A stretch of 64,000 bases of DNA, taken from the sequence record PZ154897.1. One strand, written 5' to 3'. Shown piece by piece: positions 1-64,000 of this stretch (position 1 is the stretch's first letter; every line of letters begins with the position of its first letter). This stretch comes from a phage. The translations under genes were made by a program, and so were the position numbers. The notes under the pieces are model-generated. The model saw nothing but the letters and a program-made list of their open reading frames with translations, was not told where the DNA came from and made no database searches.

Positions 1-150
1 GTAAACGGCTTTTTCTACGCTTTTAACGTAATCAATGTAGTCTTCCTGTTCGTACGAGTGTAAGGCTAAGAATGAGGCCAATAGTTCATTATAGACTAAA
101 GCCTCACGCTCACGTTCGGCCTCTACTACGTTCTGAAGATTATGACTCAT
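1..150 (-). CDS. hypothetical early protein, 5' part only (gene continues past window start)
   Basis: ATG at 150 preceded by AAGGA; frame open to position 1; overlaps 3' end of next ORF. Confidence 0.4.
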   Translation of the reverse strand, partial: MSHNLQNVVEAEREREALVYNELLASFLALHSYEQEDYIDYVKSVEKAVY

Positions 151-439
151 ATTGTTCCTTATAACTATCAATATAGTCCTGTATGTCGAAGAATGACATT
201 TCATATTCTAGGACATTAAGAGCCCGTTCTTCAGTATAGTCAGAACCAAAGACGATAGTGATTTCACCAGGCTTCATATGATTGAAATCGACACTAAAAG
301 GAATACGAGAACATACTTCGTCTGCCATATCTACGATAACACTACGACACACTTCTCGGTTAACCTGATAAAGCTCTGCAAGTTCTTCACATCGAATAAC
401 AAGTTCAGTGGCAGGATTTTCTTTGATTTTAGTAAGCAT
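140..439 (-). CDS. hypothetical small early protein (99 aa)
   Basis: ORF in minus-strand gene string downstream of motA. Confidence 0.55.
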   Translation of the reverse strand: MLTKIKENPATELVIRCEELAELYQVNREVCRSVIVDMADEVCSRIPFSVDFNHMKPGEITIVFGSDYTEERALNVLEYEMSFFDIQDYIDSYKEQYES

Positions 440-513
440 AGTCTTTACCCTTATGTTTTTGTTTGCGTTTAGATTGAAGTTCTGATTTCTTCTTGTCCTT
501 ATGGACAGAAGCC

Positions 514-741
514 TTATTGAAATCGTGTTTTGCTACAAGATTGTTCATAATGATTTATAACCTCGTTTAAACATTTACTAGTGAAAGAAAACTTTTTAGC
601 CACAGAACATTCGATAATGTGCTCTTTCAAATCTTTAGAGTCGGTATAACCCATCTCAGTAATAAAGTGGCGAATTAAAGCTTTATTCTTATCATTAACA
701 GAATTAAAATAATCTGCTTTAGAATCAATTATTCTCATCAT
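514..741 (-). CDS. hypothetical protein (75 aa)
   Basis: ORF; stop-start overlap with neighbour. Confidence 0.5.
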   Translation of the reverse strand: MMRIIDSKADYFNSVNDKNKALIRHFITEMGYTDSKDLKEHIIECSVAKKFSFTSKCLNEVINHYEQSCSKTRFQ

Positions 742-1006
742 CTAATTTCCTTAATTGATATTGCAACGAGCTAATAATTTCTTCGTTCATTTTAATATAC
801 ATGTCGCGCAAGAAAGGTTTTAACCCATCACGAATAATTGCTAACGTATCACCTTTACATAAATTAACCAAATAAGGATGGTCTAAAGCATCCCAACCAG
901 GCTGATTAGCATACATACCATAGTTTTCTTCCATCATATGATTAAGACGTTTGATATCTTGGATACGTGATTCAATAGCATCTTTCTGGAGTTGTTTAAT
1001 ATTCAT
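725..1006 (-). CDS. hypothetical protein (93 aa)
   Basis: ORF; stop-start overlap at 1006. Confidence 0.5.
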   Translation of the reverse strand: MNIKQLQKDAIESRIQDIKRLNHMMEENYGMYANQPGWDALDHPYLVNLCKGDTLAIIRDGLKPFLRDMYIKMNEEIISSLQYQLRKLDDENN

Positions 1007-1467
1007 TAATAAAGGTCCTCAGAGTAAAGTTCTTTTTCACTACCACCACGTTCAATACGCACTTGTCCAGCATAAGTTGCAATAATCATTGCTTCTTCAC
1101 GTGTCCAATAATTACTATATTGGTCAATAAACCCTTGGTCATCATCACAAACTTGCTGAGTAACTAATTGGGGTTTAACTACATCTAAAACTGCTGCCAT
1201 ATCTTTAGAATAATGACGAGCACCCGGAATAATAAGAGTTCGTCCATCTTTTAATTTAAAACGGTTGGCTGCGCAAACAATCCGTCGTTGGTACTTTTGG
1301 TTTTCATCCCAGTATGCAGACTGCCAACAGATTTCCGGAACTTCTGCAAGAATATCTTCTTCTGTGCATTTATAACCATGTGCTTTAAATTTTTCAACAA
1401 GACTTTCTGGAGTCTCACGAGATAAAGGAACATTCAGCATTTTTAAACGATTAATAAATGGATTCAT
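1006..1467 (-). CDS. hypothetical protein (153 aa)
   Basis: ORF; overlaps neighbours by 1-4 nt. Confidence 0.55.
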
Positions 1468-1793
1468 TTAAACCATCCTTTAATACGCTGCCATAAAGTT
1501 TTCTGTTGAGCTTTGTTAACACCAATTGAGCGAATAACTGGTTGAGATTCCTGGAATTCTTTATAATCAGCAAGGTAAATTTCGTAAGCTGCATCCGTAA
1601 ATGAACTTATCGCTGCCATAAAATTATTGCGAATACCTACTGGAGCATCTTTACTTTCACGAATAATCATGTATTTACCGGTCTTAATCTTTACGATAGT
1701 TCCAAGATAAGCTCCATGGTACCAGATATCCCACCCCTCTTGAGTGGGTTCTGCACAACGACGAAGTTCATTGATAATTTCTAACTTGTTCAT
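1464..1793 (-). CDS. hypothetical protein (109 aa)
   Basis: ORF immediately downstream of motA. Confidence 0.55.
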
Positions 1794-1803
1794 TATTTAT
1801 TCC

Positions 1804-2439
1804 TCACAGTTCAGATGCTACAGTAATTACAGCTTCAATGTTTTCTGCCGAGCGTTTAATGTCAAGATACACATTACCGTTTTTAGCGATTTTACATGAC
1901 ATTCCGATATCAGTAAATTTCTGAATATGATGTTCCATCATTTTGTATCCAAAAATTCGCATATTTCCATTGTTGTTAATTTCAAAATTACGAATTCCGT
2001 GAGTGCGTTTTTCTAAAATAGCAAGATAGTTACTACGATAAGTTTCAACCTTTTTAAGAACAAATCCATTTTCATCTAAAAGTTTTAACATGAAGTCTTT
2101 ATCTTCTTCCATATCAGAAGTAATCTCGCGAGCTTTACGAGTTGCTCGTTTTTTCAGCAGTTCAGGAGCGTTTTCCTGCGCGTATAAAGTTGCCGCATTT
2201 GAAATAATATCCTGAGCTTCACCTGTAATGATTAATCCATCACCAGATTTCTCTACCAGGCCTTTTTTAATCAATACCCCAATATTACTATTAACTACTG
2301 CATTACCTAAATCTGGATGCACCTCACGAACTTCTGCAGCTGTAATGAAATCTTTCTTAGCAATGGTAATTAAAATCGCAGCAGTTTTTTCATTCAGAAC
2401 ATCGTTAGAAGCTTTGATGATGTAAGTTACTTTAGACAT
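1804..2439 (-). CDS. motA: MotA, activator of middle transcription
   Basis: 211-aa ORF, length and sequence as recalled for T4 MotA; synteny next to gene 52. Confidence 0.85.
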   Translation of the reverse strand: MSKVTYIIKASNDVLNEKTAAILITIAKKDFITAAEVREVHPDLGNAVVNSNIGVLIKKGLVEKSGDGLIITGEAQDIISNAATLYAQENAPELLKKRATRKAREITSDMEEDKDFMLKLLDENGFVLKKVETYRSNYLAILEKRTHGIRNFEINNNGNMRIFGYKMMEHHIQKFTDIGMSCKIAKNGNVYLDIKRSAENIEAVITVASEL

Positions 2440-2460
2440 TTTCTAATCTCCGTAATTCTG

Positions 2461-2490
2461 TATCAGTAGTTGATAGTTGTATAGTACCAC
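2461..2490 (-). promoter_or_regulatory. conserved -10/leader module (tggTACTATAcaactatcaactac) upstream of motA, no clear -35
   Basis: same ~30-bp module recurs at 6057, 13451, 32432, 60915, 62351. Confidence 0.4.
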
Positions 2491-2519
2491 AGTATGCTTT
2501 GGTCGGCTCTCCCTAAAAT

Positions 2520-2669
2520 TTACTGCATGACTGTGATAACTGTCATAATAACACGTTGAATTCCGAATGCAAGAAGACCTCCTGCTACGGCTTGAACAAC
2601 ACCTAAACCCGCCAGTAAAATACTACCGGATACTAATGCAGCGCTTGTAATACCTATGAATGGACTCAT
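2520..2669 (-). CDS. small hydrophobic peptide (49 aa), start overlaps gene 52 stop
   Basis: hand-translated: ATG at 2669 overlapping TGA of gene 52 (ATGA); continuous ORF to TAA at 2520. Confidence 0.45.
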   Translation of the reverse strand: MSPFIGITSAALVSGSILLAGLGVVQAVAGGLLAFGIQRVIMTVITVMQ

Positions 2670-3994
2670 TTGATTTCCTCTAAATCTTTGGTGTATTCTG
2701 TAACTACATCAGTAGTTTTCCAATATTCGTTTTCTTCTTTTTTAGCTTTAGCTTCTTCAGCAAGTTTCTTTGCTTCGTCAGAAGTCATATGAAAAATGTT
2801 CATTCCAACTAGTTTATCAACATAAGAAGAATACATATCAATTTTAGAAAGTTCTTCGGTCAGTTCTTTGCGAGTTTTACCTTGTACAACAATTTCACCT
2901 GAAATTACTTTCTTAATGAAATGTGCCTTAGCAAAAGCTAAACGAAATGCTGATTCAGTTTCTTTGATTTTGTTATCAATTCGTTTTTGGACATAAGTTT
3001 TACGAACTTCAACGAAGTCTTTAATTAAATCAACTACGTTATCGTAAACTTGCAGCTTTCCTTTCTCATTAATAACGGTAATATTCTGGGAACGACGCTC
3101 AATCAACCCGAAGTCTTTCATAATTTTTGCATGGCGTTCTTCTTCGTTATCACTCAAAGAGTATTCTTTACGGATTTTAACTTTGAAGCCAAAGCCATGC
3201 TCACCACAAGCATCATCCCATGTAATGAAGCCTTTATCTTCAAGTGGGTCTAAGATTTTACTCACATAAGTTTCACGATCATACTTATACGGAATCTCAG
3301 TGATATTCATTTGAGTTCGTGAAGTAAACTTGTACGTTCCACGAATTTCATATTGACCGTCAATTTCAACGACTTCACCACGAAATTCTGGGAATTCTAC
3401 CTTCGGTTTAGTTACTTTCTTTCCTTGAAGAGCTTGTAGTACAGCTTTCTTGACAGAAGAAACACTATGAGGAAGAATGTAAGTTGCATAACCAGTTGCA
3501 ATACCGGAAACACCATTAAGAAGAACAGTAGGAATAATAGGCAAATAGAAAGCAGGCGGAATGTGTTCTTTATCTTGATGTACCGGAGCATATTCAGTAT
3601 CTTTATATACGTTATAGAAATTTTTACTTACGCGAGCAAAAATATAACGACTTGCCGCTGCTTTTTGAACGGTACGAGAACCAAAGTTTCCTTGACCGTC
3701 TAACAGAGGAAAGTTATTATTCCAAGTGTTAGCCATCAAAGCCCCCGCATCTTGTGCAGAGTTTTCACCATGATGATATCCAAGGTCTGCTACACCACCT
3801 GCAATAGAAGCAAGTTTGTGAAACTTATCTTTATTTCCTCGCGCCAAATCAAGAGCTCGAGCAATAACAAATCGTTGGACTGGCTTAAATCCATCAATCA
3901 TATTTGGAATAGCACGATTTTCAACCGTGTACATAGCATAAGCCAGTGCTTCATTATCAATGATACTTTTTAAATCGCGATTATTCAGTTGCAT
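2666..3994 (-). CDS. 52: DNA topoisomerase II medium subunit (GyrA-like)
   Basis: 442-aa ORF, T4 gp52 length; breakage-reunion domain residues; synteny. Confidence 0.93.
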   Translation of the reverse strand: MQLNNRDLKSIIDNEALAYAMYTVENRAIPNMIDGFKPVQRFVIARALDLARGNKDKFHKLASIAGGVADLGYHHGENSAQDAGALMANTWNNNFPLLDGQGNFGSRTVQKAAASRYIFARVSKNFYNVYKDTEYAPVHQDKEHIPPAFYLPIIPTVLLNGVSGIATGYATYILPHSVSSVKKAVLQALQGKKVTKPKVEFPEFRGEVVEIDGQYEIRGTYKFTSRTQMNITEIPYKYDRETYVSKILDPLEDKGFITWDDACGEHGFGFKVKIRKEYSLSDNEEERHAKIMKDFGLIERRSQNITVINEKGKLQVYDNVVDLIKDFVEVRKTYVQKRIDNKIKETESAFRLAFAKAHFIKKVISGEIVVQGKTRKELTEELSKIDMYSSYVDKLVGMNIFHMTSDEAKKLAEEAKAKKEENEYWKTTDVVTEYTKDLEEIK

Positions 3995-3998
3995 AAAT

Positions 3999-4139
3999 TT
4001 ACCATACTAGTGAATGTAGTGCCATAATAACATCAGAAATGAAAAGCACGACTTGAATTAATCCGAACATTACTCCATAATATAGTGCTATCAATAAAAT
4101 AGCAAGGGCTACCGAGTAGCCCAAGATTTTCTTAATCAT
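3999..4139 (-). CDS. small membrane peptide (46 aa)
   Basis: hand-translated; ATG overlaps ac stop; ends 5 nt before gene 52 ATG. Confidence 0.45.
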   Translation of the reverse strand: MIKKILGYSVALAILLIALYYGVMFGLIQVVLFISDVIMALHSLVW

Positions 4140-4287
4140 TAGATAACAACGCAAATGTTAAATATGCACACATACCCTGGGCTAAAGCTTGTGAAAACAC
4201 ACTGCTAGCATCGATACAGATAGTTAAAACACATGCTACTATCCAACAAATAAATGAAATAACTCCTAATAGTTTTGCGATATTCAT
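4132..4287 (-). CDS. ac: Ac-like membrane peptide (51 aa)
   Basis: 51-aa hydrophobic ORF with GAGGA SD, between stp and 52 as in T4. Confidence 0.7.
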   Translation of the reverse strand: MNIAKLLGVISFICWIVACVLTICIDASSVFSQALAQGMCAYLTFALLSND

Positions 4288-4294
4288 ATTTTCC

Positions 4295-4375
4295 TCACTG
4301 GCGTCCGAAGACGCCTTTAGTTTTAAGATTGTTACGATAGAACTGCATCACATGTTCATTATGGAAATTACTCAT
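4295..4375 (-). CDS. stp: Stp peptide (26 aa)
   Basis: hand translation gives [26 protein letters not shown], matching T4 Stp as I recall it; TAATG overlap with ndd stop. Confidence 0.9.
4300..4315 (-). other. UUCG-tetraloop RNA hairpin inside stp coding sequence
   Basis: ggcgtc-cgaa-gacgcc on + strand = GGCGUC UUCG GACGCC on mRNA. Confidence 0.5.
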
Positions 4376-4830
4376 TAATATGCCTGCAAAACAAATTTAA
4401 AGTTATCAGCCAACATACGGTTCATTTCTTCAAGCGTTTGATACTCAGAATGATGATTACGAGTAAACGCTAAAGCTAACTGACCTTTTCCAAATCCCGT
4501 CGTCAGAGGTTTCATCTTAGAAGCAGGTAGATAAAATACTGTGTATGGAACATTATTATTTGCAATAGTACGCGCAAGCTGAGATCGACGCTGGCGAATA
4601 TGACTTAGAACTGCACTGAATCCTTGCTTAGAACGCTGATTACCTACATAAAATCGTGCAGATACACATGGACTATCAAATGGACCACCAAATTTGCTCA
4701 CTAAAAAGTAAAATCCAGGGTTAGACAAAATGTCTTTATGCGGAGTTCCAAAAACCCATTCACCGCCCTTGATTGTACCAATAACAGTTGCGCCTGCATT
4801 ATTCAAATCAGTAACAGTCATATATTTCAT
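4375..4830 (-). CDS. ndd: Ndd, host nucleoid disruption protein
   Basis: 151-aa ORF, T4 Ndd length; position next to stp. Confidence 0.8.
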
Positions 4831-4889
4831 GTTAATTTCCTCTAATTATTTTCTACTCCAAGGCCGCATGAATGCACACGGCCGATAAA

Positions 4890-5105
4890 TTAATCGTCGC
4901 AGTCGACGCTCAATTCCCAGAACTCTTCTACAGTATAAGTTTCAGTATCATTTTCAATACAGAAACGTTCATTGCTGTTGTTTGCTAAAGTAGCGTTAAC
5001 TGTCATTTTCTCGCTAGTGCTCTTAAGAGGAGAAATACGAATTAACTGATCACCATTATCTAAGCAAAAAATTTCGCCAACTTTTATATCTTTAAAAAAT
5101 TTCAT
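4890..5105 (-). CDS. hypothetical protein (71 aa)
   Basis: ORF. Confidence 0.5.
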   Translation of the reverse strand: MKFFKDIKVGEIFCLDNGDQLIRISPLKSTSEKMTVNATLANNSNERFCIENDTETYTVEEFWELSVDCDD

Positions 5106-5113
5106 AATTCACC

Positions 5114-5221
5114 TCAAGGAGTATAAAATCCAAATGCAGTTGTTGACCATCCCATCCAATATGGGATATTTGCGCCAATGTAAAATACAAGAATATAAAA
5201 CCAAATGCTTAGTAAATTCAT
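5114..5221 (-). CDS. micro-ORF, hydrophobic peptide (35 aa)
   Basis: hand-translated; ATG overlaps stop of upstream ORF (TAATG). Confidence 0.35.
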   Translation of the reverse strand: MNLLSIWFYILVFYIGANIPYWMGWSTTAFGFYTP

Positions 5222-5418
5222 TATTTTACACCATTCCAAATTGTTTCAACCACAGATTTCAAACCATTTTGGTGAATATCCATTCCGACAACCGCCATCA
5301 AATAGATTCCAACCACAACTGAACCCAAGGCGAAAATCAGCATGAAAATGAATAAAGCTGGAAAAATATTATCGAAAAACCATTCCATAAATGTAAAAGC
5401 ACTGCGTTTACGCTTCAT
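5221..5418 (-). CDS. small membrane protein (65 aa)
   Basis: ORF-track 5221..5439 trimmed to ATG with GAGGA SD. Confidence 0.5.
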   Translation of the reverse strand: MKRKRSAFTFMEWFFDNIFPALFIFMLIFALGSVVVGIYLMAVVGMDIHQNGLKSVVETIWNGVK

Positions 5419-5425
5419 ATTTTCC

Positions 5426-5539
5426 TCACATAAATCCAAAGTAAGCGTTTAATACATCAATCATTAAAATGATTGGGAATATACTTAAAACTACTAGTAT
5501 TATAACTACATTCCATATAGCTTTAACAATCTTTTTCAT
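5426..5539 (-). CDS. small membrane peptide (37 aa)
   Basis: internal ATG of ORF 5426..5674; GGAGG SD; early promoter directly upstream. Confidence 0.5.
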   Translation of the reverse strand: MKKIVKAIWNVVIILVVLSIFPIILMIDVLNAYFGFM

Positions 5540-5559
5540 TTTCTGTTCCTCCGTAGTTG

Positions 5560-5598
5560 ATAGGGTAATAATACCACAGAGGAACAGTCTTGTAAACA
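5560..5598 (-). promoter_or_regulatory. T4-type early promoter (GTTTAC -35 / TATTAT -10) with flanking 9-bp inverted repeat
   Basis: minus strand reads GTTTACaagactgttcctctgtggtATTATTA; near-identical to cassette at 60905-60962. Confidence 0.6.
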
Positions 5599-5604
5599 AC
5601 TTTT

Positions 5605-5703
5605 TTAAAAATATTCGTAATAAATGTGAATACCAACTACTACTGCTGAAACTTGCGCAACCCACCATGCACAAGCAATAAGTACAGAATTCAAAATTTT
5701 CAT
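5605..5703 (-). CDS. micro-ORF, hydrophobic peptide (32 aa)
   Basis: hand-translated; GAGG SD; ATGA overlap with upstream micro-ORF. Confidence 0.4.
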   Translation of the reverse strand: MKILNSVLIACAWWVAQVSAVVVGIHIYYEYF

Positions 5704-5786
5704 AATAACCTCATCACAAAAGTAAATGTTAAACAAATTAATGGAATACTAATTAACCAAACGAAACACCACCATAATGAACTCAT
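5700..5786 (-). CDS. micro-ORF, hydrophobic peptide (28 aa)
   Basis: hand-translated; ATGA overlap with stop of ORF 5783..6046. Confidence 0.4.
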   Translation of the reverse strand: MSSLWWCFVWLISIPLICLTFTFVMRLL

Positions 5787-6046
5787 AGTTCAATCTCAGC
5801 GATTTTCATTTCATTACTATTAATAGCCGCTTTAAGACTATCTGAAAGAATTACATTCCAGTGGTCATTCATATGACCATTAACTAAGCGTGTAATTTCT
5901 TCGGGAGTTGAAAAATAAGGCGTATCAGACTCCCAATGCGATAGTCCCAAGCGAGTATAAATCATACCTTCATCACCGCTAGAATATTCAACTGACACAA
6001 ACTCATCAGTTATTTTATGTTTAGCGTAATAAAATTTAAATTTCAT
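5783..6046 (-). CDS. hypothetical protein (87 aa)
   Basis: ORF with GGAGG SD and early promoter upstream. Confidence 0.55.
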   Translation of the reverse strand: MKFKFYYAKHKITDEFVSVEYSSGDEGMIYTRLGLSHWESDTPYFSTPEEITRLVNGHMNDHWNVILSDSLKAAINSNEMKIAEIEL

Positions 6047-6069
6047 TTTTACTCCTCCGTAGCTGATAG

Positions 6070-6104
6070 TTGTATAGTACCACGGTCCTTGTGGTATGTA
6101 AACT
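6070..6104 (-). promoter_or_regulatory. T4-type early promoter (TTTACA -35 / TACTAT -10)
   Basis: minus strand reads cagTTTACAtaccacaaggaccgtggTACTATA then conserved leader. Confidence 0.6.
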
Positions 6105-6119
6105 GTTTTGTGAAAATTT

Positions 6120-6677
6120 TTAAATGGAAAGATACCATCCGTTGTAGTTGCTTTTTCTTACAACCTTACGAAGGTCTTCTCTATCACCGATGAACTTCGG
6201 AGTGTACTGGATGACACCTGGATGAATTTCTTTAGTGTTGAATATAATTATACAGTCAGCGACTTGGTGATTCAGAATGGGCCCTAGATTTATTCCAGAA
6301 CCGTATGGATACTCTCCGCTGCATCCGGTTGTTACCGAAATCCAACGTGAGTCAGTTTGGTGTGTCTTAACTTCTACACGAAGCCCACAGTATTTTGGAT
6401 GCGCCAATACATCCCATGCGTATGTATACGGGTCATTAACATCCTCTTGGCCTTTGTTAACATACCCGCTTAGCCAATCTGCTACAAAAAACTCTGCATA
6501 TACAGCGATACGACATCTTTCAATAACTTCTGCTTTATCCTGATTAGGATTTTGTTTTAAAGAGTATCTTGCTGTATCAGCAATTTTGACCTTCATTTCA
6601 CTAGTCAAATCATTGTTCGATAGGGTAAATGTTGGAATCTGAAATAGTCTCTGTAAACCCGGATTCGTTTTCTGCAT
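6120..6677 (-). CDS. denB: endonuclease IV (DenB)
   Basis: 185-aa ORF, T4 DenB length; synteny between ndd region and rIIB. Confidence 0.75.
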   Translation of the reverse strand: MQKTNPGLQRLFQIPTFTLSNNDLTSEMKVKIADTARYSLKQNPNQDKAEVIERCRIAVYAEFFVADWLSGYVNKGQEDVNDPYTYAWDVLAHPKYCGLRVEVKTHQTDSRWISVTTGCSGEYPYGSGINLGPILNHQVADCIIIFNTKEIHPGVIQYTPKFIGDREDLRKVVRKSNYNGWYLSI

Positions 6678-6742
6678 TAAACTTTCCTTTTACGTCGGAA
6701 TCACTGATATTCATATAATAAATCATAGTTTCTCTTAAAACA

Positions 6743-6760
6743 AAAGGGCCGAAGCCCTTT
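6743..6760 (-). terminator. intrinsic terminator, UUCG-tetraloop hairpin plus U-tract
   Basis: aaagggc-cgaa-gcccttt; mRNA AAAGGGC UUCG GCCCUUU followed by UGUUUU. Confidence 0.6.
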
Positions 6761-6763
6761 ATT

Positions 6764-6958
6764 TTATTTGAATTGTGCAATTCTTTTCTCTAAACAATCT
6801 GCATAAGATTTCATTGAGATAAACTGCGAAAGCAACAGTTCTTGCTCAACTGCATTAACCGTTGAAAACTTTTCACTTTCTAAAAATTTGCTCAATGCAT
6901 TAATTTTGAGCATTAATTGATCGTATTCTTCTTTTACTCGTGCTTGATAACCTAACAT
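6764..6958 (-). CDS. hypothetical protein (64 aa)
   Basis: ORF between rIIB and denB. Confidence 0.5.
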   Translation of the reverse strand: MLGYQARVKEEYDQLMLKINALSKFLESEKFSTVNAVEQELLLSQFISMKSYADCLEKRIAQFK

Positions 6959-6971
6959 AATTTTCCTTAGT

Positions 6972-6989
6972 TAAGGGCCGAAGCCCTTA
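6972..6989 (-). other. UUCG-tetraloop RNA hairpin overlapping rIIB stop
   Basis: taagggc-cgaa-gccctta. Confidence 0.5.
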
Positions 6990-7925
6990 TTTAAATTGTT
7001 CAGTAACGTCTTCAACTACTTCGTATTGGCAGGTACGCATTTTAGCATCGTTGTAATCAATTGGAATTGATACTACATCGCGAGGATGTACTTTAACTTT
7101 TACAACTCGGCTGGTTGAACTGCCAAAGTGACGAATATAAGATTTAGAACACACATGCAGACCATGAGAACAAGTTTGTGTATCATCGTCATTCACACGA
7201 GTACGTGGCATTTTAACTACTTTACCCGGACTGTTATCAAAGGTGTTTGAGTGACAGTCAAAGTAATTGCTACGAACTACTTTCCAAGCATAGAAGTAAC
7301 CATCTTCTGTAATTTCAATATCGTTTGCTACCAAGAAATCAAAGAGTCGAGATACCGCTTTTTGGCTTGGGTTTTCCAACAGATTTTCCAAGAACGGAAA
7401 ATAAAATTCAAAGTTTTCGCCTTTTTCCATCGAGTCAAGAATACGATCAACCAAACCAGACCGCAATTCAATATTTTGATAGAACAGGCTTCCACCTTCA
7501 ATTCGAACATCGCCGGAAATATATTTTTCAACAGCGCGACGAACATTAATTTTTTGTGCCGCTTCTTCCAATTTATCTGCAACAAGCAGATTAAGAATTT
7601 CCTGGAAGTTTGAATGAGTATTAGGAGTTGCGTTATAAGTTACACCGTCAACAGTAATTGAAATGAATTTTTTAGATGCATTCCAAATAATGTCAGATTT
7701 AGCAACTGGAGCAATAACTGCATCGCTATTAACTTTAACTGTAATATCACCGCTAATAGTAACTTTAGGGCGTTTAGCTTCTTCAGCATTTTTCAAAACA
7801 CGACGGATTGTGTCAACCGATACATCCTTCCAATAAGCCAATTCCTGTTGGGTGTAATTACCGCTTGAATACAGTTTAACAATTTCAGCTTGTTCGTTTT
7901 TGGTCAGGCATTTAATATTGTACAT
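6987..7925 (-). CDS. rIIB: rIIB membrane-associated protein
   Basis: 312-aa ORF, T4 rIIB length; adjacent to rIIA. Confidence 0.9.
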   Translation of the reverse strand: MYNIKCLTKNEQAEIVKLYSSGNYTQQELAYWKDVSVDTIRRVLKNAEEAKRPKVTISGDITVKVNSDAVIAPVAKSDIIWNASKKFISITVDGVTYNATPNTHSNFQEILNLLVADKLEEAAQKINVRRAVEKYISGDVRIEGGSLFYQNIELRSGLVDRILDSMEKGENFEFYFPFLENLLENPSQKAVSRLFDFLVANDIEITEDGYFYAWKVVRSNYFDCHSNTFDNSPGKVVKMPRTRVNDDDTQTCSHGLHVCSKSYIRHFGSSTSRVVKVKVHPRDVVSIPIDYNDAKMRTCQYEVVEDVTEQFK

Positions 7926-7936
7926 AATTTTCCTTA

Positions 7937-10114
7937 TTAGGCCGCAAGGGCCTTCATAGTTTTAGCGATTTGAGAAACTTCATCATCACTTAAAGAGTTG
8001 CGATATCCGATGAAGTCGGAAACAATACGGAATTTCTTGGTAAACTCAGCAACCATTTTATCACTGTTTTTTGAAGCATTATTTGATAATACATCAAAAA
8101 GATTAGTTACTGTCCAGATGTCATGACCGATGGTATCTCTTCCACCATTAAAATATACACCCTGTAATGAACTAACCATATTAGCAAGTCGTGTATATTC
8201 TTCAGAAACTTCATCTACACTGAAGTACTTCATCATAAAATCTAACTCAGGATACTTGATAATTTTATCAATATATCGTTTAGCTGAACTTGAATAACCT
8301 ACATACTTATCATAATCTACATCATCAAAAGCATCTACATATAAATCACGCAGAGTTTCAAAAATACATTGGCACTGACCGAGTTCTTTTACCTTTTTCT
8401 GTAAAAGCGGACGAATAACATAAAATTCATTAATGCCAATAAGATTAGCCATACGAATCAAAATATTCATAGATGGATGACAGAGAGATGTAGTACCATC
8501 CATAGAGAAAATATCAGAACGATGCATATACGCTACATAACCAGTAATTTCATCTGCTTCTGATGTGAGCGTAAACAGTTCCTCTTTTTCCCAGCGCCCA
8601 TCTTTAATTTCAAACTTAAATACTGTAGCAGCTTTAGGACGAGGAGCTTTACTTTTAACTACCTTTGGAATATAGCTTTTAACTAAAGCTTCAATTTCTG
8701 ACAAATAATGAATGTTAACTTCATCACTTTCAAACATTGCCATAATATCAGGAAGTAAATCAATCTGTGATTCTACTTCCGGATTAATAAACAGAAGACG
8801 CTCGTTGTGATGAATATTTAAAGTGTTATTAAATTCACTATCATCTAATGCACGTGCTAATCCACGGACAATATTAACACGATTTTTAATATTATCAATA
8901 ACGATATTAATTTTTGTTGTATTAATACCAAACAGACGATAACTTGATGCAACGGCTGAAGTTTCATGGCTTTGCTTAATGCGTTTCAGTCGAGGGTCAA
9001 GATTTACTTCATACACAACCCCTGCATTGCATAACTTACTGTCAGGTTCAAACATGCTTTGCATCTTCTTATATGACAGATTTTTAGTCGTGAATTTGAC
9101 CGAATTACTAATCATATAATCTCGAGCAGAATATCCCATCTTCATCAATTCACGGTATGTATGACGAGGAGATGTAGATTCTTTAAATCGTTTTACATCT
9201 TCATTAAATGCCTTCTCACTGAGCTCTTTAACACGCTCAATAATATTTTTACGAGTACGATCATCTAGTGAAAGAGCCTCACGCGATGGAGCAATATCAA
9301 GTGAACCCATTGGAAACTTAATGTAATTCACTTCATTACGAATGCTTAACCAGTTACGGTCTCTAATAACACCGTCTATAGGATAAACAATACCACCATA
9401 GATAGCATATAATCCACCACGATCTGGCCAGTATCTTTCTGGATTTACGCCGTAATAATCATCAAAATCAGGAAAATAATCAATTTCGCGGTCAAGACCA
9501 TTAATGATAGCCAAATCTTTGAATGGTCGCATGATATAAGAAACTTCATAAGCAAAGTTTCTAAAGTCTTTTTCTTCAACTGGAACTACGATTTCAATAC
9601 CAGTTTTATCGTCTGGACCCATTTCTTTTACGAATGTAGGTTTAATCTGCGGACCGTCACCATCCATGTAAGCTACATAACCACGAATTTCGCCTTTATG
9701 ATATGAAGTGATACTAAACGTATCAGTATAACTAAACGGAGATTTAGAACCTAAACCAAATCCACCAATGAAATCATTAGATTCAGCCTTAGATGAACTG
9801 AAGTATGAATTATACAACCCAGGAGAATTATCATCACCCTGAATATCAAAATCGCTCATACCCGGACCAAAATCTCGACAAACAAATCGCGGATCTAATC
9901 GTCCTGGAACTTGAATGATAAATTTTTCAGGATTTCCATTAAGAGCATGGGCATCAATCATGTTGGTAATCAATTCACGAACCACTGCGCGAATCTTGTT
10001 TGTATACAAATCAGATGACAGAATTTTAAATACTTTAGGAGACGCTGTGATGCTAAATGCTTTTGATTTAGAACCATTACCAAGAATTGTTTCTTTTTCA
10101 GTGGTGATAATCAT
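7937..10114 (-). CDS. rIIA: rIIA protein with GHKL-type ATPase domain
   Basis: 725-aa ORF, T4 rIIA length; N-terminal [10 protein letters not shown] / GLGSKSPF ATPase motifs. Confidence 0.95.
7939..7953 (-). other. short GC hairpin at rIIA/rIIB junction
   Basis: aggcc-gcaag-ggcct. Confidence 0.4.
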
Positions 10115-10124
10115 AATTTCCTCA

Positions 10125-10328
10125 TTAATTCATATTGCGTTTAATAACTTCAGCAACTTCTAGTAGTTCATCTTTAGTTGCAGTGTCGGATTGAATTTTA
10201 TCTCTAATATCCTTAAAGCGGTTTTTAAACTCTTCGGCTTCTCCCATATCGAAAAAGCGTTGAATGATTCTATATTCTCGATGAACTGCTTTATCAAATA
10301 GTTCTAAATTTACTTTATATGATTTCAT
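10125..10328 (-). CDS. hypothetical protein (67 aa), rIIA.1 position
   Basis: ORF between gene 39 and rIIA with early promoter upstream. Confidence 0.55.
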
Positions 10329-10351
10329 TTCAATATCCTCATTTGCCCAAT

Positions 10352-10384
10352 TAATTATACCACATCCTTGTGGTAAAGTAAACT
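10352..10384 (-). promoter_or_regulatory. T4-type early promoter (GTTTAC -35 / tggTATAAT -10)
   Basis: minus strand GTTTACtttaccacaaggatgtggTATAAT; 29/30 identical to promoter at 57950. Confidence 0.65.
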
Positions 10385-12200
10385 ATTGGCTCATCCATTC
10401 TTTACGAAGGTCAGCATTATCTCCCATGAGCATTTCAAAAAGCTCTTTCCAGTTCTCAGGAAGTTTAACAACATCATAAACTGGGTTTTGAATCATCTCA
10501 CGATATTCAGATTTTTCCAAAGAGCCAAGTCCCTTAATATAACGGATGCTATGTTTAGGTAGAGCATCTTTGGCACTCTCATATTCAGCGACTGTATAAA
10601 ACCATTCTTGTTTTTTACCGACCTGAGCGATGATTACAGGAGTTTTGACAAAGCGAATTCTTCCTTGTTCAAACAGTTCTGGCCAATTACTAAAAAATCC
10701 GAGCAGAGAAGGATAAATGCTTCCTAGACCATCATGGTCAGCATCGGTCATAATTGCAATATTATGATAATTCAAGTTTTCGGCTTTTTCACCAAGAACT
10801 AATCCAGTGATTGCGCAAATATCAAACAGTTCTTTGTTTTTAAGCATATCAGCATATGACATACCCCAACTGTTGAGAACTTTACCACGTAATGGATAAC
10901 CACCATGAAGTTCTTTATCACGAACATCAATAAGATATCCAATAGCAGAATCACCCTCAGTCAAGAAAAGAGTAGTATCAGCATCTTTACCACAAAGATT
11001 CGCTTTAATATGTTTATGAACCTTAGCTTTAGAAGCCTTTTTAGCTGCTTTAGTTTCTGCTGCTTTTTCTGCCGCCAATTTACGAGCAAGGGCAGCTTCA
11101 ATGATTGGCATTAAAATTGCTTCATTATTTAAAATAGCACGTGAAATCTTTTTAGCATCAAGCTGAATATGACTACGGATTTCACCAAATGGAGAAGTAA
11201 GTCGTTCTTTAGTTTGAGAATCAAATCGCATGTTTTTCATATCACGGACAAACATAACGATAGTCAAACATTCTTTGACACGTGCTTTAGTTACATCAAT
11301 TTTGAATTTACGTTTGATTTGTGGAATAAGGTCTTCACAAATATCATCCATAACGCAGTCAATGTGATGGCCACCATTCTTAGTATGAATGTTATTGACG
11401 TATGTTAATTGACGAAAACCATCCGGTGAACGACCAACAGCAATAGAACAATTTTCTTGTTCTTGAACGATAGCATGTTCATCATACTGTCGTGCATATT
11501 TCTTAAAATTACCCTGAACCTTTTTACCATTAAAGGTAAATTGAATATCAGGATAAACTACTGCAAGTGTCTGGAGACGATCCAGTGTAATGTCAAGATA
11601 AACTTGAGATAGCTCATTAGTTTCAAATGACATAAAATCAGGAATGAAAGTAACGCGAGTTCCTTTCCATTTTCCAGGAATAGTTTCCCACGATTTATTT
11701 TCCATGCCATTTGAACAACGAACTACAATATTATTTTGACCATCGCCGGTTTCACCGACAAACATCACAGAAAAAATATTAGTTAAACTAGAACCAACAC
11801 CATTCATACCACCAGTGACGCGTTCTTTATCATCACCGAAGTTACCACCTGCTTTTGGAATAGTCCATGCAGCAACTGGACCAGGAATTTCTTCACCGGT
11901 AGGTGTTTTAACCATCGCCTGTGGAATACCGCGACCGTTATCTTCAACTGTTACTTGATTGTTTTTAATAGTAACATTAATTTTATTTGCGAATTTAAAC
12001 TTAGTACGAATACCTTCATCTACTGAGTTATCGATAATTTCATCAATAAGCTTAACAAGACCAGGTACATACTGAACACTTTCCCATTTACCAAACAGAA
12101 AGCGCTCATGCATTTCATTAGCTGAAGAGCCAATGTACATGCCGCTACGCTTTTTGATATGTTCAATATCGCTCAGAATTTTAATTTCATTCTTAATCAT
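10383..12200 (-). CDS. 39: DNA topoisomerase II large subunit (GyrB-like ATPase), contiguous 39+60
   Basis: 605 codons from first ATG (ORF track starts at GTG 12203); GHKL ATPase and TOPRIM-like motifs; single uninterrupted ORF. Confidence 0.95.
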   Translation of the reverse strand: MIKNEIKILSDIEHIKKRSGMYIGSSANEMHERFLFGKWESVQYVPGLVKLIDEIIDNSVDEGIRTKFKFANKINVTIKNNQVTVEDNGRGIPQAMVKTPTGEEIPGPVAAWTIPKAGGNFGDDKERVTGGMNGVGSSLTNIFSVMFVGETGDGQNNIVVRCSNGMENKSWETIPGKWKGTRVTFIPDFMSFETNELSQVYLDITLDRLQTLAVVYPDIQFTFNGKKVQGNFKKYARQYDEHAIVQEQENCSIAVGRSPDGFRQLTYVNNIHTKNGGHHIDCVMDDICEDLIPQIKRKFKIDVTKARVKECLTIVMFVRDMKNMRFDSQTKERLTSPFGEIRSHIQLDAKKISRAILNNEAILMPIIEAALARKLAAEKAAETKAAKKASKAKVHKHIKANLCGKDADTTLFLTEGDSAIGYLIDVRDKELHGGYPLRGKVLNSWGMSYADMLKNKELFDICAITGLVLGEKAENLNYHNIAIMTDADHDGLGSIYPSLLGFFSNWPELFEQGRIRFVKTPVIIAQVGKKQEWFYTVAEYESAKDALPKHSIRYIKGLGSLEKSEYREMIQNPVYDVVKLPENWKELFEMLMGDNADLRKEWMSQ

Positions 12201-12225
12201 CACTTATCCTCGTTTGGTTTCGGGA

Positions 12226-12254
12226 ATATTATACTCCAGTAATCATAAAGCTAA
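12226..12254 (-). promoter_or_regulatory. possible middle-type promoter for gene 39 (MotA-box-like AGCTTTA, 12 bp, TATAAT)
   Basis: minus strand tAGCTTTAtgattactggagTATAAT; box has one mismatch to TGCTT. Confidence 0.35.
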
Positions 12255-12270
12255 AGGCCCGAAGGCCTTT
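12253..12270 (-). other. UUCG-tetraloop RNA hairpin
   Basis: aaaggcc-cgaa-ggccttt immediately after lipoprotein gene stop. Confidence 0.55.
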
Positions 12271-12530
12271 TATTTAAAACGAATAGTCGAATCCTTGAAG
12301 AATAGTCCAGAACATACTGTTCCTTCTACTTTCTGCCCAGTAGGTCCAATAGCACGAAATCCAGTATGTTGGAAATCATTTTCAGAGCAACCGAACCAAT
12401 TATATCCAGTGATTTCAATATTAGTAAAACCACTTGAAGACAAAACTTTAGTTGCATTATCAGCATCAGTACATCCTACTAAAGACACTGCTAATACTAA
12501 TGCTGCAATAGAACGATTAATATATTTCAT
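12270..12530 (-). CDS. putative lipoprotein (86 aa)
   Basis: N-terminal signal peptide ending LVGC (lipobox). Confidence 0.55.
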   Translation of the reverse strand: MKYINRSIAALVLAVSLVGCTDADNATKVLSSSGFTNIEITGYNWFGCSENDFQHTGFRAIGPTGQKVEGTVCSGLFFKDSTIRFK

Positions 12531-12532
12531 AA

Positions 12533-12709
12533 TTACCCTTTAAGCAAGTCGTAAAATCCACCATTCACATGCTTAGGAGCGGAAACTAACCGAATAGCAA
12601 TCCGATGACAATCAGGACATACATCAGTATCCCTTTCAGAAATTTTCTTGATTTTTTCGTATTCTTTTGCACAGTCTTTGGATTGACATTTATAATCATA
12701 AAGCGGCAT
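12533..12709 (-). CDS. small zinc-ribbon protein (58 aa)
   Basis: hand-translated; CxxC...CxxC pattern; AAGGA SD; fills gap between ORFs. Confidence 0.45.
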   Translation of the reverse strand: MPLYDYKCQSKDCAKEYEKIKKISERDTDVCPDCHRIAIRLVSAPKHVNGGFYDLLKG

Positions 12710-12711
12710 AA

Positions 12712-13137
12712 TTATTCCTTAAAGTGAGCTTTCAACATCTGATACAAGGACCATGCTTGTTCATTATTTTCAATAGTAACTTTCATTACCGGGAATTCTG
12801 TGAAATCTTCTATTTGTTCTTGCTCTTTCTCTTCCTGCTCTTGCTCTTCAGCTGCCTGGTATGGATTTTCAACTTCATCAAAGAATTCAGCTTCGCTCGC
12901 TGAAAGCCAGATAAAATCTTCATCCAAAATATCTTTACCAGAAGATAACGCCAATTTTCCACTAGATGTCACAAGTTTAGTAGGACGACCAAGATAGTCA
13001 ATATCTGTAACTCTAAAAGGTTCCATACCTAAACGTCGTGCATAAATTCCGTTTTCAGTATGATATTTAATAAATTTTTCTTGAGCTTGTTTATTTTTAA
13101 ATTGATACCATTTATTAACTTCAAATTTAATAGCCAT
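12712..13137 (-). CDS. hypothetical acidic protein (141 aa), possibly GoF-like by size and position
   Basis: ORF; acidic E/Q-rich tract. Confidence 0.5.
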
Positions 13138-13352
13138 TAATAAATTTCCTTCCAGTAAGTTGTACCGTCTTCAGTGATTTCACGAAATACGCCATAAATT
13201 GGTTGTTTATCACCGACTTTCTCATACACATAAACAGAAGTCAAGTGAGTAAACTTGCTAGTATGTTCCTTTTGAACTACTACCAAATTTGGATCAAATA
13301 ATACATCTTCAAATTCATCATTAGTGCAATTCTGAACAATTTTACGTTTCAT
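13137..13352 (-). CDS. hypothetical protein (71 aa), possibly Cef-like by size and position
   Basis: ORF; ATGA-type overlap with upstream gene. Confidence 0.5.
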
Positions 13353-13449
13353 TACAATTTCCTCATTAATTGAACATTGGAGCGATGCGTTTCAGAAGAG
13401 TATCAGCACCTTTAACGAATTATCCATTTTATTCTCCAAGTTGTTTTCT

Positions 13450-13496
13450 GTATCAGTAGTTGATATTGATATAGTACCATAATCAACTACTGATGT
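13450..13496 (-). promoter_or_regulatory. promoter-associated stem-loop: 13-bp perfect inverted repeat enclosing tggTACTATA
   Basis: atcagtagttgat ... atcaactactgat with 17-nt loop holding the conserved -10-like module. Confidence 0.5.
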
Positions 13497-13523
13497 ATAT
13501 AGTTTTATGAAAAATTTTAAACT

Positions 13524-14021
13524 TTATGCACAGCGAGCTTTGCTATAGTGTTTAATCCAACTTTCAGGAATGGCTTTGTATGTTCCTAAAAATACCGCAT
13601 TGTACAACTTAACGCCATCTTCTACCCACTGATCGGTAATGTATGCGCACATAGCACGAGTACGGTGTTTTTGAACAACCCCTTCCTCATCTTCAGTAAA
13701 TTCGAATTCATAAGGAGCAATGAACTTAATAGCTTGACCGAGTTTCCACTTAAAGTCTACACCTACATGCGAAGTATCAATCGTTTCAATTCCTTTAGCG
13801 GGAACAGCTTTCAAAAACGCAGATTCAAGAAATTTCGCACGAACATAGCCAAACTGAGGTTTAGACTTTCCATCTTTAGGAATGATACGCACTTTTACTT
13901 CAGAATCTTCATCTTTAACACCATGTTTAAGCTGAATGCTTACAATTTCGACCAATTTTCCTGCTGCTTTAGAACGGGATTTATCAGATACACGAGCAAT
14001 TTCACCAATATTAATAATCAT
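13524..14021 (-). CDS. hypothetical protein (165 aa), paralog of next gene
   Basis: ORF; shares DQWVEDGVKLYNAV-type segment with ORF 14098..14640. Confidence 0.55.
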   Translation of the reverse strand: MIINIGEIARVSDKSRSKAAGKLVEIVSIQLKHGVKDEDSEVKVRIIPKDGKSKPQFGYVRAKFLESAFLKAVPAKGIETIDTSHVGVDFKWKLGQAIKFIAPYEFEFTEDEEGVVQKHRTRAMCAYITDQWVEDGVKLYNAVFLGTYKAIPESWIKHYSKARCA

Positions 14022-14062
14022 AGTTATCTCTCACTTGTTAAAAAGATTTTATACTCCACAGG

Positions 14063-14095
14063 ACCATTATACTCTGGCCCCAAGAGTTTGTAAAC
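14063..14095 (-). promoter_or_regulatory. T4-type early promoter (TTTACA -35 / TATAAT -10)
   Basis: minus strand TTTACAaactcttggggccagagTATAAT. Confidence 0.6.
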
Positions 14096-14097
14096 TA

Positions 14098-14640
14098 TTA
14101 ATTCAAAATAGCTACCACTGCACTACGAGGTACTACACTAAAATCACCTGCATGAACAACATTCAGAAGTTCAACGCCATCTTCAATCCACTGGTCTGTT
14201 ACCCAACCACAGACCGAAACAAATGGGGTCTTAATAGCTACAGCACGAGTTAGAAGGTCAGTAGGGTCTTGTTCTTCAACTTCTTGGAACAGGATGAACC
14301 CTTCTTCATAAACCAGGATTTTCTCTATTTTGTTATTGTCTAAACGACGACCGTGGACAATATAAGATTTAGTAAACCATTTACTTTTTTCAAAGTCTTC
14401 AACAATAAATTCGCCTTCGCCAAAAACAACAGTCAGAGTTTTATGGCCGGAAATCAAGGCATTAGTTTTAATTTTAGGTTCAACCAGTTTGTAAGTTTTG
14501 CCGATTTCAATAGCGGTAGTCATAGTAGGTTCCTTAATTTCCAGCGGTTTAACAGGGCATACATAAGTGCTTACAACATCAAAATCAATCAGTTTAGCTA
14601 CCGGATTTGGAGTGTATTCAGGATTATAATTAAATTTCAT
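14098..14640 (-). CDS. hypothetical protein (180 aa), paralog of previous gene
   Basis: ORF; conserved DQWIEDGVELLNVV segment. Confidence 0.55.
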   Translation of the reverse strand: MKFNYNPEYTPNPVAKLIDFDVVSTYVCPVKPLEIKEPTMTTAIEIGKTYKLVEPKIKTNALISGHKTLTVVFGEGEFIVEDFEKSKWFTKSYIVHGRRLDNNKIEKILVYEEGFILFQEVEEQDPTDLLTRAVAIKTPFVSVCGWVTDQWIEDGVELLNVVHAGDFSVVPRSAVVAILN

Positions 14641-14642
14641 AA

Positions 14643-15143
14643 TTATCTCATTTCAATAAAATCTACGAGTTCAGCATGCGATTTGCGGAACATTACTTGG
14701 CGTCCGCCAATGATAACTTGGTCATCTGGCACTTCGTATACAGCAAGATAAAATCCCTTAGAAGATAATTCTTCACGCTCTTCTCGTGTGAACCATCTCA
14801 TCATATCATATTCGCTAGCGAAAGCAAAATGATAAAGACCTATAAACCATCCTGGAATATGATATTCTACTCCAACATAATCTTTCTTGAACTTAGTATT
14901 AATTACGATATTAGCATTTTTAACTAATAATTTGTCTTCATGTGGAAGAGGAATTCTTTTATTATCATTACTATGATGCATAAAATTAGGTCTGTCATAA
15001 CCTACGTGTAATAACCACTCTTCGCTCCATGAATCTATTATACTCCTGTATGGCGTTATTTGACCACAAAGATTTCGACGTATTGTTATAGCATCTTCAT
15101 TATTAAGAATACTAAAAGATGATTCAACACGATAAATTTTCAT
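14643..15143 (-). CDS. hypothetical protein (166 aa)
   Basis: ORF-track 14643..15182 trimmed to ATG with GAGGA SD downstream of promoter. Confidence 0.5.
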   Translation of the reverse strand: MKIYRVESSFSILNNEDAITIRRNLCGQITPYRSIIDSWSEEWLLHVGYDRPNFMHHSNDNKRIPLPHEDKLLVKNANIVINTKFKKDYVGVEYHIPGWFIGLYHFAFASEYDMMRWFTREEREELSSKGFYLAVYEVPDDQVIIGGRQVMFRKSHAELVDFIEMR

Positions 15144-15167
15144 TTTATTATCCTCAGTAGCTATGGT

Positions 15168-15201
15168 GTTATAATACCACAACTAACCGAGGAAGTAAAC
15201 A
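15168..15201 (-). promoter_or_regulatory. T4-type early promoter (GTTTAC -35 / TATTAT -10)
   Basis: minus strand GTTTACttcctcggttagttgtggTATTAT. Confidence 0.6.
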
Positions 15202-15206
15202 ACTTT

Positions 15207-15890
15207 TTATCGTTTTGTTGGAAGAGATAGAGGATCGCAATCTTCCTCTGATGGAGCATCTTCAAGACCCATAGCGTATCGCAAAGCATACTTCATCATC
15301 AGGATGTCTTTCGCACAGTCATGAATAGAATTATGCGCAACAAATCCATCTAAAGTTCCCTTTGGAAGGGGACACGTTGTCATATCACGAACAAGTAGAA
15401 GTGCTTCAATTCTGGTACGAATATCACGCTGATTCCAGAATTTACATGGTTCTAACTTAAATGTGTCAAGTTCATTCTCAGAAACGCCATTAAGACGTTG
15501 AATATCGCGAATGAGATCGACTAAAATTGGAAAATCAAACGACATTCCACGGCACCAGCCTTGAGATTTCCAAGGATCGATGTTATGTGCATTGATGTAA
15601 TCATTAAATTTTACAATACCATCGATAGTGCTTACATCTTCATCTGATGGCGCAATATTTTTTCGAGCTTCAGGAGACTGATTTTTCCACCATTCGATAG
15701 TGCTTTTAGTAAAAAGACGATGTCCTTTTTGGCTTTTTAAATCAAATTTGATTTTAATGCCACGTGAAACTAATTCATCAAATGTTTCAACTACTTCTGG
15801 GTTAGGGTCAAAGGCAATAACAGCCAAATCAATAACAGCTGCCTTTTCACCGCTTCCCATTGTTTCAAAATCTATAATAAAATCAAACAT
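15207..15890 (-). CDS. dexA: exonuclease A (DnaQ-like 3'-5' exonuclease)
   Basis: 227 codons from first ATG; FIIDFETMG exonuclease motif I. Confidence 0.8.
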   Translation of the reverse strand: MFDFIIDFETMGSGEKAAVIDLAVIAFDPNPEVVETFDELVSRGIKIKFDLKSQKGHRLFTKSTIEWWKNQSPEARKNIAPSDEDVSTIDGIVKFNDYINAHNIDPWKSQGWCRGMSFDFPILVDLIRDIQRLNGVSENELDTFKLEPCKFWNQRDIRTRIEALLLVRDMTTCPLPKGTLDGFVAHNSIHDCAKDILMMKYALRYAMGLEDAPSEEDCDPLSLPTKR

Positions 15891-16128
15891 TAATAATCGC
15901 CTTATAAAGATTGCTAATTTCACCTAAAATGTAATCACTGATTGTAACAGTTTTCACTTCACCACAAAAGAATTCTAACGCAATCAAATCTCGTTCAATT
16001 TCTTCTAGTTGAAGCATTAACTTGCCTGATTTAATTTTTACATTTGTACAATTTTTACTATAAGCTATTTCATAAATTTCGCTCACTTTATCTTGGAGCA
16101 GATAAAACTGATCTTTAGTTATTTCCAC
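15883..16128 (-). CDS. hypothetical protein (81 aa)
   Basis: ORF between dda and dexA. Confidence 0.5.
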   Translation of the reverse strand: MEITKDQFYLLQDKVSEIYEIAYSKNCTNVKIKSGKLMLQLEEIERDLIALEFFCGEVKTVTISDYILGEISNLYKAIINV

Positions 16129-16149
16129 GAATAGCTTCCTTAAATTTAA

Positions 16150-17469
16150 TCATACATAAAACACATCATAACGACCACGAGTGACACCAACATAAAGAAG
16201 CTGCTGAGCTAGTTCAGCATCTGCATAATGAATACAAGGCGTATAGATGAAAGCACGATCTACAGACATGCCCTGAGCTTTGTGGAATGTTGATGCAGGA
16301 AGTGCTTTCACTTTACTAAACTGTGATTTAGCATCCCAAAAATCACTCCACGGAGCTTTTCCGCCTTTATTCCAATTTTTATAAGTTTCTGCCGTTTTAC
16401 CTAAAAATAAGTTAAACTTATACAGCTCTTCATCAGATGAAATTATTTTAATCTTTTCACGATAATATTCATCATCGCCGTAAGTTTCTACTGTTAAATC
16501 CCAATGACGAATTAGATATTCTCCAGAAACACCGCGAGCTTTAACAAATGTTGATGTATACTCTGCTTCTATAATACGAACTAATTGTCCGTTATTAAAA
16601 ATAATTTCTGACACAGGCTTTCCATCAATTTTATATGTTTTAATTAACGGTTCCTGCATTACAATAATTTCACCGACAATAAAATCTTTATCAGTTTCAA
16701 AAATCTTTTTACGAATAATGCTATTTAACTTATCAACAGATTTATTCGTAAATGCCATTACACGATTTTCAAACAAATCATCTAAAGATTTGACGATTGA
16801 AAAATAATTTACCATAAAATCGCGTAAAGCGGTATCACCAGTAAATCCACGTACTCCATGTCCGTCAACAATTTTATCATAAATCCACTTACCGTTACGA
16901 ACATCAGTAGCTACATCAATAATAGGAGCATTACTGCGTTTAACTTCAGTAAGTTCACACTGATAAAAATCTTTGTGTGTAAAGAATGGACTGATATAAG
17001 CAGTATTTTCTCCTGGGTCAACAGGTCTAATTTGCTTATTATCGCCTATTCCAATTATAGTACACCACGGCGGGATAGTTGAAAGCAGAATTTTAAATAG
17101 CTTTCTATCATACATTGACACTTCGTCGCAGATTAATACCCTGCATTTAGCTAAATCTGGTACTTCCTTCTGTTCAAAAAGAACGTTTTCTTCATACGTA
17201 ACTGGGTTAATTTTAAGAATACTATGAATAGTACTTGCTTCTTTCCCCGACAGTTTTGAAAGAATCTTTTTAGCTGCATGTGTAGGAGCTGCTAAAATAA
17301 TACCAGTTTCACCCGTAGATATTAAAGCTTCAATGATGAACTTAGTAAGAGTAGTCTTACCAGTACCAGCAGGTCCATTAATAGTTACATGATGTTTCTT
17401 TTCTTTAATAGCCCTCATAACAATGTTAAAGGCATTTTTCTGGCCTTCGGTCAAATCATCAAATGTCAT
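16150..17469 (-). CDS. dda: Dda DNA helicase (SF1)
   Basis: 439-aa ORF, T4 Dda length; Walker A GPAGTGKTT. Confidence 0.93.
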   Translation of the reverse strand: MTFDDLTEGQKNAFNIVMRAIKEKKHHVTINGPAGTGKTTLTKFIIEALISTGETGIILAAPTHAAKKILSKLSGKEASTIHSILKINPVTYEENVLFEQKEVPDLAKCRVLICDEVSMYDRKLFKILLSTIPPWCTIIGIGDNKQIRPVDPGENTAYISPFFTHKDFYQCELTEVKRSNAPIIDVATDVRNGKWIYDKIVDGHGVRGFTGDTALRDFMVNYFSIVKSLDDLFENRVMAFTNKSVDKLNSIIRKKIFETDKDFIVGEIIVMQEPLIKTYKIDGKPVSEIIFNNGQLVRIIEAEYTSTFVKARGVSGEYLIRHWDLTVETYGDDEYYREKIKIISSDEELYKFNLFLGKTAETYKNWNKGGKAPWSDFWDAKSQFSKVKALPASTFHKAQGMSVDRAFIYTPCIHYADAELAQQLLYVGVTRGRYDVFYV

Positions 17470-17777
17470 CGTAAATTCCCTGCAATTGGTATACTAACAA
17501 TACGCCCAGTATCTAAAATTCGCTGATATAATCTTTGTGTGTCTACATCAGGCTTAACATGTTTAACTTCTATTTTATTAAACCAAAATTTACGTGGAGT
17601 CTCAACTAATCTTGGAATTCCCTTGCCTAAAGCTAGTTGATACTGCTCTTTAAGAGTGGTAAATACTTTGTCAGCAATATTCCATTCAAAAAATACAGCA
17701 GGACGATGTTCATCAAGTGGAACTGGCGCCGTAAATCCGTCTTTGTCTCGGTAAACTATCGCATATACATAAACCAT
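17466..17777 (-). CDS. hypothetical protein (103 aa)
   Basis: ORF; ATGA overlap with dda. Confidence 0.55.
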   Translation of the reverse strand: MVYVYAIVYRDKDGFTAPVPLDEHRPAVFFEWNIADKVFTTLKEQYQLALGKGIPRLVETPRKFWFNKIEVKHVKPDVDTQRLYQRILDTGRIVSIPIAGNLR

Positions 17778-17778
17778 A

Positions 17779-18525
17779 TTATCCTCGGATAAGTTTAAAA
17801 ATTGAACAATTCAGCGGGTATCCTCTTTTCAGTTTAAGTTTATCAATAAAAGACAAATTTTGATACCGCTCTACACCTTGAATAATTTTATCACACATAT
17901 CATATTGCATTTCTGCTTCTGACAGCTTTTTCACAGTTTTCCAATCCGAGCCTTTAAGAAGAACGTTCAATTTAACAACTTCAGCGCCTTCTGCTATACG
18001 AGAACCATCAATACGAGCTTTGAGTGCTACAATCGTTAGCTTAACGTCAGAAGTTTGTTTTGATTTAGAAAGCTGAGAAATGTGTTCAATTCGGTTTTCA
18101 CGTTTTTTCTGTATAGCTTTAATTTGATTATAAGTCTTTTTGATTTTAGCCCATTTCTTTTCATCTAAATTTAGTTTATGAACTTTTTTCGCAGATGAAC
18201 GACCAATTCGCAAAGCAAATAAATCACGCTTTTCAATCAACTCTTCTAAAGTATAATCAGAACGAAATGTATTATACTTTTTCTTTACTGCAATAACATT
18301 CCCTTTAATGTATCCAACATTATTATCAAAACGTTCTAATGATAATTTCTCTCCTTCAATACGATTATCAAAAGGTTCTCCTGAGTAAGCGCAAACTTTC
18401 TGATCTAAAATGTTCTTAATGTAATTGAAGTCTAAGTTAAAATCTTTAGAACGTCTTTTAGCAGATGCCTGAGTATGCTCTAAACGACGTGTAATTTTAC
18501 GAATTTGATTTTTAGACAGTTTCAT
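17779..18525 (-). CDS. srd: Srd-like protein (248 aa)
   Basis: size and position between modA and dda as in T4. Confidence 0.6.
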   Translation of the reverse strand: MKLSKNQIRKITRRLEHTQASAKRRSKDFNLDFNYIKNILDQKVCAYSGEPFDNRIEGEKLSLERFDNNVGYIKGNVIAVKKKYNTFRSDYTLEELIEKRDLFALRIGRSSAKKVHKLNLDEKKWAKIKKTYNQIKAIQKKRENRIEHISQLSKSKQTSDVKLTIVALKARIDGSRIAEGAEVVKLNVLLKGSDWKTVKKLSEAEMQYDMCDKIIQGVERYQNLSFIDKLKLKRGYPLNCSIFKLIRG

Positions 18526-18551
18526 ATTTTTCTCACGGACGGGTTAACTAC

Positions 18552-18586
18552 TTATACTATAACATTTTTACTTCAGCTTGTAAACA
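18552..18586 (-). promoter_or_regulatory. T4-type early promoter (GTTTACA -35 / TATAGT -10)
   Basis: minus strand GTTTACAagctgaagtaaaaatgtTATAGT. Confidence 0.55.
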
Positions 18587-18641
18587 ACTTTATGAAAAAT
18601 GCTTTAAAACTTTCATGGTATAATGAATCTAAGTCCTTCCA

Positions 18642-19244
18642 TTATAGATTAAATCCTTCAAAGTCAAGAGTATAGATAGTGTACGTTGAATACTTTTTAT
18701 ACTCATATCTATCTGCAATTCTAAATACACTTCCAGCTGGTATCATTACTTCTTGTTCATCTGAAACTAATTCCATATTACGATAACGATGGCTATCTGG
18801 AAACTTAAAACTCGGACTATATTCTTTACAACGTAGAGCTTTTATAGCATACTCCTGAAAATTAAATACCATAGGAGCTTTGAATTCAAAAATAACCTGT
18901 GTGTTATACTCTAAACCGGAAGCAAAATGTAGAGCTATATTTTTATCATATGAAGCTGATACTACTTTATCAAATGTAATAATATCAATTCCTTGATTTA
19001 ATATTTGTTTAGTCTCAACTGGAACACCTCTCCAAAGAGGTTTATCGTTTGGAACCAAACGAGATTTGATTATTTCATTTAACCAAGTATGGTCATCTGG
19101 CTTATTAGTAATACAATGAATTAAAAGTTCAATTTCAGATAAATTAAACCCTTCAGAAAGTAATTCTTCACGAATAGAAGCACGCACCGATGCATCCATT
19201 GATTTTATTTTAAAATCTTTTAGTTGCATTACTGAGTATTTCAT
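18642..19244 (-). CDS. modA: ModA ADP-ribosyltransferase
   Basis: 200-aa ORF, T4 ModA length; tandem with paralog. Confidence 0.7.
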   Translation of the reverse strand: MKYSVMQLKDFKIKSMDASVRASIREELLSEGFNLSEIELLIHCITNKPDDHTWLNEIIKSRLVPNDKPLWRGVPVETKQILNQGIDIITFDKVVSASYDKNIALHFASGLEYNTQVIFEFKAPMVFNFQEYAIKALRCKEYSPSFKFPDSHRYRNMELVSDEQEVMIPAGSVFRIADRYEYKKYSTYTIYTLDFEGFNL

Positions 19245-19864
19245 TCAACTACCTCAATATCATACACTTTAAATGTTCCAAATGAATCGTGTAATTTTTC
19301 TTTTGAAATAGAAGTTATTTTATACTTTCCAATTGGAATCATCCATTCTTGTTCACGCACAATCATCATTAAGTTATCAGTGCGTTCTGAATCTAATCCA
19401 TCAGTATCTTCATATGTGTACTTAAATTCAGTATTAGGAGAAGAAAGTATAATATCGCTGATATGGTCAGAGTAATTAAAAGCTTTATCAGTTTTTAAGC
19501 GAAATATTATTTCAGTGAAATACTCAACATAAGAAAAACCGCACGCTGTGTGCAAACTAGTAGTAAATGAATCTACTCTGTTCGTTGAAAACACTTCTTC
19601 AACTTGTAAATCTTTAATGAGTTCTTTTGTCGATTTTGATATACCACGATATAGCTGATAAGGTGATTTAGTTAAATGCTTTTTGACGATTTTATTCAAC
19701 TGCCGATGAAGAGCTTCATTCTTTTTGGCTTCCATACATTGCCAAAGAACTGACTGTTCAAAGTCAGTAAATTTTTCACAGACCTTTTTATACATATCAT
19801 ATTGAAAATCAACGCTTTCAGCTTTTATAGATAACTGTTCAACATCTGCAAGATTAATAATCAT
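19241..19864 (-). CDS. modB: ModB ADP-ribosyltransferase
   Basis: 207 codons from ATG with GGAGG SD; tandem paralog of modA. Confidence 0.7.
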   Translation of the reverse strand: MIINLADVEQLSIKAESVDFQYDMYKKVCEKFTDFEQSVLWQCMEAKKNEALHRQLNKIVKKHLTKSPYQLYRGISKSTKELIKDLQVEEVFSTNRVDSFTTSLHTACGFSYVEYFTEIIFRLKTDKAFNYSDHISDIILSSPNTEFKYTYEDTDGLDSERTDNLMMIVREQEWMIPIGKYKITSISKEKLHDSFGTFKVYDIEVVE

Positions 19865-19885
19865 GATAGCCTCCATATACTTCAG

Positions 19886-19921
19886 AAGCTATCATATCAT
19901 TGTTAGGAAGGAAAGTAAACA
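19886..19921 (-). promoter_or_regulatory. T4-type early promoter (GTTTAC -35 / TATGAT -10)
   Basis: minus strand GTTTACtttccttcctaacaatgaTATGAT. Confidence 0.55.
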
Positions 19922-19931
19922 ACTTTTTGAA

Positions 19932-20114
19932 TTATTTTGCCCAGGGAGCCCAGGGCGGAGGGTCAAGATGGTATGAAGCTAGTTCTTCTAGAAGAGCATC
20001 TGGGGCTTCAATTCCATAATTCTGTAATACTATACGGTACTCTTTCTTATAATCACTGGAATCATTCTGGATATTCGTAGAATGATTATCTTCTAACATC
20101 TCAAATAAATCCAT
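19932..20114 (-). CDS. hypothetical protein (60 aa)
   Basis: ORF. Confidence 0.45.
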   Translation of the reverse strand: MDLFEMLEDNHSTNIQNDSSDYKKEYRIVLQNYGIEAPDALLEELASYHLDPPPWAPWAK

Positions 20115-20122
20115 ATTAATTC

Positions 20123-20593
20123 CTAGCGATAAAAACCAAAATGACGATTAGCTTCAGCAATCTTTCTTTCTTCTTCGGACATTCTCCAGCGTAGTCCAAC
20201 ATCAAAATGAGCCCAGACCATCCTAACAAATGCATTTATATCTTTAATATCTTCAATAATGAATGTTTTACTTTTAAAAGGCTGACTCGCTAATTTAACT
20301 TTATCATCTTCAAACAGGTCAAAAAGACCATATTCATGAGCTCTTTTATAGCCTTTAATAGTTAAAGCTTCAGAAGAAGAAAACGGTGAATCAGTATTCT
20401 GCAAAATATCTTCAGTATGCTTTATAATTAGAATAATATTTTCTGGATATTTTCTTTCCTTTATATCTTTAATTAAAATATCCGGATTTTCTGCTAAAGG
20501 AATAATTAACGAGCAATTTTTATCAAGTGTATTTACCGATTTACCTTCTTTAGACATAAATTCTATTGAATAATGTTTTGCTACTTCAATCAT
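20123..20593 (-). CDS. hypothetical protein (156 aa)
   Basis: ORF. Confidence 0.55.
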
Positions 20594-20738
20594 GGGATTT
20601 CCTTTTGCCTACTAATGGACCATCAGGAATTTTGTTTTCCTGGATATATTTCTCATTTTCTTCCATCATTTTACTACCGATTTTAAGAAGCAAATCCAGT
20701 GCTTCATTTGCTTTAGCTTTAGCCTCTTCCAGCGTCAT
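20586..20738 (-). CDS. possible small charged protein (50 aa)
   Basis: hand-translated ORF filling a gap; weak SD; overlaps next start by 8 nt. Confidence 0.3.
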
Positions 20739-20746
20739 ATCTTTGT

Positions 20747-20950
20747 TCACGATTTATCCCCATAGATGTCTCTCATCAATTTAAGCGCTGAGCGTTCTAA
20801 TTTCTTTTCTTTCTCAGCACTAATCATTGATTTCATCCATTCTTCCGATTCGTTCTGCATTTCTTTATTTGCTTGTTCAACCCAACCATCGTCAATATAC
20901 ATTGAGTTTGGTCTATTGAACCATTCAAGCATTTTCTTCAGAACTTTCAT
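20747..20950 (-). CDS. hypothetical protein (67 aa)
   Basis: ORF. Confidence 0.5.
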
Positions 20951-21422
20951 TTGTTTTACCTAAAACAATAGTAGGAGCATCGTCAAATTCATGAATTTTT
21001 AGCAATTTTGGATTTAAATTATTCCATACATAATAAATAAAGTATGATAAAGCATCTTCACTCGCAATTATAAATTTATTTCCTTCATTTATTTTCCAGT
21101 CATATACTGAATCGTACGAATAAAAAGATAAAGGATTACCATTATATTGTTCTGCGCTAACATTAATGTATTCGGATTTAGTAAATGCTTCAATTGCTCT
21201 AAACGGACTATTTGGCACAGTTTCAATAATTCCGATCTTTTTAAGTTTTATTTCAGCATCTTCTGGAACTGGCATTGAAACGAAATTTTCTACGAGATAC
21301 ATAGGGTTACGATAACCCTTATCAATCATTACGGCTACAGTAATTGGAACATCTTTAGCAAACGACATGCTATTACTGCTAATATACATTTCAAACAAAA
21401 TCGCTTCCATAATTTTCCTCAA
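20925..21422 (-). CDS. hypothetical protein (165 aa)
   Basis: ORF. Confidence 0.55.
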
Positions 21423-21751
21423 TCACAAGATGTAGATGAACAGCTAGAATCACAAGAACTTCCGCATGAATCACCTGCCCATACATGAACAGGGACATTT
21501 GTATCATATGAATCAGAACTAGACTGTGTGTTAGATGATGTAGTAGGTGTTGACCAGCGCCAAGGATTTTTATAATATTCTTGGGCTTCTTCATAAGTCA
21601 TAGTAACTGCTTCTACTGTTCCATCTCCCATATAAACATACTCAACTACAGTTAAAGGAAGGTAGTCATTTGAAATAGGAACTACACCTTCTCCAGGAGT
21701 CGTAGAGAAAAAATCCGTAAAGAAACTTTTAAACCAATTAAAGATAAACAT
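21419..21751 (-). CDS. hypothetical protein (110 aa) with Cys/Ser-rich C-terminal tail
   Basis: ORF; C-terminus [18 protein letters not shown]. Confidence 0.5.
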
Positions 21752-21963
21752 TACAAAAAGCCTCTTTGAAATTCGACTCTTTGAAATCCACCCCAGTCAG
21801 TATATCGCATTTCAGCATTGAACTCGACTGAACCATCTGCATGCATCATGAATGAATGCGTGACGACATCACAATCCCAGCTTTTCATACCCCATTTATC
21901 AGAGATAGCTTTATCAAGAACCTTCTGAAGGTCTTCATTTGGTTTAATCCAACGATTTAACAT
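21751..21963 (-). CDS. hypothetical protein (70 aa)
   Basis: ORF. Confidence 0.5.
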   Translation of the reverse strand: MLNRWIKPNEDLQKVLDKAISDKWGMKSWDCDVVTHSFMMHADGSVEFNAEMRYTDWGGFQRVEFQRGFL

Positions 21964-22032
21964 AGTGCTCTCCTCTATAAGATAATTCTATTATACCATA
22001 CTCATTTTGGAAAGTAAACCATAAAATGAAAA

Positions 22033-22054
22033 AAGGACTCCCGAAGGAGTCCTT
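22033..22054 (-). terminator. intrinsic terminator after soc (9-bp stem, UUCG loop, U-tract)
   Basis: aaggactcc-cgaa-ggagtcctt followed on mRNA by UUUUCAUUUU. Confidence 0.7.
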
Positions 22055-22060
22055 GAATTA

Positions 22061-22297
22061 TTAACCACCTATTGCTGTAGGCGTAAACATTGCAGCATTC
22101 TTAGTTTTCCAGTCAGCTGCATCAGAAACTACAGTAGAATATGCCGCCTTTTCAGAAGGAAAGGTCTGATAATGAGAATCTGCAATACGATGCTCGTTAG
22201 AATAAATTTCAAACGGAACAGAAACTTCCATACCTTTAACTTCTTTGCCTTCACCCGCTGGATGAGTAAAGGTCTTGATGTTAACGAAACCACCCAT
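22061..22297 (-). CDS. soc: small outer capsid protein Soc
   Basis: 78-aa ORF; VNIKTF and YQTFPSEKAAYSTV segments match T4 Soc as I recall it. Confidence 0.88.
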   Translation of the reverse strand: MGGFVNIKTFTHPAGEGKEVKGMEVSVPFEIYSNEHRIADSHYQTFPSEKAAYSTVVSDAADWKTKNAAMFTPTAIGG

Positions 22298-22506
22298 AAT
22301 AAACTCCTTTATTGTTTAATTACAGATGTATTTATATCAATCTTCAATGAAAACTTGTGCCAGGAATTCATGCTCATCTTGAATTTGTTTATATAAAGCC
22401 ATTACAGCATTTATGTTAGAGCTATCTACTTTAAGTTGATAAGCATACCACTCATATAAATTAATTAAAGCTTTTTGACGTCTAATAAATTCTTCTTTGG
22501 ATATTT

Positions 22507-22707
22507 TCATTTTGAATGCTCTATAATTAATTTTAAGGCTTCTTCACTTACAAAAATTTCGTCAGGGCTTTCTTCTGCAACCCAATCAACCATACGAAGC
22601 TGATTAGATAAGAGCTCATATGTGAGCTCCTTGTCATAATCTTTAAATAGCTGGTCAATACGTTTCTTGTGGGCTTTCTTAAGTTGACGTTTATTTAAAC
22701 GAGCCAT
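22507..22707 (-). CDS. hypothetical protein (66 aa)
   Basis: ORF. Confidence 0.5.
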   Translation of the reverse strand: MARLNKRQLKKAHKKRIDQLFKDYDKELTYELLSNQLRMVDWVAEESPDEIFVSEEALKLIIEHSK

Positions 22708-23225
22708 TAATAACCTCGGTCTTGACGAGCGAAATTTTCAGCATTTTTCAGATAATAAAGTTTAAAGATTTCTTCAGCTGACATTCCAAGAGCAATGAAT
22801 TTATTCATGAAAAAGTGAAATTGATCAATCAGTTCAAATTTAATTTCAAGTTGATCTTCAGGAGATAAATCTTGAATTTTCTTGGATTGCATTTCAGAAT
22901 AACGTTTCTTCCAAGGTTTCCATACAGCAGAAGCTTCTTTTTCACCATTACTCATACCACCAAGAGAAGTATATAACTCGCGAGTTTCGTCTGCGATATA
23001 ATCGTCTTGGTTTCGCAGCCAAGCAAGAACTTCTCCTGCAGTTTCAAGTGAATCGGGATGACGATTTGTTTCTGGTTTATCATTAGCCAAACGAATCTGT
23101 AAATGCCGCTGCATGTCAAGCATAACCTGCAATGGGTCAATACTGTGCATAATATACTCAGCATATGCACGATTTGCTTTATCAACACCTTCGATCAAAT
23201 GAGCACATTCATTAAAGTGAGCCAT
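22707..23225 (-). CDS. 56: dCTP pyrophosphatase (dCTPase/dUTPase)
   Basis: MazG-like ORF; size and synteny next to dam; start at internal ATG uncertain. Confidence 0.8.
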   Translation of the reverse strand: MAHFNECAHLIEGVDKANRAYAEYIMHSIDPLQVMLDMQRHLQIRLANDKPETNRHPDSLETAGEVLAWLRNQDDYIADETRELYTSLGGMSNGEKEASAVWKPWKKRYSEMQSKKIQDLSPEDQLEIKFELIDQFHFFMNKFIALGMSAEEIFKLYYLKNAENFARQDRGY

Positions 23226-23285
23226 TAGTTTTCCTTTCAATTCATTAATAAGTTAAATAATTATATCATTTGAGTATGTAAGCAA

Positions 23286-24077
<792 letters not shown>

Positions 24078-24134
24078 TCATTTATTGCAGCAAAAACGAA
24101 TTGTGATAAATATTATTTTTAAGGAGGACAGCGC

Positions 24135-24335
24135 ATGGTACAAAAATTAATGGCACTTGTTAATGCCATCAAAGGTAATAAAAAACGTATAGCTTTTACT
24201 ATTTCTGCTATGATAGGAATTTTACTTTGGAATTTTGTTTTATCGCCAGTTGCTATTGCTCATGGCGTTAGTATTCCAGTAATTACTCTTGATACATTCG
24301 TAGATTTAGCATTTGCTTTGGTTGGGTTAATTTAA
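24135..24335 (+). CDS. small membrane protein (66 aa), plus strand
   Basis: strong SD taAGGAGGacagcgcATG; two hydrophobic segments; convergent with gene 61. Confidence 0.5.
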   Translation: MVQKLMALVNAIKGNKKRIAFTISAMIGILLWNFVLSPVAIAHGVSIPVITLDTFVDLAFALVGLI

Positions 24336-25360
24336 ATCTTAGCATATTTAGATAGCCGCATTTTAGCCATCAGCCCCTGCGCAATATTATTTTTCATATA
24401 TTCCATAATTTGTTCAGGGGTTGCACCTTCCTTTCTAATCATATCATTGACATCTTTTGATTTCCAGGGAGATTTATCCCAAAACATAACCCTTTCTCCT
24501 GCATCAACTAATTTAGTCATTCGTTTAATAGTGTCAGGGTGACGAGGTTCATTATCTAAAACCCATACACGTCTATCTTTAAATGGAACAATTTCTAGGT
24601 CTAATTGACCACCAGTAATAGCTATACCATTTTCAATAAAAAGTGAATCTATAGGTCCTTCTAGAACATATACATCACCATCTTTAACCCGTTCGACACC
24701 ATAGATTTTTGTTGCCTCAGGATAAGCTTTGATGGTGATATATTTTTGAGGAGCATCTTTCTTTAATGCGCGTCCTTGAAAAGACTCAGCTTTTCCATTA
24801 GCATTATAAATTGGAATAACAAGACGAGGCTCAGGTATTTCCTTTTTATATGTTCCTGGCGCTATACTATTAACTAATTTAGGCCATTCGGTTGTAAACC
24901 AAAGATATTTCCATTTATCCTTTGGAATACAGCGAGCTTTTACATATTTTATAATTGGATGGCCTTCCGCCAGTTTATCTAATCTAACACATGACGGAAG
25001 AGATTTAATTATTTTCTTCTCAGGTTGTTTAGGAAGTTCTTTAGGTTTTTCTACTGGACGACTTTTACCTTTTTCTTTTCTTATTTCAAAGATATACTCA
25101 CGATATAAATCAGGTTCAAACTCCTTTAGATATATTCCGATTGGTGCATGATAGTTACAGTTATAACAATGAATATTTCCTTCATTATTATCACCATAAT
25201 ACCATCCACGGGCTTTATTTTGGTCGGTTTTTGAATCTCCACAAACAGGACATCTAAACCGCAATTTAAAAGTTGAACTATTATTTACTTGTGTGAATTT
25301 AGGTAAATGAGCTAATGCACGGTATGCAAACTCATTATCAATCCAAGGTATTGATGACAT
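24332..25360 (-). CDS. 61: DNA primase
   Basis: 342-aa ORF, T4 gp61 length; N-terminal Cys4 zinc motif; TOPRIM region. Confidence 0.93.
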   Translation of the reverse strand: MSSIPWIDNEFAYRALAHLPKFTQVNNSSTFKLRFRCPVCGDSKTDQNKARGWYYGDNNEGNIHCYNCNYHAPIGIYLKEFEPDLYREYIFEIRKEKGKSRPVEKPKELPKQPEKKIIKSLPSCVRLDKLAEGHPIIKYVKARCIPKDKWKYLWFTTEWPKLVNSIAPGTYKKEIPEPRLVIPIYNANGKAESFQGRALKKDAPQKYITIKAYPEATKIYGVERVKDGDVYVLEGPIDSLFIENGIAITGGQLDLEIVPFKDRRVWVLDNEPRHPDTIKRMTKLVDAGERVMFWDKSPWKSKDVNDMIRKEGATPEQIMEYMKNNIAQGLMAKMRLSKYAKI

Positions 25361-25362
25361 TT

Positions 25363-25527
25363 TTACTCTTCTTTTTCTTTAGATTCCTCTTTTTTCTTTT
25401 TAGGAATCTGTTCAGGGCCTTTATTTACTACAGCGCCTGATGTTGTTCCAGTAGAGATATTTTCAGGACTACCACCTGAATCTCCAGCGACCATATCTTC
25501 TTTGATAAATTCTTTATATGTTTTCAT
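25363..25527 (-). CDS. small charged protein (54 aa)
   Basis: hand-translated; fills gap upstream of primase. Confidence 0.4.
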   Translation of the reverse strand: MKTYKEFIKEDMVAGDSGGSPENISTGTTSGAVVNKGPEQIPKKKKEESKEKEE

Positions 25528-25528
25528 A

Positions 25529-26155
25529 TTAACCTCTATTCATAAAAGCATTAAAAATTTGGTCATCAATAGAAACATTTACTTTAGACTGTTTTTCTGA
25601 TGGTAATTCATATCCACATATTACAATTTTGTGATCAATATCAAAATACACAGAAGCAATATGATTAATGATGTTTTCAGTAAAGTCTAAATCAACATCA
25701 ATATCTTTTTGACCAAAGCCCAAAGGATAAATAATGCGAGTAATTCGATTATCTTTAACAAAGATTCCACCGACATACTCTGTACTGCGTTTAAAGTCTA
25801 CACGCCGACGAAATGAAAAATATTCAGGCTCTTTATGAGCTCGGCTCATAGGGCACAACGAATAACTAGAATAAGAGATGTCAAATCCTACGCCTTCAAT
25901 ATGAACTAAATTGTCATGATTAAACCAATTATAATCATATGCCAAGTCCATTAGATTGTCATATGTGAAAGGCACCGGATTAACATCATTGGTCACAAGC
26001 ATATAATTAGCAACTGCTATAATTTCATTATTTTTAACGAATACAAACCGTGGCTGATGCGAATGGCCTGGACCTGCGTTTTCACGATTAATGATATAAC
26101 ACTGGGCACCTTTATATTTGTACGTGTCTTTACACTTGTGCATTTGATAAAGCAT
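25529..26155 (-). CDS. hypothetical protein (208 aa)
   Basis: ORF. Confidence 0.55.
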   Translation of the reverse strand: MLYQMHKCKDTYKYKGAQCYIINRENAGPGHSHQPRFVFVKNNEIIAVANYMLVTNDVNPVPFTYDNLMDLAYDYNWFNHDNLVHIEGVGFDISYSSYSLCPMSRAHKEPEYFSFRRRVDFKRSTEYVGGIFVKDNRITRIIYPLGFGQKDIDVDLDFTENIINHIASVYFDIDHKIVICGYELPSEKQSKVNVSIDDQIFNAFMNRG

Positions 26156-26448
26156 TATTCACCTACCACTTCAGCGATGATATTTTTATTATTAAAGTTT
26201 TTATCGCAATACAGAACATAATTATACTGCATTACACCACCAGACTTAAGTTGTTTTTGCACTTCAGCTTTCATTTCAGGACGATCACGCTCAACGATAT
26301 TCATAATATCTGCTTCAATTTGAGTTTCAACCTCAGTCTGATCCGCAGTCATAGACCATTCGCACAAATCTTTATCATAACCTGCCATAGCAGGCTGAGC
26401 AGCACAAGAAGCTAAAGCAAAAATTGCAGCAAAAACAAATTTTTTCAT
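26155..26448 (-). CDS. sp: Spackle-like periplasmic protein (97 aa)
   Basis: internal ATG with GGAG SD; signal peptide MKKFVFAAIFALASCAAQPAMA; size as T4 Sp. Confidence 0.65.
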   Translation of the reverse strand: MKKFVFAAIFALASCAAQPAMAGYDKDLCEWSMTADQTEVETQIEADIMNIVERDRPEMKAEVQKQLKSGGVMQYNYVLYCDKNFNNKNIIAEVVGE

Positions 26449-26509
26449 GATTAATCTCCTCAGTAGTTTATGTTTATATAGTATCTCAATTTCCAATAAA
26501 AGTAAACAG

Positions 26510-26767
26510 TTATTTTAAAACTTTTGCGTAATCACATGTTACAAACTGTTTCTCTAGCTTAACGATCTTACGAAAATACCTTTTACACTGACGAATCTGC
26601 CGCTTCGTAGGGCGAACAGCAAACTTAATAAATTCCACTCGACCAAATGGAGGACTTTCTTCTGCTGGAATATCTAGCACCAATTCCCACGTATCTGCAA
26701 TAAGTGCTTTGAATTGAGTATTTTTCCTGACGTTATACGGAGTAGGTTTAAATAAAACAATATGCAT
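26510..26767 (-). CDS. hypothetical protein (85 aa)
   Basis: ORF-track 26510..26809 trimmed to ATG just after dmd stop, GAGGA SD. Confidence 0.5.
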   Translation of the reverse strand: MHIVLFKPTPYNVRKNTQFKALIADTWELVLDIPAEESPPFGRVEFIKFAVRPTKRQIRQCKRYFRKIVKLEKQFVTCDYAKVLK

Positions 26768-26768
26768 A

Positions 26769-26951
26769 TTATCCTCGGCAATCCACTTCACATACTTTCT
26801 TGTCATCAATGAAAGCTTTAACTAATGCTTTATTAACTTCAGCATATTGAGTAGTAGCCCATTGAACGTCATCTTTCATCATTGTGATTTCTTTAGTAAA
26901 CATGCTTTCATTCTTAAACCACCCCATAAAAACTACCTTTACCAATTCCAT
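26769..26951 (-). CDS. dmd: Dmd-like protein (60 aa), antitoxin against host RnlA/LsoA
   Basis: 60-aa ORF immediately downstream of gene 41, size and position as T4 dmd. Confidence 0.6.
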   Translation of the reverse strand: MELVKVVFMGWFKNESMFTKEITMMKDDVQWATTQYAEVNKALVKAFIDDKKVCEVDCRG

Positions 26952-27009
26952 AACGATCTCCTCATTTAACCAACAAGACTACTATACCATAGTCTTGTCA
27001 GCTTGTAAA

Positions 27010-28437
27010 CTAAAATTTTAATTCATTTGCCAAAGCATCTAACTGGGCTCGAGTAGATTCATTTCTTTGATAGCGATTCTGTTCAGCCTGAATCTGTTGT
27101 GAACCTGCTACTTCGTTCACTTCAGTTGGAGTAGAATCTTGTTCAATTTCTACCCATTTCTGATTTCCTTTTTGAACACCCATCAAAAACTTATTCCATT
27201 TATTCTTATCACCATATCGTGATTTGATTTGCTTAATGAGTTGTTGTTCAGCAGCTGCTAGCTCCTCGGTTTCAATGACCGCAAGCATAAAATCAGCTGT
27301 TGCTGGAAGACCGGCAGATTCTGCGATATCACTCATGTTAACATCAGAAGAATCCCAAGCTTGTTTACCAACCTGTGCTGCAGTCCAAAGAACAGTTTCG
27401 GTTTCAACAGCCAGAGCACGCAATTCTTCTGCAATAGCTTTAACAGTTGTGTAACTATTTTCTGAATAAACTCTAATGCGGCAAGATTTACAAATACCTA
27501 GATAGTCGACAATAATGATTGTTGGAACAAAATTCTTCTTGAGCTTCAATTCATTCAAGAGAGACCTGAATGTGTTAGCATCTGCTCCACCAGTAGGATA
27601 CTGTTTAACGATTAAACGACCAAGAGTAGATTTCTCACGCCATTTTTCCATTTTTCCTTTATATTCAGCGTAAGAAATATGCCCATCATCAATGTCATCA
27701 AGAGAAACATCGAGCATATTAGCGTCAATACGTTTAGCACAGACTTCTTCAGCCATTTCCATGGAAATGTAAAGAACATTATGTCCGAGCTGCAAATAAT
27801 CTGCTGCCAATGAACACAGACCTAATGACTTACCGACGTTAACACCAGCCATTAAAACGTTCAGTGTTCCAGTTTCAGCTCCGCCTTTAGTAATTTTATT
27901 TAGAATTTTGAGTTTAAATGGAACCTTACGAGCTTTATTCATATAAGATAGCCAACGTGCTTCATAGTCATCCATCCAATCATGACCAACGTAGCTATCA
28001 AATGAAATTGATAATGCTTGGCGCATGATGTCAGGAATAGCACCAACATCCGGCATTTTCTTATTTCGTTTTTCCGGAGGAAGCTCAGCATTAGTTTGAA
28101 TTTCGATTATTTTAGACGTAGCATTAAACATCGCCTTTTGCTGAACATATTTTTCTGTTTCTTTTACTAACCAGCTGTGGTCTTCCGGAGAATCAGCCAG
28201 TTTTGAAATAAGTGTTTTTACACCAGAATATTCTGTTTCAGTAAATGAACTATTTTCTAATGCAACATTTAACGCATTAATAGATGGAACGCTATGATAC
28301 TCATTGACATGAGATTTAATTAATTTGAATGTATTTTTAGCTGGACCACTTTCAAAATATTCTGAATCCATATATGGCCAAACTTTTGAAAAATAAGCTT
28401 GATCAAATATGAGATGAGAAAGAATAATTTCTACCAC
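27010..28437 (-). CDS. 41: replicative DNA helicase (DnaB-like)
   Basis: 475-aa ORF, T4 gp41 length; Walker A GVNVGKS. Confidence 0.95.
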   Translation of the reverse strand: MVEIILSHLIFDQAYFSKVWPYMDSEYFESGPAKNTFKLIKSHVNEYHSVPSINALNVALENSSFTETEYSGVKTLISKLADSPEDHSWLVKETEKYVQQKAMFNATSKIIEIQTNAELPPEKRNKKMPDVGAIPDIMRQALSISFDSYVGHDWMDDYEARWLSYMNKARKVPFKLKILNKITKGGAETGTLNVLMAGVNVGKSLGLCSLAADYLQLGHNVLYISMEMAEEVCAKRIDANMLDVSLDDIDDGHISYAEYKGKMEKWREKSTLGRLIVKQYPTGGADANTFRSLLNELKLKKNFVPTIIIVDYLGICKSCRIRVYSENSYTTVKAIAEELRALAVETETVLWTAAQVGKQAWDSSDVNMSDIAESAGLPATADFMLAVIETEELAAAEQQLIKQIKSRYGDKNKWNKFLMGVQKGNQKWVEIEQDSTPTEVNEVAGSQQIQAEQNRYQRNESTRAQLDALANELKF

Positions 28438-28446
28438 ACTTACTCC

Positions 28447-28791
28447 TTAAAAGAATTTAAATTTTTTCTTTGACCTTTTATTAAATGCATCTTGTAGTTG
28501 CATTGTAATACATTTTTCTACATGAGGAGCTAACTCAGCTTTTCTTTCTTGGTCAAGAACAGCAAAGTCCATTACAACCTTTCCATCAACCCAATCCAGT
28601 TTAGTTACATACACTATATGTGTAGAACCATCTTCTAGTTTAATGACAATCTCCTGGATAACATTTTCCATGGCAGATTTAATTATCTTAAGAGATTCAT
28701 TAAAAAGACGTTCTTTTCTTTCTTCTTCCCCCTCCGAAGAGGGGGATTCATCGATAATTTCTAGATCTAAATCTAAATCATCTTTATTCAT
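28447..28791 (-). CDS. 40: gp40-like head vertex assembly chaperone
   Basis: ORF downstream of uvsX; first ATG overlaps uvsX stop (ORF track starts at GTG 28809). Confidence 0.55.
   Translation of the reverse strand: MNKDDLDLDLEIIDESPSSEGEEERKERLFNESLKIIKSAMENVIQEIVIKLEDGSTHIVYVTKLDWVDGKVVMDFAVLDQERKAELAPHVEKCITMQLQDAFNKRSKKKFKFF
28728..28745 (-). other. stable UUCG-tetraloop hairpin inside gene 40 coding sequence
   Basis: ccccctc-cgaa-gaggggg (7-bp GC-rich stem). Confidence 0.5.
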
Positions 28792-29965
28792 TAAATTCTT
28801 CCATATCACTTAACTGATCTAGGTCAGTTTCTAAATCAGCTGCTGATTTGTTTTTACTTTCTGGAGATTTAAATTTTTCAACCTTTGAGTTAATCAATTC
28901 ATCAACTTCAGCTTCAACAATTTCATTACTATCAATAGCACCTAACTGATAAGCACGTTTAATAGCATCTCGGAATGGCTGATGCTTAAATAAAGGACCC
29001 CAGAATGTAGTGCAGTTGGTATCTTTTGCACGCCAAGATTTTTCTTCGCGAATCATCTCGCCTGTTTCTTCGTCAAGAAATTCACGAGCATACCAGCCAT
29101 TTTTAGGTTTTACTACAAATCCTAATTCAAGAGCCATATCTAACAATCCAGAATAAGGATCGATACCACCGTCAAATTTAACATCAATAAAGAATTTACT
29201 TTTTTCTTTAACAGTACGAGATTTTTCTACATTTAGAACAAATTGATACCCCTGAAGATCAGAACCATCTTTAATCTGGCGCTTACCGATAATGAATACA
29301 GTATCAGCCGAATACATTACGCCTGTACCACCTGTCATCACGGTTTTACTAAACATTTCAATTGTTTCAATTGTATGGTTAACCGCAACACATGGAATAT
29401 TTTTAATGCTAAAATAAGGAGTAACAATACGGAATAATGACTTCAGTGATTTAGCACGAGTCATATCTGCCACAGATTTTTCATTCAAGGCATCTTCCGT
29501 TTCTTTCTTAGAAGCCATATTACCGATTGAGTCGATGAATACAATAACTTTTTCACCGCGCTCAATAGCTTCAAGCTGATTCACCATATCAATTTTCAGC
29601 TGTTCAACTGACTGGATTGGCGTATGAATTACTCGTTCCGGGTCAACCCCCATGGATCGCAAATAAGCTGGAGTAATACCAAATTCACTATCATAGAATA
29701 GACAAACCGCGTCAGGATATTTGTTCAAATATGCCGCAACCATAGTCAAAGACATATTTGATTTAAAGTGTTTAGAAGGCCCTGCGAAAATAGTTAAACC
29801 AGACTGCATACCGCCATCAATCGCACCAGAAATAGCAATATTGAGCATTGGAATTTTTGTACGGATTACATCCTTTTCATTAAAGAATTTAGATGTAGTC
29901 AGTTCAGCAGTCATTTTAGAAGTGGAAGCTTTAATCAAACGGGATTTTAAATCTGCAATAGACAT
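28784..29965 (-). CDS. uvsX: UvsX recombinase (RecA-like)
   Basis: 393-aa ORF; RecA-fold Walker motifs; synteny 41-40-uvsX. Confidence 0.95.
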   Translation of the reverse strand: MSIADLKSRLIKASTSKMTAELTTSKFFNEKDVIRTKIPMLNIAISGAIDGGMQSGLTIFAGPSKHFKSNMSLTMVAAYLNKYPDAVCLFYDSEFGITPAYLRSMGVDPERVIHTPIQSVEQLKIDMVNQLEAIERGEKVIVFIDSIGNMASKKETEDALNEKSVADMTRAKSLKSLFRIVTPYFSIKNIPCVAVNHTIETIEMFSKTVMTGGTGVMYSADTVFIIGKRQIKDGSDLQGYQFVLNVEKSRTVKEKSKFFIDVKFDGGIDPYSGLLDMALELGFVVKPKNGWYAREFLDEETGEMIREEKSWRAKDTNCTTFWGPLFKHQPFRDAIKRAYQLGAIDSNEIVEAEVDELINSKVEKFKSPESKNKSAADLETDLDQLSDMEEFNE

Positions 29966-30018
29966 TCATTTTTTCCATAGGCATCATTATATTTTCCTCA
30001 CTGGTTAAAGATAGAGTA

Positions 30019-30044
30019 ATTATAACACAATAAATTTAGGCATT
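30019..30044 (-). promoter_or_regulatory. possible MotA-dependent middle promoter for uvsX
   Basis: minus strand aaTGCCTAaatttattgtgtTATAAT (box one mismatch from TGCTT, 12-bp spacing). Confidence 0.45.
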
Positions 30045-30891
30045 AATCAACCGCTATTGGATGAATAGCATTAAACTTATGAAACGCTTCTGATTTTTCT
30101 TTGCGCGAAACACACATGCGAAGAACCTTTAATGGCTCGTCTTCTTCACCCAACGATTTTCGTTTTTCAATATTAGAAGTTTTCCAACGAGCTTGCTCTG
30201 GAAACTCTTTATTGATTTGCTCAAGAGCTCTATTATGTTTTGAATTACTACGAATTGAGCTGCATCCACCGGGAGCCTGCGCTTTTCCAGATACAACCAA
30301 ATATTTGAACAAGGCCAAATGCGGATAACCTTGATTAATTAAATTGAGAAATGCATACATATCTTCGCATAAATCAATTTTTCCATACCCAATTTGTTCT
30401 GTTGTAAGTTTTCCAAGGTCATACCATGTATTCGTGAATCCATATGAATTTTCACGGTAATTACCCCAAGATGAAGTAATTTTAAAAATAGGTAGACGAG
30501 CATGGCCATGATAATACCCGCAATCCATGGCATCTTCAACGTATTGAATCAATTCATAGAACTGCTCACGGGTTAACTGATTAATTTTATCTACGCAGCG
30601 ACGATCATCTTTCTTTCGCATTGAACTCATACGAATAGTAGTATCATCATCAATCATCCAAATTCGTTGACCTGCATACATATCAGTAATCGCTTTACGA
30701 GTACCAGCAATTCCATTGACATCATCAGGAATAGTTATAATTTTAGCTCTAGACCCATAGGCATCATAATAAGCTTTTTCTTCATGTTCACGCACTACAA
30801 TATGGGGTTCATAATCAGTCGGAAACATATCAAGGGCAGAAACTGCCCCTACACGTTGATAACTTGGAATTACAAATTGAATCATTTCCAC
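30043..30891 (-). CDS. glycosyltransferase with DxD motif, candidate HMC-DNA glucosyltransferase (not T4 beta-gt)
   Basis: 282-aa ORF between 42 and uvsX; MIDDDT motif; T4 beta-gt as I recall it is 351 aa and unlike this sequence. Confidence 0.6.
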   Translation of the reverse strand: MEMIQFVIPSYQRVGAVSALDMFPTDYEPHIVVREHEEKAYYDAYGSRAKIITIPDDVNGIAGTRKAITDMYAGQRIWMIDDDTTIRMSSMRKKDDRRCVDKINQLTREQFYELIQYVEDAMDCGYYHGHARLPIFKITSSWGNYRENSYGFTNTWYDLGKLTTEQIGYGKIDLCEDMYAFLNLINQGYPHLALFKYLVVSGKAQAPGGCSSIRSNSKHNRALEQINKEFPEQARWKTSNIEKRKSLGEEDEPLKVLRMCVSRKEKSEAFHKFNAIHPIAVD

Positions 30892-31622
30892 TCACCGTTA
30901 TAATCTTTTTTCATAATATGAGTTTCGCCAGTATTCCACCAATGATCAACCAAGTAAAAATGACGAGAATATACATGAAGACTTCCAACATTCCATATAA
31001 TAGAACCTGCTTTATACTGACGAGTTGAATCGCCTGCATTCAAATCAGATACTAATTTATCTAATACGTATTTTTGCCATGCATAATCATTACGGAATCC
31101 GAAGACCACGTCATTTGAGCGCATGCTTACTACTGCATTGACTTTCTTATCACGAATCAGGTACTGTACTGTATTAGTACACATGAAATCTGACATGCCA
31201 TCTTTATTGTAGTCAAACTGCATAGATGGACGAGTATAAATCATGATACCACGTCGAGAATCAGGATTTTGACCAAGTTCAGCTAAACACATGTCATATT
31301 GAGCATAGTTATCTTCTGACCAGATAGCCCAACCATAATTCGAGTTAATTTCACCTTTAGAAGATGCTACCTGTTGCCAAATCTTTGGTGTTTCACCTGG
31401 AATATCTTTAACAAACAGACTTTGAGACTTGTACCATTCAAGTTCACGCTGAATGTATTCATCATTAAGAGCGCCAAAAATAAACGGTTCATCTGCTACA
31501 AATGATGCGCCAATAATTTCAATAGTTTTAACACCAGTTTTATCAACTACGAAATCTTTTTCCTTTAATGCAGTTCCCAAATGAAGACGGATTTCTTCAA
31601 CTGTCATAGAGTCACTAATCAT
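30882..31622 (-). CDS. 42: dCMP hydroxymethylase
   Basis: 246-aa ORF, T4 gp42 length; thymidylate-synthase-like fold. Confidence 0.92.
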   Translation of the reverse strand: MISDSMTVEEIRLHLGTALKEKDFVVDKTGVKTIEIIGASFVADEPFIFGALNDEYIQRELEWYKSQSLFVKDIPGETPKIWQQVASSKGEINSNYGWAIWSEDNYAQYDMCLAELGQNPDSRRGIMIYTRPSMQFDYNKDGMSDFMCTNTVQYLIRDKKVNAVVSMRSNDVVFGFRNDYAWQKYVLDKLVSDLNAGDSTRQYKAGSIIWNVGSLHVYSRHFYLVDHWWNTGETHIMKKDYNGEWK

Positions 31623-31775
31623 TTAAACCTCAATTGATACATTCATATTTAACTTGTAACAGTAATAAACCCCAACCTAAAATAATAGTTGGAATCATAA
31701 GAGGAACCGTTACACTATAGTATATACTTATTATAATCATCAAGATTAAAAGCAATGCTGATATAATTTTGCTTT

Positions 31776-32027
31776 TCATTCCTTCTCTCTGATGATAATT
31801 ACCTGATTTGGCTGCGCAGACTTTTTAGTTTCACCTGCAATTGACCAAATAAATGTAATAAACCAACCAATAATTGACCAGTTAAACAGTAAAGATGTGA
31901 AAAAGATTCCTACTGTCGATTTTGACCCACGCATCAAGGCGATAAACCATGGAAGCATGTATATAATAATAGCCAACACGCCTGAAACTAAAACCACAAA
32001 AATTGAACCTGCTACTAAAGTTTCCAT
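31776..32027 (-). CDS. imm: Imm superinfection immunity membrane protein
   Basis: 83-aa ORF with two hydrophobic helices; T4 Imm length and position. Confidence 0.8.
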   Translation of the reverse strand: METLVAGSIFVVLVSGVLAIIIYMLPWFIALMRGSKSTVGIFFTSLLFNWSIIGWFITFIWSIAGETKKSAQPNQVIIIREKE

Positions 32028-32034
32028 GTTTTCC

Positions 32035-32415
32035 TCACTTAGTCAAATTTTTTACGCATGAATTATAAGAATTTACTACATACTCCATCGGAGCATTTTT
32101 ACCGGTACGCCATTGGTAATTATTAGCCCAATTTGCCCAAAGTTCAGCACAGTAGTTTTCAATTTTTTCTTCACGTGTAATCACATCTGAATTACGATAT
32201 GCTTGGGCAGATTCATCTGGACGAATAGCTTCGTCAAAATTCGCCTGCATTTGTTCTACTGTCTGTTTTGGAGCCTCTTTATAACACTTAACATTAGGAT
32301 TATAAAATTTGCTTGAACAGTTTACAATTTTTCCTACATCAGACTGATTTACTACTGGTCCTTGAGCTACACAACCAGTAAGACCCAATGCAATAACCAA
32401 AATAGCGATTTTCAT
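32035..32415 (-). CDS. putative lipoprotein (126 aa)
   Basis: internal ATG with GGAGA SD; signal peptide with lipobox LTGC. Confidence 0.55.
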   Translation of the reverse strand: MKIAILVIALGLTGCVAQGPVVNQSDVGKIVNCSSKFYNPNVKCYKEAPKQTVEQMQANFDEAIRPDESAQAYRNSDVITREEKIENYCAELWANWANNYQWRTGKNAPMEYVVNSYNSCVKNLTK

Positions 32416-32445
32416 TTCATTCTCCAAATCCGTATCAGTTGATAG

Positions 32446-32480
32446 TTATATAGTACCATAAAGGAACCGGGATGTAAACC
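32446..32480 (-). promoter_or_regulatory. T4-type early promoter (GTTTACA -35 / TACTAT -10)
   Basis: minus strand GTTTACAtcccggttcctttatggTACTATA then conserved leader. Confidence 0.6.
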
Positions 32481-32566
32481 ATTTTGTGAAAAAATTTTTA
32501 ATGAATTCAAAGGGCCCAGAATCATCTATTTTTCCTAAGTATAGATTTATATTACTTGTATGAAAA

Positions 32567-32584
32567 AGGGACCCGGAGGTCCCT
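32567..32584 (-). terminator. intrinsic terminator after gene 43 (hairpin plus U-tract)
   Basis: gggacc-cgga-ggtccc followed on mRNA by UUUUUCA. Confidence 0.65.
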
Positions 32585-32596
32585 AGATTTATTCTA

Positions 32597-35293
32597 TCAG
32601 CCAAACAGGAAGTCTAACGAAGCTTTTTCCTCATAGTCCATACCTGCCGATTCACACATGCCCGCAAGCGGTTTAACAAACGATTTTTGGAACAAAGTTG
32701 AGTAGTCAATCCAAGACAGTACATCAGAACGAATTTCTTTTGGAAGTTCCGTACCCGACGGCCAAGCAATGCACTTATCACCAAATGGATTTCCTTCACG
32801 TAATGGAAGAACCATTACCTTATTTCCATCCAAAATTGGAGCTACACCTAAACCATTAACAGCTCGACGATAAGTTAGCACCCCACGAATGTGGAACGGG
32901 CATTTAAATCCTGGCCAACCTTTATCATCATATTTCGCTATATCGTTCGCAGTTTTTACTTCAGCAATAACTTTATAGTCAAGTTGACGATATTCTTTCT
33001 CAAAGTTCTTGTAGTATTCTTGGACAGACTCTTCACCTTCCTGAAGAATACGACGAATACTTTCTTCGAGAGCTTCTTGTACTGCTTTTGGTGTTGAACT
33101 CTGCTGAGTTTCCATACCCATGATTTTTAGATGTGGTTCAGCAAATCGTTTATCTTCCATATCATAAACGTTCAGAGCATAACGCTTTTTCGCTTTCCAA
33201 AATCCACCAACACCCTTTGAACCAAGTGGAGGGCAAGAAATAGCTTCACGGTCCATATGCATCAGATGCTCGCGGTTATTCATATAATCACATAACTCAC
33301 GATATGCAACATCAATCATAGGTTCCATCTTTTTCTTACCAAACTGATTCATGAATTCAACTAAATCGTTCTGCTCTTTGAATCGGTCAAGACCAACTTT
33401 TTCAACAACTTTATCTACGCAAACATATACCGAATCAGTATCACCTGCTGCGATGAAATCTTCACCATTAGTTCCACACACTTTATTCAGATACTCATTA
33501 ATTTTACGAGCAATCCACTGAATACCGACTTGACCGAAAATTGTGATAGCAGTAGCATTTCGCAAATCATAGTAACGGAAATGAATATTACCAAGAGCAC
33601 CATAAAGACTGTTAATAAGAATTTTACGGTTCAGTTGATTTGTGTTAGCAAGTGTAGCCGCTTTTTCACATTCTTCAATCAGACTATTGAGAACGGATTC
33701 GGTGTAATTCGATAGTTCATTTAAGAAATCATCATTGAACTTAACATATCGTTCAACTTCTGGTTTAGTTGAACAAGACCCTGCGCCTTTCATAATAATC
33801 TTTTTAATAGCTTCGGCATTCATTTCTTCAGCGAACATTTTCTTTTTCCAATCTTTACGCTGGAAAAATACTTTAGCGATTTCCTTTGGAATGATACCTT
33901 CTTGATGCTTATCATACATCCATCCATTCGGAGAGCAAGAATATTCATCACTCGGTTTAGGAGCTGTTCCTGCAATATATTCATGAATTGGATGAACTTT
34001 AAACTGCCCACGAATAGTCTCAGGACTAATGTTAACCTGACGAATAATGCTAGGATACAGAGACGTCAAGTCAAAACTCATAATATATCGACGAGCAATT
34101 GGTTTAGGTTCAAACACAAATGCACCCGGAAAACTCTGTTTAACGTGCGAACCCTGTTGAGGAATAACCTTATGTTCACCTTTCAATGAGTTAAAAATAA
34201 TAGCATCCCAAGTTTTAATAGGACTCATTACACCAGAAAAAGGCATTTTAGCGTAATAAGACATACTTAAAACTAGATCGATAAACCCACGAATTTTATC
34301 AATTGCTTGAACTGATTCTACGTCAATGATGTTATAACTAATGTATCGTTGATGATTAGTCTCACGAAGTTTATTAATAGGACCATCGTACGGCAATTTA
34401 CCTTTTTTGGTTTCATGTTGAGCAACTGATTCCAAAGAGAACGATGGCAAATTAGTAAATGCGAACTTCTTGTATAAATCTAAATAATCAAGAATAGATA
34501 CGCCATCAATAGAATAAATTTCTTTGCTACCGTACATATTTTGAATTAGTTTAGATTTTACTCGACCGATTGGAGAGAAACGTTTCATACTGCGTTCGCC
34601 GAGAACCATTTTAACACGGTTCATGATATACGGAACGTCAAACCCCTCAATATTCCAACCAGTAAAAATAGCAGGTCGTTTCTGTTCCCAGAGATTGATA
34701 TATTCCATGAGCATATCACGCTCATTATCGAATGGCATATAAATTACTCGGTCAAGAATTTCTTGAGGAACTTCATCACCACCTTCACAGTCAAGCTTAG
34801 CAGCTAACTTTGCATCCCATTTTGATACTGAACCGTACATTGAATTCAACAAATCAAAGACGTAAAAACGGTCGTCAATTGAATCATAATGAGTGATAGC
34901 ATCAATTTCATATTCTGCTTTCATTGGGTCAGGAAATTTATCGCCAGTAACCTCAATGTCACAATTAGCTACACGAACAAATTTTCGGTCATAAACAATT
35001 TCTGAACCATACGTATCACTGATATAAGCGAGTTTAAAATCGTTCATACCGAGAGCTTCGAGACCGATGTCTTCCATTCGCTTCATCCAGTCTCGTGCAT
35101 CTTTCATTGATGGAAATTTTTGAGGAGCGCAATTTTTACCATAAATGTCTTTGTATTTTGACTCTTCCTTACAATGCCTAAACATAGTCGGAAGATATTC
35201 TACTTCGCGAGTACGTTCCTTTCCATTTTCATCAATATAACGTTCAACAATATTATTTCCGACTGTTTCGATAGAGATATAAAATTCTTTCAT
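32597..35293 (-). CDS. 43: DNA polymerase (family B) with 3'-5' exonuclease
   Basis: 898-aa ORF; N-terminus MKEFYISIETVGNNIVERYIDENGKERTREVEY as recalled for T4 gp43; DTDS polymerase motif. Confidence 0.97.
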   Translation of the reverse strand: MKEFYISIETVGNNIVERYIDENGKERTREVEYLPTMFRHCKEESKYKDIYGKNCAPQKFPSMKDARDWMKRMEDIGLEALGMNDFKLAYISDTYGSEIVYDRKFVRVANCDIEVTGDKFPDPMKAEYEIDAITHYDSIDDRFYVFDLLNSMYGSVSKWDAKLAAKLDCEGGDEVPQEILDRVIYMPFDNERDMLMEYINLWEQKRPAIFTGWNIEGFDVPYIMNRVKMVLGERSMKRFSPIGRVKSKLIQNMYGSKEIYSIDGVSILDYLDLYKKFAFTNLPSFSLESVAQHETKKGKLPYDGPINKLRETNHQRYISYNIIDVESVQAIDKIRGFIDLVLSMSYYAKMPFSGVMSPIKTWDAIIFNSLKGEHKVIPQQGSHVKQSFPGAFVFEPKPIARRYIMSFDLTSLYPSIIRQVNISPETIRGQFKVHPIHEYIAGTAPKPSDEYSCSPNGWMYDKHQEGIIPKEIAKVFFQRKDWKKKMFAEEMNAEAIKKIIMKGAGSCSTKPEVERYVKFNDDFLNELSNYTESVLNSLIEECEKAATLANTNQLNRKILINSLYGALGNIHFRYYDLRNATAITIFGQVGIQWIARKINEYLNKVCGTNGEDFIAAGDTDSVYVCVDKVVEKVGLDRFKEQNDLVEFMNQFGKKKMEPMIDVAYRELCDYMNNREHLMHMDREAISCPPLGSKGVGGFWKAKKRYALNVYDMEDKRFAEPHLKIMGMETQQSSTPKAVQEALEESIRRILQEGEESVQEYYKNFEKEYRQLDYKVIAEVKTANDIAKYDDKGWPGFKCPFHIRGVLTYRRAVNGLGVAPILDGNKVMVLPLREGNPFGDKCIAWPSGTELPKEIRSDVLSWIDYSTLFQKSFVKPLAGMCESAGMDYEEKASLDFLFG

Positions 35294-35351
35294 AGATATT
35301 CCTTAGTTTATAGCCCGAGTTATTAGGCTCTTGATATATTATACTCCAAAT

Positions 35352-35369
35352 AAGGGGCCGAAGCCCCTT
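35352..35369 (-). other. UUCG-tetraloop RNA hairpin upstream of gene 43
   Basis: aaggggc-cgaa-gcccctt followed on mRNA by tggagTATAAT. Confidence 0.55.
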
Positions 35370-35371
35370 GC

Positions 35372-35593
35372 TTAAATTAATACCAGTTGTCGGTGAAAAA
35401 TTGTCAATCCATCTGCATTAATTGACTTAACCACTGCGGTAAAGTGTTTTTGTTCTGGGTGAACTAATTTTTGAAATTCTACCTGAAATTTTAGTTGGAG
35501 GTTTTCTGGTAAATCAAAAAGTGTTTCTGTTGCAGAAAGATTATATTTTTCTTTAAGAGACGCCATGTATTCTTGCGGAGTTATAGCAGTCAT
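35372..35593 (-). CDS. hypothetical protein (74 aa) between regA and 43
   Basis: ATG 1 nt after regA stop; weak SD; ORF track extends it to 87 aa overlapping regA. Confidence 0.4.
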   Translation of the reverse strand: MTAITPQEYMASLKEKYNLSATETLFDLPENLQLKFQVEFQKLVHPEQKHFTAVVKSINADGLTIFHRQLVLI

Positions 35594-35594
35594 A

Positions 35595-35963
35595 TTAATT
35601 ACCAATCGTATATTTAGGAACGAGTTTCCATTCATGTTTTTGTTTAAAAGAAATAACTCGGAAGTTATTAGTTAAATCTTTCATAAAAGTTCTTTGACCA
35701 GGAACGATTTCAATTAGTCCCCAATCTTCTAATAGCCATGCGATTGAATCACGACGAACTTCATCTTCTTCTGTCATTTCAACCTGGCGACCATCCATAC
35801 GAAGCATTTCTTTAAAATGAACGATATAGTATAGTCCTTTTTTCTGAAGAATATGACAGGACTGATACAGAACTTTATCTTTATTATTAGCAATTCCCAT
35901 ACGAGTCAAAGTTTCTTTTACTTTCAGAAAATCTTCAGGTTTTTTAAGAGTAATTTCAATCAT
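35595..35963 (-). CDS. regA: RegA translational repressor
   Basis: 122-aa ORF matching T4 RegA as recalled; synteny 62-regA-43. Confidence 0.92.
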   Translation of the reverse strand: MIEITLKKPEDFLKVKETLTRMGIANNKDKVLYQSCHILQKKGLYYIVHFKEMLRMDGRQVEMTEEDEVRRDSIAWLLEDWGLIEIVPGQRTFMKDLTNNFRVISFKQKHEWKLVPKYTIGN

Positions 35964-35964
35964 T

Positions 35965-36528
35965 TTACCATTCCAATGCTAGTTTTTTGAGTTGTTTCTG
36001 TTCTTTTACGTTCTTAGTCACTTCTTTCAAAAAATCATCCGTGACTAATCCTTTTAGTTCTTTTAATACTAAAGGTAGTTTTCCGTTTTTAGTAAGAATT
36101 GATTTATAGTTAATTGCATCATTTGTATTAACTTGATACCGTTTAGCAAGTAACTTAATAATCAATACTTCGGTGGAATCTTCAACCAGTTTTGCCCATT
36201 TACCATATCTTTTACCCCGAGGAACAGCAGCCATCAGATAATTAAAATGAGCTTCATCACTTAAACCTGATCCAATTAAATTCATAGCATATACAGCTGG
36301 CATGCACTCTGGAAATTGTGATAATGCATTCTCAACCATGTATTTTGAATAATCTTTTTGAGCAATAGAGCATTTAGTTTTATTATTAATAGCTCCAATT
36401 ATTTCAAAAAACTCATTTTCAGCTTTTTCTTTAAAAGAATCAGCAGCGGATTGGACAGCTGTCCAATCTTTAGAATACCAAGCAACTTGATGCTCGTTTA
36501 ATTGAATATCATCTTCAAATAAGCTCAT
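35965..36528 (-). CDS. 62: clamp loader small subunit
   Basis: 187 codons from first ATG; synteny 44-62-regA. Confidence 0.88.
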
Positions 36529-36529
36529 A

Positions 36530-37489
36530 TCACTTCCACTGCATTTCACATGCCAATTGAATGAAAAGATATGCTAAATGTAATTCAGTATTAGCCGCAA
36601 TTCCATGATACTGGTTATTTTCACCAACAATTTCATACATACGAATAATACTTTGCGGAGTTACGCGTGTATAGATTTCTTCGGCAAGTTTACCTACGAA
36701 CCACGAATAATCAGCCGCATATTTTGGTGCTAAAGCTCTGAGTTGTTTAACATCTTTATTTTTGAGAGACTCAAGAACATCATCAATAGCACCACGATCG
36801 TTAGTAACCAGTGATAAAATACCAGCATCCAAAACACCTTTAGATGAATAACTATCGAGCTCACCAATAGTTTTACGAAAATCAGGAAAATTCTTTTTAA
36901 CCAAAGCTGCTACAACTTTCATATCAGCTATAGCAATTCCTTCATGCTTACAGATTTCAGTCAATCGACGAATCATCTGCTTCATCATTTCAATTTTATC
37001 TTCATCGGTCGGTTGACCGAACGTAATAACTCGACAGCGTGACTGAAGTGGTTTAATAATACCATCAATATTGTTAGCAGTAATAATAATACTACAGTTT
37101 GAACTATAAGCTTCCATAAAGGAACGAAGATGTCGCTGAGACTCTGCTAACCCTGAACGGTCAAATTCATCAATAACGATTACTTTTTGACGACCATCAA
37201 ATGAAGCGGCGCTGGCAAAATTAGTCAAAGGACCACGAACGAAATCAATTTTACAATCTGACCCATTCACAAACATCATATCAGCATTTACATCATGACA
37301 CAATGCTTTTGCTACAGTTGTTTTACCTGTTCCTGGAGAAGGAGAATGAAGAATAATATGTGGAATCTTACCTTTACTTGTAATAGATTTAAAGGTTTCT
37401 TTATCAAAGGCGGGAAGAATACATTCATCGATAGTAGATGGACGATATTTCTGTTCAAGAATGTGTTCTTTTTCATTTATAGTAATCAT
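36530..37489 (-). CDS. 44: clamp loader ATPase (RFC-like AAA+)
   Basis: 319 codons from first ATG (ORF track starts at TTG); Walker [11 protein letters not shown]. Confidence 0.93.
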
Positions 37490-37523
37490 AATTTCCTCAT
37501 TCAAGTTTTAGTGTAAATTATAA

Positions 37524-37537
37524 AGGGCCGAAGCCCT
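37524..37537 (-). other. short UUCG-tetraloop hairpin between 45 and 44
   Basis: agggc-cgaa-gccct. Confidence 0.45.
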
Positions 37538-37540
37538 CTA

Positions 37541-38227
37541 TTAAAAATCGTGGGTAGAATCAGCTTCAAGAGCTACTACATAATTCGCATGTTCACCTTC
37601 AAATTTAGCAGCGCCTTGTTTACCTTTTGCCCAGAGAAGAAGTTTATAATTTCCTGGTTGCATTTTCATATTTGCCATATTGATAATGAAATTAAATGTA
37701 TTTTCACCATCATAATCACCAAGAGTCAAAGAATATTTAACACGGGTCAAAGCAGAATCTTCTACTTTGTTAAAACCGTTAATTACAATTTTACCTTCTT
37801 TTACTGTGATAGCAATTGTATCAATCTGCAGACCGCGAGATACACGCAACAGCTGTTGAAGGTCTTCAGCTTTAATTTCAGTAACAACAGATGCTACCGG
37901 GAATGGAATTGGTTTATTAGGAGCAACTACTGTACTCGGATCGGCTGCTGGCCAAAAAATTGTTGAGCGAGCATCAGCAATTTTAATATTACCATCTTCT
38001 GACTGGGAAATTTCTGCATCATCATTAACTAGAGACAGAATACCGAGAAAACCGTTCAAATCGTAAATCGCTACATCAAAATCAATAACGTCAGAAATAT
38101 TTGCTTCCGCATAAGTGGTACCATTAACCGCGCGAGTCATAATAAATTGACCGGATTTAAGCATAATACCGGAGTTAATAGTAGCGAAATTTTTCAAAAT
38201 ATTCAGCGTATCTTTAGACAGTTTCAT
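37541..38227 (-). CDS. 45: sliding clamp
   Basis: 228-aa ORF, T4 gp45 length; synteny. Confidence 0.93.
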   Translation of the reverse strand: MKLSKDTLNILKNFATINSGIMLKSGQFIMTRAVNGTTYAEANISDVIDFDVAIYDLNGFLGILSLVNDDAEISQSEDGNIKIADARSTIFWPAADPSTVVAPNKPIPFPVASVVTEIKAEDLQQLLRVSRGLQIDTIAITVKEGKIVINGFNKVEDSALTRVKYSLTLGDYDGENTFNFIINMANMKMQPGNYKLLLWAKGKQGAAKFEGEHANYVVALEADSTHDF

Positions 38228-38282
38228 GTAATTTCCTTCAATTCAAATGAGATTTAATTTTATAACTAATTTAATAAAGCAA

Positions 38283-38672
38283 TTAACGATTAAAATCAGC
38301 CGCAATTGTTTCCGCAACAAGTTGAGCAGCAACAATTAGACGTTCATCTGCATTACCGCAATATTCATCTTCAAGGCGTTCACCACATGAAGTCATAATA
38401 AATTTAGCACCGGCGTTTAGGGATTCTGTAGTATGTTTGCGCATTAGTTCAATCCATTTATTACTTACTTCACGATCGATAGCTTCATAATACGCATGAC
38501 GAGCAGGTGCAGATTTAATTTTGTTCTGAATAACTTCCATTGCGTTATCAGAAAGAGACAAAACCCATGCTCGACGAATTTTATTTTGGTTTTGTGGATT
38601 TGAATCAGAACGCACGTGTTTTGGCTGAATATCTTTTACATCAACAGTATAATTCACAGTAATTTTAGTCAT
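38283..38672 (-). CDS. rpbA: RNA polymerase binding protein RpbA
   Basis: 129-aa ORF, T4 RpbA length; between 46 and 45. Confidence 0.75.
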
Positions 38673-38681
38673 AATACACCT

Positions 38682-38873
38682 TTAGTCATAATAATCAGTA
38701 ACAGTCCAAGCTTCATTTCTGTTGGACATTATTTTCGTATATTCTGATTTAAATGCATTCTTAAGCATAGATTCAGTAACTATATGCTCTTCATTAGAAA
38801 AATTATTTCTCAGAATATATCGTTTTATTTCAGGAATAGTTAATAGATGCTGTCCAGTTGAATATTCTGCCAC
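38682..38873 (-). CDS. hypothetical protein (63 aa), 45.2 position
   Basis: ORF. Confidence 0.55.
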   Translation of the reverse strand: MAEYSTGQHLLTIPEIKRYILRNNFSNEEHIVTESMLKNAFKSEYTKIMSNRNEAWTVTDYYD

Positions 38874-38883
38874 AGTTCCTCCG

Positions 38884-38891
38884 TATAAATA
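38884..38891 (+). promoter_or_regulatory. T4 late-promoter box TATAAATA upstream of plus-strand HNH gene
   Basis: exact TATAAATA about 34 nt before the ATG at 38925, then AAGGA SD. Confidence 0.5.
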
Positions 38892-38924
38892 TGTTTATCA
38901 CTCGCTGTATCAAAAGGATATGTT

Positions 38925-39641
38925 ATGAATTATAAACTAATTTATGAAAAGTTAATCTCTAATGCTAAATCTCGAAAACTTGATTGCTATACTGAATCTC
39001 ATCACATTATACCACGCTGTTTAAACGGTAGTGATGATGCTTCAAACTTAGTAGATTTAACGCCAGAAGAGCACTATGTAGCTCATCAACTTTTAGTAAA
39101 AATTTATCCTTCTGAACCAAAATTAGTCTATGCTGCTAACATGATGACAGTTTCTACGAAATACGCTAAACGTAACAATAAAACTTTCGGCTGGATTCGT
39201 CGTAAACTCTGGGAAATAGAAAAGAATAAAGAGTTCTCCAAAGAGACACGAAAGAAAATGTCCGACGCAGTAGCTAATAAAGCAAGACTAACTTGTCCAC
39301 ATTGCGGTAAGTCTGGATTAAGCGGGAATATGAATCGATGGCATTTTGATAACTGCCCAAATCATCCCAATCCTAAAGTTAGACCGCCAATGTCTAAAGA
39401 ACACAGAAATAATATCTCAAACGGGCTTAAAGCAATCGTTCTTGAAGAAACATCCTGCGAATTCTGCGGAATGATAGGCAAGAAATGCGTTATCGCAGCG
39501 CATAGAAATTTCTGCAAGAAAAATCCAAATGGACGCAAGAAAACTGAAAAGACTGGTACTTGCGTCCATTGTGGTAAAGTTACCACTTTCGGAAATTTAT
39601 CAAGATGGCATAATGATAATTGTAAATATAAACCTAGCTAA
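38925..39641 (+). CDS. free-standing HNH homing endonuclease with C-terminal zinc-finger repeats
   Basis: ESHHIIPRCLNGSDDASNLVDLTPEEHYVAH HNH motif; repeated CxHCGK...RWHxDNC units; opposite strand to all neighbours. Confidence 0.8.
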   Translation: MNYKLIYEKLISNAKSRKLDCYTESHHIIPRCLNGSDDASNLVDLTPEEHYVAHQLLVKIYPSEPKLVYAANMMTVSTKYAKRNNKTFGWIRRKLWEIEKNKEFSKETRKKMSDAVANKARLTCPHCGKSGLSGNMNRWHFDNCPNHPNPKVRPPMSKEHRNNISNGLKAIVLEETSCEFCGMIGKKCVIAAHRNFCKKNPNGRKKTEKTGTCVHCGKVTTFGNLSRWHNDNCKYKPS

Positions 39642-41322
39642 TCTTAGCTAAACTAAATCTACCAACTTTTTCCATTTGAATGTGCTGACCATATTCCTGT
39701 GGGTCATGGTCTTTATGCGAAATTATGAAGAAGTTGGTATCCTTCAAACCATCTAAAATTTTAGCCACATTTTTAATACCTTCAGCATCAAATGCACCGT
39801 CATACACTTCATCAAGAAATAAACAACTTATTTTAACACCTGAAACTTTTTCAGCAATATCACGCCAAGTAAATAAAAGAGCAATATCAATTCGTGCTTT
39901 TTCACCTTGACTAAATGAAGCATAACTAAAATCTTCACGACCACGGGATTTAATTGTCTCATTAAATTCTTCATCTAATGTAAACACATAATCCGCTTCC
40001 ATTATTTTAAGATAATGGTTAATCTGCTTATTAAATAATGGAATGTACTTTTTAATAATAGCACCTTTAATACCAGAATCTTTGAGCATATCAGTCAAAA
40101 TTCCTCGGTGGTATTTTTCCATTACTAAATTAGTTTTTGTCTTAACAATTTTATCAAGTTCTTCTTGAAGCAGTGCTATTTCATCAGCATGGTCAATAAA
40201 CTCAGAAGATGCTTTTTCTATAGCCGCTTTAACCTTTTTAGCTTTATCTACCGTCGTGATTAGAGATTGCTTTTTATTGCGAATATCATTTGCCAACGTC
40301 TGTTGGGTTTTAATATTATCTCGGTATTCATCAACGAGAACTTTTAAATTATCACGATGTGTTGAAAGCTGTTCAAACGAATGCGTGCATTCAGAAACTT
40401 TATCTTTAATTTTAGAAACAACTTTATCACCGGAACTTAATTGTGACAAACAGGTTGGACATAATCCACCTTCGTGATACATATTAATGACTTTATTATA
40501 CGAGTCAATTTTTGATTTAATTAAAAATGCTTCTTGACCGATTTTATTAAATGCATCAGTCGGGTCTTCATCCAAAACAATATTAACTAATCTTTCATTA
40601 GCTTCTTCTATTTCCGATTTTAGCGTTCTAGCTTCTTTTGCCAAATCATCATACATATTCTGCAGACGAGTAAGGTTATCACCAGTTAATTTTTTCTGGC
40701 GTTCAACGTTATCATTATATATTTTAATTTGTTGGATAATACTATCTTTTTTAACATCAAGCACTTGGTTTTGTGAATTTAATTCACGTATTAGTGCTTT
40801 ATTAAGCTTATCCATTTCAGCTAATGTTCCTACCTCAAGCAGGTCTTCCACAAGCTTTCTTCGCGCAGGGGTCGACAAACCCATGAAAGGGGTATACCCT
40901 GCTGTACCAAGGACAACAATCTGCTTGAAACTGGCATATGACATTCCGATAAGCTGTTCAAATTCTGCTTGGAAATCTTTACTGCTGGCAGATTCATTAA
41001 GACGTGTACCGTTAACGGTGATTTCGAAAACGTTTGGTTTTTGTCCTCTTTTGATATAGTACTTTTTCTCATCATATTCCATCCACAGTTCAACTAAAAG
41101 TTCTTTCTTATTTGTGCTGTTTATTAATTGACCTTTCTTTACATCACGGAATGGCTTGCCAAAAAGCCCAAATGTGATGGCTTCTAACATAGTAGACTTA
41201 CCACCGCCATTTCGTCCAGTAATAAGAGTTTTTTGAACCTTATCTAATTGAATGTCAACTCCATTTTGACCAACTGACATTATATTTTTATATTTTACTC
41301 TATTAAGTTTAAATGATTTCAT
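39634..41322 (-). CDS. 46: recombination endonuclease subunit (Rad50/SbcC-like ATPase)
   Basis: 562-aa ORF; Walker A GRNGGGKST; coiled-coil middle; ABC signature near C-terminus. Confidence 0.93.
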   Translation of the reverse strand: MKSFKLNRVKYKNIMSVGQNGVDIQLDKVQKTLITGRNGGGKSTMLEAITFGLFGKPFRDVKKGQLINSTNKKELLVELWMEYDEKKYYIKRGQKPNVFEITVNGTRLNESASSKDFQAEFEQLIGMSYASFKQIVVLGTAGYTPFMGLSTPARRKLVEDLLEVGTLAEMDKLNKALIRELNSQNQVLDVKKDSIIQQIKIYNDNVERQKKLTGDNLTRLQNMYDDLAKEARTLKSEIEEANERLVNIVLDEDPTDAFNKIGQEAFLIKSKIDSYNKVINMYHEGGLCPTCLSQLSSGDKVVSKIKDKVSECTHSFEQLSTHRDNLKVLVDEYRDNIKTQQTLANDIRNKKQSLITTVDKAKKVKAAIEKASSEFIDHADEIALLQEELDKIVKTKTNLVMEKYHRGILTDMLKDSGIKGAIIKKYIPLFNKQINHYLKIMEADYVFTLDEEFNETIKSRGREDFSYASFSQGEKARIDIALLFTWRDIAEKVSGVKISCLFLDEVYDGAFDAEGIKNVAKILDGLKDTNFFIISHKDHDPQEYGQHIQMEKVGRFSLAKIS

Positions 41323-41337
41323 TTTGTATCCAATTGT

Positions 41338-42192
41338 TCACAATGAAGAAAATTCTTTAACTAAAGCCTGTAATGAAGCCTCTATTGGATATCCATTCTT
41401 AACTAACATTTTCCTAAACATCACATGTTTAGGACGATTATATGATATCCACAATTCATACAATTTATCTTTATTATCCCAATGATAGCCTTTTCGTCGA
41501 GATGCTATATGAGCTTTTCTAATCTCCGGATTTTTCCAACTAGCAGCTACTGAATTTGATATAGCTATTTTATATTCAGGTTTTGATAAAGCAGCGCGAA
41601 CAGCCCTTTGGTGTTTAATTTTATTTTCTTCGTTATTAAACCATTCCCTTGAAGCCATTGAAATTTTTTGTTTTGTTTTAAAATTATTTAATCTTTCTTT
41701 GTTATCTTTTCTATTTTTTGCTACTGAAAAATATTTTAATGCCCTTTCTCTAGCAGCATTTCTATTTTGCGGATTTGAATAATACTGTTGAAGCCTTTTT
41801 GATATTGTGTCACTTACATCTTGTTTTATAAAACTATATTCAGCAGCTATTAAATCAACTTCGGCTAAAGATAAATTTTTATATGTTTTTCCTGACATCA
41901 TTCTATTTAAAGCATTTAGCATTTTTCCATTTTTACCTTTTGCTAATAAGAAATGTGCTTTGAAATGATTGAAATGACTTAAATTAACTAAATTCCATGT
42001 AGATTTTAAATATTCAGGAAATATTGATTTAGGAAGCACGTGATGTGCTTCCGTTTTACCTGGAGTTTTAACAGTTGAATTCATAGAAATAAAATTAATG
42101 TAAGACTTGGCGTCTTCTTCGCTCAACACTAATTTTTCAACTAATTCCTTTATTAAAAATTCATCATTAATATCAAGTTTAAAATTCTTCAC
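41338..42192 (-). CDS. free-standing HNH homing endonuclease with NUMOD-like repeats
   Basis: TEAHHVLPKS...NLVNLSHFNHFKAH HNH motif; repeated basic helix units; GTG start with AAGGA SD. Confidence 0.7.
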   Translation of the reverse strand: MKNFKLDINDEFLIKELVEKLVLSEEDAKSYINFISMNSTVKTPGKTEAHHVLPKSIFPEYLKSTWNLVNLSHFNHFKAHFLLAKGKNGKMLNALNRMMSGKTYKNLSLAEVDLIAAEYSFIKQDVSDTISKRLQQYYSNPQNRNAARERALKYFSVAKNRKDNKERLNNFKTKQKISMASREWFNNEENKIKHQRAVRAALSKPEYKIAISNSVAASWKNPEIRKAHIASRRKGYHWDNKDKLYELWISYNRPKHVMFRKMLVKNGYPIEASLQALVKEFSSL

Positions 42193-42452
42193 AAAAGATT
42201 CCTTTTAATGTATCTTTTAGACCATTCTATCATATCATCATAATCTAAAAAGTATTCATCAAATTCAGCCATGCAAACAACACCTTGTGCTGCTTTTGAT
42301 GTGATATAAATTATTCCAACATATCTAGAATCTTCTTCGGTGTAATCAATATTTGCTATGAATTCATCGTTAATGTCAAATGTCGAAAACTTCACAGTAT
42401 GCATCCTTAATACAAGATACAGCCATATCTTGTAATGATTTAGGTGTGTCAT
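42189..42452 (-). CDS. hypothetical protein (about 87 aa, start uncertain)
   Basis: ORF overlapping next ORF by 77 nt. Confidence 0.45.
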   Translation of the reverse strand: MTHLNHYKIWLYLVLRMHTVKFSTFDINDEFIANIDYTEEDSRYVGIIYITSKAAQGVVCMAEFDEYFLDYDDMIEWSKRYIKRNLL

Positions 42453-42639
42453 TATCTAAAATGTTGAAGTTAAAAGATACAGCCCAGTCAGTGCAGACCG
42501 TGACCTTTTTAATACAATTATCTTCAACCTCTAACGGTTCAAACCAATATTCAATAATTTCTTTATGCCCAATATCATCTTTTACTTCACATTCAAAATG
42601 CTGACTCATCATAACATTTTTAAATTCATCAAAAGTCAT
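42376..42639 (-). CDS. hypothetical protein (87 aa)
   Basis: ORF; ATGA overlap with gene 47 stop. Confidence 0.5.
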   Translation of the reverse strand: MTFDEFKNVMMSQHFECEVKDDIGHKEIIEYWFEPLEVEDNCIKKVTVCTDWAVSFNFNILDNDTPKSLQDMAVSCIKDAYCEVFDI

Positions 42640-43655
42640 TGTGTTGCCTCTACATATAACTGATTTGCATATTGAATAAGTGCTTCGCGATCAGAATCAG
42701 TGATGTCTGGAATTGCATTAATGTATTCTTCCATCAACGTCTGAAGAGATTGAACTTCAACTTCTTCGCTATCATCTGACTCGACAGAGTTATCAATCTT
42801 TGACACAACTCGTAATGAATGCACAACTTTTTCTAGTTCAGATTCGAACTTCGTTAGATTTTTGTCTACCTCAGTTACTATAACACGCACTGATAGATTT
42901 GTAAAATCTTTATAGTCAATTTTTCCCTTAAATGGATACTGAATTCGACGATGCCAGGTAGTGTTGTTTGGAATAAATTCCATTCGTTCTGTTTCTGTAT
43001 CAAACATCCAGAACCCGCGAGGGTCATTCTCGTCACCTGCAGTTAGTGTCCATGGTGTCCCAATATATCTGACGTTAGCAGCCTCAGAGATAGTATGGAA
43101 GTGACCAGACCACACCTCTTTATAAGTCTTAAGGAAATCAGGTTCAAGACCGTGAGATTTCATTCCTTTATAAAAATAAAATCCATTCAACTCCCAGTGA
43201 CCAACACAAAAAGAAGCAGATGAAGTTTTGATGTGTTCAAGAATTTCACCAGTATTTTCTTCGCACATCCAAGGAATTAAATCAATCAAACATCCGTCAA
43301 AATCTACTGTAGTAGGCTTATCATATACTTTAACATTAGGATATTTAGCCAAAAGCTCAGTAGAGGCATTTGGATGCATTACATTTTTATAGTGGAGATC
43401 GTGATTTCCTACAATAGTATGTAATGTGATTCCAACGTCATCAAGCATTTGAACTATTTCGCGAGCAAACTCCATAGTTTTATGCGTGATCGCTTTTCGC
43501 ACATCAAAAATATCACCATATTGAATCCATACAGTAATTCCGTTTTTCTTAGAATATTCTATCGCTTGCTTAATTCCATCAATTTGAATACCGCGAATCC
43601 ACTCATCATCAGCTTTAACGCCTAAATGCCAATCACCTAAATTTAAAATTTTCAT
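42636..43655 (-). CDS. 47: recombination endonuclease subunit (Mre11/SbcD-like phosphoesterase)
   Basis: 339-aa ORF, T4 gp47 length; GDWH and GNHD phosphoesterase motifs. Confidence 0.93.
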   Translation of the reverse strand: MKILNLGDWHLGVKADDEWIRGIQIDGIKQAIEYSKKNGITVWIQYGDIFDVRKAITHKTMEFAREIVQMLDDVGITLHTIVGNHDLHYKNVMHPNASTELLAKYPNVKVYDKPTTVDFDGCLIDLIPWMCEENTGEILEHIKTSSASFCVGHWELNGFYFYKGMKSHGLEPDFLKTYKEVWSGHFHTISEAANVRYIGTPWTLTAGDENDPRGFWMFDTETERMEFIPNNTTWHRRIQYPFKGKIDYKDFTNLSVRVIVTEVDKNLTKFESELEKVVHSLRVVSKIDNSVESDDSEEVEVQSLQTLMEEYINAIPDITDSDREALIQYANQLYVEATQ

Positions 43656-43792
43656 ATATCAAGAACCGTCATTGAAATGCAAAATAAAATTATTGAAATA
43701 AATCCATCTGGAGTGCTAAAGAACCCAATCCAACATGCTCTAGTGAATAGATAAAATGCAAGAAAAAGTATCACATATCCAAGAAATATCAT
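43652..43792 (-). CDS. small membrane peptide (46 aa)
   Basis: hand-translated; GGAG SD; ATGA overlap with gene 47 start. Confidence 0.4.
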   Translation of the reverse strand: MIFLGYVILFLAFYLFTRACWIGFFSTPDGFISIILFCISMTVLDI

Positions 43793-43815
43793 TATATCAA
43801 ACTCCGTATAAAGCT

Positions 43816-43833
43816 AAAGGGCCGAAGCCCTTT
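43816..43833 (-). other. UUCG-tetraloop RNA hairpin at a-gt stop
   Basis: aaagggc-cgaa-gcccttt. Confidence 0.55.
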
Positions 43834-45034
43834 ATTTTGTAATAATGTCAAACTGTTCTTTAAAGCAGAAGCTTGAATCTTGATGCTGATACAAAAATTC
43901 ATAAGCTTTTTCACGTTCACGGTCATAAAGAGCTCGGTCAGATGACAGTTCTTTAATACGTTCAAATGTTGATTCCATGTCATTTTCATCAAACCAAACG
44001 ATACCGCTATCGTGTGAAATTAATGGAGTATTATCAACACGGAATTTTAAATTTTCGCCAGTACATTTCCAAAATACCGGAATTGTTCCACATGCACCAA
44101 GCTCGAGATGAGTATATTCTAAAGAACGTTGTAGATATTTTTTGTCCAACTTACTCAGCTGATAACCAAATCCGGATTTACTCATGCGTTCAAGCATTTC
44201 GCTATTTACATAACGGTCGAGAATTTGCGTCGGCAAATTAGGAGCAATTTTAATTTGGTCTACTTGGTGAAGACGATAATACTCGTATGGAATTCCTTTT
44301 TCTTTAATAGGAATGAACGCTGGAGAACGTTCCAGACCTTCCATAATAGTACTTAGTCCTGCAGGTTTAAGATGTTTTTCATGAAAATCAAACATCTGAT
44401 AAAAACCTTTCCATGTAGTCGTACGACCAATCCAACGGTTGATATTCATGTTAATTTCAGAAACATCTTTCCAGTAGGTTGACCGAACCTTCGCAATATC
44501 CATAGGAGGCTGAAAGTTATATACTGCCGGTGCTTCTTCAATATCATCAAACAGAGAAACTGTTTCAGGATACCATTCTTTCATCAGAACTTTATTAAAA
44601 TCACCATTATCAGAATGGCTAAAAATAACATCAGCTCGACGAACAGTTTCTTCTAATCCCAAATTTCGGCGCAAAGAAAGAGAAGAATGGTCATGTTGAT
44701 AAACTACAACACGAACAGAAGGTTTAATGTTATCAATAATTTTTTTATAGTTATTAATAGTGTCTTCTTCAACCGAAGTAGCAGGAACTGAATTGATAAT
44801 TAGAATATCACAATCATTTACCAGCTTAAGTGTTTTATCGTATTCTTTTGCCAATAAAACTGGAATTGAAAATGATTTATAATCATGCGCGCAATTACGA
44901 GTAAATGATTTATCTTTAGCATAAACCAAAGTCACTTCATGACCATTTTTAATAAACCAATCACGTTGCTCGAGTGAGAATTTTGTTACACCACAACCTT
45001 CAAGACCTCGAGCCATAAAAATACATACTTTCAT
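43832..45034 (-). CDS. a-gt: alpha-glucosyltransferase for HMC-DNA
   Basis: 400-aa ORF, T4 alpha-gt length; synteny 47 - a-gt - 55. Confidence 0.85.
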   Translation of the reverse strand: MKVCIFMARGLEGCGVTKFSLEQRDWFIKNGHEVTLVYAKDKSFTRNCAHDYKSFSIPVLLAKEYDKTLKLVNDCDILIINSVPATSVEEDTINNYKKIIDNIKPSVRVVVYQHDHSSLSLRRNLGLEETVRRADVIFSHSDNGDFNKVLMKEWYPETVSLFDDIEEAPAVYNFQPPMDIAKVRSTYWKDVSEINMNINRWIGRTTTWKGFYQMFDFHEKHLKPAGLSTIMEGLERSPAFIPIKEKGIPYEYYRLHQVDQIKIAPNLPTQILDRYVNSEMLERMSKSGFGYQLSKLDKKYLQRSLEYTHLELGACGTIPVFWKCTGENLKFRVDNTPLISHDSGIVWFDENDMESTFERIKELSSDRALYDREREKAYEFLYQHQDSSFCFKEQFDIITK

Positions 45035-45085
45035 TTAATATCCTCTTTGTTTTGGTTTATTTTACCAAAAATTTATAAAGCAATA

Positions 45086-45103
45086 TAGGAGCCGAAGCTC
45101 CTA
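45086..45103 (-). terminator. UUCG-tetraloop hairpin followed by U-rich tract
   Basis: taggagc-cgaa-gctccta; 7-bp stem. Confidence 0.5.
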
Positions 45104-45271
45104 TCCACATAATACGTCATACAGAGGCTCATTTGAACTTTTAAATCGAATGGGCTTGTACGTAATAGTTCCTTCGGCTTTAGCTTTATCATAAGACTCT
45201 TTAAAACGTCTCATTCTTTCTGCTTTGCCTTTACGGATTTTATCGAAATTTTCAGAAGTCTGGGTGTTCAT
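45101..45271 (-). CDS. possible small basic protein (56 aa)
   Basis: hand-translated ORF filling a gap. Confidence 0.35.
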   Translation of the reverse strand: MNTQTSENFDKIRKGKAERMRRFKESYDKAKAEGTITYKPIRFKSSNEPLYDVLCG

Positions 45272-45274
45272 CTT

Positions 45275-45481
45275 TCACAGTTGCCACCATTTTTTGACTT
45301 GATAAGAATCAACCCACACTTTCATATTAGGGTCTGCTCTTACAATAGGAGGATTAACTTCTTTAATTGAACTATCATGGTATTCTTTTTCAGAAATTTT
45401 CACACAAAGATGACCGTTCAAAGATTCAGTAAATCCTGCATTAATTTTAAGACGCTTGAATTTTACGTGTGTAAGCATCAA
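45275..45481 (-). CDS. hypothetical protein (68 aa)
   Basis: ORF. Confidence 0.45.
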   Translation of the reverse strand: MMLTHVKFKRLKINAGFTESLNGHLCVKISEKEYHDSSIKEVNPPIVRADPNMKVWVDSYQVKKWWQL

Positions 45482-45764
45482 TCATATCCTCAATCTGCGA
45501 TCTAGTAGTCTTCCAAAGAATACTAATGAGTTCATCGTTATATGGCTGTTTTAGAATATCCCGACTTTTCTTGATAGCATATTCGTATTGAGCAAAATTA
45601 TTGTTTTCGGCTGCAATCTGAGCATGTTTATAAAGACGGTTCAGTTCGCGTTTATTTTTAGACAATAACTTATTTGCTTTTCTTTCTGCTTCAAGACGGT
45701 TCTTTTCTTCAATAGAAGAAATAAGCTTTTCAACTTCATCATTAATTTCGGATTTATCAGTCAT
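45447..45764 (-). CDS. hypothetical protein (105 aa)
   Basis: ORF. Confidence 0.5.
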   Translation of the reverse strand: MTDKSEINDEVEKLISSIEEKNRLEAERKANKLLSKNKRELNRLYKHAQIAAENNNFAQYEYAIKKSRDILKQPYNDELISILWKTTRSQIEDMIDAYTRKIQAS

Positions 45765-45765
45765 A

Positions 45766-45984
45766 TTATTTCTCTAATATAAAATAAAAATCATCATCTG
45801 TTAAATGATACCGATAGTTTAATTCTACACCATTAGATTTAAAAGCGGTATCATACGGATTTTCTGGATCAATATCAATGTCAAGAGCTAAAACTTCCCT
45901 GAGATACATTTTAAGTAAATAGGGAATAGCTTCAACTTCAGGTATTTCTTCCAAGAATCCGGAGAGGTTAATCGTTAGCCTCAT
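45766..45984 (-). CDS. hypothetical protein (72 aa)
   Basis: ORF directly downstream of gene 55. Confidence 0.5.
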
Positions 45985-46525
45985 ATAAAAAATCCAAACT
46001 AGGAGAATCGTCTACAACACTTTTCTTTTCAGCCCCCGGTGTTCTATAGGTTGATTCTTCGTAATGCGTCATTTTATCGTAGATGTCTTGAATAAAAGTT
46101 TCATCTACTAACGCAACCATATCGTCGTCACGGCTGTCATAGACATTGTGAACGAAGTAACTATATTTCTTTGCAACTTCCTTACGTTCTTTTTTAATAC
46201 GCTGGACGAATGCATTAAAACAAGCTTGAGTTATATACGCATGTGGGTTTTTATATTTCGTTTCATCAAAATTATGAAGCCCCTTAATAGAAGCTTCTAT
46301 ACCATCTGCAATCATTTCTTGTTTCCAAGACTGGGTGTATCCTGAAAAGTTGAAACGTTTAGATAAGCCTTCTGCAATAAGCATAATGGCTAATCCGATA
46401 GTATCATTCTGACGAACTACTTTATTTGGGTCTTTATTATTTGCTAATTCTGTTTTCCAATCAATAATAGCTTGTAAAAGCTCTTTATTGTTTACGTAAT
46501 TATATTTAGGCTTAGTTTCTGACAT
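45968..46525 (-). CDS. 55: late-transcription sigma factor
   Basis: 185 codons from internal ATG, T4 gp55 length; synteny. Confidence 0.9.
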
Positions 46526-46603
46526 TTTCACCTCTTAGCTCAATTCATAGATCTATTATATCATAATATTTGAAGATCTATCTTAAAGCATAGAGGATAT
46601 CAG

Positions 46604-46873
46604 TTATCTAAGTAAACAGTATGCTTGGAACACTTTCTCCATCATCTTTTTAAATTCATGAATATCTATGTAATGATCATTAATATCAGCACGATATAAA
46701 AAGTCTAAAAACTTTTTATGGGTGTTAGAATATTTACTTTCATTTAATTCAGAAACATGGCTTTCCCAATATCCAACACCAATCTTATTTGGGAAAAATG
46801 AAATTTTCATGTATTGGTCAACATAGAAAATACCAAAATTTTCAATAGCAATAGAAATATTAATTAATTTCAT
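46604..46873 (-). CDS. hypothetical protein (89 aa)
   Basis: ORF. Confidence 0.5.
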   Translation of the reverse strand: MKLINISIAIENFGIFYVDQYMKISFFPNKIGVGYWESHVSELNESKYSNTHKKFLDFLYRADINDHYIDIHEFKKMMEKVFQAYCLLR

Positions 46874-47085
46874 GCATTCATCAACTTAGCCGCTTCAAGA
46901 GCTGCATCTAGTGAATCAAATTGGTCAACGTATTCAATCAATTCGCCGTAATTAGCGTATAACCACCATTGGCTAAATTCATACTCAAGGATGAATCCAT
47001 TTCCTTCAATTTGAGTTAAACCAATACCGTTTGTATTTACTTCATATCCGGCAAGACGCAAATCGTTAATAAGAGCTTCGTTCAT
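46870..47085 (-). CDS. hypothetical protein (71 aa)
   Basis: ORF; ATGA overlap. Confidence 0.5.
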   Translation of the reverse strand: MNEALINDLRLAGYEVNTNGIGLTQIEGNGFILEYEFSQWWLYANYGELIEYVDQFDSLDAALEAAKLMNA

Positions 47086-47087
47086 AA

Positions 47088-47414
47088 TTATACCTTAGCA
47101 ATTTTCAGGTCTGCAAATTTTTTCTTGCGTTGATTTTTCATGCGACGAATAGTTTTATCGGAAATTTCATGCTTTTGATAAGCTTTAGATTCTACACCAA
47201 AAGCTTTAACATCAAATTCTGACAAGATATATTGAACCAACAATTCACGGACAGTATTGCGTCCAATCTTCTGATCATTCTGTTTCATCATTTGATGAAG
47301 CTCTTTTTCCCATTTATCCAAAATTTGAGGAGTTACAATATCGCCTTTTTCTAGCAAAGAAACTACTTTATCATATGCGTAAGAATTAATGACGTTTTTA
47401 ATTTGAATAGTCAT
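47088..47414 (-). CDS. hypothetical protein (108 aa)
   Basis: ORF. Confidence 0.55.
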   Translation of the reverse strand: MTIQIKNVINSYAYDKVVSLLEKGDIVTPQILDKWEKELHQMMKQNDQKIGRNTVRELLVQYILSEFDVKAFGVESKAYQKHEISDKTIRRMKNQRKKKFADLKIAKV

Positions 47415-47452
47415 ACATTATCCTCAATTACGTTAAAATTTTATTATCCAAA

Positions 47453-47468
47453 AAGGGCCGAAGCCCTT
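47453..47468 (-). other. UUCG-tetraloop RNA hairpin
   Basis: aagggc-cgaa-gccctt. Confidence 0.5.
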
Positions 47469-47667
47469 AGCTAAACCGTTTGGCACCCTTCCAGCCTTCG
47501 TACATCATTGCGGCTGATATTAATATTGCTCCTGAGCAACTTGAATATTTGTGATTCCAAAACCAGTTTAGAAAAACTTCATCATCAATACCTTGGGCTA
47601 TCATATTTTCAAAGAACTGACGACGAGCTTCGGCAATTCGTTGTGATAATTTAGATTCAGGATTCAT
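47467..47667 (-). CDS. hypothetical protein (66 aa)
   Basis: ORF. Confidence 0.5.
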   Translation of the reverse strand: MNPESKLSQRIAEARRQFFENMIAQGIDDEVFLNWFWNHKYSSCSGAILISAAMMYEGWKGAKRFS

Positions 47668-47799
47668 TTAAATTTTCCAGTTACCGTTTTCATCAATAAA
47701 TTTAATCCAGTCATTTACTGACCACTTAGTTGTATCACCTTTTGGAGTAACATTTAAAGTGTATAATCCTTGTTTAAAAAGCATTCGTTTGATATTCAT
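47668..47799 (-). CDS. small protein (43 aa)
   Basis: internal ATG of ORF 47668..47883 with GAGGA SD. Confidence 0.45.
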   Translation of the reverse strand: MNIKRMLFKQGLYTLNVTPKGDTTKWSVNDWIKFIDENGNWKI

Positions 47800-47806
47800 A
47801 TTTTCC

Positions 47807-48100
47807 TCAGCTGTAACGATAACACTCGTTTGATTTACGCTTAGCAACTCGTTGAGAAGTATTATAATCAAAATCATCGTCAATGTAAACTGATTTTTTC
47901 AACTTTCTTACTTCACTACGTAATTGACGATTTAGCTCATCTTTAACTTCTGAATCAATGCCTTTCATTCTACGCCATTTATCAGAGCGAAAAATGTTTT
48001 CAACCATATCTTTATGACTTACACCATCAGGAGCTTTGCGCTTTCCAAAATAGTCATAATCACGTACTTTTAAATCTTTACGACGATATGTTTTACCCAT
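47807..48100 (-). CDS. highly basic small protein (97 aa)
   Basis: ORF-track 47807..48145 trimmed to ATG after upstream stop; K/R-rich. Confidence 0.5.
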   Translation of the reverse strand: MGKTYRRKDLKVRDYDYFGKRKAPDGVSHKDMVENIFRSDKWRRMKGIDSEVKDELNRQLRSEVRKLKKSVYIDDDFDYNTSQRVAKRKSNECYRYS

Positions 48101-48275
48101 GGAGTTTAATTTCCTTAGCAACTGAACTAAATACAGCACGATCACAAATCATCTGTTTATGTAACTTGAGTATAAGATAATAAACTTCAAAACCGTTTAC
48201 GTAAGTAACACGAACAACATTACCATTAATAAAATAATATTGTCCCTTTTTAATTTCTTTATCAACCACAACCAT
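48093..48275 (-). CDS. hypothetical protein (60 aa)
   Basis: ORF with early promoter upstream. Confidence 0.5.
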   Translation of the reverse strand: MVVVDKEIKKGQYYFINGNVVRVTYVNGFEVYYLILKLHKQMICDRAVFSSVAKEIKLHG

Positions 48276-48301
48276 ATCAAATCCTCAAAGGCAATTCATA
48301 T

Positions 48302-48336
48302 GTTAATAATACCACAGTTTGAACTTCTTGTAAACA
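48302..48336 (-). promoter_or_regulatory. T4-type early promoter (GTTTACA -35 / TATTAT -10)
   Basis: minus strand GTTTACAagaagttcaaactgtggTATTAT. Confidence 0.6.
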
Positions 48337-48415
48337 ACTTTGTGAAAATTATTTTAGGGAACGATAAGAAGGGAACGATAGCTTAGAATGGTAATATACA
48401 GAATGTGAGAAAGAA

Positions 48416-48430
48416 AGGCCCAGAGGGCCC
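48416..48430 (-). other. short GC hairpin after nrdH-like gene
   Basis: ggccc-aga-gggcc. Confidence 0.35.
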
Positions 48431-48433
48431 GTC

Positions 48434-48757
48434 TTAGTCTTCTATGATATCTCTATCATATCCAAGTGAAATGAGAGTTTCTTTGAAGTGTTTAATGTTC
48501 TTTTGTCTAGAATCATTAATGAAAATGACTGGATAACGAATGTTAAGAGATGTGAATCCAGCGCGTTTAGCAAGAGATACAATCAATGGACGATCATACT
48601 CGATCTTACCATTATTTGTAAGAACTTTATAGAAAGTAAAAGGAGCATTGAGCTCCTTTAGAAGTTTTGTAACTGATTGACATCCAGGACAACGACCTAC
48701 TTCATCTGGAATTCCATAGACTTCAATCTTATTCTTTAAGTTCGAGTTTTGTTCCAC
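48434..48757 (-). CDS. nrdH: glutaredoxin-like protein (NrdH-like), start uncertain
   Basis: CPGC redox motif; proposed GTG start with AAGGA SD; ORF track extends to 150 aa. Confidence 0.55.
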   Translation of the reverse strand: MEQNSNLKNKIEVYGIPDEVGRCPGCQSVTKLLKELNAPFTFYKVLTNNGKIEYDRPLIVSLAKRAGFTSLNIRYPVIFINDSRQKNIKHFKETLISLGYDRDIIED

Positions 48758-49040
48758 GAGAAATAATTCCTTGATAAGCCCAGTATGGCGGGTTAACAGA
48801 ATCATCGCCAGAATTTTCTTCAGGAAAATAAACCTGGATAACAAATCCAGATGCATCAAAGGTAAAATAAACCGTAGGCAGTTCACCTAACAATTCAGCA
48901 CGAGCATTAATTTCTTCGAGATCTCGTTCACGTCCAGCCCAAAAACTAGGATTTAGACTACATTCATAGAAATAATAGTCATTACCAAACATATCAAACC
49001 CCTTCCAACTCTCTACCACATACTGCTCAAAACTAATCAT
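48729..49040 (-). CDS. hypothetical protein (103 aa)
   Basis: ORF. Confidence 0.5.
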   Translation of the reverse strand: MISFEQYVVESWKGFDMFGNDYYFYECSLNPSFWAGRERDLEEINARAELLGELPTVYFTFDASGFVIQVYFPEENSGDDSVNPPYWAYQGIISRGTKLELKE

Positions 49041-49042
49041 AA

Positions 49043-49282
49043 TTAAGCCTTTTTATCAAGAACAGCATTAAGCTTGTTAGTAATTTTATCCAGACGCTCA
49101 TTGAACTCGCTAGAAGATAAGCCTTTTTCTGGAGAAATTAAGCTAATTACGAAAAATATAGCAATAAAAGGAATAAGAAAAATAGCACCAACTGCCATAA
49201 ACAAAAAGAACGTTACAGTTGTAAGAAAATCAGCTAAACCTTTACGAAATTTATACATATTTACCCTTAATTGATTAACCAA
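49043..49282 (-). CDS. small membrane protein (79 aa)
   Basis: ORF with long hydrophobic segment. Confidence 0.5.
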   Translation of the reverse strand: MVNQLRVNMYKFRKGLADFLTTVTFFLFMAVGAIFLIPFIAIFFVISLISPEKGLSSSEFNERLDKITNKLNAVLDKKA

Positions 49283-49372
49283 GCATTGATAAGTACTAAA
49301 CTATACTGCGAATAAAATTCTGGACCAAAATGAAAAATCATATCATTTATAGTATCAATAATATAATTCAGT

Positions 49373-49843
49373 TTAATCATGTTTCCACACCCCATCGGTA
49401 TTTGACCAAAGTCGCTGATTATCTGAACCTCGCCACAGCTTTTTGGTTGGAAGATTTTTCTCATACTTCCCATCAATAATAACATCAACATATTTAAGCA
49501 TTTCTAGTTGTTTAATATCTTCAAACTTGTACCCTGTCCACAACCAAATGCTTTTATTTGGATAAAGATTTTTTACAGTTTGAACAATGCAATGAACATC
49601 ATCTCGGTTATCAGGATAAAGAGGGTCACCTCCAGTTATAGTTAATCCTTCTATATAATCATTATTCAAACATTCAATTAATTGTTCTAGTGTTTCACCA
49701 GTAAATGGAACGCCATTTCTAGCATTCCATGTTGATTTATTATAACACCCTTCGCATTTATGCAAACAACCTGTAACGAAAAGAACTGTCCTGCATCCAG
49801 GACCATTAACAAAGCAGCACGGGTATATTCTGTCATAATTCAT
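49373..49843 (-). CDS. nrdG: anaerobic ribonucleotide reductase activating protein (radical SAM)
   Basis: CxxxCxxC cluster motif; 156 codons from internal ATG; adjacent to nrdD. Confidence 0.88.
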   Translation of the reverse strand: MNYDRIYPCCFVNGPGCRTVLFVTGCLHKCEGCYNKSTWNARNGVPFTGETLEQLIECLNNDYIEGLTITGGDPLYPDNRDDVHCIVQTVKNLYPNKSIWLWTGYKFEDIKQLEMLKYVDVIIDGKYEKNLPTKKLWRGSDNQRLWSNTDGVWKHD

Positions 49844-50670
49844 AATAATATCCAATTTTTCCAAGCTTCATCAGTAGAATTACAGCGTTTTAGTATAAGA
49901 TGTCTAGAAACTTTTATGGCATTTGAGCACTTTTTAATTGAATCATATTTAATACCGTCAACTGAAACGGTTTTGCTAGTTGGAGAAATTTTTCCATACA
50001 TTGGATTTTTTGAACCAACTTGAAGTCCTTTTAAAGCTTTTGAAAGCTTTTGTCTAGATTCCAATGACATGGGAGAATTCTTTTTACCTTCAATAATTCG
50101 CTTGCGATGAAGTTCGCGTTCTTCTTCACTCAAAGAATTGTAATATTTTTTAACACCGTTTGATATAGATAATTTATCTTTCTCAGACCGCTCTCCAGCT
50201 AATTTACTTCTAACATCTTTTCGCTTCATAGCTATGCTTACGGCTTTATTTAAATTTGCTTGATGCTCTGGCGTACGTTTATATTTCTTTAAAGCACGTG
50301 AAATAGCTATTTTAGTTTCTTCTGTTCTCTTTTTACCTTTATTTGCTAAACTATTTTTGCGGCGATGTTCAAGTGTCTGTTCATAGGCAGTTCCACCTTT
50401 TCCACCAGGTTTAATATTATATGTATTTTCTTTTAGACAATACTCTTCGGTTACAAGTTCAGCTTCTTTATCATACATTTGTTTTTCATTATCAAAAACA
50501 TGTAAAATTTCTTTATTAAAATTTTTTCTACCATATTTTAATAAAGCGGCACGAATCAATGTTCCTGACCCCATATAACCGTCATTTATGTTATCGGTGC
50601 TATGCGCACCGATATATTCCTTTGAATTAATTATATTTGTTATTTTATAAATTATATAATACCTATGCAT
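49840..50670 (-). CDS. free-standing GIY-YIG homing endonuclease with NUMOD repeats and C-terminal HTH
   Basis: YIIYKITN...YIGAHS...GYMGSG GIY-YIG module; overlaps nrdD 3' end by 8 nt. Confidence 0.8.
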   Translation of the reverse strand: MHRYYIIYKITNIINSKEYIGAHSTDNINDGYMGSGTLIRAALLKYGRKNFNKEILHVFDNEKQMYDKEAELVTEEYCLKENTYNIKPGGKGGTAYEQTLEHRRKNSLANKGKKRTEETKIAISRALKKYKRTPEHQANLNKAVSIAMKRKDVRSKLAGERSEKDKLSISNGVKKYYNSLSEEERELHRKRIIEGKKNSPMSLESRQKLSKALKGLQVGSKNPMYGKISPTSKTVSVDGIKYDSIKKCSNAIKVSRHLILKRCNSTDEAWKNWILL

Positions 50671-52480
50671 GTTTTACTCGTTTTACCATTTCTTTCATTT
50701 TACCTAAATTCCATGGAACAACGCTAGGAGTTCCAAGATATCCGCATGTTCTTCTTATTGTGTTCATCTTTTTAGGATCAGTTTCTCCACAAATAGAACA
50801 AACAAATCCGTTTTCAGTAGGAGTCATTTCATGGGTACTTCCGCATGTAAAACATTTATCTACCGGCATGTTAACACCAAAATAATCTAAATGTTGTGCA
50901 GCATAATCCCATATGGCCTCAAGGCCTTTTAAGTTATTTTTCATATCAGGAAGTTCAACATAAGAAATGTGACCACCTGTCGCAATGAAATGATATGGCG
51001 CTTCACGAGAAATCTTTTCAAACGGAGTAATATTTTCTTCTACTGAAACGTGGAAACTGTTAGTGTACCAGCCTTTATCAGTAACATCCTTTACACTTCC
51101 ATATTTTTCAGTATCAAGTTTACAGAAGCGATAGCACAGGTTTTCAGCAGGTGTAGAATACAAGCTAAAAGCAAAACCGGTTCTTTCAGTCCACTGCTTA
51201 AGACGAGTATTCATTTTAGTTAAAATTTCTTGTCCAATATCACGACCAACAAGAATATTCAATTCGTGAATACCAATGTATCCTAGGGACACTGAACTTC
51301 TACCGTTTTTAAATAACTCAATTATATCATCATCGGGTTTAAGACGAACCCCGAATGCACCTTCTTGGTAAAGAATAGGAGCAACAGTAGCTTTAACTCC
51401 TTTTAAGGAACTAATTCTACACATCAATGCTTCAAAACATAAATCAATTCGTTCATTGAACAATTCGGCAAATTTCTGTTCATTGAACTGTGTTCCAATA
51501 TAAGAATCTAGCGCAATGCGAGGAAGATTCAGTGTTACAACGCCAAGATTATTACGTCCATCAAGAATTTCATTACCAGTCGAATCTTTCCATACGCTCA
51601 AGAAACTGCGGCAACCCATTGGAGAAACAGGAATAGATGAACCTGTGATAGCTTTATTGTTCTTAGCCGAAATGATGTCAGGATACATTCTTTTGCTTGC
51701 ACACTCTAAAGCAAGCTGTTTAATATCATAGTTCGGATCGTCTTTATAAAGATTAACACCTTCTTCAACGAACATAACAAGTTTAGGGAAAATAGGAGTT
51801 ATCCCGTCACGACCAAGACCTTTAATACGATTTTTCAGAATTGCTTTCTGAATCATTCGTTCAGTCCAGTCAGTTCCCGTACCAAATGTAATTGTTACAA
51901 AAGGCGTTTGTCCGTTTGAACTAAAGAGAGTATTTACTTCATATTCATAAGCTTGGAACGCATCGTATACATCTTTTTCTGTTTTAGATTGGGCATAATT
52001 CAATGCATCTGCGATTTGCCATTTTTCCGCGTCCTCAATATGTTTCGCATAGGTGCGTTTAACATAAGGAGAAAGTACTTTATCTACATTCGCAAAAGTC
52101 GTTCCACCATATTGATGGGAAGCAACCTGTGCAGTAATTTGTGCCATAATTGCAGTAGCAACACCGATTGATTTAGGAGTTTCAATCTGTGCATTACCGA
52201 GCTTAAACCCGTTCTCAAGCATTCCTTTTAAATCTACTAAACAACAATTAGTAAAAGGCAATGATATACTGTAATCTAAATCATGAAAATGAATTAATCC
52301 GACGTTATGAGCATTTACAATATGGCTTGGAAGAATACTACAAGCGATATGTTTAGAAACAATACCAGCCATTAAATCTCTTTTTGTTGGAAAGACACGA
52401 GAATCTTTGTTGGCATTTTCGGTATTTAATTCTTTATCTTTATTTGAAATAAAATTTAAAACATCTTTCTCTAAAGACAT
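50663..52480 (-). CDS. nrdD: anaerobic ribonucleoside-triphosphate reductase (glycyl radical enzyme), intron-less
   Basis: 605-aa continuous ORF; C-terminal RRTCGYLG glycyl radical motif; Cys4 zinc site. Confidence 0.95.
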   Translation of the reverse strand: MSLEKDVLNFISNKDKELNTENANKDSRVFPTKRDLMAGIVSKHIACSILPSHIVNAHNVGLIHFHDLDYSISLPFTNCCLVDLKGMLENGFKLGNAQIETPKSIGVATAIMAQITAQVASHQYGGTTFANVDKVLSPYVKRTYAKHIEDAEKWQIADALNYAQSKTEKDVYDAFQAYEYEVNTLFSSNGQTPFVTITFGTGTDWTERMIQKAILKNRIKGLGRDGITPIFPKLVMFVEEGVNLYKDDPNYDIKQLALECASKRMYPDIISAKNNKAITGSSIPVSPMGCRSFLSVWKDSTGNEILDGRNNLGVVTLNLPRIALDSYIGTQFNEQKFAELFNERIDLCFEALMCRISSLKGVKATVAPILYQEGAFGVRLKPDDDIIELFKNGRSSVSLGYIGIHELNILVGRDIGQEILTKMNTRLKQWTERTGFAFSLYSTPAENLCYRFCKLDTEKYGSVKDVTDKGWYTNSFHVSVEENITPFEKISREAPYHFIATGGHISYVELPDMKNNLKGLEAIWDYAAQHLDYFGVNMPVDKCFTCGSTHEMTPTENGFVCSICGETDPKKMNTIRRTCGYLGTPSVVPWNLGKMKEMVKRVKHA

Positions 52481-53292
52481 AATTCTAATTTATCCTTTTG
52501 AAATTCTTCGTCTAAATATGGGTTCCAACCCATTTTAAACCTTTTGATGAAATTATCAATTCTAAATTTCGGTAAGTTTAAATCCGCAAAAATAGATGAT
52601 TTACTTTTAAAATATGGACCTAAATAATCATATAAAATTTCTGCGTATTTTAACCATAATATACAAGTACCAGATTTAATTGCTCTCGGAGTTTTCCAAG
52701 GTTTTACACCATACATCGGATTTCCACTTCCTTTATGCCTGATAGAAGATGAAATTCCAATTTTAATTTTAGCTTCCTTTGTGTGCGAAAATCCATGATG
52801 TGGATTTTCTTTCCAGTATTTTTTAGAAGCTTCTGATATTTTCTTTCTGGCTAAATTAGTATGATGCTTTCCATAAAATCCATGATTTTTACCTTTATTA
52901 CGATTTCTTTTAATCATGGTTATTGATTGCTTTTCTCTAGTTTCTTTAGAAGGAGAAATACCATACGTTGTAAATTGACCGTCAGCATATGCTAAATTGA
53001 AATACTCTTTATTCCATATATCTTTTTCTATATTCTTTTGAAATTCAGCTTCAATGCTAGTTATTTGTTCATCTCCGACTAATTGAAAATATAATATTTC
53101 AACTTTCGGCGTTTCTTTCAACAGGGCTTTTTGAAATTCGGAAGATGACGAAGACGAATAATAAAATTTACCATTTTTATCAATAATATTCGTTCCGTCA
53201 AAAGTGCAATTGGTTTTACTTCCAATATAATAATATGGCGGGGTTTTAGCATTAATTCTACTAATAAATGATAGTTTATATACTACATTCAT
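52471..53292 (-). CDS. free-standing GIY-YIG-like homing endonuclease
   Basis: VYKLSFISRI...YYYIGS module plus basic repeat units; ATGA overlap with gene 49 stop, 10-nt overlap with nrdD start. Confidence 0.65.
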   Translation of the reverse strand: MNVVYKLSFISRINAKTPPYYYIGSKTNCTFDGTNIIDKNGKFYYSSSSSSEFQKALLKETPKVEILYFQLVGDEQITSIEAEFQKNIEKDIWNKEYFNLAYADGQFTTYGISPSKETREKQSITMIKRNRNKGKNHGFYGKHHTNLARKKISEASKKYWKENPHHGFSHTKEAKIKIGISSSIRHKGSGNPMYGVKPWKTPRAIKSGTCILWLKYAEILYDYLGPYFKSKSSIFADLNLPKFRIDNFIKRFKMGWNPYLDEEFQKDKLELCL

Positions 53293-53762
53293 TTTAAACT
53301 CTTTCTAAGCTGCTTCTTGAATGAAGCTATTAATTGTGTTTTGGTGTCAGATTCATTATATTCAAATCCTCTTTGAAGCATCTCGGCCATCATTTCCTCT
53401 TTTCCTAAACGAGAAAATTCCTTTGATTTATCTCCAACGAAGTTAGGGTGAATATTATTTTGGGTGTAATCGGATTTTAAATAAGTAAGTAAATTTTCTA
53501 ACCATTCAAGATAATCAACACCTTGTCCCTTTAAGCCAGAACGATTAAATTTGTGCTTCATTTGACCTTCTGCGGCATTGCATAGATTACAAAGCAATCC
53601 ACGTACCTTTCCTGCTTTTGGTCCATTTAATTCATGGTCATGATCGAGGTGATTAGCTTGAACGTCAGGATTTAGTTCTCGTTGGCAAATTAAGCATTTA
53701 CCATTTTGTGCATCATAAAATTTCTGTTTTTCTTCTTTATATAATTTGCCAGTCAATAACAT
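53289..53762 (-). CDS. 49: endonuclease VII (Holliday junction resolvase)
   Basis: 157-aa ORF, T4 endo VII length; Cys4 zinc motif and H-N-H catalytic region. Confidence 0.9.
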   Translation of the reverse strand: MLLTGKLYKEEKQKFYDAQNGKCLICQRELNPDVQANHLDHDHELNGPKAGKVRGLLCNLCNAAEGQMKHKFNRSGLKGQGVDYLEWLENLLTYLKSDYTQNNIHPNFVGDKSKEFSRLGKEEMMAEMLQRGFEYNESDTKTQLIASFKKQLRKSLK

Positions 53763-53803
53763 AATAAACCCTTACCTTAAATAGATAAGGGTATTTATTA
53801 TTT

Positions 53804-54307
53804 TCAAGTATTGTAAAACATTTGATTCAATCGCTTATATTGCCGAATCTTTTGGTCAGAAAAAGAAATTTGAGTTTCAAGCCATTCAATATATTCTGCC
53901 GCAGCTTGCATCAAATTTCCTTCATAGCCATCATTGTTTTCTTGCGCAGCTAATTTAGCTAATGCATATGAAATGCGTTCACCTTGAAAAGCGGCTTTAG
54001 GTTTATGAATAGCTTGATCAACTCGTTCTACAACTTCTTCAATTTCGCCGTTTTCTACTGATTCAGTATTCCATAGGCACCAATATGTAATTGGCTTATC
54101 ATAGATGTTAATAACCTTTCCGTCAGAAAGTTCAATTTCAATAATTCCAGTATCAGGTTCTATATCATCTTCACATTCTTTTGCAAGTTCACGAACTTTA
54201 AAGACAGTACCTGCACTAAGTTCCGGCCAGTAATTACACAGCCCTTTATCAGCACGATTAATTCTAAACCACTTATCTACTGTAATCATGTCCCATCTCC
54301 ATATCAA
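53804..54307 (-). CDS. hypothetical protein (167 aa)
   Basis: ORF downstream of nrdC block. Confidence 0.55.
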   Translation of the reverse strand: MIWRWDMITVDKWFRINRADKGLCNYWPELSAGTVFKVRELAKECEDDIEPDTGIIEIELSDGKVINIYDKPITYWCLWNTESVENGEIEEVVERVDQAIHKPKAAFQGERISYALAKLAAQENNDGYEGNLMQAAAEYIEWLETQISFSDQKIRQYKRLNQMFYNT

Positions 54308-54412
54308 TTATGTCATTTATTGTAGGTTCATTATATACTGTTTCTTCATCAGTGTAAACCGGTTCTTCCGGTTCTGGCTCTACTGTTTCCCATCTAGCCG
54401 CCCACCAAGGTT

Positions 54413-54733
54413 TTATAGCGTAATCCATTCTCGTATTGTCTGAGTTACTACACGTTCACGGGGCTCGACTAATTCAACAGTCGGAACTGCATAATACCAG
54501 TCAGAATGGTAAGAACCTGAGCGAGATTCATTTACAGACACATGAACGTTATGTTTTGGACTAAAATAAACACACTGACGATATTGACATTTACCGTCTT
54601 GCACCCAGTCTTCTATTTCGACAGGTTTAAGATAATCGGAAAAATCGAAATCATAGTTTTCTGAAAATGCATCATGGTCTTCAATGATTTCACTCAGAAC
54701 TGCATCAACATCTAATTTATTTTCAATATTCAT
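54413..54733 (-). CDS. hypothetical protein (106 aa)
   Basis: ORF. Confidence 0.5.
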   Translation of the reverse strand: MNIENKLDVDAVLSEIIEDHDAFSENYDFDFSDYLKPVEIEDWVQDGKCQYRQCVYFSPKHNVHVSVNESRSGSYHSDWYYAVPTVELVEPRERVVTQTIREWITL

Positions 54734-54743
54734 TTGTCACCAA

Positions 54744-54953
54744 TTAATTTCGCAATTTATTAAGTTCTTCATAATCAATCCAGGATTCTAGTCCTGATGG
54801 CAAATCAGATTCAATTTCCCAAAGAAGCTCTTCAATTTTCTGAAGACGATCTAATTCTTCGGCTGGAATAGTAACCATTGACGGAGTTCTTGATACACTA
54901 ATATCGTAAATCATATTTACCCCAGTTTGACCATGCAATCGCCATATTTCCAT
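54744..54953 (-). CDS. hypothetical protein (69 aa)
   Basis: ORF. Confidence 0.5.
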   Translation of the reverse strand: MEIWRLHGQTGVNMIYDISVSRTPSMVTIPAEELDRLQKIEELLWEIESDLPSGLESWIDYEELNKLRN

Positions 54954-55132
54954 TTAGAAATAGACTTTTCACCATTAGAATAATAAACTTCGAGTTTAGC
55001 ACGATTATTTTTAATTTGAATAACCTTTGCTGTCATCAAAGTTCCATACCCATAATAAACTGCAACCTCATCACCTACATATACCGCGCTTCCGCGGTAG
55101 TCATGGATATAATCAGTTCCTTCGAGCATCAT
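54917..55132 (-). CDS. hypothetical protein (71 aa)
   Basis: ORF. Confidence 0.5.
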   Translation of the reverse strand: MMLEGTDYIHDYRGSAVYVGDEVAVYYGYGTLMTAKVIQIKNNRAKLEVYYSNGEKSISKWKYGDCMVKLG

Positions 55133-55392
55133 TTAAAGTATTCCCGCAATTGGTCAAATCCACCAATATGACTTCCATCAGGAGCAAATACTTGTGGCAT
55201 CGTCAGTCCAATTTGAGTATCACGACCTAGTTTCGTCAGAAGCTCAGCGATTTTCTCATCATCAAAAACACCTTTTTCCGGCATAATGTTGATAAATTCA
55301 AACGGCTGTTTCTTCACAGTCAAGAGACGTTTTGCATTATCGCAATACACACATTTGTGGATGTTGCTATCATAACCATATACTTTAAACAT
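55129..55392 (-). CDS. nrdC: thioredoxin/glutaredoxin (NrdC)
   Basis: 87-aa ORF MFKVYGYDSNIHKCVYCDNAK... matches T4 thioredoxin as recalled; CVYC active site. Confidence 0.9.
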   Translation of the reverse strand: MFKVYGYDSNIHKCVYCDNAKRLLTVKKQPFEFINIMPEKGVFDDEKIAELLTKLGRDTQIGLTMPQVFAPDGSHIGGFDQLREYFK

Positions 55393-55393
55393 A

Positions 55394-55651
55394 TTATTCC
55401 TTAATTCCTAGTACTTGTTTAAAAGTCTCGTCGTAATCAAGACTTTGGCCCGTTTGTTCTTTATGTTTGTATATAATATCACTTACTTCTGATAGCATAT
55501 TTTTATATGAACGAGTTAAAGCAGATTTAAGCACGCTGTATCTATCAGGAAATTTACCGTGTTCATTATAATACGCTATTGCTAATTCACGGACTGCCTT
55601 TTCAGCAATCTCCATATATTCTTTACGCTTTTTCATTTTCTTCTCGGTCAA
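55394..55651 (-). CDS. hypothetical protein (85 aa)
   Basis: ORF. Confidence 0.5.
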
Positions 55652-55940
55652 ATCGGTGTTTGCAATGACGACATTTATAACGAAGAATACTAGTCTGCCA
55701 ATGAACTAATTGTACCTGTTCAGTACCACATTTTGGGCAGTTCGGAACATTCTTAGAAGCCCTTTCGCGGCGTTCAACCATAACCATAATAGCATCCCAT
55801 GCCGGAGGTTTAAAATCTAAATCGTCACAACCATGAATCTTTCCACGCATTTCCAGATCGTCTTCTTCACCAGCCATAATAATTTTAATTAGACTAGAAT
55901 TACTTGAAGCTGCAATGTCTTCTAATAGACGCTTTTTCAT
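55623..55940 (-). CDS. zinc-ribbon protein (105 aa)
   Basis: CPKCG ... CRHCKH zinc-ribbon pattern. Confidence 0.5.
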
Positions 55941-56866
55941 TTCAATACCTCAATAGCATTACGTAAACCATTTGCTTTTGCATTAAGAGCTTTTAACAAT
56001 TTGGTGTGTTCGGCAATCTGGGCTTCAACTTCAACCAATCGAGATTTGAGATATTCACGTTCTTCACTCAGGTTATCAACCTTTTCTACTTTAGGTTCTT
56101 TTACATCTGGCTTATATGTATTAGGGTTCTTCAGTTTAATTAGAATGCGTGAACTGTATAACATTGAACCATTATCTTCGGTTTCGTCATACATTTCCAC
56201 TACGTCCATAATTTTTAGCATCATGCGGAGTTTATAAGACAACGAACGAATAGTTTTGTTATGCTTATTAATTTCTCTAGCATTCATGGTGCCGAGATTA
56301 CGTGAGTAATAATAAGGAACCTGGATATTAATTAATACTGATGAACCACCTGGCTTGTGTGTTACTTCATCAGCAATAACCCAATCCTTAACATGAACTG
56401 TATTTGTACGGTCATCACCCGCGGTAAACAGTTTGCGAGCATGCTTAAAAAGCATATTCACTTGGTCATTGAATTGACAAGCAAATTTATCAGCAAATTT
56501 AGTTTCAGGAATGGTAGATAACCAATCAGCCAAATGAGTCTTTTTAACATCGTTAACAATAGTAAATTCAACCAAATCAGTTATAGATGTCTCAGATTTA
56601 ATAAAGCTCGGCTTCATAAAGTTTTTAATGTTATCGCGAGCTACAGTAGAAGATAACATACGAGAACGTTTAAACCATTCAAGCAAATTGCCTAACGAAT
56701 GAGAATAAGCGTTTTGAGTATCTTTACAGATATGATTTTCCTGGCCAACATATTGAAGGAAATCACGAAGAATATTATTGATTACTGCTCTGTGCCCGAT
56801 TTGATAATTACGGTGTTTAGTAATAAGACTGTCAAAATAATCAATATAATGTTTACGAGTTTTCAT
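55937..56866 (-). CDS. hypothetical protein with C-terminal coiled coil (paralog family member)
   Basis: 309-aa ORF; shares LFKHARKLFTAGD-type motif with neighbours; heptad-rich tail. Confidence 0.55.
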   Translation of the reverse strand: MKTRKHYIDYFDSLITKHRNYQIGHRAVINNILRDFLQYVGQENHICKDTQNAYSHSLGNLLEWFKRSRMLSSTVARDNIKNFMKPSFIKSETSITDLVEFTIVNDVKKTHLADWLSTIPETKFADKFACQFNDQVNMLFKHARKLFTAGDDRTNTVHVKDWVIADEVTHKPGGSSVLINIQVPYYYSRNLGTMNAREINKHNKTIRSLSYKLRMMLKIMDVVEMYDETEDNGSMLYSSRILIKLKNPNTYKPDVKEPKVEKVDNLSEEREYLKSRLVEVEAQIAEHTKLLKALNAKANGLRNAIEVLK

Positions 56867-56918
56867 GTTCTTCTCACTTGGTTAATGATTTATACTCCGA
56901 GCCATCCTTGGCTTTAAA

Positions 56919-57920
56919 TTACTTAATTAATTGTAAAGCTTGTTCCAGACGATCCAGACGATTAACAGATTCTTCCCAAATCCTTTTAGTCTTCTCATAT
57001 TCTTTCTGTGCTTTATTAGAAATTTCTAGAGCTTCTTTATAAGCTTTTTCTAATGCAATAACTTCTGGACGAATTTCTACCGGTTCAGGTGAATCGTCAA
57101 GACATTCCATTAGTTCCTCAAGGGTAGTTTCTTCTTTAGGAGTATTCACAATTTCTTCGCATTTTTGTTGATAAATTTCTTTATCAGTCGGTGAGTACGC
57201 ACGCTTTACTTCACGAAGGCTAATTATAATTTTATATCCTTCCCAACCACACATATTTTTGAAAGGATATGTATGAATACTTTTTACAGTTTCCATACAG
57301 CCCAAAGCCGCCTCTAATTGATAAGTTATAGTGCTAGCAATTGAGAAAAATTTATTAATATTCTTTTGGTTAGCGTTTGGTGTAAAAAATCCATAATTCA
57401 CAAAAATAGCTACTTTATTTTTATCAAGCTCATATTCTTTTACGATAATCATATCAGAAGCCAAAGGATGAATTTGACGATAATCGCCATAGCATAATTT
57501 AGAAGCTGATTTTAGAATTTGTCCTTTAAAAAGTCTGAAATTACTAATCCAACGACGAGTAAAAATATTCTCAGGGTCTTCTTTATTATTAAGATGATAA
57601 GAATTAACATCACCGAACCAATTATATCCTACTACATCTTTAGTTCGTTTAATTTCTTTCCCAAATTTACTAAGAATATCTCTGTTGACTAAGTATGAAA
57701 GAAGACGAGACCCTTTAAAGGTTTTCTTAATGTCTTCTTTATCTGTACGACTAGAAATTTCACGAACTTCATGAATAAATTTGCCAGAAGAAACAATACT
57801 TGCATCAGTATTATTGAGCCATTGATTGATAATAGAAATCAAACTATTCTGACTAGACATAGGTTTAACTTTATCATCAATAACGCTGTTGAACGATTTG
57901 ATATATTCGTTGCGAGTCAT
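56919..57920 (-). CDS. hypothetical protein with C-terminal coiled coil (paralog family member)
   Basis: 333 codons from ATG with GAGGAG SD; RRWISNFRLFKGQILKSASKL motif. Confidence 0.55.
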   Translation of the reverse strand: MTRNEYIKSFNSVIDDKVKPMSSQNSLISIINQWLNNTDASIVSSGKFIHEVREISSRTDKEDIKKTFKGSRLLSYLVNRDILSKFGKEIKRTKDVVGYNWFGDVNSYHLNNKEDPENIFTRRWISNFRLFKGQILKSASKLCYGDYRQIHPLASDMIIVKEYELDKNKVAIFVNYGFFTPNANQKNINKFFSIASTITYQLEAALGCMETVKSIHTYPFKNMCGWEGYKIIISLREVKRAYSPTDKEIYQQKCEEIVNTPKEETTLEELMECLDDSPEPVEIRPEVIALEKAYKEALEISNKAQKEYEKTKRIWEESVNRLDRLEQALQLIK

Positions 57921-57949
57921 ATTAATCTCCTCAGTAGAAAGTAAGAACA

Positions 57950-57979
57950 TTATACCACATCCTTGTGGCAAAGTAAACT
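57950..57979 (-). promoter_or_regulatory. T4-type early promoter (TTTACT -35 / tggTATAAT -10)
   Basis: minus strand TTTACTttgccacaaggatgtggTATAAT; near-identical to promoter at 10352. Confidence 0.65.
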
Positions 57980-59006
57980 AGTTTAGTGCATTTAGTGCAT
58001 TGTTCAGTTTAGAACGTTGCTTCGTGAGATTTTTGACTTTTTCTTGAGCTTTTTCTAGCATCTTTTCAGCTTCTAGCACTTCATTAGTTGCTTTAACGAG
58101 TTCATCATCTACTGCCTTGATAGACTTCTCAATCGCATCTGCATGCCATTTTTCAACAGGTTTAAGACTCGGATTTTCAACAGGAAGAAAATTCACTTTA
58201 TTGAATTTCCATTCATCCTTATTACCTGAACTATACATCCAAAATTTAGGATCGTTTGATAAGTAATTGGATAAATTTAAATTTAAGTTATCTTGCACTT
58301 CCTGCTTTTTCTCTTGCGTGACTTCGTCCTTTCTCAAAAAATCGTATTTAAATGAAACGATCATATCAAGTTCATATGTTGTTGTGTCTAATTTAAATCG
58401 TTCGAAATGCTGTGAAATCTTAGACTGAACAGCAGCAACAACATCCATATACTTAAATGCTTCTGTCAACTGCGATTTAAGGCATTCGCAAATTGAAAGA
58501 GAATTTTTTGTATTAGGTTTAAAGCTAATTCGTGCGGTTCTATTATTTTCTTTTAATGGTCTTACTTCCATCTGAAGAGTATAACCATCAAATTTCAGAT
58601 TCTTTAAATTAATATCAGAACCTTTTAATCGACTCGCAGTTGATAAAATTTGCTTTAATTGCCTACGGAACAGAGCAATAAATCTCCATTCAATACGATA
58701 ATGATTTGGATTGAAAAATCCAGATGATAAATCGACCTTACTTTGGCCAACGCCTTGAACAAATAGAGGATTTTTATAATCAATAGTTTTACAGAAATCG
58801 GTGAGCTGCTCACGAGCAGTCATTTGTGTAATATATCCCGCTTTATTAAAATTACGCACCCATTCACTGCTATTCGTATACTTAAAGTGATGAATAACAC
58901 GATTAACTTTATCAGGGTCTAAATTATTTTCACACAAAAATGTCATAACATCACGAGTATAGCTGGCATTACGAACCATATCTTCAATTTGAGAACGAGT
59001 TTTCAT
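57978..59006 (-). CDS. hypothetical protein with C-terminal coiled coil (paralog family member)
   Basis: 342-aa ORF; RIEWRFIALFRRQLKQILSTASRL motif. Confidence 0.55.
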   Translation of the reverse strand: MKTRSQIEDMVRNASYTRDVMTFLCENNLDPDKVNRVIHHFKYTNSSEWVRNFNKAGYITQMTAREQLTDFCKTIDYKNPLFVQGVGQSKVDLSSGFFNPNHYRIEWRFIALFRRQLKQILSTASRLKGSDINLKNLKFDGYTLQMEVRPLKENNRTARISFKPNTKNSLSICECLKSQLTEAFKYMDVVAAVQSKISQHFERFKLDTTTYELDMIVSFKYDFLRKDEVTQEKKQEVQDNLNLNLSNYLSNDPKFWMYSSGNKDEWKFNKVNFLPVENPSLKPVEKWHADAIEKSIKAVDDELVKATNEVLEAEKMLEKAQEKVKNLTKQRSKLNNALNALN

Positions 59007-59014
59007 GGTATTCC

Positions 59015-59941
59015 TTAAGATTTAAGTAAATCAACAATTTTAATTAACTTTTCACGCTCAGATTTAGCTTTACTACTCAGTCCAGATAGTCTGAAAATTT
59101 CATCGTCATATTGTTGAATAGAAATATTCAGCTCTTCAATCTGCTTATTAAAATAATCAATTTGTTCAGAATGTTTTTCGTTACTACGAACTGGTACAGG
59201 TTTTGTAGGCAATTTAGTTGAACTGGATTCATCCGGGCGATAAATTAAAATACAACTTGAACCAATAGGGCATTTAGCACCAGATGAATATTCTAGTGTT
59301 CCAGCTTCTTTTAAAACTTCAAAAGCTAAACAGAGATGATGACCCATATTGACATAATCTGTAGAGCGAGCTCTGATGTAATAATCATCTCCGCGAATAC
59401 TAAATTTAAAGCATTTAAGGTCTTCTGTATTATTGGTCTTAAAAATCATTTGTTTATCTAGACCTTTAGCTAATCGAGCGCCCAATGCTAATAATCGTCG
59501 TTGATTTTCCCACAAATCCGCAATCATTTGATCGAATGATAATTTTGGCATTAGTCGACCATAAAGGTCATATCCTTTATTATAATTACGAAGGATTTCG
59601 CTCGCATTAATACGAGACAACGCTCCAATTTTATTAAGGGCTTTCATAATGCGATTAGATAAACTCATTCCAGACCCGGTTGTTCGCTGCAAATGTTTTT
59701 CTAATCCAAATCCAATATCAACTTTAAACTTATCTAAAATTTCTGCATGAACATCTTTGTCGATAACATTCAAATCCAAAGTTGGGTTAAATCTATGAAA
59801 AAATTTATCTGGCTCTCCACGGCGAAGTACAGTCCATTCATTCATCATTTTTTTATTAACTAATGATTTAATTACTGCATTGACATTATTAATTACTACT
59901 GACATATTTTCCTCACTCAATTTCAATTTTACTAAATACAC
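59015..59941 (-). CDS. hypothetical protein with C-terminal coiled coil (paralog family member)
   Basis: 308-aa ORF; LWENQRRLLALGARLAKG motif. Confidence 0.55.
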   Translation of the reverse strand: MYLVKLKLSEENMSVVINNVNAVIKSLVNKKMMNEWTVLRRGEPDKFFHRFNPTLDLNVIDKDVHAEILDKFKVDIGFGLEKHLQRTTGSGMSLSNRIMKALNKIGALSRINASEILRNYNKGYDLYGRLMPKLSFDQMIADLWENQRRLLALGARLAKGLDKQMIFKTNNTEDLKCFKFSIRGDDYYIRARSTDYVNMGHHLCLAFEVLKEAGTLEYSSGAKCPIGSSCILIYRPDESSSTKLPTKPVPVRSNEKHSEQIDYFNKQIEELNISIQQYDDEIFRLSGLSSKAKSEREKLIKIVDLLKS

Positions 59942-60320
59942 AGAATATGATTGAACAGACTACATAAGCGCCACACACGGATTGAACTAATACCATCCCA
60001 AAGAACCAAACAATATTATCAAACAGTGTCTGTTTTACGTCGAAAGGACGTAAACTTACAGTAATATTATCACCCTTTTCTATTGAAGAATACATCTCTG
60101 GGGAAATATATTCACTAAATCTATAACCGTCTTTGAGTTCATATACGGCAATAAACGATAAACTAGACCCCTTTCCTTGTGTTCCTGTAATGGTATTAAC
60201 TACAGTAACATCATAATCTTTATAATGCATATAATCATTAATTGCGTAATAACCGTATGCAACTACTACACATAAACAACATATCAATAAATTCAATCTT
60301 TTAATTATCAACTGTTTCAT
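59913..60320 (-). CDS. membrane protein (135 aa)
   Basis: hydrophobic segments at both termini. Confidence 0.5.
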   Translation of the reverse strand: MKQLIIKRLNLLICCLCVVVAYGYYAINDYMHYKDYDVTVVNTITGTQGKGSSLSFIAVYELKDGYRFSEYISPEMYSSIEKGDNITVSLRPFDVKQTLFDNIVWFFGMVLVQSVCGAYVVCSIIFCVFSKIEIE

Positions 60321-60375
60321 AATAATCTCAATTAAAAGGGCTTAGAACCATTATACCATCCTTGGTATAAAGCGG

Positions 60376-60903
60376 TTATGCGAGTACCGTCTTTAACCGT
60401 TCTTCAAACTTCCGAAGAGTATTTTGGCGTTCAGCTCTTTGCTTTTTGTAAGTTTCAATACGCTCTGAAATGAGAGTGTATCGTTCATTTACTGATTCTT
60501 TCATAAAATCAGGAATTTCACGAGAAGCTTTAATCTCATCAAATTTATCAATAACAGCTTGCTCTTCAGCAATTAAGTTATCATACATTAAAATATCTTT
60601 CTTGATGAACTCAATATCTTCTTGAGTTACACGAGATAATTTAGATGCTTTATCCTTTTTGTACTGTTCGTTAGTATCACGAGACCAGTGTAATGTACGA
60701 TTTTTATTCGTATTCTTGTAAATTTCTACAATACCAATCTCATCAATAATAACGATCCAATTCCAACGGGATTTGTAAATTTGTCCTCCATCAACAGTGA
60801 TTTCACCTCCGATTGAGATGTCGTTAAAGAACTTACTCTGTACTTCAGATTTAAATTTACCATCGTTGTAATTTACTAAGTTGAAAATATCTTTAGCGTT
60901 CAT
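60376..60903 (-). CDS. hypothetical protein (175 aa) with C-terminal coiled coil
   Basis: ORF with GGAGG SD and early promoter cassette upstream. Confidence 0.55.
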   Translation of the reverse strand: MNAKDIFNLVNYNDGKFKSEVQSKFFNDISIGGEITVDGGQIYKSRWNWIVIIDEIGIVEIYKNTNKNRTLHWSRDTNEQYKKDKASKLSRVTQEDIEFIKKDILMYDNLIAEEQAVIDKFDEIKASREIPDFMKESVNERYTLISERIETYKKQRAERQNTLRKFEERLKTVLA

Positions 60904-60927
60904 TTTCTGTTCCTCCGTAGTTGATAG

Positions 60928-60962
60928 TTGTATAGTACCACAGAGGAACAGTCTTGTAAACC
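60928..60962 (-). promoter_or_regulatory. T4-type early promoter (GTTTAC -35 / TACTAT -10) with 9-bp inverted repeat
   Basis: minus strand GTTTACaagactgttcctctgtggTACTATA; 5' UTR near-identical to that at 5537-5598. Confidence 0.65.
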
Positions 60963-60963
60963 A

Positions 60964-61278
60964 CTAAAAGAAACTTCTTTCACAATTTTTTCCACTGAAC
61001 CATGCACTCACTGCTTTCTTAGTCTCAGGAGCAGTGTTATCCATAAACCATTCAAAGGCAGCCTTTTTATGATTCTGGAGGGCTTCTCGGGCTTTAATCT
61101 GCTCACGGTCTATTAACACTAACATATGAGCCTTTCTTGTCACCATGGGCTTCTTATGATTTTTTGAATACTCCCAGTCATTTGTCCATCGCATTGTCGT
61201 TGCGAATTGAAATACAGCTTCTTTAATCTTAGTTTCGTAAATTTCACGAGCCTTTGAGTATAACATCACTACCTCCAT
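60964..61278 (-). CDS. hypothetical protein (104 aa)
   Basis: ORF. Confidence 0.5.
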   Translation of the reverse strand: MEVVMLYSKAREIYETKIKEAVFQFATTMRWTNDWEYSKNHKKPMVTRKAHMLVLIDREQIKAREALQNHKKAAFEWFMDNTAPETKKAVSAWFSGKNCERSFF

Positions 61279-61367
61279 TCACCAGTTTAATTCTAGTCAT
61301 CTTTTTAATGGCAGTCCATATAATCTATTTCTGAACTGCCTTTTTGTCATAGAAGTCCTCTTATGAA

Positions 61368-62336
61368 TTATTTCAGAAGAGTAACCTCAGCAATTTCTTC
61401 CCAACCGTTTTTGTCGGTCATAATAAAGTCAGCAAGATAAAGAGCAGTACGCAGTGAAACATTGCGTAAACGGTTAACATTAACTTTCATCCATGATAAT
61501 GCTTTATAAGTTTCTTCATCAGAAAGACCGCGCTTTTGCATCATGTCAGTTGAAAGAATAACATCTTCAACCCTGACCATAATTTCTTCATTAGTGTGAA
61601 CACCCAAATCTAAATAAACCGAGCGGGACACTAATGCTTGTAAGTGTGGAGCAAGTTTAGTACCACGGTCTAATTCGCGGTCAATGTCAACGTTTGTGAT
61701 AAAAACAATCGTTCCTTTAAATTCAAACTCACGCTCAATGCCTTTTTCTTCTAAGTAAGAAGATGCAGTGCTCCAGCAGACTTTACGGGTTTCTCCGGTG
61801 TCCAGAGCGGCTTTTAGAAGATTAAGAATGTCCATATCAGAGAAAACATCCACATCATCAATCAAAAGGACAGAATTCTCTTCACGATTATTCCAAAGCT
61901 GCTCATAAAGACCAATACCAGAGATTTTACCATTAATGCTTTTATATTCAATGTATCCAATATCATTTGCTTTATTTAAAGCTTTATCTAAAGAATACGT
62001 TTTACCAATACCTGCTGCGCCAGAGATAATTAATGAACGAATATTTCCATTAATAATACCATTCGTCATCATTCCCATAACATTAAATCTTTTATTAATG
62101 CGGGTTTTCATATCTTCATATGATTCTTTAACTTCTTCAACTTTTACACCATCATATGAAATATCTGATTTGTAAACCCAAACACCGCGACGTTTACCGT
62201 CAATTTCAACAAAAACTTTACCATCTCCTTGTGCATCTACCGGAGCATTATCTGGGAACCATTCGCCTAAGAGCTCAAAAGTTCCAGAGATTTCTTTACC
62301 GAAGTAGATACCCTTATTGATAGTTACAGTTTTCAT
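61368..62336 (-). CDS. P-loop NTPase (Walker A and B)
   Basis: 322 codons from ATG with GGAGA SD; GAAGIGKT Walker A, VLLIDDVD Walker B. Confidence 0.65.
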   Translation of the reverse strand: MKTVTINKGIYFGKEISGTFELLGEWFPDNAPVDAQGDGKVFVEIDGKRRGVWVYKSDISYDGVKVEEVKESYEDMKTRINKRFNVMGMMTNGIINGNIRSLIISGAAGIGKTYSLDKALNKANDIGYIEYKSINGKISGIGLYEQLWNNREENSVLLIDDVDVFSDMDILNLLKAALDTGETRKVCWSTASSYLEEKGIEREFEFKGTIVFITNVDIDRELDRGTKLAPHLQALVSRSVYLDLGVHTNEEIMVRVEDVILSTDMMQKRGLSDEETYKALSWMKVNVNRLRNVSLRTALYLADFIMTDKNGWEEIAEVTLLK

Positions 62337-62350
62337 TTTATTCTCCAAAT

Positions 62351-62380
62351 CCGTATCAGTTGATAGTTGTATAGTACCAT
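62351..62380 (-). promoter_or_regulatory. conserved -10/leader module preceded by a short hairpin instead of a -35 box
   Basis: ccgtatcagttgatagttgtatagtaccat; same module as at 2461 and 32432. Confidence 0.4.
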
Positions 62381-62398
62381 AAGCCCGAAGGCTCCCTA

Positions 62399-63412
62399 TC
62401 ATTTATAATAACTTCGATGGTTTTCAAGATAGACCTTCTCAAGGAAGTCATCCCAGAAACTCATGTCTACTGTTTTAGGCATACCGTTCTTAGAAGCTTC
62501 AGTAGATGCTGCTTCTACTTGATCGACCACATCTTCCAAAAACTCTTGAACGGTTTTAAATGGATGTTTACCCAACTTCACGTCGAGAATAAATGGAGCG
62601 TCTTGAAGTGGATAAACCAAGTCACCAGTTTTGTAAATTTCCAATAGTTGAAGTCCACCACGACAAGCATGGCTCAGAGCTTTCCAGTCGATGCCTTCAT
62701 TGGCTTCGGCCTTACGAGCGCGTTCACCATATTCAGCATTTAATTTGTTCAGTGACTGCTTAAGCTCAATAAGAGAAAGCGTTGTCTGATATTTACGACC
62801 CAATACAGTATAGAACGTTTGTGGGCCTGTTTTCTCATGATCATGGAACACCCATTCACAGAATTCGTTTTTTGGAAGACGATGCTTAATATCTTCAACT
62901 TTAGTACGACGCTGCTTAATGGAACCGTCTTCTTGGTAATCAACCCATTGCTCAGGGATTTGATTAACTACTTTCAATACATCACGTAATGCAGCCAAAC
63001 GAGAACCCTTGACACCGTATTTAGAAGCTTGCTTACGGACATATCCTAAATAGGATTTCATGTTAGTCGTATAAAAACGAGAACGGTTGTCTTGAATAAA
63101 CTTCCACACATCAGGCAAATCAGATTTAACCACTAGTTCAGGTGGAGTGTGAAGCATATCCAATGCTACAGTTTCACCATCTGCTGCTAATTTAAAGAAA
63201 TACTTAAGACTATACAATTCGTGGTCAATATCATCTTTAGTGTTTTTAGATGATGTGTTGTTGGTGTTTTTACTCATGTGCTCTTTGACGTTTCCGATAA
63301 GAATATCACGAGCAGGAGGAACAAAAATTTCTTTAAAATCTACATCAGATTCTGGAGTAGAAGTTCCATAAAGATGACTACCAAAATAGCTTTTCATTAC
63401 TGTTTTCATCAT
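62399..63412 (-). CDS. Pol-beta-superfamily nucleotidyltransferase-like protein
   Basis: 337-aa ORF; N-terminal FGSHLYGTSTPESDVDF fits the GS-x10-DxD NTase signature, with a downstream acidic residue (ALDMLH). Confidence 0.55.
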   Translation of the reverse strand: MMKTVMKSYFGSHLYGTSTPESDVDFKEIFVPPARDILIGNVKEHMSKNTNNTSSKNTKDDIDHELYSLKYFFKLAADGETVALDMLHTPPELVVKSDLPDVWKFIQDNRSRFYTTNMKSYLGYVRKQASKYGVKGSRLAALRDVLKVVNQIPEQWVDYQEDGSIKQRRTKVEDIKHRLPKNEFCEWVFHDHEKTGPQTFYTVLGRKYQTTLSLIELKQSLNKLNAEYGERARKAEANEGIDWKALSHACRGGLQLLEIYKTGDLVYPLQDAPFILDVKLGKHPFKTVQEFLEDVVDQVEAASTEASKNGMPKTVDMSFWDDFLEKVYLENHRSYYK

Positions 63413-63870
63413 TCAGCCTTATATTCAATAACAGGACATACTTTAGCTTTACGCGCTTTTAAAAATTCGACGATAATAGATTTCTTGGGTTGAATAGGTG
63501 GTAAACCTTTATACGCCCTATCAATATTTTCTACATGTAAAGCATAATCCTTTTTCCATTTATAATCTTTATATTTTTCATGCAGCTGTGCAGGAATAAC
63601 AAATGAACCAATAATAAGTAAAACAAGCAAAATGGCAAGTACAAATGCTGATGGAATAAGAGTCCATAAACTACCAAAAATAAGCCATTTCTGTATGATT
63701 TCTGCGCAGATGATAGTTAGACCTGCGAGTATAGTACATCCGAAAAAAGAAACGAAAAATGTAGGGATAACAATAGACCAAAAGTATGCACACAGTGTCT
63801 TAGGTCGTTTCCATTCATCATTAAACATTTTGAATAATTTATAGTGCCAAGAGCTTTCATTAATAATCAT
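63409..63870 (-). CDS. membrane protein (153 aa)
   Basis: several hydrophobic helices; AAGGA SD. Confidence 0.55.
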   Translation of the reverse strand: MIINESSWHYKLFKMFNDEWKRPKTLCAYFWSIVIPTFFVSFFGCTILAGLTIICAEIIQKWLIFGSLWTLIPSAFVLAILLVLLIIGSFVIPAQLHEKYKDYKWKKDYALHVENIDRAYKGLPPIQPKKSIIVEFLKARKAKVCPVIEYKAE

Positions 63871-63872
63871 AA

Positions 63873-64000
63873 TTATCCTTTCATTGAAGGTGTAACAGTT
63901 GTTAAATACTTAATCATAGCTTCAGCTTCTGATTTTGATAATGAAATTTCTCCATTGTTTTGACGAATAGAAATAAAATCCGGATGACGGTCACCACCAG
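63873..64000 (-). CDS. hypothetical protein, 3' part only (gene starts beyond window end)
   Basis: frame open from window edge to TAA at 63873-63875. Confidence 0.4.
   Translation of the reverse strand, partial: GGDRHPDFISIRQNNGEISLSKSEAEAMIKYLTTVTPSMKG

Follow-up and report, generated by a model that had tools for sequence, protein, structure and literature searches.

Phage T4 carries its topoisomerase gene 39/60 in split form, while in the DNA analysed here (64,000 nucleotides of phage record PZ154897.1, called the window throughout) gene 39, which encodes the large subunit of topoisomerase II, is uninterrupted. The locus raises the question of which arrangement is the derived one, and of how the endonuclease genes of the window stand in relation to those of T4. 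The features on which the answer relies are collected in Table 1.

Counted from its ATG, the gene 39 ORF consists of 605 codons and a stop, the open frame reaching position 12203 via one extra GTG codon; it is flanked by rIIA.1 (10125..10328) and 39.1 (12270..12530), and the partner gene 52 is present (2669..3994, its product 99.3% identical to T4 gp52). Residues 1-473 correspond to residues 1-473 of T4 gp39 at 98% identity and residues 472-605 to residues 27-160 of T4 gp60 at 96% identity. At the junction the codons GAT GGT CTA GGA (D-G-L-G, 10722..10733) follow one another and the coding gap is absent. GHKL ATPase, transducer and an uninterrupted TOPRIM are all encoded in the one ORF, which matches the Pfam domains HATPase_c, DNA_gyraseB and TOPRIM_C as well as phrog_543 (7e-296). 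Structures have been solved for T6 gp39 and for a T4 fusion with its TOPRIM insertion (PMC11461880): the window protein aligned with the T6 chain 8ylu_C in one stretch, 1-605 to 1-605 (1388 bits), and with the T4 gp39-gp60 fusion 8yo3_C in two stretches separated by the TOPRIM insertion. Together with gp52, the single 605-aa gp39 would make up the two-subunit type IIA topoisomerase known from T2 and T6. The annotation of RB32 and RB51 calls the contiguous gene '60plus39'.

The blocks collinear with T4 break at window 10718/10783, which corresponds to T4 2793/3911. The intervening T4 cassette (2794..3910, comprising the bypass, 60.1 and mobA) had no match in the window by low-stringency blastn (word size 7, E <= 10), chance matches aside. 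A 50-nt bypass coding gap with its take-off GGA, stop codon and landing GGA was not found in gene 39, 60.1 had no tblastn match in the window, and the annotated T4 mobA fragment matched by tblastn only an HNH gene at another locus (38964..39053). A preliminary description of this DNA had listed one 605-codon ORF with no mobA, no gene 60 and no bypass element, and all of this was borne out by the alignment.

What the window has at this position is a 64-nt segment, gene nt 1419-1482. Insertion of MobA has been reported to remove 64 nt of the parental Topo2L gene, with a diverged HomR, nick site included, taking their place (Manning & Atkins, bioRxiv 10.1101/2022.08.31.505936), and the T4 split has been described as the derived state (same authors; Edgell et al., PMC2988022). 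We read the match between the segment and this published insertion geometry as support for a parental allele. The segment shows only a weak match of 46 nt, 74% identical, to the T4 cassette region, as against near-identity to T2 and T6. Over the 120 nt from gene nt 1381 to 1500, three synonymous differences separate the window from T2, two of them inside the segment; such differences near the homing site could affect recognition by MobA. Among phage records the uninterrupted gene 39 junction was found in 466 and the T4 cassette in about 43 (~90% uninterrupted), which identifies the contiguous gene as the common, parental state. Judged by its sequence, gene 39 is the parental allele, and T4, not this phage, is derived; the preliminary description had framed the comparison the wrong way round.

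The gene could also have been split once by the MobA cassette and then restored to one frame when the element was lost precisely ('hit and run'). Clades with excision and a re-formed single ORF have been reported (Manning & Atkins), this course being proposed for an Aeromonas phage clade, and the cassette circulates in close relatives such as PD112, F26 and GRNsp7. The known cases, however, retain C-terminal and N-terminal extensions derived from the element, while gene 39 of the window has the length of its T2 and T6 counterparts, aligns with them free of gaps and with no extra residues, and contains zero residues that align to the T4 extension sequences; its 64-nt segment is the near-identical parental version. 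As leftover extension residues are lacking and the T2/T6 alignment is gap-free, we reject such an excision, which we hold to be highly improbable. A past invasion followed by ordinary recombination restoring an uninvaded allele would leave an identical sequence, so that a gene 'never invaded' is not provable.

With gene 39 as the parental allele, the course of events in T4 would be as follows. A MobA element of ~1.1 kb would have inserted into the TOPRIM-coding region, deleting 64 nt, and would have brought with it the diverged HomR and the 50-nt bypass, so that ribosomes hop the gap and the invaded allele is shielded from MobA. This cassette mechanism has already been published (Manning & Atkins 2022; Bonocora 2011, PMC3182709, cited through PMC2988022, PMC11461880 and the Manning & Atkins preprint). 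As the window retains the 64 nt, it would retain an empty MobA homing site, near-identical to the T2 site reported to be nicked by MobA. Intact MobA is found in T4T, RB59 and HY01; the copy of laboratory T4 is defective. Gene 39 of the window would be expected to convert to the split form when a MobA-positive phage infects the same cell.

Table 1. Position and strand of the features discussed, numbered along the window
Feature	Position	Strand	Details
Gene 39, topoisomerase II large subunit, T2/T6 '60plus39' type	10383..12200	-	single ORF, 605 aa
64-nt parental segment, region of the predicted empty MobA homing site	10719..10782	-	replaces T4's 1117-nt cassette
soc-56 interval without segF	22337..22707	-	two small ORFs, 57 aa and 66 aa; phrog_9053, phrog_5782
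Gene 56 (dCTPase), T2-type allele	22707..23225	-	aa identity 98.3% to T2 gp56, 69.8% to T4 gp56
uvsX, T2-type allele	28784..29965	-	aa identity 99.5% to T2, 90.0% to T4
Beta-glucosyl-HMC-alpha-glucosyltransferase, T2/T6 type	30043..30885	-	in place of T4 segA and beta-gt; phrog_842 1.2e-89; Pfam TAGT
Late-promoter motif TATAAATA	38884..38891	+	upstream of the 45.2/46 HNH ORF (feature 38884..39641)
Putative HNH homing-endonuclease gene, free-standing, between 45.2 and 46	38925..39641 (ORF)	+	238 aa; antisense to neighbours; phrog_655 1.3e-68
Gene 46 (SbcC-like recombination nuclease subunit)	39634..41322	-	95.3% aa identity to T4 gp46; HNH genes on both sides
Putative HNH (Mob-like) homing-endonuclease gene, free-standing, between 46 and 46.1	41338..42192	-	284 aa; phrog_655 8e-45, phrog_12434 (HNH)
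a-gt / a-gt.2 junction	45025..45050	.	T4 mobB (862 bp) absent; from alignment blocks
SegH, putative GIY-YIG-type homing-endonuclease gene, between nrdG and nrdD	49840..50670	-	in place of T4 mobC; 276 aa; phrog_314 2.4e-60; NUMOD3
nrdD, intron-less	50663..52480	-	intact 605-aa ORF; T4 intron position = 51942..51945
SegG-like free-standing endonuclease gene, between nrdD and 49	52471..53292	-	273 aa; phrog_7504 1e-33; NUMOD3
Predicted membrane protein at T4 mobD position, after nrdC.11	63409..63870	-	153 aa; phrog_944 1.3e-49

The relation of the window to T4 as a whole was assessed by alignment. The gene order is collinear with T4 161584..168903 and 1..56449, and many proteins are 98-100% identical to those of T4, among them gp43 (99.3%), gp41, gp55, gp49, and Stp and NrdC (100% each); the near-identity of gp43, Stp and NrdC had been anticipated in the preliminary description. 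These likenesses would suit a window that is simply T4, with the T4 gene content wrongly given in the preliminary description. Against it, nucleotide identity to T4 is only 94.0% over the 56.3 kb aligned, the T4 reference does contain 60, 60.1, mobA, segF, segA, beta-gt, mobB, mobC, I-TevII and mobD at the expected positions while the window contains none of them, and the phage collection has no record that agrees with the entire window at an identity higher than about 96-99%. The 94.0% identity and the 17 non-collinear segments rule out an identity with T4, to which we concede as good as no chance. Several alleles are strongly diverged from T4 (Soc 47%, NrdC.3 61%, gp56 70%, Mrh 78%, NrdG 79%), and none of the 11 homing-endonuclease genes of the interval (seven in T4, four in the window) is common to both genomes.

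The non-collinear sequence amounts to ~15.7 kb, of which ~9.3 kb (~60%, counted from the alignment block boundaries) is related to homing endonucleases. The remainder is made up by the exchange of beta-gt for the T2/T6 beta-alpha-gt and by replacements or insertions of small ORFs at the arn, motB.1, dexA.1, 43.1, 55/55.1, nrdH-upstream, 49.3 and mobD positions. The phage had been described as a close T-even relative whose differences from T4 are concentrated in endonuclease content: it is a T-even phage, T2/T6-like, and not T4, but 'concentrated' overstates a share of that size. The best partial matches were N2 (99.1%, 25-50 kb), SP21535 and IME537 (96%, 1-25 kb) and F26 (95.9%, 45-64 kb), and none of the phage-collection records matched the window at >=99% throughout. 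By these alignments the window is a mosaic Tequatrovirus, absent as such from the phage collection. Combined, the results are very probably best explained by a mosaic Tequatrovirus with a parental gene 39 and four free-standing endonuclease genes of its own.

None of segF, segA, mobB, mobC, the nrdD intron with I-TevII, or mobD was found at its T4 position in the window; the absence of seg-like ORFs between uvsX and the glycosyltransferase and between 56 and soc, and the lack of an nrdD intron had all been noted beforehand and were confirmed. In place of the segF region (T4 15509..16270) the window has 465 bp with only the two small ORFs, the 66-aa one being 85% identical to a T2 ORF in the same position. 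At the segA position an ORF-free 77 bp separates uvsX, whose 5' 600 nt are only ~75% identical to T4, from the glycosyltransferase gene. The product of the latter is 98.2% identical to the T2 protein, and T4 beta-gt had no tblastn match in the window; the T2/T6 beta-glucosyl-HMC-alpha type of this enzyme is a detail to be added to the preliminary description. SegF and SegA are reported to target gene 56 and uvsX, respectively (PMC2988022 Table 1). The logic set out for gene 39 would extend to both loci, as the window has T2-type alleles of these reported targets. The mobB and mobD genes, which had not been mentioned earlier, are also missing from their T4 positions. The blocks at the mobB position are 42171..45025 (T4 34963..37817) and 45050..46598 (T4 38679..40230). 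Collinearity with T4 stops at window 63413 (T4 56449); T4 MobD matched by tblastn only the two HNH genes of the window, and mobD is missing from the T4 position within the sequence covered.

Endonuclease genes do occur around gene 46 and nrdD, as had been described, two at each locus. They were assigned to families by PHROGs matches and by their pairwise similarity to the Mob and Seg proteins of T4, the Pfam HNH and GIY-YIG and the NCBIfam scores being sub-threshold. In nrdD, the blocks 50688..51942 (T4 43560..44814) and 51945..52421 (T4 45850..46326) place the missing 1035-bp T4 intron exactly at 51942/51945. Rfam returned no group I intron or structured RNA in the whole window at the gathering threshold, while the T4 nrdD intron, used as a positive control, was found (RF00028, 105 bits); I-TevII had no match in the window at E <= 1e-5 and, at E <= 1e-2, only a weak match of 30% identity to SegH. 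The ends of the SegH gene overlap the start of nrdG and the stop of nrdD. Its product is 46-49% identical to the N-terminus of T4 SegA, has sub-threshold I-TevI DNA-binding and Pfam SegE_GIY-YIG domains (the latter 18.6 bits, cut-off 25) and scores 50.2 on TIGR01453 (cut-off 56). The gene is 100% identical in nucleotide sequence to the annotated SegH of PP01, F2 and SYGD1, and was found in 73 records in all. On the other side of nrdD, the SegG-like protein has no Pfam GIY-YIG match; over its N-terminal ~125 aa it shares 40% identity with T4 SegG (E 9e-27, 128 aligned positions), and its C-terminus is unrelated. This gene occupies the same locus in 51 records.

Both HNH proteins at gene 46 match phrog_655 'homing endonuclease' and align to T4 MobB, MobC and MobD. 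The N-terminal 130 aa of the protein encoded between 45.2 and 46 are 47% identical to T4 MobB; the protein has three CxxC..H..C repeats (zinc-finger-like) and reaches 16.9 bits on Pfam HNH (cut-off 21.4). Its gene lies on the opposite strand, a further detail added to the earlier account, and the late-promoter motif upstream of it, which would drive its expression, is present in 2 copies in the 64 kb against 10.65 expected, and is depleted elsewhere. The protein encoded between 46 and 46.1 has no Pfam match and is 30% identical to T4 MobD across 243 aa. The two genes are patchy at fixed loci, with 60 and 71 records among about 500-700 with the neighbouring gene 46: the first set includes RB32 and RB33, with the RB51 label RB32ORF054w, and the second includes T6, with 100% identity in N2, GRNsp7 and BYEP01. 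To our knowledge, the annotation of the RB32ORF054w-type and T6-type HNH genes goes no further than 'putative homing endonuclease'.

Going by the Seg and Mob enzymes that have been characterised, we infer that the four resident putative endonucleases would cut or nick the neighbouring genes in alleles that lack the endonuclease, and that their genes would then spread by recombinational repair, carrying flanking sequence along. Co-conversion and marker exclusion have been described (PMC2988022). Tracts of low identity to T4 are found at the endonuclease loci (22801-23200, 29401-30000, 39601-39800, 49401-49851, 50601-50800 and 52201-52421), and the drop in identity to 70-85% beside these loci would follow from homing with co-carried flanks. 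However, low-identity tracts are also found where no endonuclease gene is near (goF, mrh, nrdC.3, and window 401-1000), so that flanking divergence is not specific evidence for homing.

As two HNH genes enclose gene 46 and two Seg-type genes enclose nrdD, the pairs could be cooperative 'HEG-islands' that mobilise the enclosed alleles rather than four independent insertions. Such bracketing occurs in ICP1-like phages (Barth et al.), and the divergence from T4 is greater for gp46 (95.3% identity) than for the adjacent gp45 and gp47 (98%). The distribution among records argues otherwise: co-occurrence is near the level expected for independent genes, as the gene 46-flanking pair was found together in 12 records against ~8 expected (60 x 71 / ~510) and the nrdD-flanking pair in 12 against ~7 (73 x 51 / ~510), in counts that include GenBank/RefSeq duplicates and ignore phylogeny, and where one partner is present the other is mostly missing. 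A co-occurrence of ~12 against ~7-8 indicates no strong association of the bracketing genes, and islands of this kind are improbable here; if they were real, the concept, described up to now for ICP1-like phages, would apply to T-even phages as well. No phage-collection record among those listed carries all four endonuclease genes of the window together.

The observation made at this locus is thus accurate but ordinary, and nothing here is new: ~90% of sequenced T4-like phages show this arrangement of gene 39, all the elements have database entries already, and each of the four endonuclease genes recurs at its locus in 51-73 records. The underlying biology is already established: intronless homing, the co-conversion of markers on the flanks, and a gene 60 bypass that arose as part of a mobile cassette. 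The significance beyond correct annotation is little, and no new principle emerges from the window, which comes from the large set of T-even phages that have a topoisomerase II of two subunits, glucosylation of the T2/T6 type and another selection from the common pool of free-standing homing endonucleases. A use in reconstructing insertion events had been suggested; for the gene 39 locus this has already been done, with paired genomes of the same kind. In marker-exclusion crosses the genome could provide predicted recipient alleles for MobA, SegF and SegA, and donor alleles for SegH and three less-studied putative endonucleases.

Compared with known systems, the two HNH genes share locus, orientation and 97-100% nucleotide identity with the RB32ORF054w-type (RB32, RB33, RB51) and T6-type genes, with no difference. 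In several T4-related phages SegH is reported to occupy the place of mobC between nrdG and nrdD (Sandegren, Nord & Sjoberg 2005, NAR 33:6203, PMC1275590, as cited in PMC2988022), and the window gene has the locus, orientation and Seg-type N-terminus of these, no difference being detected. The SegG-like protein shares the catalytic N-terminal region of T4 SegG, a GIY-YIG enzyme encoded between 32 and 59. It differs in being encoded at nrdD/49, in its length (273 aa compared to 210) and in an unrelated C-terminal half, which suggests a different DNA target. With the split gene 39/60 of T4, gene 39 shares the locus and, the insertion excluded, a homologous protein (identity 98% to one T4 piece and 96% to the other); in contrast to T4, the window is without the 1.1-kb element, the coding gap, the element-derived extension sequences and the take-off/landing GGA pair, GGT being followed directly by CTA. 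Its closest counterparts are the gp39 genes of T2 and T6, with the same position between rIIA.1 and 39.1, the same 1818 nt and 605 aa, 96% nucleotide identity and a gap-free amino acid identity of 99.7% (T2) and 99.8% (T6), from which it differs by synonymous or near-synonymous substitutions only, with no structural difference.

Gene 39, encoding the topoisomerase II large subunit, was found exactly as the preliminary description had it, as one ORF of 605 codons (the ORF listing extends it by one upstream GTG codon). Residues 1-473 of its product match residues 1-473 of T4 gp39 at 98% identity and residues 472-605 match residues 27-160 of T4 gp60 at 96%. At the junction, the gene reads GAT GGT CTA GGA (D-G-L-G, 10722..10733) without interruption, whereas in T4 a 50-nt gap separates GAT GGA TAG from TTA GGT. 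Collinear-block comparison placed 64 nt where T4 has 1117 nt. This T4 cassette (T4 2794..3910) contains the bypass, the 5' end of gene 60, 60.1, mobA and the 3' extension of gene 39; searching the entire window at low stringency revealed no trace of it, in line with the reported lack of mobA, of a separate gene 60 and of the bypass. Gene 39 of T2 and of T6 has the same length (1818 nt), the protein alignments are gap-free (99.7% and 99.8% identity, respectively), and three synonymous differences from T2 were seen among 120 nt compared around the junction. In a PDB search, T6 gp39 (8ylu) aligned as a single stretch (1-605 to 1-605, 1388 bits) whereas the engineered T4 gp39-gp60 fusion (8yo3) gave two stretches, because roughly 70 additional residues interrupt the TOPRIM domain of T4.

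The MobA element has a length of 1097-1106 nt, inserts at Topo2L residues 466-473 and removes 55-75 nt of the gene (64 nt in the worked example); a diverged HomR fills the deleted stretch, and the element adds extensions to both halves as well as the bypass cassette (Manning & Atkins, bioRxiv 10.1101/2022.08.31.505936). For every clade with the insertion, the same authors describe insertion-free 'parental' relatives that are 96-99% identical. Combined, the 64-nt segment, the T2/T6-like length and this published geometry argue that the window carries the parental allele, its predicted product being the large subunit of an ordinary two-subunit T-even topoisomerase II (PMC11461880). According to Manning & Atkins, Bonocora et al. 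2011 showed that T2 gene 39 is nicked by intact MobA in the junction region and that the bypass shields the invaded allele from MobA; by its sequence, the window site would be an empty, cleavable MobA homing site. A 201-nt probe spanning the uninterrupted junction matched 466 records and the T4 cassette is present in 43; therefore the contiguous gene, annotated '60plus39' in RB32 and RB51, is the norm (about 90%) and the T4 state the exception.

Features of the window and their relation to T4
Feature	Coordinates	Strand	Details
ORF, phrog_8202 (unknown function)	140..439	-	99 aa; at T4 arn position
phrog_2390 ORF	5783..6046	-	adjoins denB; absent from T4
Gene 39	10383..12200	-	605 codons + stop; ATG at 12200
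64-nt segment	10719..10782	-	gene nt 1419-1482
ORF, phrog_2333	14098..14640	-	180 aa; replaces motB.1; C-terminus resembles MotB (Pfam motB, 3e-8)
dexA.1 deletion	15880..15893		versus T4
Low identity, soc and 56	21801-23200		
Soc homologue	22061..22297	-	78 aa
TATAAATA, second copy	22329..22336	-	directly upstream of soc
Low identity, uvsX 5' end	29401-30000		
Beta-glucosyl-HMC-alpha-glucosyltransferase, T2/T6 type	30043..30885	-	next to uvsX; phrog_842, 1e-89
RB18 ORF43.1-family protein	35372..35635	-	between 43 and regA; absent from T4
Late-promoter motif TATAAATA, perfect match	38884..38891	+	33 nt upstream of HNH gene ATG
Predicted HNH endonuclease gene	38925..39641	+	238 aa; between 45.2 and 46; phrog_655, 1e-68
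Low identity, gene 46 3' end	39601-39800		
Predicted HNH-type endonuclease gene	41338..42192	-	284 aa; between 46 and 46.1; phrog_655, 8e-45
DUF7200 ORF	46604..46873	-	between 55 and 55.1; absent from T4
phrog_2749 ORF	48729..49040	-	upstream of nrdH; absent from T4
Low identity, nrdG	49401-49851		
SegH	49840..50670	-	276 aa; between nrdG and nrdD, where T4 has mobC; identity to annotated SegH of PP01 and F2, 100%
Low identity, nrdD ends	50601-50800, 52201-52421		
SegG-like gene	52471..53292	-	273 aa; between nrdD and 49
Two small ORFs	54744..55132	-	69 aa and 71 aa; replace 49.3
NrdC.3	55940..56866	-	

The window was compared by megablast, as three overlapping pieces, with 50,697 phage records. 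Hundreds of Tequatrovirus (T-even) genomes matched the pieces at 95-99% identity and no single record was the best match throughout: SP21535 and IME537 match 1-25 kb (about 96%), N2 matches 25-50 kb (99.1%) and F26 matches 45-64 kb (95.9%). N2, the nearest relative over the middle part of the window, additionally has a hypothetical ORF of 295 aa (N2 locus 2033..2920) that separates gene 45 from rpbA and is missing from the window. The annotated T4 reference is collinear over 161584..168903 followed by 1..56449, with the shared order arn/motA/52 region, rIIB, rIIA, 39, dda, 56, 41, uvsX, 43, 45, 46, 47, a-gt, 55, nrdG, nrdD, 49, nrdC and nrdC.11, all on the minus strand of the window. Identity was 94.0% across 56.3 kb aligned, with 17 non-collinear segments; the window therefore belongs to a T-even phage other than T4, and the possibility that it is T4 itself was ruled out by this alignment. 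The core proteins said to be nearly identical to those of T4 are so (gp43 99.3%, Stp and NrdC 100%). The proposal that differences are concentrated in endonuclease content holds in part: non-collinear sequence totals about 15.7 kb, of which about 9.3 kb (roughly 60%, by our tally from collinear-block boundaries) relates to homing endonucleases. The remainder includes a glucosyltransferase swap and small-ORF replacements, insertions or losses at arn, motB.1, dexA.1, 43.1, 55/55.1, upstream of nrdH, 49.3 and mobD. Several alleles are highly diverged as well.

Four endonuclease genes reside in the window, two flanking each of gene 46 and nrdD, where the preliminary description had placed them, and none of the 11 in the interval (7 in T4, 4 here) is common to both phages. 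In a 64-kb window whose genes lie on the minus strand, the HNH gene that separates 45.2 from 46 is the sole convincing exception; its product is 47% identical to MobB at the N-terminus and has three CxxC..H..C zinc-finger-like repeats in the C-terminal half (aa 124-144, 178-197 and 213-233). The motif TATAAATA is strongly depleted in the window (2 copies versus 10.65 ± 3.2 expected from shuffles). The SegG-like protein is 40% identical to T4 SegG over the N-terminal 125 aa (E 9e-27), whereas the C-terminal half is unrelated.

The T4 elements reported as missing are indeed absent. The gap between uvsX and the next gene is 77 bp, without segA, and between soc and 56 there are two small ORFs (57 and 66 aa) but no segF. 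The nrdD gene is a single ORF (605 aa) that precisely lacks the 1035-bp T4 intron with I-TevII, and Rfam detected no group I intron in the window while scoring the T4 intron at 105 bits in the same scan. Alignment to T4 and homology search found neither mobB nor mobC in the window, and a membrane protein stands at the position that mobD has in T4. In Lv5cm, vB_Eco_F26 and fPS-2, nrdD apparently contains roughly 1044 bp extra, which the Lv5cm annotation gives as an intron-associated endonuclease, together with SegH and the SegG-like gene on either side; if real, this arrangement would place three mobile endonuclease genes around one nrdD.

Among the differences from T4, the glucosyltransferase swap probably has the greatest functional consequences. 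The enzyme next to uvsX is 98.2% identical to the T2 protein and stands where T4 has beta-gt, which the window lacks. For alpha-gt (43835..45034), identity to T4 is only 90.5%; combined, these features imply T2/T6-style DNA glucosylation. The 99-aa ORF at the position of arn has no detectable similarity to Arn, an McrBC inhibitor. Next to it, 600 bp (401..1000) are merely 62-79% identical to T4, and for most database relatives the match starts at position 995 with nothing before. At the 49.3 position, the 69-aa ORF belongs with phrog_3402, annotated 'antitoxin from a toxin-antitoxin system', and has a sub-threshold Pfam hit (E 5e-4) to the family of the RecBCD inhibitor T7 gp5.9. The other ORF (71 aa) is DUF7205.

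Identity to T4 drops to 70-85% right against the endonuclease loci. Gene 56 and uvsX, the reported targets of SegF and SegA (PMC2988022 Table 1), match T2 alleles (98.3% and 99.5%), and the divergence is consistent with the co-conversion and marker exclusion established for the surroundings of free-standing endonuclease genes (PMC2988022). As low-identity tracts also occur away from endonuclease genes (goF, mrh, nrdC.3), this divergence is supportive of homing rather than specific for it. NrdC.3 is 61% identical to T4 in protein and 63-75% in nucleotides, its neighbours being at 88-99%; this is an abrupt, localised allele replacement, and no endonuclease gene lies close by. The Soc homologue is only 47% identical to T4 Soc, and 52% identical to the ORF that T2 has there, which makes it a third, quite different allele of the capsid decoration protein.

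Two endonuclease genes bracket gene 46 and two bracket nrdD, an arrangement similar to the HEG-islands described by Barth et al. Counted separately, the flanking genes occur in 60 records (HNH, same locus, including RB32 and RB33) and 71 (HNH-type, T6 among them) for gene 46, and in 73 (SegH) and 51 (SegG-like) for nrdD. With trio-spanning probes, for which 80% coverage is reachable only by records with both flanking genes, 12 records were recovered for each trio, whereas independent assortment predicts about 8 (60 x 71 / ~510) and about 7 (73 x 51 / ~510), all counts being raw, inclusive of GenBank/RefSeq duplicates and free of phylogenetic correction; strong linkage is thus not evident. None of the matches listed carries all four genes. 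The preliminary observations were accurate and the biology is ordinary: the contiguous gene 39 and the four endonuclease genes have already been described, and the window is new as a combination of known, independently assorting elements.

Follow-up and report, generated by a model that had tools for sequence, protein, structure and literature searches.

What do two small early genes for predicted lipoproteins, 39.1 and imm.1, contribute to infection by a T4-like phage, and is either of them a superinfection-exclusion or receptor-masking factor, as a preliminary description of this DNA had proposed? The window, that is the whole stretch of 64,000 nucleotides analyzed here (record PZ154897.1), is DNA of a T4-like phage (Tequatrovirus). 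All four ORFs flagged in the preliminary description are present in the ORF list of the window, on the minus strand. They correspond to 39.1, sp, imm.1, and imm, early genes of T-even phages already known in T4, and all four products are envelope proteins (Table 1). The explanation that we favor as a whole, at somewhat better than even chances, joins this identification to two functional proposals: Imm.1 would be an accessory of Imm, and 39.1 a periplasmic effector acting on a conserved target, not a receptor mask.

Table 1. Features of the window, with their positions and the basis of each assignment
Feature	Position	Strand	Basis or remark
Gene 39.1, 86-aa prolipoprotein	12270..12530	-	ORF; phrog_902, E 7e-37
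Lipobox of 39.1, L17-V18-G19-C20	12471..12482	-	PS51257 rule
Hairpin AAAGGCC-TTCG-GGCCTTT	12253..12269	-	Read from alignment; directly 3' of the 39.1 stop codon
Gene 39.2, 58-aa zinc-ribbon protein	12533..12709	-	PF09723, E 7e-11
Gene sp (61.3), Spackle	26155..26448	-	PF25676, E 4.8e-45; PDB 6x6o, 7cn6
Gene imm.1, 126-aa prolipoprotein	32035..32415	-	PF17578 (DUF5481), E 5.4e-72; phrog_1754, E 5e-44
Lipobox of imm.1, L12-T13-G14-C15, Val at +2	32371..32382	-	PS51257 rule
Gene imm, superinfection immunity inner-membrane protein	31776..32027	-	PF14373, E 7.6e-16; phrog_1039
49-aa ORF, two-helix membrane protein	31630..31779	-	phrog_3610, E 1.3e-25
Gene 43 terminator hairpin	32567..32584	-	Sequence and consensus scan
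Promoter-like site TTTACA-17-TACTAT, extended TG	32450..32478	-	Consensus match only

The early expression assumed in the preliminary description is confirmed for T4, in which the RNA of 39.1, imm.1, sp, and imm is early (PMC9697503, supplement data). Mass spectrometry of T4-infected cells revealed both lipoproteins, the Imm.1 protein early, whereas the 39.1 protein accumulates late (PMC9697503, supplement data). The view that both are uncharacterized was correct as well: a literature search returned no paper on T4 gp39.1, imm.1, or DUF5481, and both genes carry the entry 'Unknown' in the CRISPRi-ART tables. Searches with PADLOC and NCBIfam gave no meaningful match.

The third secreted product had been said to resemble Spackle and to carry a cleavable signal peptide. 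This was an understatement, as the ORF is the sp gene itself, 96.9% identical to T4 orf 61.3. Its product scored 152.5 bits against the Pfam family T4_Spackle (PF25676; cut-off 27) and matched PDB entry 6x6o over residues 1–97 (E 6e-61) as well as entry 7cn6. Spackle inhibits the gp5 tail lysozyme as a soluble protein of the periplasm, and its 898 records are confined to T4-like phages. The signal peptide comprises residues 1–22, since N-terminal sequencing located the cleavage after residue 22 (PMC7650644). A conserved lipobox around Cys15 made Spackle a lipoprotein candidate in its own right; given that cleavage site and the loss of the cysteine in a distant homologue, this was rejected as the main form.

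The start of imm.1 is the ATG at 32415, which is preceded by a GGAG Shine-Dalgarno sequence; an upstream TTG lacks one. The protein is a full-length member of DUF5481 (239.2 bits, profile positions 1–103 of 103). It carries an invariant cysteine pair, Cys89/Cys120 (alignment A4), which may form a disulfide, and its C-terminal half is helical in a low-confidence model (pLDDT 55.7) built from only four sequences. A fold search with this model against the PDB returned noise, with nothing at E ≤ 0.001. The Pfam family covers only the T4 and RB69 types. Full-length matches to phrog_1754 were obtained for the proteins tested from Moonvirus, Gaprivervirus, and Jiaodavirus, which have no Pfam match; hhalign aligned DUF5481 with them only over the signal peptide and about 8 mature residues, and pairwise z-scores for the mature parts were marginal (at most 3.9), the kinship being established only via phrog_1754. 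The Imm.1 proteins of Dhakavirus, Gelderlandvirus, and Karamvirus were assigned by their similarity to phrog_1754-matching proteins only, and the protein of Yersinia phage MHG19 gave no phrog_1754 match. The T4 RefSeq product name of imm.1, 'iduronate sulfatase', found no support in any of the searches run.

The adjacency of imm and the second lipoprotein gene, pointed out in the preliminary description, is close: only 8 nt separate the imm.1 stop from the start of imm, which is preceded by a GAGG ribosome-binding site of its own. Imm itself scored 58.2 bits against PF14373 (gathering score 27.9) and is 100% to 96% identical to annotated Imm proteins. The stop codon of imm overlaps the start of the 49-aa ORF (ATGA), which lies just upstream of gene 42; in Shigella phage SP18, imm is likewise followed by a homologue whose start overlaps it by 4 nt. 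The 49-aa ORF is absent from the T4 RefSeq annotation. Consensus matches to the gene 43 terminator and to a promoter-like site suggest that imm.1, imm, the 49-aa ORF, and 42 form a separate transcription unit. The phrog_1754 family is found beside imm in seven Tevenvirinae genera and in three gene orders, and by record count the linkage holds in all 502 Tequatrovirus-type records and in 155 of the 156 of Mosigvirus type. The order 43-lipoprotein-imm-42 is seen in Jiaodavirus, Moonvirus, Gelderlandvirus, and MHG19, and the order imm-(small ORF)-lipoprotein in Gaprivervirus and Dhakavirus. The pair occupies a different site in Mosigvirus (JS09), between 61.4 and sp, in the order imm.1-imm-sp. 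Homologues of Imm, present in 1,006 phage records, are widely found without any Imm.1.

Imm acts at the inner membrane as a block to DNA entry. Imm.1 looks like an accessory of Imm, although Lu and Henning are reported to have found in 1989 that plasmid-borne imm alone confers immunity, which speaks against this reading. Imm.1 would belong to the Imm superinfection-immunity module as a periplasmic or outer-membrane part, presumably co-transcribed with imm and inherited together with it through several genome rearrangements, and it may stabilize or extend the block to the transit of tail tube and DNA across the periplasm. The exclusion role that the preliminary description had proposed for both lipoproteins is thus backed for imm.1, as superinfection immunity, by the conserved linkage to imm.

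Imm.1 might instead be independent of Imm, the two being neighbors because a shared 'moron island' between 43 and 42 collects non-essential early envelope genes. Between 43 and 42, Karamvirus CC31 has an Imm.1-type lipoprotein gene that lacks an adjacent imm, so that the partnership is not obligate, and a third small membrane ORF shares the island. Independence would also suit the CRISPRi-ART data, in which the knockdown of imm.1 was neutral (score -0.77, 'Not Fit', no fitness defect) and that of imm was scored 'Fit', in a single-phage infection assay that is blind to exclusion. However, the pair was relocated jointly in Mosigvirus, the adjacency survives the inversion of the gene order in SP18 and VR5, and the two genes are only 8 nt apart in the window. 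We regard independence as possible but doubtful. If the accessory role is true, the Imm block to DNA entry could be approached concretely through its conserved lipoprotein partner, by two-gene constructs, pull-downs, and co-folding.

Gene 39.1 lies in a different setting. On one side it is flanked by the topoisomerase gene 39 and on the other by 39.2 and then goF, the 39.2 stop being 2 nt before the 39.1 start. The hairpin behind 39.1 marks the end of a goF-39.2-39.1 unit, upstream of gene 39. A terminator is annotated at this position in other phage records; a simple terminator scan missed the hairpin because its T run is too short. An antisense ORF (12133..12543, plus strand) was judged spurious, since the minus-strand product is conserved and was detected by mass spectrometry. 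Legacy errors in the T4 reference sequence cut 39.1 to 65 aa, with the loss of the signal peptide, and for this reason the published CRISPRi-ART guides for 39.1 are uninformative. The true start codon lies 63 nt upstream of the one given in RefSeq; MT984581 is an example of a corrected sequence. The T4 RefSeq gene models of 39.1 and 39.2 are wrong, which affects guide design, proteomics databases, and family clustering.

The family of 39.1 is large. It corresponds to phrog_902 and has no Pfam match; the T4 and T6 proteins are at least 98.8% identical to the window copy, and members were found in 1,071 phage records (tblastn) and in about 2,246 clusters at 50% identity (E ≤ 1e-3). The hosts of the phages concerned range from Escherichia to Klebsiella, Aeromonas, Burkholderia, Stenotrophomonas, Erythrobacter, and Brevundimonas. 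Identity is still about 50% in Burkholderia and Aeromonas phages, and the family extends to jumbo phages and to phages of alpha- and betaproteobacteria. Chromosomal homologues were limited to three loci, all of them in MAGs, when 185,579 species genomes were searched with narrow motif patterns. No partner gene is kept beside 39.1 in four distant phages or in 56 IMG/VR loci.

The mature protein has 67 residues. It is modeled as a helix (residues 23–32) and a four-stranded sheet (AlphaFold2, pLDDT 77.9), and only about two residues separate the lipid-bearing cysteine from the first helix. In the set of 196 family sequences, Cys48 and Cys73 co-vary (both present in 182, both absent in 9, split in 5), a pattern consistent with a periplasmic disulfide. 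Residues T41, G42, Y43, D52, T56, F58, K79, T82, and R84 are strongly conserved. Foldseek searches with the model gave a best E of 1.6 in the PDB, with nothing at E ≤ 0.001, and only members of the same family in BFVD; the PDB gave no match to profile or sequence searches either.

The second half of the earlier proposal, receptor masking, is unlikely for 39.1, because the protein is near-invariant among T-even phages with different receptors, is conserved across very different hosts, and has no adhesin gene as a neighbor. T4 uses OmpC/LPS and T6 uses Tsx. From its model and conservation, 39.1 would be a compact, disulfide-locked alpha+beta domain held right against the membrane, a periplasmic effector at the membrane surface with a conserved envelope component as its target. 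Its most likely binding partner is a periplasm-facing component that is conserved either throughout the Proteobacteria or among large virulent phages. A generic envelope protection or exclusion is our leading guess for its role, although none of the results points to exclusion.

Alternatively, 39.1 might control the integrity of the cell wall or envelope, for example by Spackle-like inhibition or sequestration of a muralytic enzyme, a protease, or an envelope machine, and so guard the long infections of large virulent phages against premature lysis, lysis from without, or vesiculation. The confinement of the family to large virulent phages of Gram-negative hosts, with conservation across the host range, would agree with this, as would the late accumulation of the protein despite its early RNA; a disulfide-locked periplasmic domain with strongly conserved residues also fits a conserved partner. 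On the other side, 39.1 does not resemble any known inhibitor of lysozymes, transglycosylases, or proteases and is not linked to lysis genes. We give integrity control about one chance in four.

Much less probable is that 39.1 is an exclusion lipoprotein of the T5 Llp/T1 Cor type, which would attach to the phage's own outer-membrane receptor from the periplasmic side and close it allosterically. Llp and Cor are small phage lipoproteins of lytic growth that have one intramolecular disulfide, sit on the periplasmic side of the outer membrane, and bind a host envelope protein; their genes adjoin that of the receptor-binding protein, and each is specific for one receptor (PMC9586334). The early RNA of 39.1 and the shared build (a small lipoprotein of ~60–67 residues with one disulfide, predicted to be periplasmic on the outer membrane) speak for this type. 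In contrast to genes that track a receptor, 39.1 lies beside a topoisomerase gene without any conserved neighbor, its product in T4 and T6 is 98.8% identical to the window copy despite their different receptors and ~50% identical in Burkholderia and Aeromonas phages, and no PDB entry resembles it in sequence or fold.

The preferred reading, with Imm.1 as an Imm accessory and 39.1 as an effector on a conserved target, can be taken further. T-even superinfection immunity might be a two-component envelope system, composed of Imm and a periplasmic or outer-membrane partner, Imm.1 (phrog_1754); independently, gp39.1 might be the founder of a very large phage-specific effector family (the ~2,246 clusters above, with no Pfam model) that targets an envelope machine found throughout the Proteobacteria, a family overlooked in T4 because the reference sequence truncates 39.1. 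This extended proposal is tentative, and we would sooner expect it to fail than to hold. Few accessory envelope proteins of large virulent phages of Gram-negative bacteria are as widely conserved as gp39.1, and identifying its target could expose a generally exploitable weak point of the envelope.

Both proteins are candidate lipoproteins. The PROSITE rule PS51257 calls for a positively charged N-terminal region, a hydrophobic region, and [LVI][ASTVI][GAS]C, with the cysteine at positions 15–35. Both proteins were accepted: 39.1 begins with MKYINRSIAALVLAVSLVGC followed by TD (Cys at position 20, K2, R6), and Imm.1 with MKIAILVIALGLTGC followed by VAQ (Cys at position 15, K2). The specificity of the pattern is low, as it matched 8 distinct ORFs in the window, including 3 plus-strand ORFs that are spurious, so that the assignment is trusted on account of lipobox conservation. 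Cys20 is kept in 178 of the 196 members of the 39.1 family (91%), each with a canonical [LVI][ASTVG][GAS]C box; the lipid cysteine of Imm.1 is kept among its relatives in eight Tevenvirinae genera, within L-[TSA]-G-C. Both lipobox signal peptides described earlier, LVGC and LTGC, are borne out in this way, and we read 39.1 and Imm.1 as exported lipoproteins with predicted lipidation.

Residue +2 is Thr in 84% and Ser in 9% of the 39.1 family, and the window copy has Thr at +2 and Asp at +3. By the Lol sorting (+2) rule of E. coli, Asp at +2 is the retention signal. As 39.1 (Thr) and Imm.1 (Val) lack it, both are predicted to reside in the inner leaflet of the outer membrane. About 9% of the 39.1 relatives have a transmembrane or pilin-like anchor in place of the lipid cysteine, and two Imm.1 relatives (P0203 and the MHG19 protein) also lack the cysteine; outer-membrane attachment per se may therefore be dispensable. 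That the lipoboxes are incidental, the proteins being substrates of signal peptidase I or held in the membrane by a helix that is not cleaved, is the least probable of the alternatives: PS51257-type rules do match spurious ORFs and Spackle, which experimentally is cut after residue 22 and not at Cys15, and a minority of both families lacks the cysteine, but the conservation of Cys20 with its box, the persistence of L-[TSA]-G-C in Imm.1-type proteins of eight genera despite divergence of the tested members at the DUF5481 level, and the fact that neither protein offers an AxA site close to its hydrophobic region as an alternative speak strongly against it.

Among the named exclusion families, neither 39.1 nor Imm.1 has a significant match in Pfam, PHROG, or NCBIfam. 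With T5 Llp and the Cor proteins of T1 and phi80, 39.1 has in common the build of a small phage lipoprotein with one disulfide, which is predicted for 39.1. It differs in that it lies among replication genes and is common to phages of differing receptors and hosts; neither sequence similarity to Llp/Cor nor adjacency to a receptor gene with receptor co-variation was found.

The o-spanins (Rz1-type) are, like 39.1 and Imm.1 at their predicted location, small phage-encoded outer-membrane lipoproteins. They are products of late genes that are paired with or embedded in an i-spanin gene by the lysis cassette, and they are largely unstructured; in T4 the spanin genes, pseT.3 and pseT.2, lie in another part of the genome. 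In contrast, 39.1 and imm.1 have early RNA, their products are predicted to be folded, and no i-spanin partner is nearby, the neighbors being 39, 39.2, and goF for 39.1 and 43, imm, and 42 for imm.1.

Imm and Imm.1, although neighbors in one putative operon, are unrelated in sequence, Imm being a two-helix inner-membrane protein. Spackle is soluble, a bundle of helices processed by signal peptidase I, in contrast to the alpha+beta lipoprotein 39.1, and is found only in T4-like phages, whereas the 39.1 family is wider. Encoded in the same window as 39.1 and Imm.1, Spackle is an early, small, disulfide-bonded periplasmic protein; its target, the gp5 lysozyme, is not a receptor and is common to related phages, and in Mosigvirus its gene sp lies directly beside imm.1-imm. 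By analogy, Spackle offers the best functional model of the way in which 39.1 and Imm.1 might act.

Around the ORF of gene 39.1 the window shares 99.9% identity with Shigella phage SP21535 and 93–98% with hundreds of Tequatrovirus genomes, and its genes follow the order of T4. The ORFs flagged in the preliminary description are known T-even genes that had been correctly described; coordinates and sequence features all held on checking. The large topoisomerase subunit is encoded by a single 606-aa ORF joining T4's split gene 39 and gene 60, and comparison with T4 showed neither a mobA remnant nor the bypass region of gene 60 at this site.

Positions of the genes considered here
Feature	Window coordinates	Strand	Family or database match
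gene 39 (fused topoisomerase gene)	10383..12203	minus	
39.1	12270..12530	minus	
39.2	12533..12709	minus	
goF and cef		minus	
sp	26155..26448	minus	Pfam, PDB
gene 42	30882..31622	minus	
49-aa membrane ORF	31630..31779	minus	phrog_3610
imm	31776..32027	minus	PF14373
imm.1	32035..32415	minus	DUF5481
gene 43	32597..35293	minus	

Spackle and Imm are already characterised. The ORF said to resemble Spackle encodes that very protein (Pfam T4_Spackle, E 4.8e-45; PDB 6x6o, E 6e-61), which inhibits the gp5 tail lysozyme in the periplasm (PMC7677548, PMC7650644) and needs no new explanation. Within residues 1–15 (window 26404..26448) of its signal peptide, a lipobox-like ALASC15 precedes the cleavage site; N-terminal sequencing placed cleavage of the soluble protein after residue 22 (Ala22) (PMC7650644). 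This Cys15 is kept in Mosigvirus (AVSC) and Jiaodavirus (VSSC) homologues that are just 50–66% identical, is absent from a distant Providencia phage homologue, and is only a curiosity.

The two proposed lipoproteins begin with MKYINRSIAALVLAVSLVGC followed by TD (gp39.1) and MKIAILVIALGLTGC followed by VAQ (Imm.1), and both pass the PROSITE PS51257 lipoprotein rule. Taken alone, this rule is poor support; in the AT-rich window its other matches are Spackle, three plus-strand ORFs that are spurious, and two small membrane proteins. The lipoboxes of gp39.1 and Imm.1 are credible because they are conserved among relatives. Two deep searches supplied 196 relatives of gp39.1; in their alignment 178 (91%) keep the lipid Cys, the next residue is Thr (84%) or Ser (9%), and position +3 is chiefly Asp or Asn. 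The Imm.1 lipobox, L-[TSA]-G-C, was found again in relatives from Tequatrovirus, Mosigvirus, Jiaodavirus, Moonvirus, Gelderlandvirus, Karamvirus, Gaprivervirus, and Dhakavirus. The two small membrane proteins that match the lipobox pattern are products of real minus-strand genes, at 4132..4287 (51 aa, phrog_2501) and 63409..63828 (139 aa, phrog_944 'membrane protein'); with additional hydrophobic sequence beyond the Cys, both look like integral membrane proteins and are probably not lipoproteins.

In a T4 time course, sp and imm.1 gave early RNA and early protein, and 39.1 gave early RNA and a protein accumulating late (PMC9697503, supplements 4 and 6). Expression of both lipoproteins as real products is thereby established. 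Databases list Imm.1 and gp39.1 as 'hypothetical' proteins or 'lipoproteins', in line with their description as uncharacterised.

The very large, phage-specific family of 39.1 has been hidden by the T4 reference. Window 12270..12709 was compared with T4 RefSeq NC_000866 5398..5839, where the 39.1 product is modelled with only 65 aa and lacks its signal peptide, and that of 39.2 is cut to 45 aa. In RefSeq 39.1, SLINS replaces SLVGC and one extra T breaks the frame; 39.2 also contains one extra T. This version is carried only by the legacy entries M89919, X06220, AF158101, and NC_000866. All resequenced T4 records (HM137666, KJ477684-6, MT984581, OL964735, OZ209023, and others) are 2 nt shorter and encode an intact 86-aa lipoprotein and a 58-aa zinc ribbon; the legacy differences appear to be sequencing errors. 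Because of the reference error, T4 gp39.1 was entered as a PHROG singleton in the CRISPRi-ART study, where it was scored 'Not Fit'. The three guides for 39.1 that were examined, out of five scored, match the erroneous sequence only and lie downstream of the true start. The score is therefore uninformative, and the published knockdown result depends on a wrong gene model.

Members of the 39.1 family are very numerous and essentially confined to phages. By tblastn the family was found in 1,071 phage records, among them T4-like phages that infect Aeromonas or many enterobacteria, the Burkholderia jumbo phage BcepSauron, and phages with Stenotrophomonas, Erythrobacter, or Brevundimonas as host. 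An exhaustive profile search yielded 2,246 clusters at 50% identity (1,126 at E<=1e-10), and a screen of 185,579 species genomes with narrow motif patterns returned three loci only, all on MAG contigs. The family has no Pfam model, and its PHROG match, phrog_902, has no assigned function. No PDB relative was found by sequence, profile, or fold search; its structural neighbours in a viral library were all members of the family itself, from Enterobacter, Agrobacterium, Klebsiella, and Edwardsiella phages. A conserved neighbouring gene was found neither in four distant phages nor among 56 IMG/VR loci, where only the T4-like syntenic 39, 39.2, and cef recurred.

Mature gp39.1 comprises 67 residues, modelled by AlphaFold2 (pLDDT 77.9) as a single helix (residues 23–32) that packs against a sheet of four strands. 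The lipid Cys and the helix are only about two residues apart, a tether so short that it would force the domain up against the membrane. Cys48 and Cys73 are both present in 182 of the 196 aligned relatives, both absent in nine, and present singly in five, a co-variation that is the signature of a predicted periplasmic disulfide. A minority of members have an N-terminal transmembrane helix instead of the lipobox. The metagenomic relatives P0158, P0111, P0093, P0121, and P0130 lack a lipobox or are otherwise unusual: P0158 has a prepilin-type leader (G|FTLVEM) with a Cys-rich N-terminus ahead of it, and in P0111 the domain is duplicated in tandem. Given lipobox, transmembrane, and prepilin anchors, the common denominator of the family is a membrane-tethered periplasmic domain.

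Receptor masking, one of the roles suggested for the envelope proteins, does not fit gp39.1 and is unlikely. T4 uses OmpC/LPS and T6 uses Tsx as receptor; gp39.1 is 98.8% identical in the two, and about 50% identity is kept in phages of unrelated hosts. Its gene lies beside the topoisomerase gene, unlike those of the receptor-blocking lipoproteins Llp (T5) and Cor (T1/phi80), which sit beside the receptor-binding protein gene and are specific for one receptor (PMC9586334). The strongly conserved residues among the 196 relatives (T41, G42, Y43, D52, T56, F58, G70, K79, T82, and R84) point to possible binding to one conserved partner at the membrane surface. The most plausible class of action is generic envelope protection or a Spackle-like effect on a conserved phage or host component.

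Imm was likewise correctly recognized, next to the second lipoprotein. The imm.1 unit reads, 5' to 3' on the minus strand: end of gene 43, a strong hairpin with a T run, a promoter-like site, imm.1 (Shine-Dalgarno GGAG), imm after 8 nt, the 49-aa ORF overlapping the imm stop (ATGA), and gene 42. Imm.1 is a DUF5481 member found by tblastn in 502 records at >=95% identity and in 155 at about 33%, counts mirrored by Imm (502 Tequatrovirus-type and 156 Mosigvirus-type records). In Mosigvirus JS09 (locus L014, 1495..2530) the pair is relocated, in the order 61.4, imm.1, imm, sp, 61.2. A secreted protein fills the slot between 43 and imm in Jiaodavirus, Moonvirus, Gelderlandvirus, and Yersinia phage MHG19, and is a lipoprotein except in MHG19; in Gaprivervirus SP18 and Dhakavirus VR5 a lipoprotein gene lies just downstream of imm. 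As the linkage is held through three gene orders, there is good evidence that Imm.1 is functionally coupled to Imm as a conserved companion.

The 49-aa ORF encodes two hydrophobic helices, is absent from the T4 RefSeq annotation, and could belong to the imm unit as its third gene. Shigella phage SP18 has a homologous 47-aa ORF after imm with the identical 4-nt overlap. In Providencia phage PSTCR6 (L020, 1468..1934), imm and an sp homologue abut; exclusion genes 5.3 kb apart in T4 thus form one island in other phages (imm.1/imm/sp in Mosigvirus, imm/sp in PSTCR6).

For the tested Moonvirus, Gaprivervirus, and Jiaodavirus members, no DUF5481 match was obtained by Pfam, profile comparison, or pairwise alignment; in the profile comparison the alignment was confined to the signal peptide plus a short motif near the mature N-terminus, C-x-x-Q-G-x-V-V...[VI]-G-[KQ]. 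They match phrog_1754, the PHROG family of Imm.1, over their full length (E 2e-48, 5e-47, and 2e-15, respectively) and were therefore treated as one family with Imm.1. Membership of the Dhakavirus, Gelderlandvirus, and Karamvirus proteins is based solely on similarity to these three, and the MHG19 protein, which has no PHROG match, is linked through one alignment (A5) alone.

Several points count against an obligate partnership. On a plasmid, imm by itself reportedly confers immunity. In the Enterobacter phage CC31 (Karamvirus; L077, 1162..1602) genes 43 and 42 flank an Imm.1-type lipoprotein gene that has no adjoining imm at this locus, and Enterobacter phages are missing from the ten commonest organism names among the Imm tblastn hits. 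Two Imm.1 relatives have signal peptidase I-type leaders, and imm.1 knockdown was neutral in single infection (CRISPRi-ART). In a poor structure model of Imm.1 (pLDDT 55.7), the C-terminal part seems to form a helical hairpin, which could be closed by the invariant Cys89/Cys120 pair.

In T4 RefSeq (NC_000866 26636..27013), imm.1 is named 'iduronate sulfatase', a name copied into at least one further phage record. Pfam, NCBIfam, PHROG, and PDB searches gave no support for this identity; the product is a 125-aa DUF5481 lipoprotein.

Further T4 envelope proteins are no surprise to the specialist. New here are the findings that gp39.1 is probably no receptor mask and belongs to a very large family, that Imm.1 is a conserved companion of Imm, and that the 39.1 knockdown was based on a faulty model. 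Both the proposed Imm.1–Imm module and the wide spread of the 39.1 family could be tested at little cost and may be of consequence. Imm.1 and gp39.1 fall outside Llp/Cor, the spanins, and any other named family, and by analogy would be grouped with the early envelope proteins of phages in general.

Follow-up and report, generated by a model that had tools for sequence, protein, structure and literature searches.

The 64,000-nt stretch of phage DNA analysed here (PZ154897.1, in the following called the window) represents a T4-like (Tequatrovirus) genome in which the early genes occupy the minus strand; phage P922 (99.5%) was the best match among 539 related records. The element under study lies in the motB-cef spacer, where the original prediction had placed it, and the flanking genes were confirmed as MotB and Cef by Pfam as well as by the annotation of relatives (Table 1). 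Reading along the minus strand, the motB stop codon (13524-13526) is followed by the cassette (13523-13452), a Shine-Dalgarno (SD) sequence (13437-13434) and an ATG (13427). This is the intergenic stop-to-SD/ATG span also seen in the promoter-early stem-loops (PeSLs), cassettes that combine an early promoter with a stem-loop and are found between small early genes of T4-like phages (PMC2839356; PMC4122927).

The hairpin is base-for-base identical in T4 (NC_000866, 6582-6594 and 6612-6624), which has the same 170-bp spacer, and the 75-nt element is present in about 530 phage records, 337 of them at an identity of at least 99%. Covariation within the genus was also looked for, and the Tequatrovirus element was found to be near-invariant with one wobble-compatible change: the only arm variant seen within Tequatrovirus is that of sutha, an A to G exchange that gives a G·U pair in the sense RNA. 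Insertions and deletions are located on both sides of the cassette. Upstream, RB68 and RB9 carry an extra 139-aa gene, RB68_010 (L065 1188-1607), between motB and the promoter cassette, and T4 homology resumes in these phages at TGCATAAAGTTTAAAA, that is, the stop codon and the beginning of the A/T tract. Downstream, the 89-aa gene (phrog_3720, function unassigned) of which the window retains a remnant is intact in sutha, RB68 and RB9 (L002 767-1036; L065 811-1080); the 208-bp deletion is flanked by short (G/T)AAAA repeats, and the remnant is found also in T4. Elsewhere in the window, the topoisomerase large-subunit ORF (10383-12203, minus strand) encodes a single 606-aa protein, while in the T4 record an insertion splits the large subunit in two and gene 39 (3778-5328) is shorter accordingly.

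Table 1. Coordinates of the motB-cef element, its flanking genes and the sibling promoter hairpins in the window
Feature	Position	Strand	Remarks
motB	13524..14021	-	165 aa; Pfam PF17613 motB, E = 1.4e-98; annotated so in relatives; its transcripts enter the hairpin
A/T-rich UP-like tract aagtttaaaatttttcataaaacta	13500..13523	-	begins directly after the motB stop; putative UP element
-35-like TATACA	13494..13499	-	5/6 match to T4-type TTTACA; its final A opens the 5' arm
5' arm AUCAGUAGUUGAU (sense RNA)	13482..13494	-	sits in the -35/-10 spacer
Loop UAUGGUACUAUAUCAAU	13465..13481	-	17 nt; holds TGn (13479-13477) and -10 TACTAT (13476-13471)
3' arm AUCAACUACUGAU	13452..13464	-	predicted +1 to +13; part of the leader common to other early promoters
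Shine-Dalgarno GGAG	13434..13437	-	14 nt 3' of the stem, unsequestered; belongs to the ORF after the cassette
11-codon remnant ORF MDNSLKVLILF*	13392..13427	-	frameshifted; left by the 208-bp deletion of the 89-aa gene
cef	13137..13352	-	Pfam PF24050 T4_Cef, E = 4.6e-35; annotated so in relatives; first intact gene behind the promoter
Shared sibling hairpin CTGTTCCTCTGTGG / CTACGGAGGAACAG	5543-5587 and 60907-60951	-	-35 at 5596 and 60960
Sibling spacer TCCTCGGTTAGTTGTGG / leader CCATAGCTACTGAGGA	15151-15193	-	-35 at 15199; upstream of a motB.2-like ORF
Sibling arms AGCTGACAAGACT / AGUCUUGUUGGUU	26968-27003	-	around -10 TATAGT; -35 at 27009

Inverted repeat and promoter elements in the motB-cef spacer

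On the plus strand, atcagtagttgat (13452-13464) and atcaactactgat (13482-13494) form a perfect 13-bp inverted repeat with 17 nt between the arms, which in arm length exceeds all other perfect inverted repeats of the 64-kb window with loops of up to 40 nt. The loop is partly self-complementary, giving a 43-bp near-palindrome overall (20-nt arms, 85% complementary, 3 nt between), and an inner 5-bp helix is possible within the loop on the minus strand. Folding of the minus-strand RNA yielded a dG of -20.2 kcal/mol as compared with -6.1 ± 2.2 kcal/mol for shuffled sequences (z = -6.4; none of 200 shuffles was as good), and the corresponding DNA values were -11.5 kcal/mol for the minus and -10.9 kcal/mol for the plus strand. 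The repeat search and the folding energies thus bear out the perfect 13-bp stem around a 17-nt loop that had been predicted, as well as its description as a very stable RNA hairpin. The proposed extension to 15 bp by G-U pairs holds for plus-strand RNA (t13451/g13495 and g13450/t13496), but in the sense of the minus-strand mRNA the same positions are A/C mismatches. Arms of at least 13 bp are expected about 0.2 times per 64 kb under a first-order Markov model, so that a 13-bp stem is by itself only mildly improbable. Because the loop is quasi-palindromic, the plus strand also carries an extended -10, TGaTATAGT (13467-13475), without a good -35 (tctgta), which could give weak antisense transcription into motB.

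The arms are arranged around the elements of a candidate early promoter. The distance from TATACA to the -10 TACTAT is exactly 17 nt, TGn is present, and the A/T-rich tract is near-identical to the tracts before the canonical early promoters at 6102 and 32478; TATACA is used as the -35 also by the cef promoter of Dhakavirus QL01. Behind the -10 follow the leader ATCAACTACTGATACAG, the SD and the ATG, with the AUG 24 nt beyond the stem. Promoter activity and the start point are predicted from these elements: with the usual 7-nt distance to the -10, +1 would fall at 13464, the 3' arm would make up nucleotides 1-13 of the transcript initiated there, and the 5' arm would occupy the promoter spacer from about -30 to -18. 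With one arm in the spacer and the other at the predicted +1 to +13, the hairpin is expected to fold only in read-through RNA from motB. A generic sigma-70 promoter scan did not list the promoter at 13499 (8 of 12 hexamer matches), and the annotation of fPS-2, which predicts early promoters nearby, has none at the site of the motB-cef hairpin.

The 10-mer TGGTACTATA in the loop (minus strand, 13479-13470) recurs without mismatch at five further sites of the minus strand (2480-2489, 6073-6082, 32449-32458, 60931-60940 and 62370-62379), and when one mismatch was allowed 12 matches were found in the window against 4.3 expected. Likewise, the leader ATCAACTAC... follows the -10 also at 2489, 6082, 32458, 60940 and 62379. 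Alignment on the -10 revealed a common cassette at four of the six exact sites, consisting of an A/T-rich tract tttaaaaatttttcacaaaac..., gTTTACa, a 17-nt spacer and TGgTACTAT, followed about 6 nt later by the leader ATCAACTAC(TGATAC or GGAGGA) and then by SD and ATG. At the other two, 2489 and 62379, the TTTAC -35 is lacking. The loop module is thus shared with other sites as originally proposed, and these belong to the same promoter-cassette family. The remark that a GTTTAC -35 is missing at the motB-cef site is literally true, but TATACA, with five of the six bases of TTTACA, stands 17 nt from the -10 behind an A/T-rich tract. The suggestion of a decayed promoter, on the other hand, did not hold up: the UP-like tract, a near-consensus -35 at 17 nt, the extended -10, the leader and the SD with its ATG are all kept, and the identity of at least 99% over 75 nt in 337 phage records argues against decay. 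As every part of the cassette is present, the promoter at 13499 appears complete.

Two further records are of note with regard to the make-up of the cassette. In Escherichia phage EC.W5-4 (PP476962.1, 40971-41125) the same UP tract, an identical leader, the SD and the ATG are found between different flanking genes, together with a canonical GTTTACA -35 and an unrelated, non-complementary spacer that forms no hairpin. The leader module consequently occurs without the 5' arm, which is evidence for a cassette that moves as a module. In Escherichia phage Pinarejo (PP925831.1, 5838-5992) the 17-nt loop stands between the arms in exactly the opposite orientation to that in every other record; the inverted version still reads TATACA-17 nt-TGaTATAGT, with the predicted start unchanged. 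Seen once among about 510 records, this may represent a rare template-switch inversion or an assembly artefact.

Related hairpins and compensatory changes

Complementarity between spacer and leader was further assessed, relative to shuffled sequences, at about 20 minus-strand early-promoter-like sites in the window. Pairing that was significant against shuffles, either in stem length (p ≤ 0.002) or in duplex energy (p ≤ 0.011), was observed at five promoters, with their -35 at 13499, 5596, 60960, 15199 and 27009. The hairpins at 5596 and 60960 have a 14-bp stem, two of whose pairs are G·U, and their 17-nt loop contains the -10. Their SD, GGAGGA, lies within the 3' arm, and the ribosome-binding site should therefore be sequestered in read-through RNA. 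Similarly, the SD GAGGA at 15199 is inside the 3' arm of a duplex with an energy of -23.1 kcal/mol (shuffle p = 0.001). The stem at 27009 has 13 bp counting wobble pairs (8-9 perfect) and a loop of 8-10 nt, and its SD is found 4 nt past the stem. The sibling stems in the window hold 2-4 G·U pairs each. Two further spacer/leader hairpins, with arm sequences different again, were found in a Karamvirus genome, and, over two genomes, about one in four of the early-promoter-like sites inspected had a hairpin with the -10 in its loop.

Other arrangements of repeats and early promoters were also encountered. Another promoter within a hairpin occurs in Enterobacter phage fGh-Ecl01, where a minus-strand promoter (-35 at 48393) has a spacer, AGTTAGTAT, complementary to ATGCTAACT over 9 bp (shuffle p = 0); ATGCTAACT includes the start codon of the downstream gene, and the pairing would mask initiation in read-through RNA. 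Three minus-strand promoters, with their -35 at 57977, 10382 and 6102, have a different, small inverted repeat, (T)ACCAC-aagga(t/cc)-GTGG(TA), that is contained in the spacer and extends into the -10, and Jiaodavirus KP1079 has the same CCACA..TGTGG motif at its cef promoter. The TGGTACTATA module at 62379 (minus strand) has no -35 hexamer; a CUUCGG-tetraloop hairpin, gggAGCCttcgGGCTta, is located immediately upstream (about 62381-62395), which makes for a PeSL-like layout, the stem-loop taking the -35/spacer position.

At the cef promoter itself, an inverted repeat was found on both sides of the -10 or overlapping it in at least 12 other T4-like phage lineages, namely Mosigvirus, Dhakavirus, Kanagawavirus, Marfavirus, Karamvirus, Gelderlandvirus, Mosugukvirus, Gaprivervirus, Serratia phage 92A1 and several uncultured contigs. 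The arms are unrelated in sequence, as exemplified by GGTGTAGGAG/CTCCTACACC, AGGGCTAT/ATAGCCCT and GGTAGAAGAC/GTCTTCTACC. In a gapless alignment of 13 cef promoters, all of which keep the -35, the 17 nt and the -10, 12 of the 16 helix pairs were altered on both sides. The covariation score was 0.349, as compared with 0.157 for shuffles (0 of 500 reached the observed value) and at most 0.134 in slid registers. At the cef locus, stems of 5 to 13 bp and loops of 5 to 17 nt occur with pairing kept throughout, and a C/A mismatch was seen in the stem of Mosigvirus FP43. Conservation of both arms with compensatory changes in relatives, which the original prediction had named as a check, was thus found, and the pairing is real, conserved and structurally selected.

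A U-tract was sought behind the orthologous cef-promoter hairpins, and none has one. Proteus phage Pm5461 carries a true intrinsic terminator at the cef promoter, an 8-bp stem with G/C and UUUUAUUUU that has the -35 in its loop, and in Erwinia phage Cronus a canonical terminator is located just upstream of the cef promoter, together with only a 5-bp repeat around the -10. Taken with these two terminators, the hairpins indicate that some transcript-boundary device is kept at the motB-cef junction in all lineages examined.

The base pairs also bear on whether the structure is formed in RNA or in DNA. Of 21 hairpins, 19 were more stable in sense than in antisense RNA, and G·U pairs outnumbered A·C inside the helices by 19 to 3. 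Since a single fixed column, in which the G of TGn faces a T of the -10, accounts for 11 of these 19 G·U pairs, the strand bias is moderate as evidence, and a structure in the mRNA-sense RNA is moderately favoured.

Roles considered for the stem-loop

The original prediction had listed a terminator, a processing site and a recombination site as possible roles. The same roles have been proposed for PeSLs, but the reading as an intrinsic terminator was not sustained. An intrinsic-terminator scan returned nothing at the motB-cef hairpin, the minus strand 3' of the stem reads ACAGAAAACAAC without a U-tract, and on the plus strand a U-run begins only 6-8 nt past the stem. With no U-tract and G-C at 4 of the 13 pairs, classical intrinsic termination is not expected, and a canonical intrinsic terminator was rejected. 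A T4 middle (MotA-dependent) promoter was likewise dismissed, there being no TGCTT MotA box in the spacer and no mapped middle promoter near T4 6.6 kb, as was a replication origin, oriA being near soc and several kb away. No match at E ≤ 1 was obtained when the Rfam 15 covariance models were compared with 12500-14500. The accessible literature on T4 transcription start sites and 3' ends yielded no RNA-end data for the motB-cef element, and the accessible papers on T4 RNA-seq and omics no mention of cef or of the motB-cef spacer.

The reading we prefer, to which we would assign a probability of about one half, is that of a PeSL-type cassette of early promoter and stem-loop that starts the cef-goF unit, with a hairpin that marks read-through RNA and probably serves as a transcript-boundary element. 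The anatomy of the cassette, its conservation, the covariation and the strand bias were observed, and the following course of events would be compatible with them. Host sigma-70 RNA polymerase would use the UP-like tract, TATACA, the 17-nt spacer and TGgTACTAT, and start at about 13464 on the minus strand. Transcripts born at this promoter would hold the 3' arm alone and form no hairpin. Transcripts initiated upstream, for instance at the motB promoter near 14094, would carry both arms and fold into the 13-bp stem and the inner 5-bp stem, with the -10 sequence in the loop. The effect of the hairpin on such RNA, deduced from its sequence and geometry, may be to attenuate or pause read-through, and/or to provide a protective 3' end for the motB mRNA or a 5' cap-like structure for the processed downstream mRNA. 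It could also represent the stable end left by Rho-dependent termination or by endonucleolytic processing, and the embedded promoter would then restart transcription at the cef unit.

A less probable alternative, though one with genuine support, is that the hairpin separates two mRNA populations by altering translation or decay of the read-through message, while the promoter's own transcripts escape because they are without the 5' arm; this might be achieved by 5' structure near the ribosome landing site, or by entry or blocking of RNase E. T4 offers a documented precedent in the promoters inside RBS-sequestering hairpins (e, soc, 49 and I-TevI), the siblings at 5596, 60960 and 15199 have GGAGGA or GAGGA within the 3' arm, and in a Karamvirus promoter the start codon is paired with the spacer. 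At the motB-cef site, however, SD and AUG lie 14 and 24 nt beyond the stem, as they lie 5-10 nt beyond it in most other genera, and in T4 as in the window the ORF directly downstream is a mere remnant of 11 codons. The difference in computed SD accessibility between read-through and own RNA is seen at hairpin-less control promoters too and is therefore uninformative. The broader proposal that hairpins with the -10 in the loop constitute a distinct, structurally selected regulatory class, whereby read-through and own RNA are handled differently in decay, processing or translation, or promoter melting is tuned at the DNA level, appears doubtful; the lack of U-tracts does speak against these hairpins being simply terminators. 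It is unlikely that the role is confined to DNA, with the RNA hairpin incidental to a recombination or template-switch hotspot (cruciform or lagging-strand hairpin) by which cassettes are shuffled, or to a supercoil-sensitive exposure of the -10. The presence/absence polymorphisms on both sides (RB68_010 upstream, the 89-aa ORF downstream) would fit such a hotspot, but their junctions are found at the stop codon and inside the downstream ORF, outside the stem. The exact inversion of the Pinarejo loop would fit as well, but it is a singleton that could be an assembly artefact. EC.W5-4, which has the UP tract and the leader in common with the window but not the spacer, and the stability of the DNA hairpins on both strands also speak for a DNA-level role. 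Against it, tolerated G·T, rare A·C and the greater stability of the sense RNA are not predicted by a duplex-symmetric DNA function, the 2-4 G·T pairs in the sibling stems would be mismatches in a cruciform, and a 17-nt spacer between the arms disfavours cruciform extrusion.

Two remaining explanations are very improbable. That the repeat is an operator at which a dimeric DNA-binding protein of phage or host shuts the promoter off would accord with the classic operator geometry of a 43-bp near-palindrome centred on the -10, and small putative DNA-binding proteins (MotB, the FmdB-like 39.2) are encoded nearby. Yet the arms are wholly different between promoters of one genome and between genera at the cef locus, and pairing is maintained over stems of 5 to 13 bp and loops of 5 to 17 nt. 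Unrelated arms with kept pairing are the signature of base pairing and not of a protein-DNA code, and a palindromic protein operator was accordingly disfavoured, with covariation found in place of a half-site conserved among sites or relatives. It is equally hard to credit that the palindrome is neutral, for example the product of one templated mutation event hitch-hiking in a conserved promoter. The expectation of about 0.2 such arms per random 64-kb window would allow this, as would the almost invariant Tequatrovirus region with its little within-genus covariation. The placement of the arms, however, is exact (spacer against +1 to +13), four sibling sites are present in the window, and the structure is kept across genera with 12 covarying pairs. 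It is the position around the -10 in combination with conservation and covariation, not the length of the stem, that excludes chance.

Comparison with known systems

Promoter elements are tied to an extrudable DNA hairpin in the phage N4 virion RNA polymerase promoters and in single-stranded promoters such as Frpo. These hairpins are recognised as DNA by specialised polymerases, or rebuild double-stranded -35/-10 boxes. The motB-cef element differs in that the -10 would be single-stranded in the loop, the predicted enzyme is the host sigma-70 holoenzyme, and the excess of G·U speaks for RNA. A parallel is offered also by the T4 genes e, soc, 49 and I-TevI, in which an internal promoter is located in the hairpin-coding region, so that long transcripts fold and promoter-proximal ones are without the 5' arm (PMC3014915). 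The motB-cef element has in common with these a promoter within the hairpin-coding region and, given the predicted +1, an own transcript without the 5' arm. Those promoters are, however, late promoters (TATAAATA) with the 3' arm over the SD or AUG, whereas the promoter studied here is of early type, has no TATAAATA and leaves the SD 14 nt outside the stem; the siblings at 5596, 60960 and 15199 do cover the SD, like the e, soc, 49 and I-TevI hairpins. The terminator at the cef promoter of Pm5461 resides at the same locus and resembles the element in that a hairpin ends or marks upstream transcripts and an embedded promoter would restart transcription. It differs by its G/C-containing 8-bp stem, UUUUAUUUU and the -35 in the loop, the element in the window having no U-tract and the -10 in the loop.

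The closest likeness is to the PeSLs of Krisch and colleagues (Arbiol et al. 2010; Comeau et al. 2014). Five subclasses have been distinguished by the position of the stem-loop, of which 'between -35 and -10' and 'overlapping the -10' are the commonest in RB49/phi1; one PeSL stem-loop cut downstream lacZ expression as strongly as rrnB T1, and the cassettes have been implicated in modular shuffling (PMC2839356). For T4/PST, the promoter consensus is given as TTTACW-N17-TAYWAT, and a figure legend places the stem-loops 'just upstream of the promoter' (PMC4122927). Like the PeSLs, the element is intergenic, spans the interval between a gene's stop codon and the SD/ATG of the following gene, and has an A/T-rich tract and a stable stem-loop in a described position, overlapping the -10. 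TATACA-N17-TACTAT fits the T4/PST consensus with one mismatch in the -35 and none in the -10 (TAYWAT). Several copies (5596, 15199, 27009 and 60960) are present in a plastic early region, next to indels. It departs from the PeSLs in its A/U-rich stem, theirs being polyG/polyC, and from the T4/PST loops, upstream according to the quoted legend, in that the -10 lies between the arms of the stem and the predicted transcript begins with the 3' arm. Judged by its sequence, with every hallmark at that level present, the element belongs to the PeSLs, in the subclass overlapping the -10.

Early expression in T4 is a classic model, in which the insulation of densely packed early units and the distinction between read-through ('delayed early') and promoter-proximal RNA are poorly defined. 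The motB-cef element places promoter and hairpin compactly in the same 60 bp, with pairing kept by compensatory change across genera, and as it is present in T4 itself it provides a mutable test case for the role of PeSL stem-loops in termination, RNA stability, translation or recombination. In relation to the described PeSLs, the cross-genus covariation and the geometry by which the spacer pairs with the predicted +1 to +13 are useful refinements of a known system and not a new one.
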